Source: Isurus oxyrinchus (Eukaryota). From it: a stretch of DNA of 64,000 nucleotides. The position numbers and the translations under genes were made by a program. Under the pieces are notes generated by a model. The model was not told the DNA's origin and did no database searches. It saw nothing but the letters and a program-made list of their open reading frames with translations. Every line of letters starts with the position of its first letter. The stretch's first letter is position 1. The stretch covers positions 310,001 to 374,000 of the forward strand of contig JANJGN010000210.1 in NCBI GenBank assembly GCA_026770705.1, read 5' to 3'. Positions 1-64,000 of this stretch are shown here, one piece after another.

Positions 1-96
1 AAGTAGAAAATGTTGCTGGTTTTATTTTGGGCTTTGGATCCGCACTCGGTCTTTGTAAACCCTCCATTTTAAACCCACTCTCTCCAGCACTCTTAC

Positions 97-109
97 CGTC
101 CGTCGCCAT
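97..109 (-). CDS. Possible first coding micro-exon (M-A-T-D-) of a gene running off the left edge
   Basis: Minus strand reads GGAC-ATG GCG ACG GAC G|GTAAG: good Kozak context then a consensus splice donor, directly beside a CpG-rich promoter. Confidence 0.35.
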
Positions 110-250
110 GTCCTGCGCATGCTCAGATCACAATGCCCGAGACTGATTGACGGCAACTCGGGACCAATAGGAAGAGGGGGCGGGACTGGATGACCAAGCG
201 AAAGTGGCTAGTCTTCCAACCAGTTGGAGTGAATGAGGGGCGGGGCTGAA
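110..250. promoter_or_regulatory. Housekeeping-type, possibly bidirectional promoter
   Basis: NRF1-like TGCGCATGCTC (~114-124), CCAAT (~164-168), GC boxes GGGGCGGG (~177-185, ~237-246). Confidence 0.55.
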
Positions 251-1179
251 TCCGGATCTTCCTCATTGCCAGAAACTGCATCATTTTGAAAGCTGATTTG
301 TCTCAAACTCCAGGAGAAAACTGGACCTTTCTGTTTGTGGCTTTAAACAGATGAACCTGTCCACACCTGTGGGTGTGGAGCAAATATTTCAACATTTGTT
401 GCTGAACTGGATTCAGTCAGGACAGGCAGCAGGAATTATTTCGGGAAATGACAGGGCGTAGTGATTGTTTCTCTTTGAATTTGGAGAAAAGTGTGAATTA
501 GTGGAAGAATTCGCAGGCTGCTTAACTCCCCTTCTGGGTTTGGAGCCATTTAATTTCAGCCGATTTGTTGTTCCGGCATTAGCCGAGAGAGTTTGATCAG
601 CTCACACAATGGGAGAGAACAGTCAGAACCGCCGGATACACCTATCCTGCCTGATGTCAACTCAGAATGAGCTGGAGAGCCGTCTTCACTCACCAGGTGT
701 CTGCAGAGGAGTTTCTGGCTCAGAGGCGGGAATGTTTCATTTTTATTAATAACCCTAAATCCCTCAAGTTCCATTGAACTGGCAGGGCCTTTTCATTTCT
801 ATATCCATTTCATTGCTTAAATAAAGCCTTGATTTTATGTTTGCAGCTTAATGGTGACACTTACATAATCTAAACACCTCCTTCCTTGTGGGAGTGCAGA
901 ACTACAGTAGCTGCAGAAGCCACACCCTTTGTCTATTCTCTACCAAGCCTCTCCTCAACCCCTCAGAATCAAACTATTCCTATCTTTGTCCAGTATTTTC
1001 ATTATCCTACAATGAAAGGCCTCTGTTTATAATGCTTAGTTATTGTGAATCTAATAAAGCTGATCCAATAGTGATTCTAATTCAGTTTGCATTATGTTTA
1101 ATCTTGGGCTATTATGTCTGCCGCTATTTCTGTTTCATCTTCATGTTCAGTCTGGCTTCCCTGGAATGAACTTTCTGTG

Positions 1180-1570
1180 GTCGTCTGTGTGTATTCTCTC
1201 AGTGCCCAAGTGCCTGTGTTAGTTGATGTTTAATACTTCGTCTGCAGCCTCTCAATTCAAGGATGACATCTCCTCAGGGTGGTGAGTTTCTGCCATGGGT
1301 CTTCTTGTGAATGAACAGACTGATTCTTGACCTGCAGATATTTGGACTCATGGGGCAGGACATCCATGAAGTATTGGGATCTGGACCACAACATTTGATT
1401 CCACTTCTCTGCTGCTGCTGTGCCTCATCATGAAAACACTGTGACTAAGAGTGTGATGCAGCTTGATGGATAAGTTGTCGCCATTCTGACCAGTTGGTAG
1501 AAAGCTCCTCCAGGTCATTAAAGTCAATGCTGCTGCACTTCAAGGTGGACAGGCTGCAGAAAATTGGTTT
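1180..1570 (-). mobile_element. Degraded RTE-type LINE 3' fragment
   Basis: Minus-strand ORF ends '...LEELSTNWSEWRQLIHQAA', resembling the C-terminus of RTE ORF2. Confidence 0.45.
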
Positions 1571-1719
1571 GTATTTCATGAAATATTGAAATTTCAGGGG
1601 TGATATGATGCTGTTTTTTAAAATGACCAATGTGTTTGTGAGGGTAGATACAGGGAAAACATTTGCTCTGCAGGCAATTCGAGAACAAGGGGGCAGAATC
1701 AAAACAGTAGAACCTGGAG

Positions 1720-1945
1720 AGAAATCAGGAACAACGTGTTCAGACAAGCGTTGTGGGAATCAGGACCAACCTCCCCAAAAAGCTGTGAATGCTGGAGGTC
1801 AATTGAATTCTTCAAGACATGAATAGTTTGTATTTTGTTAAGCAAAGATATAAAAGTAATTTGATCAAAGATGGGAAAAGGGAGTTGTGTGAATAGAATG
1901 GTGGAGCAGGTTTGAGGGGCTGAATGGCCTGCTTCTGTTCCTATG
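1720..1945 (+). mobile_element. CR1-type LINE 3' end
   Basis: Tail 'gaatggtggagcaggtttgaggggctgaatggcctgcttctgttcctatg' matches the other CR1 3' ends in the window. Confidence 0.6.
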
Positions 1946-2309
1946 TGCTGGTTGCTACGCCTCTAGCAATGAGTACCCAAGAAAGGTGGCAGTTTGTAAT
2001 GTCCATGTGGGCTGCAGTGTGTTTAGCCATCTGACTGTGAGCTGCCTCCTCTCATCCAGCTCTCGGGAGCAGTCACTTTCCTCTCGGATGGAGTTTAAAG
2101 GATGGACCGCCCCATTTGACACAGGTGATCCTTGAGATTTCAGTGCCACTAACAAGACCAGCAATGGATATTGCCCATCCCCATTTACCTGTGGGCAAGA
2201 TGATGTTTGACCTTCTTGAACCTCTGCAACCCGTGTGAAGGTGCTCCCACAATGTTGTTAGAAAGGAACCTTTCACCCTGTGGTGATTAAGGAACAGTAA
2301 TATATATCC

Positions 2310-3175
2310 AAACCAACAATAATTTATATTTATACAGCATCTTTCATGTAACTGAATGTTCCAAAGCGTTTTGTAGAAATATTACAAAACAACATTTGAC
2401 ACCGAGCCACATAAGGAGATATTAGGGCAGGTGACCAAAACCTTGTGAAAGAGTAAGGCTAAGGAGTATCTTAAAGGAAGAAAGTGAATAGAGATGTGGG
2501 GAGGTTTAGGGAAGAAATTTCAGAGCTTGGGACCTCGGAAAATTAAAGAACGGCAACCAGTGGTGGAATGATTAATTGAGGATGGTTGAGAGATCAGGAT
2601 TAGATCAGCAGAGAGATCCCGAAGGGTTGAGGGCTTGGAGGAGATCACAGAGAAAGGGGTGATTGCAGCCACAGTGGGATTTGAAAACAAGGATGAGAAT
2701 TTTAAAATTTTGGTGCTTCTTAAACGTGAGCCTTTATAGGTCAGCGAGCACAGAGGTGATGAGTGAGCAAGACTTACTGCAAACAAACACATGGGTAGCA
2801 GAGTGTTACATCACCTCAAGTTTACTGGGGACGTGAATGTGGGAGGCTGGCCTGGGGTGCGTAGGGTAGTTAAGTCTAGAGATAATAAAGGAATGGATGA
2901 GAGTTTCAGAATTGGATGAGCTGAGACTAGGACAGGGTTCGGTGATGTTACTGAGGTGGGAATCAGCGGTCTTGGTGATGATGCAGATATGTTTGAAGCA
3001 TGACATCAAGTTTGAGAAGAATCTGGTTCAGCCTCAGACAATTGCCGGGGAGCAGGGAGGAGCGAATGGCTAAGGAGTGACGTTTGTAGGGGGGACTAAA
3101 GACAATGGCTTTAATTTTTCCAATATTTAATTGGAGGACATTTCTGTTCATGCAGCACTGGATGCCAGACAAGTC
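2310..3175 (-). mobile_element. L2-type LINE fragment
   Basis: Broken minus-strand ORFs 'MNRNVLQLNIGKIKAIVF' and 'SETLIHSFIISRLNY' resemble L2 RT C-terminal motifs. Confidence 0.6.
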
Positions 3176-3314
3176 AGGATGGTGTGTGCATTCACATACA
3201 CCTGTTACCCTGTTCCTTCTAGCTGGTGTAGATTCAGGGCTCGGGACGTTCTGTCAAAGTTCTGGTCGAGTTGATATGAATTCCCTCTCTTTCACCCCTG
3301 CCACTCACACCTCG

Positions 3315-3315
<1 letters not shown>

Positions 3316-3350
<35 letters not shown>

Positions 3351-3362
3351 ATCTCTCTCTCC
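3316..3362. repeat. (CT)n microsatellite
   Basis: Direct inspection. Confidence 0.9.
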
Positions 3363-3680
3363 CACTTTTTCCCTCTGAACCTTACCCTCTCACGTAACTC
3401 TCTGTCGCTCCTTTTGCATATCTCCCTTATTTTCTCTCTCTATCTCCATCTTTATCTCCCCCTTTCTCCTCCTATAGAGGTCTTGTGTAGGCCCAGACTG
3501 ACTCTGATGAACATTAGTGAACCAGTTGAATTGTTTTATCAATCCAACAGCTTTGAATGTCTTTTTCCCTCGTGTCAGTCCCAGAAATTTCCAACATTTC
3601 TGTTCAATTTTACAACCTGCCTTTGTGTTTCTGTGGGTTCGCTCTCACTCCCTTTTTTCTGTTTGACATCATTTTCACAG

Positions 3681-4110
3681 CGTATTAAGAGGGGAAGATT
3701 TGCAGTCAGGAAACTCAAACCAACATCACACTAGGATCTAACTGAGTCATCCAATTTATCGTAGCCTGAATATCATCAGAGTTTGAACATGGAAGGAAAA
3801 AAGCAACGTTCACAGTGGGGAGAAACCATACGTGTGTTCTGTGTGTGGACGAAGATTCAAGGGATCATCTGACCTGTCGAAATACAAGTGTAGTTACACT
3901 GACGAGAATCTGTGGAAATGCGGGGAATGGGAGGAAGAATTGAGCCACCCATCCTAGCTGGAAATTCACTAATGCAGTCACACTTGGGGGAAGTTATTAA
4001 CCTGCTCCATTTGTGGGAAGGGATTCACTCATACATCCATCGGCTGAGACACCAACAAATTCACACTGGGGAGAGGCCATTAACCTGCTCCGAGTGTGGG
4101 AAGGGAAAAC
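3681..4110 (+). pseudogene. C2H2 zinc-finger pseudogene (~3-4 decayed fingers)
   Basis: Acceptor ttttcacag ends at 3680; ATG at 3789. Remnants [27 protein letters not shown] and [19 protein letters not shown] are broken by frameshifts and in-frame TAG/TAA. Confidence 0.85.
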
Positions 4111-5010
4111 ATCACAGCAAGTTAACTGTCTAAATGCAATGGGAGAGAAGGGAATTGACCACCAGAAACCCAAGGGTCCAATGCTTTACCATCAAACATC
4201 AATAACATCATTCACAGATTCCATTTCTTCCAAACATTGTGATCTATTTTCCTCAGGATGTGTTCCTGGATTTAATATTGACCTGCTTTGTAACCTCATT
4301 CTGAAATGAGATTCACTTCAATCTCCAACACAAATTGAGTTACAAACCTGACAGACAAACAATGGAAAACAAGTCAGTCGGTAACACAAATCCCATGGTG
4401 CTCATTTTCAGATTCACAACAGTCAACTTTTAAATAAAAAGATGATATTTCAGTGAAAAGATTTTGAAAGTTGTTGTTTTTATTTGTGACTCCCTCACTC
4501 GGGTATTCTGTGAATGCTGCTCGGAGGTTTAGTGACCGGGATATAATCTACCAGTGTTTTCCTGAGTCTATGCTCGGTGTATAGGGAGGTTTAGCCCGTG
4601 TTGGAGTATCTTGCATCCCAGTGATGGGCAGTAACCTGCTGATTGAAGCTGCTGACGCCACTTTCTGCTGGCAGCGGGTGATCGGAGAGTGTGGGGCCGG
4701 AATATTGCTGCTTCCCCGCCCTTCCCTGTCCCACTCACTGTGGAGCTGAGGAAGACAGAATCACTGATGGGTTTGTTTGAATCTCAAAACTTCATATATT
4801 TCCAATGGGTTATATAGAGGTACATGGCAGGTCTGATCATTTTCTCTTTACATCTTAAATATTTGTAAGAATGCAACTCTTCGTGTGGGATCACTGAATA
4901 ACAAAAGCACAAGCCTCGATTGTAGATTATTTGCTTGAAGCCAATATCCACATTGACAACACAGAGCTGTGGGGTGATGAATATGATGGGCTGACAAACA
5001 GTGAAATCTT

Positions 5011-5084
5011 CATCCCCGGGTGGTCTCGAACCACCAACCTTCCAGTTAACAGCCGAACAAGCTGACCAATTGTGCCACAGAAAA
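5011..5084 (-). tRNA. tRNA-Asn(GTT)-derived sequence, probably a pseudogene
   Basis: Minus strand TTTTCTGTGGCACAATTGGTCAGCTTGTTCGGCTGTTAACTGGAAGGTTGGTGGTTCGAGACCACCCGGGGATG aligns with the vertebrate tRNA-Asn body. T-arm is intact; acceptor and D stems are mismatched; no T4 terminator. Confidence 0.8.
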
Positions 5085-6854
5085 AGTCGCAAGATCGATC
5101 CTTAAAGGTTCAGATGCCGCTATCAGAATGATCATTGTTCTCTCCGAGTTTTACTTTTCCAAAATAAAGGGTGAAACATTGATTTGGATACATGGAAACA
5201 GTCTGATCCCACCCACTGCAGCTACATTCATGTCACTAGGAGCCAGCTCTCCTACAGCCGGTGCCATCTCCCTTCGAGCTTTTTGGTGCCTTGTCTGTCA
5301 CCAAGTACTCTGATTGTCCCGAAACCAATATTCAGATTAAATTGCTGATGTGCAGTATGGAGAATTCTTTCAATGTCTCAGATCAGTTAATTTCAATGAT
5401 AGCATCAGAGTCATTGTTCTAGTGCCTTAAAGAAGGGAACGGTACCTTGAACGGTCAGTCGGACATTCTCCTCTGATCCCAGTTCCCAAAGAGTTTTGAC
5501 AGATTCGCAAAGCTGGAGACTGGGTTTTCTGCTTTGGTTCCTTTTCCATCTTCCCAACTGCCAGCTGGCAATATTTTCTAAAATCTCATTGCAATTTTCC
5601 ACCTTACATCATGTCCATAGATGAGGAAATTCAGTTTTGTGGAGATATTATAGAGGCCGCGATTGTTCCTTTTCGAGCAAAGGAGGTTAAACAAAGATTT
5701 CATGGAGCTTTTGAAAGTTATAGAACAATATTGAAAGAGGTGCAGGAGTTTTGCAGTGCCCATGCGCACTGTGTGATCATTAATAAAGTTTCCTTGACCC
5801 AATGACATCAAGAGTTGGGCTTCAGGTTACGATATAGTTTTTGAACCATAAATGTATTTATGTTGCTGATTTCATACCGAACTTTCCAAAGAGATTGATT
5901 CAGATCAAGCATGTCCTCGTTTTTCTCAGTCGCGCTATACAATCTAATTCCTCTTGCTGTACACCCTGTGACAGAGACTGTTATAGAAAAGACGGAAAGG
6001 TTTGCTACAGCGATGAAAAGCCCTGGTTAGATCACACCTGGAGGACTGTGGATAGTTCTGGGAACGGCATCTTATAAAGGATCAATATTTGCCTTGAAAG
6101 TTTCAGAGGAGCAGCATTGATTGTGTTGGTGGGTTTGGAAATTGAAAGTTGTCCATCCGCAGCTTGTGGCACTATTTCCCCTCAATGTTCACTTCATGTT
6201 CATGTTGAACACACTCGAGGCTGTTATTGGCTGAACAAGTCTTCTGTGTTATAACTAAACAGGCTGTCATCCGGCGCTCCTGCTCCTGCCGCCCGGGTTT
6301 GGCCTTCATCAGGGAATGTTGTTTTCTTGTTGCTGTGTGAACTGTCACAATGAACTGATCCTGGAGTCCCTTTCCCCCAGGATCTAGAAAACCTGTCACT
6401 TCTCTTCCTTCATTCTCATTCTTTCATTCCCAGCTTGAGTCGGTTCTCCTTTCGGGCTCTTTAACAAATCCATTTGGATAGACAAGTGGCAGCTGAAATT
6501 TAATGGAAGGAAATGTGAAATGATTCATTTTGGTCGGAGAGGAGAGGAAACAGAAAATAATGTTACAATTTTAAAGGGGCTCCTGTGTTGCACAGTGAGT
6601 GGTTCGGATCAGGAATGTATCAACTCGGCTCAGTTCCACGAGGGGATGGATGCATTTTTACCATCGCAAACTTCATTCACATTAGTTGTGTAGCTTCACA
6701 TTAAAAAGGTTCAGGGAGAAAAAGCAGGCTGGGAAGATGCAAGAGGAGATTATTTCTTTCTGTATGTTTTTACACTGGAGGCCGTTCAGTTACTGAGCGT
6801 TACAAAGTGGACGGCGATTGAAATTTCCAGTTAAGGCAATGCGAATTTTTAGAC

Positions 6855-6936
6855 GTCGCAGTGGCCGAGCGGTCTAAGGCACTGGATTTAAGTTTCAGTC
6901 TGTATGGAGGCGTGGGTTGAAATCCCATCGCTGCCA
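6855..6936 (+). tRNA. tRNA-Leu-derived sequence (TAG/AAG-type body, anticodon reads TAA), probably a pseudogene
   Basis: GTGGCCGAGCGGTCTAAGGC D-arm, CTGGA-TT-TAA-GT-TTCAG anticodon arm, long variable arm, 3' CGCTGCCA. T-loop TTC is changed to TTG and the acceptor stem is broken. Confidence 0.8.
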
Positions 6937-7950
6937 GAGTTTCAGACTGTCTGTATTTTCAATCAATTTTGCCACATCCTTCAGTCATTGAGGTGGAGAG
7001 GGCTGCAGCACAGGAAAAGGCCCTTCGGCCCATCGAGTCTGCGCCGGTCAAACAAATACCGAACTATTCCAATCCAAATACTTCTTAAATGTTATGGGGG
7101 TTTCTGCCTCTACCACTCTTTAAGGCAGTGAGTTCCAGATTCCCACCACCCTCTGGGTGCGAAAATTCTTCCTCGCATCCCCTCTAAACTTCCTAACCTT
7201 TACCCTAAAATCTGTCCACCAAGGGGAAAAGTTCGTTCCTCTGTGCCCTATTATGCCCCTCATAATTTTATGCACCTCAATCATGTCCCCCTGTGTGCAC
7301 TCGGTGCGCAGTGCTCCATACTGGCGGGAAGTTCGAGAAGAGGCAGCAGAAATTGCAGGACAGCCAGGAATAGATGGGGCTGCATTTCTTCATTCCCTTC
7401 TGTAACCACTCTGTCATTTTATGTACTGAACATTAAAAGGTACATGGCGACGATATACGGAACTGACTTGCTTATGTAATGGGTTTGAAACCCTTTAGAG
7501 TTTCCTGATACAGTTGAAAATCCGACAATTTGAACCTGCAATCTACATTTAGTAGTTTACATTTCTCACTGTTCCTGTTTTAAGAATGAGTTACAGAATT
7601 AATTATCTATTAAATGGACTAAAAAAACTTTCAAACGCTTCCCTGTATTTTTCATTTCCGTTCATCTGTTGGCATTCACCAAATTTGCAGTTGGAAATGG
7701 AACAAAAACGGAGCCAATTTGGTGACATCCTTGCTTTCTGGATGTTTGTCTCTCCTTAGGCTGCTGCCACCTATCGGTGTCAATGTCTGTGTGTGTTCCT
7801 CTCCGTGTGTCAATGTGATTCAGTTCCCTGAGGGGGATGAATGCATTTTTACCATCATAAACTTTACTCACTTTCATTGTGCATCTTCATGGTAAATGGC
7901 ACAGAGAATAACAGTAGGTTTAAAAGCTGGAAGAGGACTTTAACCTTTCT

Positions 7951-8029
7951 GGCGCGGTTGGCGTAACCTGTGGTTAAAATAGTGGACTTATCAAGCTAGA
8001 TGCCGTGAGTTCGATCCCTGCTGGTGCCT
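7951..8029 (+). pseudogene. Highly decayed tRNA-like sequence (isotype uncertain)
   Basis: GGCGC...GGTGCC-T acceptor-like ends, TGGTTAAA D-loop remnant and GAGTTCGATCC B-box. Confidence 0.45.
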
Positions 8030-8059
8030 GTGGATAAACTTTAGCAGATGGAAGCGGTG

Positions 8060-8850
8060 GAAATGTAAACTGTGGGGAGGAGTATCTCGGCTGTGAAGAG
8101 ATTTAGGCACGTCAGGTGAACAAGGATAGAACATGGGAGAATACTTTCCAGATGTGCAAAGCTATTACGAACGTCTGACAGAAATTGAAAAAGTGCTGAA
8201 CCATTTAGGCACCACAAGGAAAACTAATAGAACGTTATCATTTGCTGTGAGGGGGAATTGAAGTAAGAAGGTTATACTTCAGTTGTACAGGACAGTGATA
8301 TCAGGAGTACAGTGTACAGTATTGGCCTCCTTATTTAAGGAAAATGTAAATGTGTTAGAAGCAATTCAGAGAAGGCTTACTGAACTAATACCAAGAATGG
8401 GCGGCTTGTCTTGTGAGGAAAGGTGGCAGGTTAGGCCTGCATCCACTGGAGTTTAGAAGGCTAAGAGGCGACTTGATCAAAATCTTTCAGATCCCGAGGG
8501 GTCTTGACAGGGTGGATGCGGAGAGGATCTTGCGTCTTGTGGGAGAATTTAGAACTAGGGGTCACTGTTTAAAAATAAGGGGTCGCTCATTTAAGACAGA
8601 GATGAGAGAAGTGTTTTTTCTCAGAGGGTCGTGAGTACTTGTAACTCTTTCTTTCAAAAGGCAGTGGAAGCAGCGTATTTGAATATTTTTAAGGCAGAGC
8701 TAGATTGATTCTTTATCAACAAGATGGTGAAAGGTTATCGGGGTAAGCAGCAGGTTTCAATCAGATCAGCTGTGATCTTATTGAATGGCGGAGAAGGCTT
8801 GAAGGGCCGAGTGTCCTACTCCTGCTCCGAGTTCATATGTTCACATGTTC
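8060..8850 (+). mobile_element. CR1-type LINE 3' fragment
   Basis: ORF 'LGLHPLEFRRLRGDLIKIFQIPRGLDRVD...TRGH' is the CR1 ORF2 C-terminus; typical 3' UTR follows. Confidence 0.85.
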
Positions 8851-9248
8851 TTTGAGTCCAGACTTCTTCCTGGCTCAGTGCGCAAAGGCCAAAAAGTCAA
8901 TGATGATTGAAATTTTCACTGAGCAACATGTAAACTGACAGTGGATTCACTCGATGCGATGATGTGTTCCAGTTCAAAATGTGCAATCATAGAATCAATT
9001 CATATTTGTTGTTTTGAACCCAATATTTCTAATGGGCTGGATGTAATGCACATGTTTGATCTAATTTATACCATTTACAAAAATAAATATTCGAAAACTA
9101 TTTGTGTGGGAAGTTACTGGATAACAGCAGGTCTGGAAATGGAGCAGAGAGAGAGGATCCCTGGGGTGATGTTCAGTGAGTTTGGAAGAAAGGTATGAGA
9201 GGGAATGGGGCAGGGAGAAAGGATCCCTGGGGCGATGTTCCATGAATT

Positions 9249-9495
9249 CAAAACAAAAACAGAATTACCTGGAAAAACTCAGGAGGTCTGGCAGCATCGG
9301 CAGAGAAGAAAAGAGTTGACATTTCGAGTCCTCATGAACCTTCAACAGACCTAATCATAGTTCTGTTGAAGGGTCATGAGGACTCGAAACGTCAACTCTT
9401 TTCTTCTCCGCCGATGCTGCCAGACCTGCTGAGTTTTTCCAGGTAATTCTGTTTTTGTTTTGGATTTCCAGCATCCGCAGTTTTTTGGTTTTTAT
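9249..9495. mobile_element. Palindromic Penelope-derived short element with hammerhead motif
   Basis: ~105-bp inverted arms 9249-9353 / 9358-9462; TSD ttccatgaatt (9238-9248) / ttccgtgaatt (9496-9506); similar to the 3' end of the Penelope copy at 55.5 kb. Confidence 0.8.
9359..9397 (+). ncRNA. Minimal type I hammerhead ribozyme-like motif (A6U core variant)
   Basis: agtt-CTGTTGA-a-GGGTC atgag GACTC-GAAA-c-GTC^-aact: stem I agtt/aact, stem II, GAAA and a GUC triplet. Confidence 0.55.
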
Positions 9496-9819
9496 TTCCG
9501 TGAATTTAGTTGTTTATTGCGCCTGGCAGGCCGCAGGGCCTGGGAATTTCCACGATTTGTGCTCCCTGGTGTTCCTAATAAGCCCCAAACTGTCGTAATA
9601 ATTTGCAGGATTACTGCTCGATAACGTGTCTGTGTCAGATCGGCCCTAGTCTCTAGGAATCTTCCCATGGTTTGGGTCAACGGTTCAGTCTGCGGTATTT
9701 GTGTATTTTTTGTTATTCATTTATGTGATGTGGGTGTGGCTGTCTGGGCCAGCATTTATTGCCCATCCCTAATTGCCTTGAGAAGGTGGATTGTGACGGC
9801 TCTGCCTTGTGAGTGTTTA

Positions 9820-10155
9820 ATTGGACAAGGTACAGAGAGTCCAGGCGAATGCTCTGGGCGCATGGATTCAAATCCCAACGTGACAGCTGCTGGAATGTGA
9901 ATTCAATTATTAAAACCTGAGATTGAAAACTAGCCTCAGTAATGGTGACCGTGACAACTATCACCGATTGTCGTAAAAATCCATCTGCTGCACTAATGTC
10001 CTTTAGTGAAGGAAATCTGCTACCCCTACCCGGCCTGGCCGACATGTGATTCCAGGTCGACAGCAATGTGACTGACACTTAACTGCCCTCTTAAATGGCC
10101 TCGGAAGCTGGGCTGTTCTGGGCGGTCTTGCCAGCGACACCCATACCTCATGAAA
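9820..10155 (+). mobile_element. tRNA-derived SINE (DeuSINE/SacSINE-like)
   Basis: B-box-like ggattcaaatccc; core 'cactaatgtcctttag..gaaggaaatctgc..acatgtga.tccag' shared with copies at 31.3 and 35.3 kb. Confidence 0.65.
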
Positions 10156-10480
10156 GGGTAAAGAGATGAAACAAAACCTTTTACCCCCTATCTAACCCCC
10201 TGCTGCACCGACCCTGGGAGTGTTTGATGGGACAGTGTAAAGGAAACTTTCGTCCTCCATATACTGCCCTGTATGGGCCTCTGATGAAGCAGATCACTGC
10301 TGTTTACAATTACTTGACTTGTGACTGTGACAGACCTGAGTATGAGTGAAATCGCCGAGGCTCCCCTCGCTGTGCAATCATCCTGGCTCTGGGGTTTGCC
10401 ATAAAAAGGCAGAGGTAAAGGCATGTTAACGCTGATGTGTCGCTGGATGGCGCAGTGACTCTTTCACTGAAGGACATTGG

Positions 10481-10582
10481 GCTCTGCAGAAGAGTCATGA
10501 GGACTCGAAACGTTAACTCTTTTTTTCCTCCACAGATGCTGTTGGGCCTGCTGAGGTTTTTCAGCATCGTCTGTTTTTGATT
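10481..10582 (+). mobile_element. Single-arm Penelope 3'-end fragment with hammerhead motif
   Basis: CTGCAGA-a-GAGTC atgag GACTC-GAAA-cgtt-aact followed by the family tail 'cacagatgctg...cctgctgag'. Confidence 0.65.
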
Positions 10583-10719
10583 CTCATCCCAAAAAGGAAA
10601 GATTAAAAACACCTGCCTGGGAGAGGGGAGGAATCAGTGTAATAGGGGTATAAATGGAACGATGTCGATGGGCCTAGGGGAAAGAAGCTCAGCAAAGTCA
10701 GTTCGTTTCACAATCATGA

Positions 10720-10761
10720 TTTATTGACAATTTCGGAGAACATTTTCCAGAAAAGTTTATT
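10720..10761 (-). terminator. Candidate poly(A) signals for membrane mu mRNA
   Basis: Minus-strand AATAAA at 10756-10761 and 10720-10725, ~420-460 nt after the TM2 stop. Confidence 0.6.
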
Positions 10762-11177
10762 TTAAAGTCAACTGGACTGAATATGATGACTGAGAGTCAC
10801 ACTGAGAACAGAACACATTCGCTCTGAGTTGCCAACTGTATGTACAGCTGTAACAGAGACCAGAAAGAGAAAACAGGAGCTCAACATAAAGGGAAGGGAA
10901 TAATTGTGAATGAGGAATGAGAAAATCTACTTATTTACACATGGAATTCAAACTACTGGGGAATTATAAGCTACAATTACAACACAGCCATAATTATCTC
11001 GCACATTTCAAACAGAGAAACGGAAATACCGTCCATGACTGTCTTAGCTAAAAATACTGAAACATGAACTGAAGGTGTTTCATTTTTAGATTCACTGAGA
11101 GGACATATTTTAAATTCATAATACAGAGATCTCAATAAAGAGCTGAGGAAAATCTACGGTGTCCAAAATTCAACCGG

Positions 11178-11186
11178 TCACTTGAT
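11178..11186 (-). CDS. IGHM: IgM TM2 exon coding part (I-K-stop)
   Basis: ttttgcag|ATC AAG TGA gives the cytoplasmic tail K-I-K (compare KVK). Confidence 0.9.
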   Translation of the reverse strand: MK

Positions 11187-11324
11187 CTGCAAAAGAGGAT
11201 AAAATAATGAAGCAGATGTTTAGAATGTGGGACATTTATGTTAGTGTCTTAATCAATGAAACATTGACAGATTTTTCAAACCGCTTCTGTCAGTTTGAAG
11301 TGTGAGTGGATTGAATCTTCTCAC

Positions 11325-11452
11325 CTTCGCCAGAGTGACGGCAGTGCTGTAGAAAATGCTCAGGAAGAACAGGATGATGAATGTGGAAGCGGTTGTCCAG
11401 ATGTTGCCGTTATCATCCTCAGAGTCTTCAATCCAGGTGCGGTCTGTGGAAT
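11325..11452 (-). CDS. IGHM: IgM TM1 exon
   Basis: cgtag|(G)AT...AAG|gtgaga; encodes DSTDRTWIEDSEDDNGNIWTTASTFIILFFLSIFYSTAVTLAK with the conserved antigen-receptor TM motif; phase matches the internal Cmu4 donor. Confidence 0.95.
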
Positions 11453-12019
11453 CTACGGGGATATAACCGAGCGGATAGAATTAGATTGTTTATTATCTTT
11501 TATCTTTTAAAAAATATTCTCTTTACTCTTTCCTAAGTTATTAATGTATTCTCTAATTTAATGTTCAATGTATATCTACTTTTAAGCTCGTGAATTTCAG
11601 CAACCTATCTCTGTAACTATCTCCACAGCTGTTCTTCCTTTACAATCCTCATACAGTCAGAGTCGCAAAATATGGAAAATTATCTCCAGTATCAGTTCTT
11701 TTTCGACCAATTTTGTACGATCTATTATTGGAGAATGTTATGATGGATAGCGAGAGAGATTCACTGAGCAACTTATTTGGAAACTGTGGACGTTGCTTTT
11801 TAAAATCTCGGCCGTGATTTCCCATCTTGTTTCTTTATTTGTTTTGGAAATGTTTGGTGCGTCATTAACTTAAATCAGTTTCTCAGTAAGAACATTGTTT
11901 CAGTGTGCTTTTTGCATCATTATGTAATAGGGACAACTTCCGGAGGATAAGTCGGTTAAAAAAGTACATTTGAGTTATACTTTGTTCAATAGCCTGGCGT
12001 TTGTGTCATGCTTTAGCTT

Positions 12020-12975
12020 TTGTGTGTGTGTGCATGAGTATATCTTGCCTTTCATCACTCTTTGTTTCTGTCTCCATATGTGTGTATGAGTATTGAGGTG
12101 TGTTCATTTGCCAATGAATGCTGACTTGTGCATTTTTGTGTTTGCGTCTGCATGTATATTTTGTTTTTTGTCAATATGTATATATGAGTGTGTTATTGTG
12201 TGTGTTTATGCATTGATATCTAGGTTTATTTATTACTATCTGTGTCAATACGTGTTTATGCGTTCTTGTCTGCTAATATGAGAGTTAATGTTTCTTTTTG
12301 TGTTCCACGTATGTGTCAGCATATTAATGTCTGTGTCACAGCGTGTGTGGGTGTGAGTGTGTGTGTGTGCGTGTGAACGTGTGTGTGAGAGAGAGTTTTT
12401 ATGTGTGCATTTGTGTGTTGATGGATATTTAGAACTATGTATCAATGTGTGTTTATGTTTTCATAGGTATTAACGTGTGTTTTTTGTGTTCTCCTGTGTA
12501 TAAGCATGTTTCTTGTTTGTGTCTACATCTGTGCCTGTGAATGTGTTAGTCTCTTCCTCCATCTGTTTGTCTGTCTGGTTGTCGTCTGCTCATGTGTGTG
12601 CATGTGTCCATGTGTATCGATGAACTTGTCTCAATCTGAATGATAGTGTGTGTCTTTTTGTCTATATTTCTGTCATTATGAATGTGTGATTATGCATATT
12701 TGTGTCCTTATATGAGTCTGCTTGTCTGGTTTTATCTGTTTGTGTGTGCGTGATTGTGTATGTGTGTGTGTGTGTGTGTGTATGTGTGCGTGTGCGTGTG
12801 TGTATTTGTGTGTGTGTGTGCAATTGTGTATGTGTGTTCCTGTGCCTGCATTTGTGTGTGTATTTGTGTTTGTGTGTGATTGTGTGCATGTGTGATTGTG
12901 TGTGTGTGTTTGTCTGTTTGCCTGTGTTTGTGTGTATGTCTGTGCCTGTGTGTGTGTGTGTGTGCCTATGTATGT

Positions 12976-13010
<35 letters not shown>

Positions 13011-13100
13011 CCTGTCTGTACTGTGTGTGTTTGTGTCTGCGTGTCTATGCCTATGTGTGTATGTATGTTTGTGTGGGTTCATTTGTGTCCCTTGTGTGCA
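12020..13100. repeat. Imperfect (TG)n low-complexity tract in the Cmu4-TM1 intron
   Basis: Direct inspection; explains the CV- and HT-rich spurious ORFs. Confidence 0.9.
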
Positions 13101-13509
13101 TTTTTACTATTTTTCCGAGGTTCATCGGGTCCCAACGATCGAGTCTGTCCCTGATAGTGAAAATTATATTTTCAATGTTCTGTATAAACGTGTTTTCTGT
13201 GAGATGCAAGGTGATATCAGGTGAACGAATGCAAACAATCAACCATCTGCCTCATAAAATTCAGGAGCAGAACCGTAAACAACCCAGGGAGGATTTAATA
13301 ACCAGTTTAGATTCAGATGATGGAAAATCAATCTTAGCATAAGGTTAACAGGAACAAGAGTGTTAAAACTTCTTAAAATTATGTTGCATAAATATATATT
13401 TTACAACATTTCAAGCATGATGGGACTTTAAAACCTGTGACCAGTAAGCTAGAAGCTGATTTCTGCTGTTGGTAACTGAGTCCTTACAGTAGAGACCTGT
13501 TCCTTTCCA

Positions 13510-13865
13510 GATTCTCTGCTCGGGGACTGAGAGTCCAGTGAGTTAATAGTTTTGCTCCGTCTGGTTGGCTAAGCAATTTCCTTTTCGGTTCTCTGTGCTG
13601 AGAAGGTGGAGACACACTGGGTTTACCTATGATCTTCCTTGTCTTTTTGTTTAGCGAGTGGAGGTAAAATTGGCAAAAAACTTTCCTTTCACTTTTCTCT
13701 GTTGGGAAAGTGGGGTACAGTGGGTTAACAATTTCTCCTCCCCCTCTCTCTGTTGGGGAAGTGGGTGTACAGTGGGTTAACAATTTCCCTTCTCCCTCTC
13801 TCTGTTGGGGAAGTGGGGGGTATAGTGGGTTAACAATTTTCCTTCCCCCTCTCTCTGATGGAGGA
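13510..13865. repeat. ~51-bp minisatellite (3 good and several decayed units)
   Basis: ctctctgttggggaagtggg.gtacagtgggttaacaattt recurs at ~13697, ~13747 and ~13799. Confidence 0.8.
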
Positions 13866-14252
13866 TTATTGGGACTTGTTTCTGTGTGACCCTCACTTCA
13901 ATTCCCAGTGGGTGTGATGCAGCAGCTTAAAGCTGGCATCCACTTTAAAGGAATGGACAATAAGAGAAGCAGGAACACCGAGATCTCAACGTGCTGAGTT
14001 TGTTTGTGAGAAATGGGAATGGTCAGATTTCTCCTCAGTGGGAGGTGATGTTATTTTGCAGAGCCCCGTAATGAATGAACTTTACTCTGTCTCTAACCCA
14101 GGGTGCATCTGAGCTGGGAACATGGATGTACAAGTCTTGGTTCTGAGCCCTGGAAATATCCGATTTTAACTGAATAGGTCTAACATTAGCAAAAGTGGAA
14201 AACAATATTAATTAAGGAACCTTGCATTTAAATCACGATTGGAGAAAAGGAC

Positions 14253-14267
14253 TTTATTTTTTTTATT
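14253..14267 (-). terminator. Poly(A) signals for secreted mu mRNA
   Basis: Two minus-strand AATAAA (14262-14267, 14253-14258) ~30-40 nt after the secretory stop. Confidence 0.8.
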
Positions 14268-14294
14268 GAAGTTTGAAATGTAACCAAGAGACTC

Positions 14295-14686
14295 TCATTG
14301 ACATGAATTAACGGTGTCCATCAGTGCAAGAGAAATATTCACAAAACTCGGTTTACCGCTGGATTTATCAACCGTTCTGTTGATGATCTTCAAGGGAATC
14401 GCTTCATGTCCCACCACACAGGAGTAAGAAGCGCCGCTGGCCCACTCCTCCGCTGCAATGGATAACAGGCTGTACATGAAGAAGGAGCGATTGCCGTTCT
14501 CCGCCACCACCTCGGTGTTCTTGTAGTTTCCGGGATTCACCGGCTTGTCATTGACGGTCCACTTGACGAAGATCTCTCGTGGGGAGAAACCTCTCACTAA
14601 GCAGCTGAGGGAGACGAACCTCTGAGCGGAGACATCTTCTGCCGAGGGCAGGAGGACAGACACGGATGGTTCCTGCGGATTTTTGT
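14295..14686 (-). CDS. IGHM: IgM Cmu4 exon plus secretory tailpiece
   Basis: ctgcag|(G)AC AAA...; encodes [19 protein letters not shown]...[16 protein letters not shown]...[43 protein letters not shown]. Internal donor G|GTAAAC after 14357 serves TM splicing; tailpiece has an N-glycan site and penultimate Cys. Confidence 0.97.
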
Positions 14687-14799
14687 CTGCAGAAAATGTA
14701 CAATAAATGTCAATAAACTGGATAATTTCGGAGACAATGAAACCACTGGTTAGGGTGAGGGAAGTGTTTTTGAGTTGAATAGTAAAGGTTTACATTATC

Positions 14800-15010
14800 C
14801 ACTTCTAGGAAATATATCGCCATTCCTTTACTGTCGCTGAGGCAAAATCCTGGAACTCCCTCCCTGACAACACTGTGCATGTACCTACACCACAGGGATT
14901 GCAGCGATTCAAGAAGTCAGCACACCACCACCTTCTCAAGGGCAATTAGGGATGGACAATAAACTCTGGCCCAGCCAGCGACGCACACATCCCATTAATT
15001 AATGAATAAA
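14800..15010 (+). mobile_element. L2/SINE 3' tail
   Basis: 'gggcaattagggatggacaataaactctggcccagccagcgacgcacacatccc', a tail shared with several copies in the window. Confidence 0.65.
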
Positions 15011-15393
15011 AATCTTTGGGATCTGATCGGTTTTCCAGCTCGGAGCAGAGGTGGATACAATTCTTTTCCCTGAGAACTTATGGGGTTGGACTAGAAAGTT
15101 TCTCAAAGTTTACAGCACAGAACAGGCCATTCGGCCCAACTGGTCTGTGTTGGTGTTTAAGCTCCACACCAGGCTCCTCCCATCTTTCTTCATCGAAATC
15201 CAAAAGCACAGCCTTCAATTCATTGCTCATTCATCTACTTATCAATTTCCTCCTTGAAGTCTGCAGGCCCAGAGCGTTTAGCTAGTGGAATTGCCAATCC
15301 GGGTAGACCATGAACACACTGAATAGTAAATATTGACCCTTACACTGGAAATAGACACAATGACTCACTTATTGTTTCAATCTCACCGCTCAC

Positions 15394-15702
15394 CTTGTTC
15401 CTTGTGGATGGAACTCCTTAAAGGAGTCGGCAGATCCTGATTGCTCACCACGCAGTAGAACTCAGCCCCACTCAGCCAGGCTTGTGTCGAGATGTTTACG
15501 TTGCTGACCACGCTGCCGGGATGCTCTCCCGGTTGGATGGCAATCTCTGATTTCAAAGGCTTCTTTTCTTGGGTCCAGGACACGAGTACTGGTTGATGAG
15601 CATCAGAAACAATGCAGGTTAAGGTCACGGTCGCTTCCAGCAAGACCTGTTCTATTGGCGGTGGCAGTAGAGTAATTGTGGCATCTCTGCAGTTGGAACA
15701 TT
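15394..15702 (-). CDS. IGHM: IgM Cmu3 exon
   Basis: ctcacag|(G)AA TGT...CAA G|gtgagc; 309 nt, phase 1/1; [30 protein letters not shown]...W...[22 protein letters not shown]. Confidence 0.96.
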
Positions 15703-16054
15703 CTGTGAGACAGAAATGAAAATCAACCAAAGTTTCACCATGAGAATCAGGACAGCAGTATTTAGTCTTCACTCTCCAGAGGACATTCGACATATCAACC
15801 TCTAACTATCGTCTGTAATCGTCTTTACACAATGCAAAACCAGCTTGGTCTGTGTAAATTGTTCTCATAATTTCAGTCGTTTAGCCCTGGAAACATTCTA
15901 GCAAACCTGTGTTGCCCCAGTCCCAATACAAATACACCATTCCCGGGCCCTGGAATGCAGTACTGAATGCCGCTTTATGAATAGGGTGGATGCACTTTCC
16001 AGCACTTTATTCCGAAGCTATTACCAGTTACTTTAATGGGTTTGTATCTCTTAC

Positions 16055-16342
16055 CAGACCCGGTGGTGTTTCGACTTAGGGTGACCCCTTGATGAGTGAC
16101 CTGACAGGTATAGACCGCGCCGGTGAACAATTCCCCAGCGGAGACTTTCAGCCGACTGGTCACCGAGAAGTTCCCGTTCATTTCAAAGACGGGAGAGGTG
16201 ACAATTCCTGAATTGATGGGTTGTCCATTCTTCAGCCACTTCACGGTGATTGGCTTTGGATGGAAATCGATGACTGAACAGACTACGGTATCTTCCCGGC
16301 AGCTTATGGTTAGGAGAACAGCTGGAGGGGGCATGTCAGTAC
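16055..16342 (-). CDS. IGHM: IgM Cmu2 exon (shortened, divergent)
   Basis: ttttaag|(T)GT ACT...TCT G|gtaaga; 288 nt; [40 protein letters not shown]...[20 protein letters not shown]. Confidence 0.95.
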
Positions 16343-16555
16343 CTTAAAAAAACACAGGTTAAACATTTCTTGCAGAAGAAATTGATAACAGATACAATGA
16401 GGTCCTATATTTTAACAGGCTTTTTCCGTTAACAGACAATAACCTGGATTTTTCAGGGATCAAAACTATGCAGAGCACTATAAATGCGTTACAACCAAGG
16501 CCCCATACAGGTTAGTCACAGCGTTTCTGTTTCTTAGAGGTTCCTCAACACTTAC

Positions 16556-16852
16556 ATGGCATTTCAATGCTCTTGTCTGAGCCGCTGTGTCGAACCTCAC
16601 AGTTGATATCGCATCCCCCCTCTGACTCGGTGATGGTTAACTGGCTGCTCAGGGTCAAGGTTCCCTTCTGGTTTCTCACTGACGGGTATGTCTGAAATCC
16701 AGTGGTGATCTGCTGCCCATCTTTCTTCCAGATCAGGCTGGTGATTTCTGGGGAGTAATCCATCGCCAAACAGCCGTAGGTGATGGAGCCGTCGGTGTTG
16801 TGTTGCTGACAGGAGGAGACCAGGCTGTAGAGAGTGGGCGAAGACGGTGTCG
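16556..16852 (-). CDS. IGHM: IgM Cmu1 exon
   Basis: ttcccag|(G)CG ACA...CCA T|gtaagt; 297 nt; [46 protein letters not shown]...[16 protein letters not shown]. Confidence 0.96.
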
Positions 16853-17224
16853 CTGGGAAAGAATGGCCGATCGAACACGTTAGACTCTGTGATTTGTGAT
16901 CATTAAGTAAGCAAACAACTCAAAAATTGACGATTAGTATAAACATATCCAAATATATTCCAACTAAAACCCACACCTACATTTGATCATTTATTATTTC
17001 CATCATTTGGTGACCCTCACCTGTCGGTTCCCTCTTTCGAAACCCACACCTCTTTATCCGCTTCTATCCAATTTCTGGAAGGCCCCTCCCCTCTCCACGT
17101 CCCCCAAAACAAAGAATATCAACGGCCCTTCGAAAGTACCTTTGTAATGGTACCTATATAATGACCATAGAACTCTAAATTAAATACTAGTAACAGTTAG
17201 TAAGACATTTTCCAATCGTATGTA

Positions 17225-18800
17225 CATATGAACATGCGGATCAGTAGCAGCCATTCGGCCTCTGGGGCCTCCTCCACCATTCACTCCAGTCATAGCTGAT
17301 CTGATTGTGGCGTGAACTCCACGTTCCCTCCAACTCTCCACTAACCTTTGACTCCCTTGTCAATGAAGAATCTCTCTACCTCTGCCTTGAAATATTAATG
17401 ACTCATCCTCCATCGCTCTCCGGGGAAGGGAGTTCCAAAGTTTCGCGACCCTTTGAGAGAAAAATAAAATCTCCTCATTTCCGTCTGAAATGAGAGACCT
17501 CTTCTTTTTAAACCGTGTTCCCTATCGTTAGTCTGTCCCCAAGGGGAAACATCCTTTCAGCATCTACCCTGTCAATTTCCCTCAGGATCTTATATGTTTC
17601 AATAAAATCAGCTCTCATTCTTCTAAACTCTAATGGATACAGGCCCAGCCTATCGAAACTTCCCTCATGAGAGATCCGATGACACCTCTCAGTATCATTT
17701 GAACGAACATTCTCTGAACAGCTTCTAATGCTTTTATATCCTTTCTTAAAGAAGACCAAATATGTACACAGTAATTCAGACAAGGTCTCATCAATGCCTT
17801 ATTAAACTGTAGCAAAACATCTTTACTTTTATATTCTAATCCCCTTGTAATAAATGCCAACACTCCCTTTGCCTTCCTCATCACTTGCTGTTCCTGCATT
17901 ATAACTTTTTGTGATTCATGCACCAAGGGATCCACATCCCTCTGTACCTCAGGGTTCTGCAATCTCTCTCCTTTTCAATAATATGCTGCTTTTGTATTCT
18001 TCCTGCCAAAGTGAACAAGTTTATATTTTGCCACATTATACTCCATCTGTCATTTTTTTACCCACTCACTGAACCTATCGATATCCCTTTGCTGACCCTT
18101 TATCCCCTTTTCACCAGTTACTTGCCTATCTGTCTTTGTGTCATCAGCAAATTTAGCAAATTCATTCAGTCCTTTCATTCAAGTCATTGATATAAATTGT
18201 AAATAGTTGAGGCCGCAGCATTGATCCCTGTTGCACTCCACTTGTCACATCTTGCCAACCTAAAATAACCAATTTATCCATGCTCTGTTTCCTGTTAGCT
18301 AACCAAACTTCTACCCATGCCTAAAATATTACTGCTGACACCATTATATTGTGCAGTAATCTTTGATGTGCCACTTTGTCAAATGCCTTCTGGAAGCCCA
18401 AATACAGCACACCCACAGGTTCTCCTTTATTCATGTTCCTTGTTACTTCCTCTAGAGGCCTCAAATAAGTCAGCCAGACATGATTTTCCTTTCACAAAAT
18501 CATGACGGGTTTGCATAATTGCATTTGAATTTTCTAAGTGACCCGTGATAGATTCCTTAATAATCGATTCCAGCATTTTTGCTCGGACAGATGTTAAATT
18601 AACTGGCCTGCAGGTTCTTGCTTTCCCTTTCCCTCCTTTATTTAATATAAAAGCCTCATTCTCTATTTCTAATCTGATCAGACCTTTCCAGAATCTAGGG
18701 AAATTTGGAAAATTAAAACCAATGCCTCTGCTATTTTAGTAACCACCTCATTAAGGCCAAAATATTTGTCCAACTTCTCTGCCCATTTCCTTATTTGCCA
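17225..18800 (-). mobile_element. CR1-type LINE, 5'-truncated and decayed
   Basis: Fragments 'EVQRDVDPLVHESQKV...KAKGVLAFITRGLEYKSKDVLLQ' and 'RLGLYPLEFRRMRADFIETYKIL'. Confidence 0.85.
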
Positions 18801-18947
18801 TTATTACGGGCTTTTCCAATCCATGTCACGTGGCTGGACTGTGCCCCCCCCCCCCCCCACCCCCCGAAGCCCCTCTATATGGCCCCCGGAGCCGTTGTTC
18901 AAAATGCTGGTAAGGCGGGTAAGTGGAATTGAAGATTTCAGTGAGGA

Positions 18948-19058
18948 GCTGCTCCTCCAATCACAGGCTGGTCTTCTACCCCGTTAGCTGCTGATAGGCT
19001 GAATAGCAGATCAGCAGTAAAAGTGGGAGACAAACAGGTTTGTGATTGGAGAGGCAGC
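18948..19058. repeat. Imperfect ~53-bp-arm inverted repeat with mirrored CCAAT boxes
   Basis: gctgctcctccaatcaca...ctgctgat / atcagcag...tgtgattggagaggcagc. Confidence 0.7.
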
Positions 19059-19284
19059 GAACACCCGCTGGAGAAAGGCACAGGGAAACGGGGGGAAGCG
19101 CACAGAGACATTATCTCCCTTCTATCGCAGGCACTGAGTGCCTTTCCCTGGGAATGGAAAGGATTTCAGGAGGGGGAGAGACAATGAAGGAGAGAGGGAG
19201 AGAGAGAGAGTGGGGCCCAGGGCATCTGGAGCCTTTGCTCGCAACTGCTTCCGCCCGGCTCTCCCTGCTATAAACTGGCTCTCA

Positions 19285-20955
19285 GCCCTTTCCCCCCCTC
19301 TGCCTCTCCCCTCTCCCACTTCCCTGCCCTTTCCCCCACCCACCTCTCTGCCCATTCCCCCTCCTGCCTCTGTGCCCTTTCCCCCTCCCGCCTCTCTGTC
19401 ATTCCCCCTCCCACCTCTCTGCCCTTTCCCCCTCCCACCTCTCTGCCCATTCCCTCTCCCGCCCCTCTGCCCTTTCCCCCCTCTGCCTCTCCGCTCTCCC
19501 ACTTCCCTGCCCTTTCCCCCACCCACCTCTCTGCCCATTCCCCCTCCCGCCTCCCTGTCCTTTCCCCCTCCCGCCTCTCTGTCATTCCCCCTCCCACCTC
19601 TCTGCCCTTTCCCCCTCCCACCTCTCTGCACACCCCACCCCCTGCTTCTCTGCATTGCCGCTTTGCCCTTCCCGACCCACCACTCTGCCCTTCACCCCCA
19701 CCTCTCTTCCCTTTCCCTCCTGCCTCTCTACCCTTTTCCCCCCTTGCATCTGTGCCCTTTCCCCCCTCCTCTCTGCCCTTCCCCCACCACCTCTCTGCCC
19801 ATTCCCACTCCCGCCTCTTTGCCCTTTACACCCGCCGCCTCTCTGCTCTTTCCCCCTCCTGCCTCTCTGCCCTTACCTCCCACCTCTCTGCCCTTTATCC
19901 GTCACCTCTCTGTCCTTTCTCCCCCAGCTCTCTACGCGCACTTCACTGCTCTTTGTGCTTTCTTCTGGCTCTCTGACCTTTTCCACTGGTTCTTTGCCCG
20001 TTCTCCCAGCTTGCTGCCCTTTCCATCCTCTGCCTCTCTGCCCTTTCTTGCCCCCCCCGCCTCTCTGCCCTTTCTCCCCTCTGTCTCTCTGTTCTCCCGC
20101 CTCCCTGCCCTTTCCCCCACTCACCTCTATGCTCTTTCTCCCTCCCACCTCTCAGCCCTTACCTCCCGCCTCTCTGCCCTTACCCCCTCGCCTCTCTGCT
20201 CTCCCGCCTCCCTGCCCTTTCCCCCACTCACCTCTGTGCTCTTTCTCCCTCCTGCCTCTCTGCCCTTAACCCCTCGCCTCTCTGGCCTTTTCCAAGCTCA
20301 TTGCCCTTTCCATTGACTCTCTGCCCTTTCCGTCACCTCTCTGCCCTTCCCCCTCTGTCTCTTTGCCCACCCTCCTCTCTGTCCTCCCCACCTCTGCCTC
20401 TCTGCCCTGCCTCCTCTCTGCCCTTTCCCCTTCCCACCTCTCTGCCCTTTCCCCCTACTGCCTTACTGCCCTCCCTCCTCTCTGCCTTTCCTCCACCCAC
20501 CTTCCTGCCCTTTCCCCCACTGCCTCTCTGCCATTTCGCCTCGTTACTCTGCCCGTGCCACCCCCCGTTTCTCTGCCCTGTCACCCCTCCACCTCTCTGC
20601 CCTCCCGCCTCTCTGCCCTTTCCCCCTCCCACCTCTCTGCTCTTCCCCCCCACTTCTCTGCCTTTTCTCGTCCAGCTCTCTGCTCTTAATGCAGGACTCC
20701 CTGTGCTTTCATCTGGCTCTCTGACCTTTCCCACTTGCTCTCTGCCCGTTCCCTGGATTGCTGACCTTTCCCCCTGCTCACTGACCTTTGCCCCATCCCA
20801 ATGCACTTTCCGCTGGATCCCTGCCCTTTTCCACCTCCCGGCTCTCTACCCTTCCCCCCCAACGCCCCCTCCCCTGGCTCTGTGCCATTTCCCTCGCCTC
20901 CCTGCCCTTTCCCCCAGGCTCTCCGAGCATTCCCCCCGCCTCCCTGCCCTTTCTA
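19285..20955. repeat. Polypyrimidine/polypurine minisatellite, ~24-bp unit, ~70 copies
   Basis: Unit cctctctgccctttccccctccca on +, TGGGAGGGGGAAAGGGCAGAGAGG on the IgM sense strand; 8-aa periodicity in the spurious ORFs. Confidence 0.92.
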
Positions 20956-21079
20956 ATAAAACTCATCGCTCCCTTCAGCCATGCTCCACTTTCCAGCACT
21001 GCTAGGCCTCAGGCCTCGCTTCCAGGTCTCTCTTCCCCACAGTTCCCACCTTCCCACACATCGATTTATGAAAAGTGAT

Positions 21080-21365
21080 CGAGTGAGTGAGCGTGTGCAT
21101 GATTGACAAAGTGAGAGTGGCTGAGTGACAGAGTGAGGGCGGGTGGCTGGGTGAGTGAGGATGCGTAGGTGAGTGAGGGTGGGTGATGAGTGGGCGTGGG
21201 TGAGGGTGTGAGATTGAGTACCTGTGAGTGAGTGAGGGTTGGCGAGTGAGGGTGATTGAGTGAGTGTGAGTGAGGGTGAGTGAGTGAGATTGAGTGAGGG
21301 TGAGCGATTGTGGGTAGTGAGGGTGAGTGAGTGAGTGAGGGTGAGTGATTTTGGGTAGTGAGGGT
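21080..21365. repeat. (GTGA/GAGG)n simple repeat
   Basis: Direct inspection. Confidence 0.85.
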
Positions 21366-21921
21366 GCCCAGGTGCTGCAGGCTCATCAAGGCGATGTTTC
21401 TCTGGATGATTTTCTGCTCCGACTCAGCTTTCTGTTGCCAGTTGTCCACAGCCGAGCTGGGGGCTCCTCCATTCGGCTCCACCACCTCCACCTCCTCCTC
21501 TTCCTCTCCATAGATCCTGTCCTGATTCTCCATATTGATCAGCTTTCAGTAACACCGGCTGTGTAAAGTCTGGCAGCAGTGTAGATCACTGGCCGGCTGC
21601 TTTAATGCTGATGCCTTTCTTTGAGAAACCCGTGTCAGTGCGTGAATAGGCAGACTGAGGGGGCTGGAGGGGAAGGTTACAGCAAAACCAAGATGGGCCG
21701 TGCAGGCATCTTGCACCAAGTGTGCACCAGTATTGGGGATCCAGGTGGCTGTGGTCTCCACCCTCCCTTTTTCTTGTTTCTTTGTGTTTGGTTCAACACT
21801 TGGAAATTCTGCACATATATAGTGATGTCACCTGTGTAATTTCATTTTACACAAAAAGGCATCGGAAATGGAACAATGAACATGCCTGCAGCTTAACGGA
21901 TCTTCTTTCTGAAATTAGCAT

Positions 21922-22141
21922 NNNNNNNNNNNNNNNNNNNNNNNNNNNNNNNNNNNNNNNNNNNNNNNNNNNNNNNNNNNNNNNNNNNNNNNNNNNNNNN
22001 NNNNNNNNNNNNNNNNNNNNNNNNNNNNNNNNNNNNNNNNNNNNNNNNNNNNNNNNNNNNNNNNNNNNNNNNNNNNNNNNNNNNNNNNNNNNNNNNNNNN
22101 NNNNNNNNNNNNNNNNNNNNNNNNNNNNNNNNNNNNNNNNN
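21922..22141. other. Assembly gap (220 N) inside the JH-Cmu1 intron
   Basis: Run of n. Confidence 1.
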
Positions 22142-22762
22142 AAGTGTCATAGGGAGTATAAGCGTGAGAGTGTCTGAGGGAGAGAGCATGTGTGAGAGAG
22201 AGAGTGAATGTGTTTGTGTGTGTGTGAGAGAGAGAGTGTAGGGGTGTGAGTGATATGTAGTATAAGTGTGTGAGAGAATGTGCGTGTGGGAGAGAAAGAG
22301 TGTGTGAAAGAGAGAGCCAGTGTGTGTGTCAGAGAGAGAGTGTGTGTGTGCATGAGAGAGAGAGAGAGAATGAGAGTGAGTATGTGTGTGAGAGGAACAG
22401 TGTGTGTGTGTGTGTTTGTGTGAGGGAATGTGTTTGTGTTTCTGTGTGCGTCAGAGAGAGAGAGAATGAGGATATGTGTGTGTGTGTGAGAGAGTGTTTT
22501 GTGTCTGTGTGTGAGACAGCGGGGGAACTGAGAGTGTATATGTGTGTGTGAGAGAGAGAATGCATGTGTGAGAGTGCATGTGTGAGAAAGAAAGATTGCA
22601 TGTATGTGTGTGGGAGAAAGTGTGCACGTGTGTGCGCAGTTGAGAGAGTATGTGTATGAGAGAATGTGAGCGTCTGTGTGAGAATGTGTGTGAAATAGAA
22701 AGGCAATGTGTGAGAGACAGAGTGTGTGCGTGTTAAAGGGAGTTTGTGTGTGAGAGAGCGAA

Positions 22763-22795
<33 letters not shown>

Positions 22796-22920
22796 CAGAG
22801 AGAGAAAGAGAGAGTGTGTGTCTGCCACAGAGAGTGCATGAGAGAGTGTGTGTGCATGTGTATGAGAGAGAGCCTGTGTGACAGAGAGAGTGAGCTAGTG
22901 AGGGTGTGTGGTAAAGAAAC
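22142..22920. repeat. Compound (TG)n/(GA)n microsatellite
   Basis: Direct inspection. Confidence 0.9.
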
Positions 22921-23759
22921 TGAGTGTATCGAGATAGATCAGCCATGATCTTGCTGAATGACGGACAGGATCGAAGGGCCGAATGTCCTCCTCATGCTCT
23001 CATTTCTGTAATTCATTCCTCTCCCTGCAGGCGGCAATCCAGTGGCTCAGTTTTTGATGGTGGCTCCTTTTCCCCAAATCCCCCGTGGCTGGTTATTTGG
23101 AGTGGGAGTCTGGTCATTGTCCATTCCAATTGTTCAAATATCTCGCAGCCTCTGATCCAATCAGAACTGGCGCTGCTTTCTGGAGCCTCACTGTCACTCC
23201 CTGATTCTGTTTGTTCTGAAATTGTGCTCAAGTTCAGCTCACTCACGTTCAATGGTTTTCTGATACTCAAAATGCTTAAACATAATTAATTTATTAAAAT
23301 TTATGCATGTTCTCTCCAGAAATATTGTTAAAAATAATTAACGTGTGTTATTTCAACTGAGCAATGGAACAACTTATTTTCACAGATCCGGCTCGAAAAA
23401 CCATGGCCAGTTAGTTCGATGTTGATTCAGTTTGTCTGACCTCTGCAGGGAGAAGACTCCCAGGTCAGGAACAGGACAAGTTAAGATATGGATTAAATTC
23501 CCCACTCCTCCCCCAGTACGCTCCTGTCACCAGCTGCAAGGGTGGGATTCAACAGAAAGCCAACTCTCCACTGAACTGTCAAACACTCCGGGGCAGGTGC
23601 AGCACTGGTTTGACATAAAATAAAACTCTCTCTACATTGTTCCATCAAATATGCCCAGGAGATAGTTCAATCCGATTTTGATATCAGTGCTGTGCTGCAG
23701 GAGCCGGTCAGAGGCTGGGAATTCTGTGGCGAGTAATTCAACTCTTATTGCCCAAAGAA

Positions 23760-24280
23760 AACTGACCATCCACAAGGCTCAAGTCAGGACTGGGATTGAA
23801 TAGTTTCCGCTTGCCTCAATGTGTGAAACTTAAAAAAAAACCCAAGAAGCTCGATACTATCCAGGACAAAGCAGCCCACAGAATTGGTACCCCATCCACT
23901 ACCTTAAACATTCCCTCCCTCCCCCACCAACGCACAGTGACTGCAGTGTGTACCATATACAAGATGCACTGCAGCAACTCGCCAAGACTCCTTCAAAACC
24001 CGCAACCTCTCCCAACTAGAAGGACAAGGGCAGCATGTGCTTGAAACACCGCCACCTGCATGTTCCCCTCCAAGACACTGAACATCCTGACTTGGAACAA
24101 TATCACTGTTCCTTCACTGTCAATGGGTCAAAATCCTGGAACTCCCGACCTGACAGAACTGTGAGTGAACCTGCAGCTATTCAAGGAGGTGGCATTTCAA
24201 CACTTCCAAGGATGGGCAATTAGGATGGGCAACAAATGCTGGCCTCGCCAGCGACCCTAACATCCTATGATAGGATTAAA
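23760..24280 (+). mobile_element. L2-type LINE 3' end
   Basis: 'KLDTIQDKAAHRIG...SLPHQRTVTAVCTIYKMH' plus the shared tail 'ggatgggcaacaaatgctggcctcgccagcgac'. Confidence 0.7.
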
Positions 24281-27200
24281 AATAAGATTTCTTCCTCCGC
24301 CTTGTCCAACCAAATAGGTCAAGGACTGCTACAGCACGGATTAAAATAGGATAAAACTCTCTCTGTATTGCCTAACTGAACACTCCCAAAACAGAAACAT
24401 CACTGGCTTGAAATCAACCAAATCTCCTTCGACAGTCTGTCTGTCATTTCTGAATTGTCCTTTCTGACTGTCACAATGGGTTGGGCATCTCATTTCTGAG
24501 GCGCCTGGTCAAAAAGTCAAACTTTCACATCTCTCACAAATACAAGATTTGTGAAGAAATAAGTCGAACTGCACTTCCCGAAATATAGGAGAATGAAGGT
24601 TAACAACCAGTCAGGAAGATTCCTGGTCCCAGCACAGTGACCACGCACACAGAAACAGAACAGACACAAATGGTGCAACATTCGAGTTCCCAGCAGATAG
24701 ATCTGTTCAATCTGTCCATTTCACTCAAGCTGTTTGATTCTAATTGATCAATGGTCCATTTGTTACAATTATTCTATAACTTCTTTGAAATTAAACTGAT
24801 TTTCATTTCAAAACTCCCTTTGAATTCCATTTAATTCTCCGTCTGAGTCAAATCTCCAAACAATGTACGATTTAAGTTACCCTGAAAATGAGCACAGCAA
24901 ATACTACAGATTCAGGATATTTGGTTGTCCGTAATAAAGACTCAATGACAGAGTAAGAATTAAACAAATCAGGAAACATTCACATTGAAAACTGATTACC
25001 TACTGATTTCATTTGATTTTAGCTATAAATATATCCAATCAAAACATCAACACATTATCGAGCTGAGCACAGCTGAATAAGAAAAGTATTCTTTTCTGAA
25101 TTCATTTTGGATACAATTCAAAATTCTCTCCACCCTTTGAGATTTTGCATTCACTATAATGTCCAATATACTATTTAATTGTTGGACTTCATATATGTTG
25201 AATTAATTATCACTAATATTATATTGTAAGTTAATTATCTTGTTATTGTCAATTCATTTTCTTGTTAGCTGATTTCTACTTTATAATGAAAATAATTTTC
25301 AATGATTGAAAATTTGTTTCTCCTTGGTACTTTGTGAAATAATTGAGGTTTATTTAAATCAACCTGACACTGAAACAATGTTAAACAATATACTTCAAAT
25401 TACTAGATGGTAACATTCAGGGAAGTATATCAATTTTACTTAAATCTGATCAATATTTACTATTTTATTTTTACTTCTCATGCTCTGTTTTAACAGACAA
25501 AATTATAAACTATGCGTTTCTGAACAAATTGAGAAATCATAAATTCCATCTATTCTCATCAAGCAATTCACATGACGAATTTATGAGTTGAATATTTGAA
25601 ACACTTTCAACTCTGACCGGGGTCACATCGCATTAACTGTCGATGAGGTGTAATATCACCTGTTTGCTGAATTAAACTTGCCTTAACTCCAAGTTATATG
25701 TAAACAAATCTTCCTGGCAGTTACTTAATATCAATAAAATTGCTTCCTAGATAACAATCCCTATAATTTATTGTTAATTATATTGTTCACTGAAAGAAGA
25801 TCCAAATTGATCAGTATAAAACTTGATGAGAACAATTCATTCAGATCATCTGCACCACTAAAATATAACATGCAAATTGATTCCAGATTTTGTCCTTCAA
25901 TTTAATATTTAATAAGAATTAAGCATGAATCTCAGATATAATCTGTTCTTCTCCTATAATTCTATTCTGTGTACAGCACAGCAATGGGAGACAGGATGTT
26001 GTTGTTAAGTACAAAACTAATACTAATGTTTGCAATTAATCTGTTCGAATTTCAAGCTTTTACTTGTCAATCTCTATTTATCTGCTGTCTGCACCTTCTT
26101 ACAGTTTAAAAAAATGCAAGAACAATTCCTTTATTGCCAGCGAATTATACCCCCCATTAAACTGTTTAAAATTAGATTAGTGACAATTATCTCGCTATTC
26201 AAATCCCAATGACATTGAAGGAATAATGTGGTTACGGCTGCACAGAAAGAATGTGATAACCGAAAAGACATATTGCCAAACTGCAATAACAAACTCATCT
26301 AAGTCAAGGCAAATGTTATCAGGGACATAAAAAAGTAATTCAAAATCTCGTCTGAAACTGAACAATTCTGTAGAATCAGTATATTCTTACTGAGATTTTT
26401 TCATGCATAATCACAAAATGTTTCCAGCCTAAAAACTTTCCCGATCATGTTAATTGTGCGCAGAGCACAGCAGAATTGTGAAAGCCGATTAATGATCAAT
26501 TAGGTTAATATGAAAGCTGCTCCATCAATATGGAGAAATATTAACACATTATAATCGTTTGAATTGTATTAACTTTACTGTACAATTTGAAAACTTGGCA
26601 ATTGTATAGTTTCTAAATGCAGTAACGAATTATGTTCTGAATGAGCGTCATAATCCATGGTTTAGTTTATTCTGCAATTACACTTAAAATAAAGACAAAA
26701 TGTGCTAACACATCTGTAAATGCTTTTTTTGCCCATTTCTGAAACCTGTCTGTTTTCTGCCTACAATCGCGCTTCATGCAGATACAAACGCGTAGGCTGC
26801 TTCGATTCAATCGCAAAACGTGTAACCGCTCAATGTGACCGAGTTTAAACAAAGCAGAACCGCCAAACCTTTTCATAAATTCAACTAATTCAAAGTCACC
26901 CAGACACACAATCTCCTCAGCAGAAAAACACCAAATCACGTCACTGAGGGGCTGAAACCCGTTTCAAGGAGAAGCAGTTCAATTCTACAAACACTTCCAA
27001 CAGAATTCATTGCAACATTGCAGGAAAATCTCAATGTCGAATCCAGGCAATCCGCTCGTCAGCAAATGTATGAATTATTAAACTAAACAGAAATATGGAA
27101 TAATGTCAACAGCATTGTGAGTAGGCGGAACATATTCAATGAATTTATATTGAAATTTAAGCACATTTTGTTAATATTGGGTTTGATTTCAAACCTATTT

Positions 27201-27565
27201 AAACCATTGTGCAACAGATGGTAAAACCCGCAGCCATTAGATGTTACCGAGATTAAACATTGCAGAAACGTCAAACTGTTCTAACAAACGTTAGATATTT
27301 TAAGTAGCCCGACCACACATTATCCTCAGCAGACAAACACCAAATCACAACAACCAGGGACCGAATCCTTTAGCAGCGCTATTTATCAAGACACAGCGGA
27401 ATCATATAATTCAATTTAAGCAGAATCACATGAAATATTGTAAAAAATTCTGCATACAGAATCCACCAAACCCAGGTTTCATTGGCTGAATTAATTATTA
27501 AAATAGACAAAAAACAAAGCAAAGACTCAAATAAAACAGTTAGTAAATAAATGTGTAGTTCTTAC

Positions 27566-27613
27566 CGGCAGTCACCGTCATCATGGTCCCTTGGCCCCAG
27601 TAGCCCATACCGT
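27566..27613 (-). CDS. IGHJ: JH segment (germline)
   Basis: AC GGT ATG GGC TAC TGG GGC CAA GGG ACC ATG ATG ACG GTG ACT GCC G|gtaag = GMGYWGQGTMMTVTA. Confidence 0.96.
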
Positions 27614-27652
27614 CACAGTGTTACATTCCCTGGGCTGTGCCATACAATAACT
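27614..27652 (+). other. JH 23-RSS
   Basis: CACAGTG (27614-27620), 23-nt spacer, ACAATAACT (27644-27652). Confidence 0.92.
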
Positions 27653-27982
27653 GTCCCTGCAGCAAAAAGACAGAAATCCACCATTATTTTAAATATTCAT
27701 AAGTCAGAGGCAAAGCGAGGTCACGATGAATCTTCACGAAATTATATTTGCGTTTGTAGATATCTTTGGCTATTCATCAATGATCCTCATCTTTTATAAT
27801 TCACAGAATAACACATGAACATGTTATTGAATTCACCAACTGATGAATGGGTAATTATCACAGCTTTTCCATCTTAAACCATGTTTTTGTGGGCATTGCT
27901 GGACAGAAATAATACTTCACTGTACATATAGTTGGATTGTAAAAGCGAGCACTGACCCAGGCAGACTCAATTAGTGCTGAGG

Positions 27983-28010
27983 GGTTTTTGTATTGACAGT
28001 AACTGCTGTG
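27983..28010 (-). other. D2 3' 12-RSS
   Basis: Minus strand: CACAGCA (28010-28004), 12 nt, ACAAAAACC (27991-27983). Confidence 0.92.
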
Positions 28011-28023
28011 CCATCCAGTATAT
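28011..28023 (-). CDS. IGHD: DH2 segment ATATACTGGATGG
   Basis: 13 nt flanked by 12/12 RSSs; all three forward frames open (IYWM, YTGW, ILD). Confidence 0.92.
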
Positions 28024-28051
28024 CACAGTGAGACACACCATGTCAAATACT
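28024..28051 (+). other. D2 5' 12-RSS
   Basis: CACAGTG (28024-28030), 12 nt, TCAAATACT (28043-28051). Confidence 0.88.
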
Positions 28052-28360
28052 GTGGCAGACTGTTAACTGTAAATACAGAGATTTAATTTCACTGCGCTCT
28101 CAAAAACCTGATTCCGACTCGCTTAAGTGTGAATCAGTGAGATATTTCAGCCTGTGCTGGTCATTATATTTTAAATGTGACTGGAGGTCTTTAAAAGCCT
28201 CTGTGAAGATTTAGCGTGTCCGTAAACACAAACAAAGCAGAATACTTTTATATATTTTTGCAAACCAATATTACTTATACCCATTATTTTATTTAGCTCC
28301 CATTTTCTTTGACTTTTCCTGTTGTGATCGTGATCACCAATTTGAACAAACTCCTTCTGA

Positions 28361-28398
28361 AGTTTTTGTATGAGGATGTCGCTGTGCACAGCACTGTG
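28361..28398 (-). other. D1 3' 22(23-type)-RSS
   Basis: Minus strand: CACAGTG (28398-28392), 22 nt, ACAAAAACT (28369-28361). Confidence 0.92.
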
Positions 28399-28411
28399 AC
28401 CCCCGTAGTAT
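28399..28411 (-). CDS. IGHD: DH1 segment ATACTACGGGGGT
   Basis: 13 nt flanked by 12/22 RSSs, the classic shark D1 layout; frames ILRG, YYGG, TTG. Confidence 0.93.
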
Positions 28412-28439
28412 CACAGTGAAATACACCCGCACAAAAACT
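28412..28439 (+). other. D1 5' 12-RSS
   Basis: CACAGTG (28412-28418), 12 nt, ACAAAAACT (28431-28439). Confidence 0.94.
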
Positions 28440-28809
28440 GCACCCACTCTCTGTTCAGTGCTGCCTCGCAATATTTACTTCAAATAGACGTTTACTTCTG
28501 ATCTAGTTTAGTATTTATGCAGCAATTTACAAAACTCAATGAATAGTGATCCCGTCCAAGTATCAGACATATTAAAATGAACATTATATCTATGTCTGTA
28601 ATTGCGGAAACTGTTAACAGTAAATGTAAGCACAGCCAAAAGCTCAGCCCATTATATCAATTGGTTTGTTAGGTTTTACAGTTAAATTTGCTGCTTTACT
28701 TTTGTCAGAAGCGACTTGTTGTCGGGTTCTGATCATTACAGTTAATATTACATTTAAAACAAGTACTGACCATCAGGTTACGATGGCAGTTGTTGAGTTT
28801 CTCTCGATC

Positions 28810-28848
28810 TGTTCTTGTTCGGGTCCAGCCCTGGTTCCTCTCGCTGTG
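28810..28848 (-). other. VH 23-RSS
   Basis: Minus strand: CACAGCG (28848-28842), 23 nt, ACAAGAACA (28818-28810). Confidence 0.92.
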
Positions 28849-29153
28849 GTTTCTTGCACAGTAATAGATGGCGGTGTCTTCAGTCTTCAGGTTCGTCATG
28901 TCCAAGGAGAAGATGTTCCTTGAAGTGTCTTTGGACGCAGTGAATCGATTCTTAATTGCTGGGGCATAGTTGTTGCTGGATGAACTATAGTAGAAAACCA
29001 GCCACTCCAGCCCCTGTCCGGGAACCTGTCGGACCCAGTACATGTCGTAGCTGCCAAGATCGAAGCCGCTGGTTTTACAGGTCAGTCTCAGGGAGCCTCC
29101 GGGACGCCCGGTCTCTGCCTCTGGCTGAGTCAACACAACCCCCGACTGGACAC
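28849..29153 (-). CDS. IGHV: VH exon (germline, open)
   Basis: tttacag|GT GTC CAG...; [53 protein letters not shown]...[33 protein letters not shown]; both Cys and the Trp are present. Confidence 0.97.
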
Positions 29154-29280
29154 CTGTAAAAATATATCAAAAACCCCGAGGATTAATCCTGGTGAAATGA
29201 TTTCTGACTCTAACATTCCAGAGAGAGACTAACACTGAGACAGTAACAGTGAGATACTTGGACAATAAAAAACTACTCAC

Positions 29281-29338
29281 GGGATAAGAAAGTCAGCAAC
29301 AAACTGAGAGAAATCGCCGACCTCATCGTTTTGGTCAT
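29281..29338 (-). CDS. IGHV: VH leader exon
   Basis: MTKTMRSAISLSLLLTFLS + C|gtgagt (phase 1); a second in-frame ATG at 29326. Confidence 0.93.
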
Positions 29339-29414
29339 TTGGGGAAAATGGTTCTGTCCAGAACTCAGTGCACAAACCAGCTCCCGGACTGCTGGATTCC
29401 GGCCCCAGTGAGCG

Positions 29415-29460
29415 GCATTTAAATACCTGGCAGAAAGAGGGCGGGTTTCCAGGCGCCGCC
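29415..29460 (-). promoter_or_regulatory. VH promoter (TATA-like box and GC box, no perfect octamer)
   Basis: Minus-strand TATTTAAA at 29425-29418, ~80 nt before the ATG; GGGCGGG/GGGTTTCC just upstream. Confidence 0.7.
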
Positions 29461-31249
29461 TGTTGATTCCCTGGTGGAGGCGGCGACTGGATCCATGCCC
29501 CACCTTCCACATCCCCAACAGAATGGACTCAGATATTTACAATAGGTTATTGTTAAAAGTGGAAATTTTATCTGTATCGGGATATTTGGCTGAATGGATT
29601 CATTGTAATGTCTCCATTGGTTCTAATAGCGAAATTGCATTTGAGCATCTATTAATAAAAAATCTAATTCCATTGTAAATTAAGTCCATTTATGTCTACA
29701 CTACTGCCCACGGGGTTCAGCCTAAAAAAATTACATTATCAGGGAATAAAGGTCAGTTTGTTTTGCAGCAACCCCGGGTCTATATCTCACTACAATAATT
29801 AAGCGTCATCAGTCATAGGAATTATTATTGATTTTTGTAACTAAATGCGGGGGATGAACAAAGTGATTCTGTTTACAGCCAGGGTGGCTATCGCTGTACA
29901 ATTTGGGTCCGAAGATAAGAAGAATCTCCTCCCATTATACAATGCCTCTCCTTGCATTTCTCGATCTGCCCAGTTCCAAAGACAGCCCTGTGAAAATTAG
30001 CGATAAAAGAAGCCCGCCTGCCTGATAAGTCAACAGTAAGTTTACAGAGAAACGTAAAATTTACATCAACTTTCGACAAAGAAGTTAATGAATCAGAACA
30101 GACACGGAGATGAGAAAAGTTATCCTTCAGCATCCAAATCACTGCAGCTAATTTTATTGGCCTCCCGCTGTCTACCATTCACTGGTATTGGGAACACAGG
30201 ATATCAGGACTTTGCGGCATATTACACAATATCACAAGAATAAATGTTTTATCTTCCACTGAAGCGGGTCATGAACTTATCATTTCTCCACTCATTGGCA
30301 GCTATGAGAGGGACTGTTAAATAATCGATATAATCACAAAGTAAACTGTACAGTTCACGGTACTAATGAGGTATAAGGGACACCACAGGCTAAATGAGGT
30401 GCACAACTGGAGGAATATTCAAGGAATTCCTGCAGGTTCAATACAATTCTATGATGTTCTTTTAATTTAATTTCTTTTATTTTTTTTTCCATTCTACTTA
30501 ACTCATTAGACTGGGGGATTGAGACCATCAACATCGCTCTCTCGCTCTCCATGAAGTTCTTAATAAACCGGCTTTAATAACTGGAATGCCCTTTACTTAG
30601 AAATAATATAAATTAAGTAATATGTGGTGAATTTAATATTTTCTGATCGAGTTTAATTTCACAGTGAACACGGCATTCATTCAAATATTCACTTCAATGA
30701 AGTACCATTTAAAATGTGCCTTTTGTGTGCCACAGAAATATTTATTGTTTGAATGGCTAAAACCATTTTGTTCATTCATATCCCGGCTAATCCAACCCAC
30801 ACAGTATTTGGAAGCAAGCCAGCCAGCTGCAGTCAGGGAGGCTCGGATGTCCGATGTTGTTTGCAGGAAGCATCTGGGGGGTTTGTGCAGTTAATCAAAG
30901 ATCTGTTTCCTCAGAACTGGCCGCTTGGCTGCAAGCCAACTTCAAACCCTTAGCATTGTCAACAAGGCCTATTTATAAACAAATCTACCCAGCAACAACA
31001 CTGGAGTCACTTTTATTTTTTAAGTTGTGAACCTATGTGAACTGATCCCATCTCTCAGGGAAGAAAAGTTATCCAGCTTCTCTGACACCCTATTAGCAAC
31101 AATAGCTCATTGGAGGATCTCTCCAACACATCATAAAAGTCTGATGGATGGATGGAAAGAATTACAGACAGACTATTAGAGAGGACTCAGAGAGAGGCCA
31201 CATGTTTTTAACAGTCAAACATATACATTTGTGTGATTTTTTTGCCCCT

Positions 31250-31610
31250 TTACTCTTTCACGGGATGTGGGAGTCATGAGCAAGGCCAGCATTTGTTGCC
31301 TGTCCCTAACTGCCTTTGAACTGAGTGCCTTGCTCGGCCATTTCAGAGGGCAGTTAGAGTCCATCATGTTGCTGCGGATCTGGAGTTACATGTAGGCCAG
31401 ACTAGGTACAGTGGCAGATTTCCTTTCCTTAAGGACATTAGTGAATCAGATGAGTTTTTTTCCACAATCGATGGTGGTTTCATGGTTTCCTTCACTGGAC
31501 CAGCTTTCAATCACAGATTTATTATTGAATTTAAATTCCACCAGCTGCTATGGTGGGATTTGTATTCGTGTCTTTGTTGCTTATCCAGTGACATTAATAC
31601 AACACAACCA
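31250..31610 (-). mobile_element. tRNA-derived SINE (DeuSINE/SacSINE-like)
   Basis: Reverse complement of the element at 9820-10155. Confidence 0.7.
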
Positions 31611-32377
31611 ACTGCCAAAGAATGGAGGGATGATGGTAGTTGGATGCCTGAGTATTTTGATTAAGGAATCAATGAATGGGTTGACCGATGTATCGGTCAG
31701 CACGCCTGAAAAATGCTGTTCTACCTTCCCATCTTGGTGCATGACTACTTTATATCTTGAAGCAGGTTCAGTATTTTATTTCTATCAGTCTAATACCTTC
31801 AGTGCCTCCAGATTTTCTGGATGTATTCCATCCCCAGGCCAACGAGCTAAACGTCACAAGAGAAGGCTGGAGATGTCCCTGCAGTACTGATGATTCTTCC
31901 CTGCTGATGGTAAATCATCATCTTTCAGACAGAAAGCGGGTACATAATTTGGTTTAGGATGGAGGATTGTAATATTTGAAATATGTGGTCCTTGCATATA
32001 CAACAAAACATTCAACATATCCTCACCCAAATTAGTGAAGGTAACACATATTACTCACTGGAGAGACACATTAACTTACAGTCAGCTCCAGGTAGTTTTC
32101 TTTATACCATCACTTTACAAATCCTCACACACTCCAGTTACATATCAGGAGTTTCTGTGTGATGATGAGGTGATTACTTGTCAATAAAGCGCAGAGGATG
32201 CTGGGTAGTTGCTTATTAACCTCGGTCTGATTTAATTCCATTTCCCACTGAATTCTGGGACAGATGTAATTCATTGCTGACAGAATGGTCAATGCGATCT
32301 CAATCAATGTTAATGATATTAAATGAATCGCAATTACATTTGAATGGAATAAAATGCTGAAAATGATTGGTTCATGC

Positions 32378-32630
32378 AATTATTAATCTTTGTGAATGGA
32401 TGATAATTTCTGAACTTAATTATTTGTCTTGTGAATTGATGGTAATTGGTGAATATAATTATTTATATTTGTGGGTTAATGATAATTGGTGAATATAATT
32501 ATTTATCGTTGTGTATTGATGCTAACTGGTGAACATACTTATTTATCTTTGCGAATTGATGATAATTCTTGAATATAAGTATTCACCTTTGGGAATTGAT
32601 AAAGGTTGGTGTTGATAATTATTTGCCTTT
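32378..32630. repeat. AT-rich 40-bp minisatellite, ~6 copies
   Basis: ttatttatctttgtgaattgatgataattggtgaatataa with ~40-nt period. Confidence 0.85.
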
Positions 32631-32869
32631 CTCCGCCTTTACGACCTTCTTCTCTGTTGAAAGATAAGATTCATTCCACAGGAGGTGAATAATACAAAAA
32701 TCACCACACTATCTGAAAACAAAGCTGGCAGGTGAGACTGCGACAACTACAGGGATATCTCACTCAGAGAGTCACGGAGAAGGCCATTCCTTGGGTCATG
32801 CTTTAAGCACATCATCTGGTTTCAGGCTGAAGCACAGTGTGATGTTTGTGTCAGATGATAAACTCTGGA

Positions 32870-34100
32870 CATGATTTGCTCCATACCCTAGACACTGTCA
32901 GCAGAGCAGGACTCTACAAGATTTTTGGGAAAATTGGCTGTTCACCAAAGCTCCCCAGTCTCATCCAGTCCTTCCATGACAACATGCACTGCACTGCACA
33001 GATTGTTGATTCTTCTTCCGACAGATTCGGAGTGAAGAATGGAGTGAAACAGGCTTGTGTCCAACTCCCACTCTGTTGGGCACCTTTTTCATGCAGCTGA
33101 TCTTTGTCTTCCCTGTCGATATGGAAGGAGTCGACAGACACACTCGATCAGACCGCAAGCTCCACAATCTTTTAGACAGAAAGCGAATACAAAAACACAT
33201 TGAATCCTGATCAGAGAATTCCTCCACGCTGATAACTCTGTCATCAAAATGGAAACTTATCCACAAAGACTGATGAACTGACTGTCCCAAGCCTGTAACT
33301 TGTTCTCCCTGCCTATAAACATGGAGAAAACCGTGGTCATGGGAAAAGGTGTTGCATTTCCGTCATTGATCACACTAAATAACAAACGGATGGAAGTAAA
33401 TTCCACTCCCTGGGCTCCATGGTGATAGGCAGCTTGTTCCTTGATGAAGAACCTGATACCCACATGGGGAAAGCAGCTGCCACCTTTGCCTGACTCATGA
33501 AACGCCCCTGGAATAACATGAAACTGACCCTTAGGACCAAGCTGATGGCTTTTAAGGCTTGTGTACTCAGCACCTTGTTGAATGACTGTGAAACATGGGC
33601 GATTTACCGTTATCAAGTAAAGAAGCTCCACAATTTCCATCTTCAATACCTGCTGCGCATTATGGGTATGTACTGGCTGGATAAAGTCACGAATGCAGTG
33701 ATACTCTCAAAGGCAGAGCTCCTAAGGCTGAAGAACTCATTAAACAGAAGTGGTTTTTGTGGCTTGTGAACATTCGCAGATGGAAGATGGTCACAGACAC
33801 GAGGATTTTCTGTTTGGTGAGGGAGCTGGAGGCAGACAACCAGTGGGATGCCCAAAGCTCTGCTTCAAGGCTGCTTGAAGTGAAGGCCCTAAATATCGAT
33901 TATCACAGCTGAGTGTAACTAACTGACCACTGAGGAAAATGGCGACACCTCCTGTGGATTGACGTGAATCACCACGATGACCAGCGGCTAAAGTGGTTTG
34001 GAAATCGAGGCCAACACCGGAAAAAAAACCTAGCCACAACGACACTTTGTAGCTTCATGTGCAGCACTTGTGGCAGAGCCTGCCTCATAATGATTGAACT
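32870..34100 (+). mobile_element. RTE-clade LINE RT fragment (decayed)
   Basis: 'DTVSRAGLYKIFGKIGCSPKLPSLIQSFHDNM...GVKQAC' and 'LTLRTKLMAFKACVLSTLLNDCETWAIY' are RTE-type RT motifs. Confidence 0.85.
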
Positions 34101-35044
34101 CCTTAGCAATCAGCACATCTGAAATGGGTTTGTTTCCATTGTGTGTCTGTGACCTTTCATAGATGGAATGTTGTCCAGAATCTTCGTGAATTTCAGTTGC
34201 AAACAATGTGATGTGCTTCTCGCTCTTTCTCTCCCTCCCAATCTCCCTCATACACACACAGACCAAAATGGCACCTTGTGCTTCAACTTAAGATGTCACC
34301 TTGACTTCCTGGGAGGCTCCATAGGCCTTAACTATTGAAGAAAATGACCCTAACGGTCTATCAGGTGGTATCATGAACTAATAAACTCTTCCCAAGATTA
34401 TATTTGTTGAGGTGGATATTAAAGCTCACGCCAACTCTATACAGCTCCCTGGTCAACATCCCTCCCTTTGATCAAGATGAACAAAGTTACATCACCAGGA
34501 ATTGGGCCGCTTTATTCTGGTGCTGACTTTAACGTGCGTTAATCAAACACGTTCAGCTGTAATTAGTTGAATTTTGTTAAATTTTGACACCTCCCGCAGA
34601 AGGCGATGTGGTATTACATCTAGGGAAGTGGATTCTTGATACAATAATGTCAAAGATCTAACCTGACAGCGACATTTTCACAGTAGCAATTGCAAATTTT
34701 GGCCAGCAGATGGACATGAAATCTTGATGGACACATTCTATAAAACAGGCATTGTCTCAGTTATACTGCACGGGACCCTGTCTCTGTCTTTTTAAATTGA
34801 ACTCCATTTATTTTTATGTTAGACCAAACACTCTCTCTTTATATTTCAATGTATCCTGTTTCAATTAATACTGCACCAGTCAGTACCAATATTTATATTA
34901 TACAGTCCGGAAGTTCCTAATTCAAACCGATCGGATTTACCTCTGCAGTCCTGTCACATCCAGTTGTAAATGGTGGTGGACAAGTAAACAAATAACTGGA
35001 GAATGGGGCTCCACAAAGTTGTGGCTCTGGAGTTATATGTATGA

Positions 35045-35520
35045 GAGGCAGTGATGTGCTGCTATTCTCACTGGGCTAGTAAATCGCTGGGGGTCTGGGT
35101 TTGAATCCCACCACGGTAGGTGGTGAAATTTGAATCAAAAAATCTAATGATGACCATGAAACCATTGTCATAAAAACCCAGCCTAACAAGCTGGTGTTCT
35201 CAAGGGGGCATTTAGGGACGGGCAATAAATGCTGGCCTCGCCAGCGCCGCCCCCATTCTCATGAATGAACAAACAAAAAATGTAGTCCTGACTAGGTAAG
35301 GAGGGCAGATTACCTTACCTAAAGGACATTGGTGAACCAGGTGGATATTTATGATATTTGATTATAGTTTCATGGTCACCATTTTTGAGATGAGCTTTCA
35401 ATTCCAGATTTATTAATCGAATTTGGATTCCACATGCTGCCATAATGGGATTCAAACCCCTATCCCCAGGGGAAAGGCTTGGATCTCTGGGTTAATGATC
35501 CAGTGACGTTCCCACTGTAC
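35045..35520. mobile_element. Two SINE copies in opposite orientation (35045-35280 +, 35280-35520 -)
   Basis: B-box gggtttgaatccc and shared tail on +; reverse-complement core on -. Confidence 0.65.
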
Positions 35521-35641
35521 GATCGTCCCTCCCATGTTATACAGGATCCTGGTTCGATTATTAATTCCCTGAGAACTACATTATTTCTATTGTGCTGGAT
35601 CAGGCCTCTGTTTGTATTAAAATAGACCCTATCTCATTAAT

Positions 35642-35736
35642 AACAAAACAAAAACAGAATTACCTGGAAAAACTCAGCAGGTCTGGCAGCATCGGCGGAG
35701 AAGAAAAGAGTTGACGTTTCGAGTCCTCATGACCCT
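35642..35736 (-). mobile_element. 95-bp Penelope 3'-end insertion truncated within the hammerhead core
   Basis: Near-identical to an arm of the 9249 element; perfect 10-bp TSD tctcattaat (35632-35641 / 35737-35746). Confidence 0.8.
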
Positions 35737-35890
35737 TCTCATTAATGTTCCACTGGAAGACATCTCAGTTTGTATTGCACTGGATTCTTTCTCTGTTTAT
35801 ATTACACTAGGCCCTGTCTCTGTTTATGTTATATTAAATCTTGACTATGTCTACATTATAGTGGTCATTGTAACTATGGCACTAGGCTAC

Positions 35891-36030
35891 GTTTCTGAAG
35901 AAGAGTCATATGGACTCGAAATATTAACTCTGTTTCTCTCTCCACAGATGCAGTCCAACCTGTTGAGTTTGTCCAGCATTTTCTGTCTTTATTTCAGATT
36001 TCCAGCATTTGCAGCGTTTTGTTTTTATCT
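35891..36030 (+). mobile_element. Penelope 3'-end fragment with canonical CTGAAGA hammerhead core
   Basis: gttt-CTGAAGA-a-GAGTC atatg GACTC-GAAA-tatt-aac followed by the family tail. Confidence 0.7.
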
Positions 36031-36249
36031 ATGCCTCTGTTTAAATTATGGTTGCTTTACTCCATGTTTCTGTGAGATGGAGAGATAATATGATAAATAA
36101 AGACATTAGGCTAGAAATCGGTATCTGGCAGTAGCCTGAAAGGATGGTATCGGATCGGCCGTATATGCTACGCAGTACTTGATATTCATTTTCAGTGCAG
36201 TCAGCAGAATTAGATTTCAGATATCCCTTCTTTTCCGGCGCCAAATGCC

Positions 36250-38740
36250 AATTTCCCACCTATGGAGTGGTATGTGTAGGCAGATGGAGGGCATTGTGTT
36301 CCCATATGCTTGTTGCCCTTGTTATTCTGGGAGGTGGAGGTCACAGGTATGGAAGGTGTTGTTGAAGAGGCCTTGGCGAGTTGCTGCAGTGCATCTTGTG
36401 GATGGTACACACTGCAGCCACTGTGTGTCGGTGGCTAAGAGAGTGAATGTTTAACTGCTGGATAAGGAGCCTATCAAGGGCTTGATTTCCCCTGGTTGGT
36501 GTGGAGGTTCTTGAGTATTGCTGCAGCTACATTTGTCAAGGAAAGTAAACAATTTCTAACAGGTATCTGACTTGGAGATTTGCAGATGGTGGAAAGGCTT
36601 TGGGGAATCCGGAGGTGAATTACTGGTCACAGGATTCCCAACCTCTGACCTACTCTTGTAGCCACAGTATTTATACGACTGGTCCAGTTCAGCTTCTGTT
36701 CAATGGCACCTGCACATCGTTGATGGTGAGTTTCAATGACAGTAATGTCTTTTGAACATCAAGCGGAGATGTTTGGTTTCTTTATTGTTGGAGTTGGTCA
36801 TTGCCTGGCACTTGTGTGTCACTTATATCACTTGCAACTTATCAATGCAAACTTGTCCAGTTCGAGAAGCAATAAGTAAGGACGGTTTCATTATCTGAGA
36901 GGTCATAAATGGAACTGAACTCTGTGAAAATATGAGCGAACATCCCCACTCCTGACCCGGTGATGAAGGGAAGGTCATTGATCAAGCTGCTGAAGATGGT
37001 TGGACCAACGACAATTCTCTAAGAGACTCCTGGAACTGGTGCTGAGAATGATTGGTCTCCAACAACCACAACATCTTCATATGCGCTAGGTGTGACTCCA
37101 GCCAGTGGAGAGATTTGCTCCTGATTCCCGTTGACCTGACACTTTCCAAGGCTTCCTGATGCCACACTCAGTTAATAGCTACTTTCACATCAAGTACTGA
37201 AGCACTCATACATCATGTCCGGACGTTCGCTTTCTTGTCCATGTTCAGACCAAGTTTGCAATGAGCTTTGATGCTGGCTGATCCGGGTGGATCCAGTCTG
37301 AGCTTTGGTGAGCAGGTCGGCGACACCTTCAGTCACTTTACTGATGATTGAGAGTAGACTGATTGAGCTGCAAGGGGACAGACCTGATCTGTTGTCCATT
37401 ATGAACAGCTCTCTATCTTTACACTATGGTTCATCATTTTCAGGTATGCCTGGTCTTGCTTCTGACCTGCTGGCCTACATTCCTCATTGTTCCTAGACTG
37501 GATGTTAGACTCATAGACTCATTGACGTTTACAGCACAGATGGGGGCCATTCGGCCCATCATTTCCGCCCTGGTAAAAAAAGATCTGACTACACTAATCC
37601 CATTTTCCCGTGCTTGGCCCATAGCCCTGGAGGCTATGGCAGCTTAAGTGAACATTTAAATCCTTCTTAAATGTTACTAGAGTTTCTGACTCAACCACCC
37701 TTTTGGGCAGTGAGCTCCAAATTTCTACCACCCTCTGGGTGAAAAAGATTCTCCTTAACTCCCCTCTTAGCTTTCTACCTCTTATCTAAAATCTCTGCTC
37801 TCTGGTTTTTGACCTCTCTACTAATGGAAAAGGTGCCTTCCTATCCACCCTACCTATGCCCCTCAGCAGCCCGTCAACCATCGTTGCTCCAAGGAAAACA
37901 GCCCAGCCTATCCAATCTTTCCTCAGAGTTCAGATGTTCCAGCCCAGACAGCATCTAGGTAAATCTTCTCTGCACTCTCTCCAGTGCAGTCACATACTTC
38001 CTAGAAATGTGGTGACCAGAACTGCAGTAGTGCTCCAGTTGTGGCCTAACCAACGTTTTATACAGTTCCAGCATAACCTCCCTGCTCTTGTGTTTTATGC
38101 CTCAGCTAATAAAGGCAAGTAACCCATATGCCTTCTTAACCACCTCATCTACCTGCTCTGCTACCTTTAGGAATCTGTGGATATGCACACTAAGGTTTGA
38201 GTGAGGGATATTCTGGTCCATGAGATTACAGGGTGTGATTGAATGCAACTATCCTGCTGTTATTGACCAACAGTATCTCGTTGATGCTAAGTTTTGAGCT
38301 GCTAGATCTGTTCTGAATGTATCCCGTTTAGCACAGCGGCAGTGCCGCACAACACAATGGAGAATGTGCTCAGTGTGAATACCGGCCTGGGTTTCCGCAA
38401 GGACAGTGCAGGGGTCAATCACATTTATATCAATAGTGTGGTGGGACGGAGATCAGGTAAGGGTTTCCCTCGTGTTGGCTCTCTAACCATCTGTGGCAGG
38501 TCCATCCTGTCAGATACATCATCCAGGACTCATCCAGCTCCGGCATTCTTGGTCTTGTCAAATGGTAATTGATTTTGCAAATTCACAGTATATTCGTTGC
38601 CCTTGCTACCCTCAGTGTTTCTTCCACGCAGTGCTAAAGATGAAGGAGCACAAATTCATCAGCTGAGGGAGGGCGATAGGTGGTAATCACCAGGAGGTAT
38701 CTCCACCCATATCTTATCTGGTTCTGTGGGACTTCAATAT
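36250..38740 (-). mobile_element. Decayed L2-type LINE interrupted by a CR1 fragment (~37510-38195)
   Basis: Minus-strand RT remnants 'WHQ...GIRSKSLHWLESHL' and 'SISLLSIISKVTEG'; nested CR1 3' end. Confidence 0.65.
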
Positions 38741-39339
38741 GGTGTCAATATTGCTGCTCTCCACCGTGTCTCTGTTAATATTACACTCAGCCTATCTCAT
38801 TGTTACTGCTCTAGTCCGTGATTCTGTTTCTGTAATACTAGATCCTGTCTCAGTATTGCTGCTCTCCACCATGCCTCTGTTTGTCCTACACTGGGCCTGT
38901 CCCATTGTTACTGCTCTAGTCTATGTTTCTGTTTCTGTAACATTGGACTCTGTCTCAGTTATTGCTGCTCTCCACCATGTCTCTGGTAATATTTTACTGG
39001 GCCTGTCTCTTTGTTACTGTTCTAGTCCATGTTTCTGTTTCTGTAACATTAGGTCCTGTCTTAGATATTTATGTAATTGTCCTCTGTTTATATTACATTA
39101 GTATATTCCCTTACTTTATTGCACTAGAGCCTGAAAATAGGAGTTAAATGGTTTAATTTAAACAGCTGCAATATAAGAGAGGTCTGTGGATCATGAACAC
39201 AAATCTGGGATGCAGGAAGGACAAGTCATAACATCTAAACAGGCCCCCATGTTAATTGCTCCCACCATCTTGCTGCCTTATCTTCACTATTTCCACCCCA
39301 GCCAATTTCCACATTATGGCACGTGTGTAGTGCAGTAAT

Positions 39340-40130
39340 AACAGAGGCAGGGTCTAATGTAATTTAAATACAGATATGATCTAGCACAGAACTGAGACAG
39401 TGGCTACTGAAATACAGAGACAGTTCTAGATGAATATATACAGAGACAGGTCAATTATAATATAAACAGAGACAAGGCCTTGTTTAATATAAGCAAAGAC
39501 AGGATCTAGAGTAATATAAACAGAAACGGGGTCCAGTTTAATATAAATAGAGACAGGGTCTAGTGTATTATAAACATACAGAGCCCAGTTTAATATAAAC
39601 AGTGGCATGACCTTGTGCAATATAAACAGAGACCGGATCTAACGTAATATAAACAGATACAGCGTCTAGTGTAAAATAAACAAAGGCATGTCGAGTATAA
39701 TATTAACAGAGACATGCCGAGTGTAATATAAACACTGACATATCAAGTGTAATACAAACAGGGGCAGAGCCTAGTATAATATAAACAGAGACACGGTCTA
39801 ATGTAATGTAAACCAAAATAGAGATCAGTGCAACATAAACAGAAACAGGGTCTAGTGTAATATAAACCAGGGCAGGGCCTAGTGCAATATAAACAGAGAC
39901 AGCGTCTCATGCAATATAAACAGAGGCATGTCGAATATAAGGAGACATGTTGAGTGTCATATAAACACGGGCAGGGCCAAGTGCAATGTAAACAGAGACA
40001 CCATCTAGTGCAATATAAACAGATACATGTCAGATGCAATATAAACAGGGACAGGGCCTAGTGCAATACAAACAGAGGCAGGGTTAACTGTAATATAAAC
40101 AGAGACAGGGTCACGGTCGAAAGCAATATC
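39340..40130 (-). repeat. Monomeric 27-bp satellite tract, inverted relative to the main array
   Basis: ctagtgtaatataaacagagacagggt repeated; reverse complement of accctgtctctgtttatattacactag. Confidence 0.9.
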
Positions 40131-40139
40131 AAGACAGGG

Positions 40140-41135
40140 TCTACTGTCCCATCAAACGCTCCTAGGACAGGTGCAGCATGGGACTAGGCACAGAATTTAA
40201 AGCTACCTCTACATTGTCACATTGAACACTCCCAGGGAAGATGCAGCATGGGTTAGAGAGAGAGAAACTCCCTCGACACTGTCACCATGAAACATTCCCG
40301 GGGCAGGTACAGCAAAGGTTAGATACGCTTGGACACGGTCTAGTGTAATGCATAAACAAGGCCCACGGCTCCATCAAACAGCCCCAGGACAGGTGTAGCA
40401 TGGGGCTACATTAATAATGTAAAGTTCCCTCTACATTGCCACATGAAAATCTCCCAATGCAGGTATAGCACAGGTTAGATTCAGAGTGAATCTCCCTTGA
40501 CACTGTCACCATCAAACATTTCCAGGACAGGTGCAGCACAGTTCAGAAACAGGGTAAAACTTCCTCTACATTGTCTGCTCAAACACAGTTGAGGCATGTA
40601 AGGTTATATGCAGCGTAAGGTTTCCTCTGCACACTTCATCAGACATTTCCCAGGTAGCTCGACACTGGGGACAGGTAAAGAGGAAAGCTGCCTCTGAATG
40701 TCACATCAGGTATTTCCAGGGCTTAGATAGGGGCAAATCCCCCTTTACAGTGTCTACAGCCATGTCAAATATAGCGTAGTTTAGATGCAGAGTGAAGCTC
40801 CCTCTAAACGGCCCTATCAATCAGGTATAGCACAGTTTAGATACAGAGTAAATCTCCCTCTACACAGTCGTATCAAACACTCCCAGGGCTGTCACAGTGC
40901 AGGTTAGGTGCAAAGTAAAGCTCCCTCTACACTGTCCCATCAGACACGCCAAAGGCAGGAACAGCATGGGTTAGATACAGGGAAAGGTCCTTCGGCATGG
41001 CCACATCAAATCTACGCTCCTGGCTGCAACACAGGTTAGATACAGAGTAAAGTTTCATCTGCAGTTTCCCACCAAGCACTCTCAAGTCAGTGAATGCTCA
41101 AAACAGATTTAGAATAAAGTTCCCTCTACGGATTA
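40140..41135 (+). repeat. ~66-bp tandem repeat (~14 diverged units)
   Basis: gtaaagctccctctacactgtcccatcaaacactcccaggacaggtacagcacgggttagatacaga; isolated copies also at ~10190 (-), ~23570 and ~24330. Confidence 0.85.
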
Positions 41136-42932
41136 TAATCCATTTCATTTGATCAATTTAGTTTGAAGTGTATGAATCGGGCTGAGAAAATATATTGGCT
41201 AGACATTGACTTCATGGTGTGGAGTAAAGACAGTGACCCATGGTGGAGAGACAAGACAAAGTACCAGAGAGGAGAGACAGAGAGAGAGAGAGGATACAGG
41301 ACATCCCTACAAACACATTTGCCATGACATTATATTTCATGATCAGTGGGAATCTTACTTAATTCTGAACATAGATATCATCGTGACATAATTCTCATAT
41401 AACTGATTTTAAAAATGCCCAAAAAAATTGCTACTGAAATCGGTTGATGTATTTGCATGTTTGACTCTATTTCTGTGCTGTGTTGATGGGGAAATATTTG
41501 CTGTGCTTTTGTGTATCCAGAATCTAATCTGGGACTTCTATTTCTGTGTTTATTTACATAAACGCCTCATTGGTTTCAATGAAGTGTTCATGGCAGCAAA
41601 ACCAGATAAACATAGACACTTATTGATTGGGTTCAACTCAAAACAAGGGTTTATTTTAAGAATATTGACAGTTGGTACAAAATTACTAGAAACCTTTTCA
41701 ACATCCATTAGAACAGATGTTATTTATTTCAAATAATTAAAAATACATTTAAATTAATAATTCAATTCTGAAAGTGCTACCGTCACAATCAATGATGAAT
41801 ATTTGAACAGGCTGGGATTAGACTCAATGTCAATTTGTTGGAAGATTTAACTGATTAAAAATGGACAATTTAAAACAGCAGCCACAGAAGTGACCTATAA
41901 TCATATTAATCTCAGAGTTTTCAACATATCACAACTAGCATTTTGAAATGTTAACATTTAGGAAGAATTTACATTTATAGAACGCAGCTTATGACCCCAG
42001 GACATCCTAAAGCCCTTGAAATTCGTTGATGTACATTTGTTGAAGTTTTGTCACTGCTGTGATATTGGAAATCCATCCGGTGATTTGTGCACAGCAAGCT
42101 CCCACGAATAGAGCTGTGAAAAATGATGAGATAATATGTGATTTTAGTTGAAGAATGAATACGGGACTAGGACAGTGGGGAGAACATTCCTGCTCTATAG
42201 ATTGGTACTAAGGGAGATGTTGCACCTGTCATCGGCCTGAACATTTGACCTGTCCCTCTCTCTATTGATGCCCACTAACCTGCTGAGTGGTTATTTTTTG
42301 CCCTGCCTTAGATTTCCCAAACCTGCAGTATTTTGCAGTGTTTTAATTCGTTCTTGGGATATGGCGTCAATGATGAAGTAATTCTTGCACTTGGCCCTGT
42401 CTCAGTTTATTCTAGTCCAGACCATATATCAGGAATCACTGCACTAGACACTGTCTCAGTTTATATTAATTTAGACCCTGTATCATTAATCGCTGCAGTG
42501 GACCCTGTCTCAGTTTACATTAATCTAGACCCTGTGTCAGTCATCTCTGCACTGGACATTGTCTGAGTTTGTATTAATCTACACCCTGCATCAGTAACCA
42601 CTGCACTAGGCCCTGTCTCTGTTTATATTAATCTTGACCCTGTATTAGTAATGACTGCTCTAGGCCCTGATTCAGTTTATATTAGTCCAGACCTTCTAAC
42701 AGTAATCATTGGAAAGGACACTGCCTCAGTTGATATTGATCCTGATCCTGTATCATTAATTCCTGCACTAGCCTCTGTCCTAGTTTATAATAATCTCGTC
42801 CCTGTGTCAGTAATCACAGCACTCGGCCCTGTCACAGTTTGTATTAATCTAGATTCTGTGCCAGTAATCACTGCACGAGACGCTGTCTCCCTTGATATTG
42901 ATCTAGACCTGTATCAGTAATCAGTTTATATT

Positions 42933-44010
42933 ATCACAGAATCACACAGTGCAGAAGAGGCCCTTTGGCCCATCGAGTCTGCACCGACACGTGAAAAACA
43001 CCTGACCTACCTGCCTAATCCCATTTATCAGCACTTGGCCCATAGCCTTGAATGTTATGACGTGCCAAGTGCTCATCCAAGTACTTTTTAAAGGATGTAA
43101 AGCAACCCACCTCCACCACCCTCCCAGGCAGTGCATTCCAGACCATCACCACCCTCTGGGTAAAAAAGTTTTTCTTCAAAAGCCCCCTAAACCTCCTGCC
43201 CCTCACCTTGAACTTATGTCTCCTTGTGACTGACCCTTCAACTAAGGTCAACAGCTGCTCCCTATTCACCCTGTCCACACCCCTCAGAATCTTGTACACC
43301 TCAATCAGGTCTCCCCTCAGTCTTCTCTGCTCCAATGAAAACAACCCAAGTCTATCTAACCTCTCTTCATAACTTAAATGTTTCATACCAGGCAACATCC
43401 TGGTGAATCTCCTCTGCACCCTCTTCAGTGCATCACATCCTTCCTATAATGTGGCGACCAGAACTGCATATGGTACTCAAGCTGTGACCTCACCAAGGTT
43501 CCATACAAGTCTAATATGGCCTTCCTACTTTTGTAATCTATGCCTCGATTGATAAAATCAAGTGTCCCATATGCCTTTTTCACCACCCCACTAAGATGCC
43601 CCTCCGCCTTCAGAGACCTATGGACACACACGCCAAGGTCCCTTTGTTCCTCAGAACTTCCTAGTGTCATCCCATTCATAGTCAAATTACTCCTTCCAAG
43701 GTATATCACCTTGCACTTTTCAGTGCTACATTCCATTTGCCACTTATCTGCCGATTTGACCATTCCATCTATATCTTCCTGTAGCCCAAAACACACAACA
43801 TCACTGTTAACCAACTGGCTAATCTCTGTATCCTCCGCAAACTTACTAATCCTACCCCACATGTAGGCATCTACTTTCATTTATATAAATAACAAATAAT
43901 CGGGGACCCAGCACAGATCCCTGTGGTACACCACTGGACAATGCCTTCCAGTCACTAAAGCGTCTTTCTGTCATCACCCTCTGTCTCCTACAACTAAGCC
44001 AATTTTAGAA
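42933..44010 (-). mobile_element. CR1-type LINE inserted in the satellite
   Basis: ORFs 'ISKFAEDTEI...LQEDID...WQM...KC' and 'QRRFTRMLPGMKHLSYEERLDRLGLFSLEQRRLRGDLIEVYKI'; possible TSD ttatatt (42926-42932 / 44011-44017). Confidence 0.9.
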
Positions 44011-47000
44011 TTATATTCTTCCCTGCCTCAGTTTTTATCAATCTAGACCCTGTATCTGTAATCACCGTACTAGACCTTGTCTTCCTTACATTACCTTAGA
44101 GCATCAGTAATCACTGCACTATGCCCTGCCACAGTTTATATTGAGCTAGACCATGTATCAGTAGTCTCTGCACTAGATCTGTCTCAGAATATAATAATCT
44201 AGATCCTGTATCTGTAATCTCTGTACTTGAGGCTCTCTCAGTTTATACTAATCTCGACCCTGTAACGTTACTTACTGCACTAGGCCCTGTCTCAGTTTTT
44301 ATCAATCAAGACCCTGGATCAGTAATCACTGCAACAGACCCTGTCTCAGTTTATATTGATCTAGACCCCACATTAGTTATCTCTGCACTAAACTCTGTCT
44401 CACTTTACATTAGCCTAGTCCCTTTATCAGTAATCACTGCACTAGATCCAGCCTCAGTTTATATTAATTTAGTCCCTGCAGCAGTCATCACTGCAAGAGC
44501 TCCTGTCTCAGTTGTATTTATCTAGGCCCTGTACCAGTGAACATTTCACCAGGCTCTGTCTCAGTTTATGTTGATTCAGACCCTGCATCAGTAATTACTG
44601 CACAAGAGCCTGTCTCAGTTTATATTAACCAAGACCCTGTTTCAGTAAACATTGCACTCGACCCTGTTCTGGTATTAATAATTTGCACCCTGAACCTAAA
44701 AGCACTGCACTGGACTGTTTCTCAGTTTATATTAATCTAAAGCCTGTACCTGTAATCACTGCACTAGGCCCTGTCCCATTTTATATGCATCCAATCCTGT
44801 TACACAACTCACAGCACCAGGCCTTGTCTCAGTTTATATCAATCTAGACCCTATACCAGTAATCACTACACTAAACGCAAGTCATTTGATATCAATTTGG
44901 ACCTTATACCAGTAATCACTGCACTTGAACCTCTCTGAGTTTATATTAATCTCGGCGCTTTATCAGTAATCCCTGCACGATGTCCTGCCTCAGGTTTTTT
45001 TTTATCAATCTAGACCCTGTATCAGTTATCACTGCCTCATCCCAGTTATATTTATCTAGGCCCTATATCAATTAACACTTCACCAGGTCCTTTCTCAGTT
45101 TATGTTAGTCCAGACCTTGTATCAGTAATTACTGTACAAGAGCCAGTCTCAGTTTATATTAATCAAGCCAGTTTTTCAGTAATCACTGCACTTGTCACTG
45201 TTCTGGTTATAATAAACTGCACACTGAATCTATAATCACTGCACTTGGCCCACTCTCAGTTTCTATTAACCTAGACCCTGTATCAGTAATCACTGCAGTA
45301 GGCCCTGCCTCAGTTCATATTTATCTTCGCCCTGTATCAGTAATCACTGCATTGGACATTGTCAGAGTTTATATTGATTGAGACCCTGTATCAGTAATTA
45401 CTGCACAAGAACCTGTCTCAGTTTATATTAAGCTAGATCCTGTGCTTGTAATCACTACACTAGAGCATGCCTCAGTTTACATTAATCTAGATCCTGTATC
45501 AGTAATCACTGCACTCAACATTGTCTGAGTTATGCTGATTGAGACACTGTATTAATAAACACTGTGCTAGACCCTGTCTCAGTTTATATTAATCTAGATC
45601 CTGTATCAGTCATCACTGCACTATGGCCTGCCTCAGTTTAAATTAGTCCAGACCATCTATCAGTAATAATTGCAATAAGCCCGTCTCAGGTTATATTAAT
45701 CTAGATCTTGTATCAGTAATGACTGCACGAGGCCCTGTCTCACTTTATATTAATCCAGACCCTGTATCAGTAATCGCTGCACTTGGACCTATCTCAGTTT
45801 ATATTGATTGGGACACTGTATCAGTAATTACAGCAATATGGCCTACCTCAGTCTATATCAATTTAGACCCTCTATTAGTAATCACTGGACTTAGCCCTCT
45901 CTCTGTTTCTATTAATCTAGACCCTGTATCAATTATCACTGCATGTGGCCCTGCCTCAGTTTATATTAATCTAGGCTCTGCATCGGTAATCGCTGCACTG
46001 GGCATTGTCTAAGTTCATATTGATTGAGACCATGTGTCAGTAATCAATGCACTCGGCCCTGCCACAGTTTATATTAAGCTAGATGCTGTACAATATGCCA
46101 GGCGTCATTTTGTTTATCAATCTAGGCCCTGTATCGGTAATCACTGCACTAGGCCCTATCTCAGTTTACATTAATTTAGTCCCTGCAGCAGTAATCACTG
46201 CCCGAGCCTCTGTCCCAGTTATATTTATCTGGGCCCTGTGTCAGTGAACACTGCACCAGGCCCTGTCTCAGGTTATGTTAGTTCAGACCGTGTATCAGTA
46301 ATTACTGTACAAGAGCCTGTCTCAGTTTATATTAATCAAGGCCCTGTTTCAGTAATCATTGCACTTGGCCCTGTTCTGGTTATAATAATCTGCACCCTGA
46401 ATCTATAATCATTGCACTTGGCCCTCTCTCAGTTTCTATTAACCTAGACCCTGTACCAGTAATCACTGCAATATGCCCTCAGTTTATGTCAATCTCAACC
46501 CTGTATCAGCAATTACTGCAATTTTCCCTACTTTACTTTATATCAATCTAGACCCTAAATCAGTAATCGCTGCACTAGGCCATGCCTCAGTTCATATTAA
46601 TCAAGACCATGTATCAGTAATCACTGCACTAATCACTATCTCAGTTTTATTTTTATCAAGACCTAGGATCAGTAATCATTGCCCTAGACACTGTCTCATT
46701 TTATACTGATGTACACCCCGTAACTGTAATTGCTTCAATGGACACTGTCTCAGTTTATATTGACCCTGATCCTGTATCATTAATCACTGCACTATCCCCT
46801 GTCCTAGTTTATGTTAATCTAGTCCCTGTGTCAGTAATCACTGCAATATGGCCTGCCTCAGTTCATATTAATCTAGACCCTAAATCAGTAACCGCTGCAT
46901 TGAGTCCTGACTCAGTTCATATTAATTTAGGCCATACATCAGTAATCAGTGCAATGGACACTGTCTCAGTTTATATTGATTTGATCCTGCATCATTAATC

Positions 47001-50000
47001 AATGCAATAGCCTCTGTCCTACTTTATATTCACCTCGACCCTGCATCAGTAATCACTGCACTATGCCCTGCCTCCATTTTTATCATCTAGACCCTGTATT
47101 AGTAATCAGTGCACTAGTCTCATTTTATATTAATCTAGACCCTGTATCAATAATCACTGCACTGGACACTGTCTCAGTTTATATTGATCCAGACCCTGTA
47201 TCAGTAATTCTGGCATTAGAGCCTGTCTCATTTTATATAAATCAAACACTCTATAATAATCAGTGCAATAAACACCCTCACTTTACATTGTTCTAGACCC
47301 AGTATCAGTAATCACTGCACTAGCCGCTGTCCTCGATTTTATTTATCTTGGCCCTGCAACACTAGTCACTGCACTATGGCCTGCCTTAGTTTATATCAAT
47401 CCAGGTCCTGTATCAGTAATAACTTCGCTGGACCCTGTCTCCATTTATATGAGTCCAGACCCTGTACCAGTAATCACTGCACTGGCCCTTATCCCAGTAT
47501 ATATTTATGTCAACCGTGTATCCGTAATCACTGCACTTGTCCCTGTCTCTGTTTATATGGATCTGGACGCTGTGCCAGTAATCACTGCACTAGACCCAGC
47601 ATCAGTTTACATCAATCCATATCCTGTATCAGTAATCACTGCACTAGACCTTATCTCAGTTTAGATGAGTCCAGAACCTGTATCAGAATTGACAGTTCTA
47701 GAGAATGCCTCCACTTATTTTAGTCCAGACACTGTAACAGTAATCACTGCATTAGCTCCTGTCCCAGTTTACACTTATCTAGACCATGGATCAGTAATCA
47801 CTGCACAATGCCCTGTCTCAGTTTCTGTCAAGCTAGAGCCTGTATCAGGAATCACTGCACTAGACCCCTTCTCAGTTTATATTAATCAAGACCCTGTATC
47901 AGTAATCACTCTACTGGACACTGCCTCAGTTTATATTGATCTAGACCATGTATCAGTAATCACTGCACTAGGCCCTGTCTCAGTTTATATTCGCCCTAGA
48001 GCCTTGTTCAGTAATTACTGCAATATGGCCTGCCTCAGTTCATATTAATTTAGACCATGTATCAGTAATTACTTCAATGGACACTGTCTCAGTTTATATT
48101 GACCCTGATCCTGTATCATTAATCAATGCACTAGCCTCTGTCCTGCTTTACATTTACCTTGGCCCTGCATCAGTAATCACTGCACTAGGCTCTGTCTCAG
48201 TTTACATTAATCTACACCCTGTATCAGTAATCACTGCACTATGCCCTGCCTCTGTTTTTATCGTCTAGACCCTGTATCAGTAATCATCACACTTGGGTCT
48301 GTCTCAGTTTATATTAATCGAGACCCTGTTTCAGTAATCACCTCACTGGACACTGTCTCAGTTTATATTGATCCAGACCCTGTATCAGCAATCACTGCAG
48401 TAGGCCCAGTCTCAGTTTATATTTGTCTCGGCCCTGTATCAATAATCTCTGCACTGGACATTGTCTGAGTTTATATTAATTTTGACCCTACTTCAGTTTT
48501 CATTGCACTGGACCCTGTCTCAGATTCTATTAATCTAGACCCTGTATAGTAATGACTGCACTGGACATTGTCTGAATTTATATTGATCAGGACCATGTAT
48601 CTGTAAACACTGCACTAGAATCTGTCTCAGTTTCTATTAATCTAGTCATCCATGTCATTTATATAAATGACAAATAATAGGGGACCCAGCACAGATCCCT
48701 GTGCTACGCCACTGGACACTGGCTTCCAGTAACTAAAGCATCCTTCTGTCATCATCCTCCGTCTCCTACAACAAAGCCAATTTTTGAATTATATTCTGCC
48801 CTGCCTCAGTTTTTATCAATCTAGACGCTGTATCAGTAATCACCATACTAGGCCTTGTCTCAGTTTACATTAATTTAGAGCCTGCATCAGGAATCACTGC
48901 ACTGTGCCCTCCGCAATTTATATTAATCAAGACCCCGTGTCAGTAATCACTGCACTGGACACTGTCTCAATTTATATTGAGCTAGGCCATTTATCAGTCA
49001 TCTCTACACTAGACCTGTCTCAGATTATATTAATCTAGACCCTGTATCTGTAATCTCTGTACTTGAGGCTGTCTCAGTTGATATTAATCTAGTCCCTGTA
49101 ACATTAATCACTGCACTAGGCCCTTTCTCAATTTTTATTAATCAAGACCCTGTATCAGTATTCACTGCAGTAGGAACTGTCTCAGTTGATATTGATCTAG
49201 ACCCTGTCTCAGTTTATATTGATCTTGGTCCCACATCTGTTATCTCTGCACTAGACTCTGTCTCACTTTATATTAATTTAGTCCCTGCAGCAGTCATCAC
49301 TGCAAGAGCTCCTGTCCCAGTTATATTTATCTAGGCCCTGTATCAATGAACACTTCACATTTTATGTTGGTTCAGACCGTGTATCAGTAATTACTGCACA
49401 AAAGCCTGTCTCAGTTTATATTAATCAAGACCCTGTTTCAGTAATCACTGCACTCAACCCTGTTCTGGTAATAATAATTTGCAACCTGAACCTAAAAACA
49501 CTGCACTGGGCTGTTTCTCAGGTTCAATTAATCTGGACCCTGTATCAGTAATCACTGCACTAGACCCTGTTCCATTTTATATGCATCCAACCCTGTAACA
49601 CAAATCATGGCCCTCGGCCTTGTCTCAGTGTATATCAATCTAGGCCCTGTATCAGTAATCACTGCACGAGACCCTACGTCATTTTATATCAATTTGGACT
49701 CTATATCAGCAATCACTGCACTTGAGCCTCTCTGAGTGTATATTAATGTCGGCCCGGTATCAGTAATCCCTGCACCATGCCCTGCCACAGCTTTTTTTAT
49801 GAATCTAGACCCTGTTTCAGTTATCCCTGAACTAGGCCCCATCTCAATATCTATATTAACCTAGACCCTGTATCAGTAATCACTGCCCGAGTCCCTGTGC
49901 CAGTTATATTTATCTAGGCCCTGTATCAATGAACGCATCACCAGGCCCTGTCTCAGTTTATGTTAGTTCAGACCATGGATCAGTAATTACTGCACAAGAG

Positions 50001-53000
50001 CCTGTCTCAGTTTATATTAATCAAGACACTGTTTCAGTAATCACTGCACTTGTCTCTGTTCTGGTTATTATAATCTGCATCCTGAATCTATAATCACTGC
50101 ACTTGGCCCTCTCTCAGTTTCTGTTAACCTAGACCCTGTATCAGTAATCACTGCAGTAGGCCCTGCCTCAATTTATATTTATCTCGGACCTGTATCAGTA
50201 ATCGCTGCATTGGACATTATCTGAGTTTATATTGATTGAGACCCTGTATCAATAATTACTGCACAAGAACCTGTCTCAGTTTATATTAAGCTAGATCCTG
50301 TGTCTGTAATCACTGCATGAGAGCATACCTCAGTTTTTATAAATCTAGATCCTGTATCAGTAATCAGTGCACTCGGCATTGTCTGAGTTTATATTGATTG
50401 AAACCCTGTATCAGTAAACACTGGACTAGACCCTGTCTCAGTTTATATTAATTTAGATCCTGTATCAGTAATGACTGCACTTGGCCCTGACTCAGTTTAT
50501 ATTAAACCAGGCCCTGTATCAGTAATCACAGCACATGGAGCGATCTCAGTTTATATTGATCTGGACACTGTATCAGTTATCAATGCACTAGACCTTGCCT
50601 CAGTTTATATTAATCCAGGCTCTGTGTCAGTAATCACTGCACTGGACATTGTCTGAGTTAATATTGATTCAGACCATGTGTCAGTAATCACTGCACTGGG
50701 TCATGTCTGAGTATATATTGATCCTGATTCTATATCGGTAAGCATCACACCAGACCATGTCTCAATTTAGATTAATCTCGATCCTGTATCAGTAATCCCC
50801 GCACTATGCCCTGCCTCAGTTTATATCAATCAAGACCCTGTATCAGTAATCCCTGCACTAGGCCCTGTCTCAGTTTATATTAGTCCAGAGCCTCTATCAG
50901 TAATCACTGCACTAGGCCCTTTCTCCATTGATATTGATCTAGATCTTGAATCAGTAATCACTGTGAAGGACACTGTCTCAGTTTATATTGATCCAGATCC
51001 CATATCGTTAATCACTGCACTAGCCCTTGTCCTGGCTTATATTTATCTAGGCCCTGTCTCAGTTTATATTAATCTGTACCCTGTATCAGCAATCACTGCA
51101 CTATGTCCTGCCTCAGTTTTTTTAAAATCAGTCTAGACCCTGTATCAGTAATCACTGCACTAGGCCCTATCAAAGTTTATATTAATTTAGCCCCTGCAGC
51201 AGTAATCACTGCCCGAGCCCCTGTCCCAGTTATAATTATCTGGGCCCTGTGTCAGTGAACAGTGTACCAGGCCCTGTCTCAGGTTATGTTATTTCAGACC
51301 AAGCATCAGCGATTACTGCACAAGAGCCTGACTCAGTTTATATTAATCAAGGCCCTGTTTCAGTAATCACTGCTCTCGTCCCTGTTCTGGTTATAATAAT
51401 CTGCACCCTGAATCTATAATCACTGCACTTTTCCCTCTCTCAGTTGCTATTAACCTGGACCCTGCATCAGTAATCAAGTTAATATGTCCTGTCTTAGTTT
51501 ATATCAATCTAGACCCTAAATCAGTAATCGCTGCACTAGGCTATGCCTCAGTTCATATTAATCTGGACCATGTATCAGTAATCACTGCACTAGACACGAT
51601 CTTAATTTTATATTTATCAAGACCTTGGATCAGTCATCACTGCACTAGACACTGTCTCATGTTATATTAATCCAGACCCTGCATCATTAATCACTGCACT
51701 GGACCTTATCTCAGTTTATACTGATGTACGTTCTGTAACCGTAATTACTTCAAAGGACACTGTCTCAGTTTATATTGATCCTCATCCTGTATCATTAATC
51801 ACTGCACTAGCCCCTGACCTAGTTTATATTAGTCTCGTCCCTGTGTCGGTAATCACTGCACTAGGCCCTGACTTAGTTTATATCAACCTAGACCTTCTAT
51901 TAGTAATCACTGCACTAGGCCCTGTCTCAGTTTACATTGATCTAGACTCTGAATAAGTAATCACTGCACTATGGCCTGCCTCAGTTTATATTAATCTGTG
52001 CCTAAATCAGTAATCGCTGCACTAGGCCCTGCCTCAGTTCATATTAATTTAGGCCACGTATCAGTAATCATTGCAATGGGCACTGCCTCAGTTTATACTG
52101 ATCCTGATCCTGTATCATTATTCACTGCATTAGCCTCTATCCTGCTTTATATTTACCTCGGCCCTGTATCAGTAATCACTGCACTAGGCTCTGTCACAGT
52201 TTATATTAATCTAGACCCTGTATCAGTAATCTCTGCACAATGCCCTGCCTCAGTCTTTATCATCTGGACCGTGCATCAGTCATGATTGCACTAGGCTCTG
52301 TCTCAGTTTATAATGATTCAGACACTGTATCAGTAATCATTGCACTAGCCACTGTCCACATTTTTATTTATCTAGGCCCTGCATCAGTGATCGCTGCACT
52401 ATGGCCTGCCTCAGCTTATATCAATCCATATTCTGTATAAGTTATCAATTCGCTCGACCCTGTCTCAGTTTATATTAGTCCACAACCTGTATCAATAATG
52501 ACAGAGCTAGAAAATGCCTCAGTTTATGAGTCCAGATCCTGTATCAGTAATCACTGCAATGGCCCCCATCCCAGTACATATTTATATAGACCCTGGATCA
52601 GTAATCACTGCACTAGCCCCTGTCTCTGTTTATATTGATCTAGACCCTGTGTCAGTAATCACTGCACTAGACCCAGCATCAGTTTATATCAATCTAAACC
52701 CTCGAGCAGTAATCACTGCACTTGGCCTGTCTCAAGCTCTATTAATCCAGACCCTGTATCAGTAATCACTGCACTAGACCCTATCCCAGTTTATATTGAT
52801 CTAGACCATGCATCATAATCAGTGCAATGGACACTGTCTCATTTTATATTAATCTAGGCCCTGTATCAGTAATCACTTCACTATGCCATGCATCCATTTT
52901 TATCAATCCATATCCTGTATCAGTAATCACTGCACTAGACCTTAACTCAGTTTGTATTAGTCCAGAACCTGTATCAGTAATGATAGAACTCAATACCTCC

Positions 53001-53152
53001 GTTTATTTTAGTCCAGACACTGTAACAGTGATCATTGCACTAGCCCCTGCCCCAGTTTATATTTATCTAAACCCTGTATCAATGATCACTGCACAATGCC
53101 CTGTTTCAGTTTACATCAAGCCAGAGCCTGTATCAGTAATCGCAGCACTATA

Positions 53153-53507
53153 ATAAAAGCAAAAAAACTGTGATGCTGGAAATCCAAAACAAAAACAAAA
53201 ATACCTGGAAAAACTCAGCAGGTCTGGCAGCATCTGGGGAGAGAAGCACAGTTAACATTTCGAGTCCGCATGACTCTTCAACAAACTAAGGAAAAATAGA
53301 AAAGGGGTGAAATATATCTTATTAGCTTATATCCCACCACCACCACCGCACCCCCCCCCTACTTAAACCAGCTTATATTTCACCCCTTTTCTATTTTTCC
53401 TTAGTTCTGTTGAAGAGTCATGTGGACTTGAAATGTTAACTGTGTTCCTGTCCCACAGATGCTGCCAGACCTGCTGAGTTCTTCTAGGTAATTTTGTTTT
53501 AGTTACT
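53153..53507. mobile_element. Palindromic Penelope-derived element with hammerhead motif
   Basis: ~125-bp inverted arms; perfect 11-bp TSD gcagcactata (53142-53152 / 53508-53518); agtt-CTGTTGA-a-GAGTC..GACTT-GAAA at 53403-53433. Confidence 0.85.
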
Positions 53508-54486
53508 GCAGCACTATACCCTGTCTCAGTTTATATTAATCAAGACCCTGTATCAGTAATCACTCTACTGGACACTGCCTTCGTTTATATTGATCTAGAT
53601 CATGTATCAGTAATCACTGCACTTGGTCCTGTCTCAGTTTATGTTAGTCTAGATCCTTTATGAGTAATCATTGCATTAGCCCCTGCATCAGTTTATATCA
53701 ACCTAGATCCTGTATCAGTAATCACTGCACTGGACACTGTCCTAGTTTATTTTTTATCTCAGCCGGCTATGAGTAATCACTGCACTATGGCTTGCCTCAG
53801 TGTATATCAGCCTTGACCCTGTATCAGTAATCATTGCACAGGGCATTGAGTGAATTTATATTGATCAAGATCCTGTATCTATAAACACTGGACTAGACCC
53901 TGTCCCAGTTTATATTAATCTAAATCCTGTGTCTGTAATCACTGCACTAGCCCCTGTCTCTGTTTATATTGATCTAGACCCTGTGTCAGTATTCATTGTA
54001 CTAGACCCAGCATCAGTTTATATCAATCTAAACCCTCGAGCAGTGATCACTGCACTTGGCCTGTCTCAAGCTCTATTAACCTAGACCCTGTGTCAGTAAT
54101 CACTGCACTCGACCCTATCCCAGTTTATATTGATCTAGACCATGCATCATAATCAGTGCAATGGACACTGTCTCATTTTATATTAATCTAGGCCCTGTAT
54201 CAGTAATCACTTCTCTATGCCATGCCTCCATTTTTATCAATCCATATCCTGTATCAGTAATCACTGCACTAGACCTTAACTCAGTTTATATTAGTCCAGA
54301 ACCTGTATCAGTAATGATAGAACTCAATACCTCCGTTTATTTTAGTCCAGACACTGTAACAGTGATCATTGCACTAGCCCCTGCCCCAGTTTATATTTAT
54401 CTAGACCCTGTATCAATGATCACTGCACAATGCCCTGTTTCAGTTTACATCAAGCCAGAGCCTGTATCAGTAATCGCAGCACTATA

Positions 54487-54839
54487 ATAAAAGCAAAAAA
54501 ACTGTGGATGCTGGAAATCCAAAACAAAAACAAAAATACCTAGAAAAACTCAGCAGGTCTGGCAGCATCTGGGGAGAGGAGCACAGTTAACATTTCGAGT
54601 CCGCATGACTCTTCAACAAACTAAGGAAAAATAGAAAAGGGGTGAAATATATCTTATTAGCTTATATCCCACCACCACCACAACCCCCCTCCCACTTAAA
54701 CCAGCTTATATTTCACCCCTTTTCTATTTTTCCTTAGTTCTGTTGAAGAGTCATGTGGACTTGAAATGTTAACTGTGTTCCTCTCCACAGATGCTGCCAG
54801 ACCTGCTGAGTTCTTCTAGGTAATTTTGTTTTTGTTATT
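54487..54839. mobile_element. Duplicate of the 53153 element
   Basis: Same arms, TSD (54476-54486 / 54840-54850) and flanks, at an offset of 1334 nt. Confidence 0.85.
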
Positions 54840-55527
54840 GCAGCACTATACCCTGTCTCAGTTTATATTAATCAAGACCCTGTATCAGTAATCACTCTAC
54901 TGGACACTGCCTTCGTTTATATTGATCTAGATCATGTATCAGTAATCACTGCACTTGGACTTGTCTCAGTTTATGTTAGTCTAGATCCTTTATGAGTAAT
55001 CATTGCACTAGCCCCTGCATCAGTTTATATCAACCTAGACCTGGTAACAGTAATCACTGCACTTGGCCGCAACTCAAGTTTATTTAATCTAGACCCTGTA
55101 TCAGTAATCACTGCACTGGACACTGTCCTAGTTTATTTTTTATCTCAGCCCGCTATGAGTAATCACTGCACTATCGCTTGCCTCAATGTATATCAACCTT
55201 GACCCTGTATCAGTAATCACTGCACAGGGCATTGAGTGAATTTATATTGATCAAGATCCTGTATCTATAAACACTGGACTAGACCCTGTCCCAGTTTATA
55301 TTAATCTAAATCCTGTGTCTGTAATCACTGCACTCAAGCATGTCTCAGTTTATATTAATCTAGATCCTGTATCAGTTATCATTGCACATGAGCCTGTCTC
55401 AGTTTGCATTAATCTAATCACTGTATCAGTAAGCATTGCACTAGGCCCTGTCTCAGTTCATGATAATCTAGACCCTTCATTAGTAATCACTGCACTAGGC
55501 ACTGTCTCAGTTTATATCAATCTGGAT

Positions 55528-56830
55528 AAAAGCAAAATAGTGTGGATGCTGGAAATCTGAAAGAATAGTATAAAATGCTGGGACATCACAGCAGGTCTGA
55601 CAGCACCTGTGGTGAGAGAAGCAGAGCTAACTTTCTGAGACCGTATGACCTTCCTCAGAGCTAAAGAGAAGTCAAAATGTGATGACATTTGCTGTTTAAG
55701 TGGGGTGGAGCAGGTCAGGCTAGATAGAAGACAAGCAATAGGTAGGAGTCAGGTGACACTGCCAAACATATCATAGGCAAACAGAAAAAGGGAGTGTTAA
55801 TGGCAGTAGTAAGGCTAAAGTAGGTGCTAATAGAGTCATAAAGGTAAGAAAGCAGAATGTGTTAACAGCAGAGCCAGAATCAACACACTGTGAAAGAACA
55901 ACATGGGATAAGTAACTGATGGCCCTTTTGGGGGTGTGGTAGGGGTGGTTGGGGAAAAACGGTATAAAAAGGAACGAAAAAGGAGATAAAAAGAGGATAA
56001 AACAATGAATAAATAAATAAGGCTGTAAAGTGGAAGATGAGTTTCTGTTCCTCCAGTTTGCATTGGGTTTCACTGGGGCAATGCAGCAGGTCAAAGAGGG
56101 ACATGTGGGTATCAGAGAAGGATGGTGTGTTGAAATTGCAAGTGACAGGAAGGACTAGGTCATGCTTTCAGATAGACCGAAGGTGTTCCACAAAGCAGCC
56201 TGCCAGTCTGTGTTTGGTGTCCCCAATCTCGAGGAGACAGCATTGGGAGCATCGAATGCAGTCAACCAAATTGAACGAGGTGCAATGAAGCGGTGCTTCA
56301 CCTGAAAGGAATGTTTGGGCCCTTGGATGGTGAGGAGGGAGGAGGTAAAGGGGCAGGTGTTGCATCTTCTCTGATTGCTTGGAAAGGTGCTATGGGAAGG
56401 GATGAGGTGTTGCGGATGATGGAGGAGTGGACCAGGGTGTCTCGGAGGGAATGGTCCCTGTGGAATGCTGACAGGGCTGGGGGTGGAGTGGTGAGGGGAA
56501 GGTGTGTTTGGTAGTGGCATCATGTTGGGATTAGCAGAAAAGACGGAGGATGATCCTTCAAATGTGGGGGTGGTGGGATGAAATATGAGGAAAAGGGGAA
56601 CCTTATCATGATTCTGGGAGAGAGGGGAATGTGTGAAAGCAGTGATGTGGGAGATGGGTCGGACACGGTTGAGGGCCTTGTCAACCACAGTGGGTGTGAA
56701 ACCTTGGTTAAGGAAGAAGGAAGGCATATCAGAAGCATTGTTTTGGATAGTGGCATCATCGGAACAGATGTGAAGGAGGTGAACGAACTAAGAGAATGGA
56801 ATGGCATTTTTCCAGCATTTTCTGTTTTTA
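55528..56830 (-). mobile_element. Penelope-like retroelement, 5'-truncated (RT thumb/linker plus GIY-YIG endonuclease remnants)
   Basis: 'FFLNQGFTPTVVDKAL...KVPLFLIFHP', 'RRCNTCPF', 'CTSFNLVDCIRCSQCCLLEIGDTKHRLAGCFVEHLRSI' (decayed GIY-YIG), 'KLEEQKLIF'; 3' hammerhead-like CTGAGGA...GAAA near 55625-55662; short inverted end piece at ~56806-56830. Confidence 0.88.
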
Positions 56831-57502
56831 TATCAACCTTGATCCTGTATTAGTAATTACTGCATTGGACCCTTCCTCCGTTGACATTAACCTCGGCCCT
56901 GTATAAGTAATTACTTCACTAGACCCTGTCTCAGTTTATATCAATCTAAACCCTGTATCAGTAATCACTGCACTAAGCCCTGTCTCAGCCTATAACAATC
57001 CAGGCCCTGTATCAGGAATCACTGCACTAGACCCTGCCTCAGCTTATGTCAATCGAGGCCCTGTTTTAATAATTCCTATACATCCCCTGTTCAATTTATT
57101 TCACACCCTCATTTGTAACTGTAAACGCTAGATTACACTTTGCTTAGGTTATTGTTGTACAGGTGAACGTCACTGTTAATAGTACAATGGGCCTTATCTT
57201 GTTTATTATTGCAGCCGTCCATATCTCTACTTGTGTTGCAATTGGTCCTTTCCCAGTTATCACTGCACCTGACACTGCTGCTGTTTATATCATGCATATC
57301 ATGCGCCAGTTATTACTACATTAGGCCGTGCTTCCGTGGACACTCCAATTAAACCTTTTCCAGTTCGCACTGTAGTACAACCATGTTTTAATTTATATTT
57401 CACTGCAAATTGTGTTTTGTTGCTTTACACTGAACCATGCTTCAGTTATCACTGCCCTTGACCTGCTGAACTTGTCTCACTGATGACTGTACTGGACCAT
57501 AC

Positions 57503-58160
57503 GAACACACGAGTATACGAACAATGAGCATGATTAGGCCATTCAGCCCCTCGAGCTTGCTCCACCATTTAATAATATCATGGCTGAACGGATAGTAACA
57601 TGAAATCTGCATCCTGCTGACACCCGATAACTTATCACCCCCTTGCTTAGCAAGAATCTATCCACCTCTGCCTCAAGGCTCTGCTTCCACTGCCTTTTTA
57701 GGGAGCGAGTCCCAAAGATTCACAACCCTGAGAGTGAAAATATTCGCCTCATCTCTGTTTTACATGGCCGACACCTTATTTTTAAACAGTGACCCCTAGT
57801 TCCAGATTCTCCCACAAGAGGAAACACCCTCTCCACATCCACCCTGTCAAGACCACGCAGGATCTTATATATTTCAGTTGTCACCTCTTACTCTTCTAAA
57901 CCCCAGAAGACATAAGACTAGCCTGTCCAACCATTCCTCATTAGGCAACCCACCCATTCCAAGTATTAGTTTAATAAACCTTCTCTGAACCTCTTACAAC
58001 ACATTTACATCCTTCCTTAAATAAGGTGACCAATACAGTAGACAATACACGAAACATGATCTCACGGATGCCCTGTATAGCTGAAGCATAACTTCCATAC
58101 AATTGTATTTAATTCCTCTTGCAATAAATTATAACATTCTATTAGTTTTCCCAATTATTT
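57503..58160 (-). mobile_element. CR1-type LINE 3' fragment
   Basis: Reverse-complement similarity to 8060-8850. Confidence 0.8.
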
Positions 58161-58434
58161 ACCATTTCTCCTTTTATCTTTCTCTCAGCATTGTATCTGT
58201 GTATATAATGCTATCTGCAGTTTAACTTATTAATGCACTGGACAATGTTTCTATATACACTACAATTGACCTTTTCTCAGTTATTACTGCACTAGACTAT
58301 GTCTCTATCTCTACTATATTATATGATGCTTCATTTATTAATGCACATAGCCGTGCCTCTATATATACTGCAAGTGACAATTCCTGAGCTTCTGTTGCAT
58401 TGCACAGAGCTTTCGTTTGTATTTTACTAGGATT

Positions 58435-59595
58435 TATCTGACAACCAAATTGTGAGAAAAGTTATAGCTCATGGAATAAAAGGGACAGAAGCAATGTGGA
58501 TACAAAGTTAGCTGAAAAAAAGGAAGCAGGATGTAATGGTCAATTAATATTTTTCGGGCTGGAGGAAGGTTTGTAGTGCAGTTCCCCAGGGGTCGGTCTT
58601 GGGACCCTTGCTTTTCCTGATATATATTAACCATCTAGGCATTGGTGTGCAGAAGACAATTTGAAAGTTTGCGGATGATACGAAGCTTGGGAGTGTTGCA
58701 AACTGCCAGGGGAATGGTGTGGGACTTCAAGAGAACACAGACAAGTTGGTGGAGTGGGCAGATAGGTGGCAGATGAAATTCAATGTGGAGAAGTGCGAGG
58801 TGATACATTTTGGTAAGAGGAACATGGACAGGCAAAATAAATAAGGGGTGGAGTTTTGAAAGGAGTGCAGGAGCAGAAAGACTTGGGTGTAGATATGCAT
58901 AGATCTTTGAAAGTGGCAGGACAGGTGGAGAGAGCAGTTAATAAAGCAAATAGTATCCTGCGCTCTATTAATAGGGGCATAGAGTACAAGAGCAGGGAGG
59001 TTATGCTGAATTTATATAAGGCCCTCATTAGACCTCAGCTGGAATATTGTGTACCGTTCTTTGTACCATATTATAGGAAGGATGTGAATATATTGGAGAG
59101 AGTGCTGAAGTGGTTTAGAAGAATGTTCCCAGGGATGAGAAACTTCAGTTATGAGGGGAGATTGGAGAAGTTGGGATTGTGTTCCATGGAGGAGAAGGCT
59201 GAGAGGAGATTTGATTGAAGTTTTCAAAATCATGAGTGGGCTGGATAGAGTAGAGAGGAAGAAACTGTTCCCATTTGTAAAGGGATAAAGAATGAGAGGG
59301 CACAGGTTTAAAGTGATTTGCAAAAGAAGCAAATGTGACGTCAGAACTTACTTTTTCACACAGCGAGTGGTTCAGCCTGGAATACACTGCCTGGAAGTGT
59401 GAGGGAAGCAGGTTCAACTGAGGCATTCAAGAGGGCATTAAATGATTATTTGAATAGAAACAAAGTGCTAGGGTGCGGGGAAAAGCCAGGGAAATGGCAC
59501 TAGGTCAGAATGCCCATTTGGAGAGCCGATGCAGACAAGTTGGGCCGAATAGCCTCCTGTTGTACCGTTAAAGTTCTGTGATTCTATGATTCTGT
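58435..59595 (+). mobile_element. CR1-type LINE RT 3' fragment
   Basis: gttccccaggggtcggtcttgggaccc (VPQGSVLGP), aagtttgcggatgatacgaag (KFADDTK), 'EKDLGVD...LYKALIRPQLEYC'; ends in (attctatg)n. Confidence 0.9.
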
Positions 59596-60211
59596 GCTAT
59601 TATGTTTTAGGCTGCTTCATTCATCACTGTACTCTTCTGTGTCTCATCTTATATTATAAAGGCCCTATCCCATTTATTAATACACGAGACCAAGTCTCAG
59701 TTATTACTGCACGATAAAAGGTCTCTACTAACTGGATAGAGCTGGAGAGAGAGCCAGGTGGACAGGTGGGTATTAATTTTTAATATGTTATAATATCCTG
59801 TAGGTAATAATGTGTTGGAAGGATTCATTTAGTCTTGTTAATAACTATTAGACGTTGTGTGCAATTTCTAATTGCTCTAGTGTGATGTGTGTAATGTTTG
59901 TGTTGAAAGTTTGGGGTGAATCTTGTAACATTCCCTTCATCAATGAGAATGAGGAATAGAAATAAAGATGAACCACATTGCACTGCACACTGCACAACTT
60001 AGTCACAAACTGCATTGTGTTGGAGATGACTGATTCATACTTGACTTTATCTATGACAATTGCTCACAGTTTCTTTAATTTCCAGATATTTTTCCCTCTT
60101 TCAACAGAAATTTCTGTTTGCTTTTGGCATGGTCATTGATTGTGACAGACAGGGTCTGAAGCCGCATCCTCAGGCGAATGGGCTGCTGCAGGCTCCTAAT
60201 AACCAATGTTC

Positions 60212-60400
60212 CTGTGTGTGAAAGGTATGTGTGTCTGTGTGTGCATATGTGTGTGTCTGTGTGTGTCTGCGTATATGTGTGTGTGTGTGTGTGTGTGTTA
60301 CTGTTTGTGTGTCTGCGTGGCTGAGTGTGTGCTTGTGCCTGTGCATGTGTGTGGCTGTTTGGCTGTGTGTATGAATGTGTGCAGCTATATGTGTGGTGCG
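60212..60400. repeat. (TG)n imperfect microsatellite
   Basis: Direct inspection. Confidence 0.85.
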
Positions 60401-61077
60401 GGTACGTCTAGAACATATCATGCTTCATTGCTTTCAAAAGACATTGTAATTATTTTTCAACACGTTACGATAGTTTATTGAGAACATATCTATATGCTGC
60501 CTATACTGCCGTTAATATTTATCGGTAATGCATTGTCTTGAGTACTCTGGAAAGTAATGTCAAGCTGGCCATTCCATTGTCAAGGAAAATACATCTTTAA
60601 AATGACTCACTGAACCTCTTCCCTCTCTTCCTCTGTCTCAGACTACACCTAAATCAGTTAACCTCTCTTCTCTCTCCCAGACTTCACTTTACTCACTTAC
60701 ACAGAATCACAAGGGCCGGATCTGGCAGCTTCAAGGAACCAATGTTTAAATCTTTTGCTTAAGGCACATTATCACTGAAAAAATTAAGCACCAAAATCTC
60801 ATCAGAGGAAAATTCAGTGCCATAAAGACACCAGCTCATTCACTTAACTTCTCTCCTCTCTTTCTCTCAGGCAGCACCAAACTCTCTAAAAACTTTCCAT
60901 TTTAGAATAACCCCCTGTGAGCGGTATTATTGTTTTAATTTCCCCTCTTTTCTCCCAGTGATAACATTCAGTCAATCTCGTCTTCAGTTAATATGTTATA
61001 ACCAAAATAACCTCATTTATTTAATTCTTTAAATTTGGAATAGAGTTGAATGTTATGCTGAGACTGGCAGCAATCTG

Positions 61078-61336
61078 TGTGGTTGTTCTTGATGCTGTCA
61101 GAGTGAGTTCACCCTCACAGGCAGGAAGACTGTTCACGGTGATAACATAAAACTGACACCTGCTGTTTCATTCTCAGGTAACACAACTTCCTGTTTCTCT
61201 GCTGCCGGTTCCTAACCGCACATCTCACTTCTGAGCAGAAAATAAATCCAGGGTCACAATCTGGTGAGAACATCTGTCAAGGCGGCTTATTTCTGGCCAC
61301 AGAGTCAGGGCAGAGTCACACAGATCACATTGCGGT
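61078..61336. promoter_or_regulatory. Candidate lymphoid enhancer (RUNX/ETS/E-box/GATA cluster)
   Basis: TGTGGTT 61078, CAGGAAG 61122, TGATAA 61140, CACCTG 61157, ACTTCCTG 61186, AACCGCA 61214, CATCTG 61271, TGCGGT 61331. Confidence 0.4.
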
Positions 61337-63104
61337 GACATTTACAAATGAGACCGTGTGATCCATTTAGAGCTTCCATTTCCAGGACATCACTGGATGG
61401 TCAGTCACTGAGCTCCCTCGGGTCCCTGAAGCTGGGAAATGAGATCTTAAAAGCTTTCATTTTTCGTTGTTATGCTCCACCACCCGCCCCCACTCTAATT
61501 CCCCCTCCACACCCCACCAACCCCCCTCTCCCCCACCCGCCATGCACACACACTCCCTACACATGCACTTTCCCTCGAAACTTGTTTCCTCTGTTTCTCT
61601 GCAACATTCCGTCTCCCTTTTTCATTTTAAGTTTCCTTCCCTTAGTTTTATTTCTGTCTCTTTCTCTGTGTATCTCTCTTCCCCTCCCTGTGTGTCGATT
61701 AAATAGAAGCGTTCAAAATCATGAAAGGTTTGTTAGTGTGAATGAAGAGAGACTAGTTCAACTGGTAGGAGGGTCGGTAACCAGGGGACGCAAATTTATT
61801 TTGTTGAACAGGAAGACAGGAGGATAATTGTTTATTTTTTTAACACGGCGAGTTGTTCTGAACTGGAATGCACAGCTTGGAAGGGTGATGGCACCAGACT
61901 AATAGTAACTTTGTAAAACGAATTCTATAAATAATTAAAGGCGTTAACAATTGAAGGATTACAGGGAATGGGGCCAATTCAAATGCTCATCTATCTCACT
62001 GTCCCAGCACCTTTCCTGTATCTACCTCGGTCCCTCATTGAGCCCAAATAAAATGCAGTAATTTTACAGCTTTCGTCTTCTGCTAACCCTGTCTTTTGAC
62101 AGCGCTTGAGTGCGTGTGAGTCGATAATTGCCAAGAATCATTCAGAAGTTCATTACTATTTACAAACCACTACTTTGAACAAAATAATAACACTGAGTAG
62201 TGCTTGTTTAGTAGAAAACACGATTATCTTTAACATTTTAAGCTCTGATTCTTCCTCTGGTGAGGTTTTGGTGTTTAATCCTTTCAGTCATCATGTGCCT
62301 CACGTTGAAGATTTAAACATTGGCGTGTTTGTCTGTGTAAATGGAGAACTGTCGGTAAGAATGAGAGGGAACAGATTATTTTCTGTTCCTCTGACAGATG
62401 CAGCATTGATCCTTCAGATATCAGAAATCTCTGGAGTCCGCCATGATGGTCCTCCCCTTGGGTAGAACATCTCTTAGTCAGGTGGAGTCAGTCTCCCGGG
62501 CCTCTGTCATGATGTTTCCGCTCCGTTTTTACCGCACAAATCCCTGGGTCACTCCCCATAACACAGAAGCCTGTGCTAAGGCCCTAAACATCATTGCTTC
62601 CTCACACTTTCACACCCTATTACAGTCAGGTGTTTATGAGATCCCCTGCCTCTCTTTATGTTAGATTACCAGCAGCCTTTGTTACTGACACACTGGAGCC
62701 GGCCTCTGTGATTATTATTGGACCAGGCCCCAGTTTGGCCCAGGTTCAGCAGTCAGAATTCCCTTTGCAAATCCAAGGAGTCAGAGGTTCTTTGTTTTTT
62801 TTGGAGAGGGCGGGAAGGTCAAAGCAGCAACAATGTCCCCAGGAACCCGTCCTTTGCTGGATAGAGGAACTGTCCAGAGTTTCTCTGTCTTTAATTCCTC
62901 CTCCTGAGTGTAAGGAAATAATGGATAAAAGAACAGAAAGGCTGACATATAAACTATCACTGTGAGCATTCGCCGTTATTAAGTGGTCAACTCTCTAGAT
63001 TGAGGCTTCAACCCACAACCGTTTGACCCAGGGGTAAAAGTGATGCTAATTCGTCAATTCTGACATAATGTCAGTTCCCATTGCATTAGTACAACGGCAA
63101 CACA

Positions 63105-63526
63105 TGACAGATGCTAGAAATCTAAAATAAAAACCGAAAGTGCTGGAAATCCTCAACAGGTCAGACAGCAAGTGTCGAGCCTGTTTGTTTTCCGGTTCGT
63201 CATATACTTTGCAGCCTTGGGGAAAGGGTGGAGAGGCGGGAGGATTTTGGAGGCTGATTAAAAACCGGCGTCTGTCACACGAACACGCTTCCCGTGGTCA
63301 ACGGAACTGGGCGTGGAATCTGAACATAGATCTTACAGCTGAAAAGCAGGAGGACCTCCAACTGTACCACTTGGGAGTGCAGTGGCTGTGGAGAGAAGCA
63401 GAGTTAAAGTTTCCAATCGATGACTCCGGTTCTGCTGAAGGGTCATCGCCATGAAACGTTCAATCTGTTTATCGCCACAGATTCTGCCTGACCTGCAGAG
63501 TGATTCCAGAATGTTATGTTGTATTT
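63105..63526. mobile_element. Old palindromic Penelope-end element split by a ~200-bp insertion
   Basis: Left arm 63107-63180 and 63385-63425; right arm from ggtt-CTGCTGA-agggtc...GAAAcgtt (63428) to 63526. Confidence 0.55.
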
Positions 63527-64000
63527 GCTATTACACTAGACTTTGTCACTGTTATTGCACCAACTCCATCCCATTCATATTTCAGTCGTGTTTGACTCTG
63601 TTATTAGGCATTAGGCAAAAGATTTGCTATTGTATCAATTGGCGCTGTCTCACACAAACTATTATATCAGACCCAACTTCGATTTGGGTGGATCGGGTGC
63701 TGACTGTGTCATTAACACACTGGATCCAGTGATGTATTCAGTGATGCACTGCAACCTGCTATCCTCTGTTAACATCAAACATTGCACCAATTACACAGAG
63801 CTTTACCGCTTTTAATCTGTTCTCTATATCCAATCTCATTGTATAGAACGCTGTCTCTGTAATGGTTGCCCGAAAAGCCTACATGTCATTCAATTCTAAT
63901 GCAAACCTCTCTCATTATTTCTGAAAATCTTGTGCCAATCAGTTTTCAATAGTAACCTGATTCTGATATTGTTAATGTTGACCCTGTTTCTGCTAGTGTT

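Follow-up and report, generated by a model that had tools for sequence, protein, structure and literature searches.

A G-rich, switch-region-like array in a shark IgM intron is probably a minisatellite carried by an old hAT transposon

The intron between J and Cmu1 of a shark IgM cluster contains a G-rich tandem array that resembles a mammalian switch (S) region, and the question is whether it belongs to that family or reached this site by another route. Shark Ig loci are described as having no S regions, and nurse shark V regions switch between clusters, from IgM to IgW and back, alongside hypermutation, as summarized in PMC4279169, PMC4588147, PMC8201067 and PMC5192425. At abstract level, with subscription papers mostly outside its scope, the literature search returned no account of an array in the introns of shark IgM genes that is G-rich or carried by a transposon. 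We consider it quite probable that an old non-autonomous hAT (Buster-like) transposon harbours the array as a minisatellite, that the array was multiplied together with one IgM subfamily, and that it is a passenger there; the eye-catching S-like tract would then be explained without a shark switch region.

The array and its IgM cluster

The window, that is, the whole 64,000-nt stretch of Isurus oxyrinchus DNA analysed here, carries one IgM cluster on the minus strand, and the cluster, array and transposon features described below all lie on that strand. The cluster comprises a leader and VH exon with a 23-spacer RSS (28810–29345; VH open within the V-set frame 28708–29166, RSS at 28848), two D segments with RSSs (27975–28450; RSSs at 28010, 28398 and 28412), a JH segment with a 23-spacer RSS (27560–27650; heptamer at 27614), the C1-set exon Cmu1 (16551–16874), Cmu2 to Cmu4 with the secretory tail (14298–16343; four C1-set exons counting Cmu1), and a transmembrane exon near 11400 (approximate bounds 11330–11490). 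Human IgM mu chains were among the best matches of the Cmu2–Cmu4 region and among the best solved matches of the last C domain and secretory tail, with the tail covered. A related heavy-chain domain of this genome shares 96% identity with a protein of Carcharodon carcharias, as expected if the animal is a lamniform shark. The array ends 2.4 kb 5' of Cmu1, where the initial annotation had placed it within an IgM cluster, and begins approximately 6.6 kb 3' of J.

Other tandem repeats were observed upstream of VH. Approximately 14 kb of a 54-bp (2 × 27) satellite occupies 42386–57064, related 27-bp arrays lie at 38748–40112, and an A/T-rich 40-bp repeat is present at 32378–32600, the same unit being found in locus L052 (9010–9342).

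The array itself (19285–20955) consists of 1671 nt in units of approximately 24 bp, and TRF called period-24 arrays at 19279–20953. The IgM sense strand, which is the minus strand of the window, is 84% purine and 53% G with a GC skew of 0.70; it contains 61 GGCA and four AGCT sites, and RGYW occurs once per unit, at twice the window background. Self-similarity reaches 91% identity at an offset of 183 nt and 79% at an offset of 748 nt. These values agree with the initial annotation, which had described approximately 1.7 kb of 24-bp units with extreme purine skew, one GGCA per unit, rare AGCT and internal duplications at about 180 and 750 nt. Its description of three G-runs per unit and continuous G4 potential stands in part. 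Three runs are present in the consensus, but among 42 individual units of 20–27 nt, three runs of at least three G were found in 10 and two runs in 20. The mean G4Hunter score is 1.27, with 62% of 25-nt windows at or above 1.2, but the array contains eight canonical G4 motifs against 10.9 ± 2.4 in mononucleotide shuffles, which is no excess.

A QmRLFS-like scan, with its concept from PMC6125637, predicted an R-loop-forming sequence at 18350–21055 (minus strand), the sole long sense-strand tract in the window, and it predicted no long tract in eight of eight array-less loci. The S-region-like position, polarity and predicted R-loop/G4 potential proposed at first reading are upheld. One of 14 random 10-kb stretches had a G4-prone tract, of 907 nt; tracts of this kind are uncommon, though not rare. 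A 35-mer from the array occurred 16 times in 4.98 Gb, each time on a contig holding the array-bearing IgM subfamily, and its reversed control occurred zero times, so the repeat is more than a chance pattern. A looser two-unit pattern gave 583 matches, and among the 100 matches listed, 19 lay in different simple repeats on contigs C2, C5 and C13.

A dispersed hAT element around the array

The array lies inside a non-autonomous hAT (Buster-like) element. The right arm of the element (18807–19284) is approximately 70–83% identical to dispersed copies, and its terminal repeat ends at 18807. Beside this terminus is one 8-bp half of the target site (18799–18806), with TA at positions 4–5; its partner is absent, and the left end is lost. 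The J-side part (20956–22935) starts with a short unique linker, followed by a C/A-rich tandem repeat (21085–21366), a 550-nt segment matching the dispersed copies, and a CA/CT microsatellite, which was assigned to the element by analogy with those copies. The end of the element adjoins a decayed, RT-like LINE remnant (17221–18798, minus strand), presumably CR1, that is repeated elsewhere in the window and whose RVT_1 match (E=0.01) is below the Pfam cut-off. An 18-bp inverted repeat holding CCAAT boxes, 75 nt apart, was observed inside the right arm at 18948–19058.

DNA searches using the array or its flanks, with the best 40 candidates scored, returned Ig paralogs only, and the dispersal was detected by a protein-mode search. 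The translation of 21366–21761 matched the Ig paralogs and gave decayed matches on 17 other contigs, so that J-side flank matches outside Ig were located on C1–C5, C8, C10, C11, C13–C16, C19, C24, C29, C31 and C118. We fetched 19 non-Ig copies first and 25 more later. Both flanks were present in the same order in several of the 19, with unit motifs at just 0–2 per 10 kb. The copies end in a common terminus of approximately 15 bp, and TA occupies positions 4–5 in 18 of 24 terminus-adjacent 8-mers (p ~1e-14). These 8-mers were obtained from 17 of the later-fetched loci, one with a poor terminus match, and from seven of the first 19; eight more loci had no detectable terminus. The copy on C15 (G000:C15:53180819-53200053) has both termini, which agree by eye at 13 of 15 letters, and is flanked by an identical 8-bp duplication; the copy L123 has both ends, yet no clean target duplication.

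Short terminal inverted repeats (TIRs) at both ends, as in the C15 copy, an 8-bp nnnTAnnn target, and dispersed copies with sharp common ends are the characters of a hAT element. Human MER/Charlie fossils are elements of the Buster/Charlie group of hAT transposons, and judging from its ends and targets, the shark element would fall in the Buster subgroup. The target of TcBuster is given as an 8-bp nnnTAnnn consensus in PMC3499496, and TIRs of 14–16 bp are given for Buster elements in PMC12637253. The non-autonomous elements of this group (TcBuster, SPIN) are like the shark element in their TIRs of approximately 15 bp, their 8-bp nnnTAnnn duplication and their dispersed decayed copies, but the shark element differs from them in its three internal tandem repeats, each of which expands on its own, to as much as 15.7 kb. 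The dispersed copies, their termini and the 8-bp duplication on C15 bear out the caveat, raised when the array was first described, that it might be a transposon-borne minisatellite. At the IgM site, however, only the right terminus survives, at 18807; no left terminus was found in the window or in the fetched IgM paralogs, and the loss of this terminus and of the full target duplication speaks against the transposon account at this site.

Several other identities were considered for the element and rejected. An LTR was suggested by the TATA-like box (19269), CCAAT boxes and AATAAA (20956) on either side of the array, but the TATA-like word differs among paralogs, and the dispersed copies have inverted repeats at their ends and 8-bp targets. 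A Harbinger element was rejected because the target is 8 bp. A captured gene in 21366–21761 was rejected because of stops and frameshifts in the paralogs and dispersed copies, together with the lack of a Pfam match. When the J-side part was analysed in four frames, no Pfam match and no transposase were found.

The dispersed copies carry a G-rich seed of approximately 100–250 nt (214 nt in L108; L116, L120 and L123 have short tracts of a similar kind). Within 1.5 kb inside the right arm, 24 of the 25 further non-Ig copies have a G4-prone tract of at most 272 nt, and one has expanded to 15.7 kb. The latter array (G000:C15:53181254-53196943; L178 and L179) is composed of a 20-bp unit inside the full-length hAT copy on C15 and shows a strong G skew, a G4Hunter score of 1.57, AGCT at 40.7/kb and WGCW at 43.9/kb; the 90 kb around it gave no match to the VH and four CH domains of the window. 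An exact two-unit C15 pattern gave 157 matches, and all 100 of the matches listed fall in the C15 array. If this array lies in a transcribed gene, it might be an off-target of AID. The C15 and IgM units have one core in common, which is followed by AGCT in 397 of 506 C15 units vs 62 of 1404 IgM units; AGGC (588) and AGGT (242) prevail after the core in the IgM units. Some copies expanded the neighbouring C/A-rich repeat instead, to more than 5 kb in L126.

The hAT family therefore yields long arrays of skewed composition at unrelated sites, and the one that most resembles Smu is outside Ig genes. Because the array of the C15 copy, at a non-Ig site, is much closer to Smu than the IgM array is, S-likeness emerges without Ig function, which is a warning that it can come by chance: one transposon family has produced both the IgM arrays and a 15.7-kb non-Ig array with AGCT in most units. 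Against the reading of the IgM array as a passenger, expansion of the seed outside Ig is rare (one of the 25 further copies), and the outcome at the IgM site is not the usual one. Seeding of minisatellites or satellites by transposon-internal repeats is known (PMC4079207, PMC7004042). In Tetris of Drosophila virilis (PMC4079207; also PMC7004042), as in the shark element, the tandem unit of a mobile element expands in some copies. Unlike in Tetris, duplication of Ig clusters afterwards multiplied the shark expansion, and a sister expansion resembles Smu in its GAGCT/GGGG composition.

Distribution among clusters and behaviour in the germline

A search of the genome with Cmu1 was scored for 150 of 429 candidates, and two IgM subfamilies were found among the scored matches, 61 at 76–100% identity and 50 at approximately 64–72%. 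The first subfamily, which includes the window, is located on C26 and several unplaced contigs. We fetched 10 kb upstream of Cmu1 for 39 of the 60 other first-group loci and for 21 of the 50 second-group (group II) loci. The array unit motif was present on the sense strand in 35 of the 39 and on the antisense strand in none, so the array is neither unique to the cluster of the window nor randomly dispersed in both orientations. It was found in none of the 21 group II loci, 17 of which include J, so that their whole intron was covered. No array was found in three IgW and seven IgNAR-like loci, where the scan reached 9.7 kb 5' of the first C domain, or in five loci that we take from their sequence to be light-chain loci and two other C1-set genes; the longest G4-prone tract in this set was 489 nt. 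Recurrence of arrays of the same polarity in other clusters, which the initial annotation had proposed as a check, was seen in the first IgM group but not in the sampled group II IgM, IgW or IgNAR-like loci. Two loci from the Cmu1 search, L191 and L197, are multi-C1-set genes that are not IgM and resemble neither the IgW domains nor the IgNAR-like ones.

The four first-group loci without the array are L052, in which the block is deleted, L053 and L056, which have divergent introns of approximately 72% identity, and L059, a Cmu1 fragment with stops. In the Cmu1 tree, the first subfamily forms a well-supported side of a branch (100/100) with no resolution inside it; for L053 and L056, the tree is compatible with the block having been lost or never having been present and does not settle between them. 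The array flanks are homologous among the array-bearing clusters, so the common polarity would most simply reflect a single inherited insertion rather than repeated enrichment. The junction at 18807 is bridged in two related species (records 18714–19026 and 18710–19026 in organism B; 18739–18914 and 18767–18914 in organism C), and these junction spans indicate that the transposon insertion is older than the splits of those species.

The flanks of the window are 99% identical to those of L023 (G000:C26:35.45 Mb), and the two arrays are 70 nt apart in length. At least 36 array-bearing clusters (arrays of 0.2–3.3 kb) and at least 24 array-less clusters coexist in this one genome, which is a natural experiment on the targeting of inter-cluster switching in sharks, although the contig of the window may be an alternate haplotype of L023 and the counts on unplaced contigs may thus be inflated. 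Signs of germline-joined segments were also seen among the clusters, namely D–D in L052 and L057, V beside J in L056, and D beside J in L032 and L062.

The 36 arrays range from 225 to 3347 nt, with a median of 1580 nt, and array indels exceed the flank rates in eight of eight near-identical cluster pairs, although alignment within repeats is uncertain. With a unit between 10 and 60 bp, length variation between near copies and an excess of indels, the array has the features of a minisatellite (VNTR). The initial annotation had put the region forward as a candidate for being recombination-prone, and in the germline this was not supported. Block-wise distance correlations showed no drop across the array, and four-gamete incompatibility was 0.17–0.21 for array-spanning vs 0.17–0.22 for same-side comparisons (17 clusters with all blocks, 499 sites; a homoplasy baseline of approximately 0.18 and modest power), giving no sign of a germline recombination hotspot across the array. 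Among the 36 fetched paralogs of the same intron type, 34 retain at least 650 nt of array, and the flanking blocks have been deleted many times. This retention speaks against a passenger, as weak evidence of selection, since a short flank can be lost entirely more easily than a long array. Deletions are also somewhat commoner just downstream of the array: in a hand count of independent deletions, eight of 12 lay in the 2.2 kb there (p=0.08).

These deletions also bear on a side effect without a switch role, in which the array would be a site of fragility or pausing, making germline deletion and duplication more frequent among neighbouring clusters, or would alter how the IgM transcript is elongated and processed at its 3' end. 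The array shows high indel turnover, and several deletions end in or at it (L026, L031, L036/L044 and L057). However, the downstream excess reaches p=0.08 only, coverage on the J side is bounded by the 10-kb fetch, the J side is possibly under constraint, and incompatibility does not rise across the array. We regard such an effect as very unlikely.

Switch-region features and AID hotspots

Mammalian Smu, Sgamma and Salpha are, like the array, G-clustered tandem repeats with a G-rich non-template strand, and they share with it a place in the J–C intron upstream of Cmu. They span 2–12 kb, as given in PMC5485518, a range that the array comes near, and R-loop and G4 formation is predicted for it. 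Xenopus Smu is also comparable, being a repetitive J–Cmu intron tract in an ectotherm. Two features that characterize S regions were found here: a tandem repeat of 1–12 kb in an intron 5' of a CH gene (1.67 kb, 2.4 kb from Cmu1) and, as a prediction, R-loop/G4 potential on a G-clustered non-template strand (skew 0.70, G4Hunter 1.27, R-loop-forming sequence 18350–21055).

Two defining features were not found. The first is a two-strand density of AID hotspots, as AGCT, WGCW and WRCY were at or below the window and random controls. AGCT was present at 2.4/kb in the array and 2.7/kb in 36 arrays pooled vs 0.3–5.4/kb in 14 random 10-kb stretches, WGCW at 14.4/kb vs 8.9–30.3/kb in the same stretches, and WRCY on the displaced strand at 6.6/kb vs 27/kb in the window. 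The second is an array upstream of both donor and acceptor CH genes (0/21 group II IgM, 0/3 IgW, 0/7 IgNAR-like). Because neither of these two defining features was found, the array is not a member of the S-region family; by prediction, it resembles the R-loop/G4 half of an S region. The differences from mammalian S regions also include its transposon origin, its absence before the other isotypes and the second IgM subfamily, and a setting of shark clusters rather than a translocon.

A possible use of the array in switching has to be weighed against these results. In mice, an artificial G-rich cassette of 1 kb restored switching in part and in an orientation-dependent manner, and the density of hotspots and the strength of R-loops together gave the best switching efficiency, as stated in PMC5485518. 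Of this recipe, the array would carry the R-loop half only. By analogy, the cassette rescue speaks against a mere passenger, as does the lack of any other long R-loop tract predicted on the sense strand of the gene. The transposon-born array might be a co-opted switch-like element, an R-loop/G4 platform at which polymerase stalls and AID is recruited and which, through its homology between clusters, promotes inter-cluster VDJ switching in the subfamily. The size of 1–3 kb, the G4Hunter score, the R-loop prediction, the partial support of class switching by G-rich cassettes in mice (PMC5485518) and retention in 35 of 39 paralogs are consistent with this; polarity and position are right as well, but the polarity depends on one inferred insertion, the array lies approximately 6.6 kb 3' of J, and no germline hotspot was found.

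In AID chemistry, a sense-strand RGYW has its target C on the transcribed strand. The RGYW sites of the array, although there is one per unit at twice the window background, are of this kind, AGCT and WGCW are not enriched, and the unit that expanded is the variant without AGCT. Inter-cluster switching is reported for nurse shark (PMC4279169, PMC4588147), but switching between IgM and IgW goes both ways there without S regions (PMC4279169), and in the present genome none of the sampled IgW, IgNAR-like or group II IgM loci carries the array. Taken together, we find co-option unlikely. Less likely still is the fuller version, in which a transposon with a GAGCT–GGGG seed gave one lamniform IgM subfamily a G4/R-loop platform focusing AID-driven inter-cluster switching; if true, a transposon would have made a switch-like region independently, and the shark array would be a living model for a possible origin of tetrapod S regions from a transposon-borne minisatellite.

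For the preferred reading, a minisatellite passenger in a hAT copy, the following history is proposed. The host is the dispersed element described above, with terminal inverted repeats, 8-bp nnnTAnnn targets and a short G-rich seed. One insertion into the J–Cmu intron of an ancestral IgM cluster would have placed the G-rich strand in the sense orientation by chance, probably before the radiation of the IgM subfamily and the split from the two related species. A seed variant without the AGCT palindrome (mostly AGGC/AGGT) would then have expanded to 0.7–3.3 kb by slippage or unequal exchange, as the length spread and the indel excess suggest, and duplication of clusters, which the homologous flanks show, has carried the array to at least 36 of them. 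IgM transcription is predicted to generate R-loops and G4 in the array. With few displaced-strand AID hotspots and few two-strand WGCW sites, the array is nevertheless predicted to yield few switch breaks.

Position, polarity and size class had also suggested an ancient proto-switch region, homologous to the S regions of tetrapods. Descent of this kind is extremely improbable: the array sits inside a transposon copy approximately 70–80% identical to dispersed copies, it is confined to one IgM subfamily, and the intron stretch that both subfamilies have in common is a different one (24462–24678). The proto-switch proposal of the initial annotation, understood as homology by descent, is therefore not sustained.

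The non-coding element at 24462–24678 (minus strand) is common to both IgM subfamilies, being found in 53 of 60 loci, and is the only mid-intron stretch conserved between them, at approximately 70% identity, which makes it a candidate intronic enhancer. It is partly deleted in L029, L037, L038 and L043.
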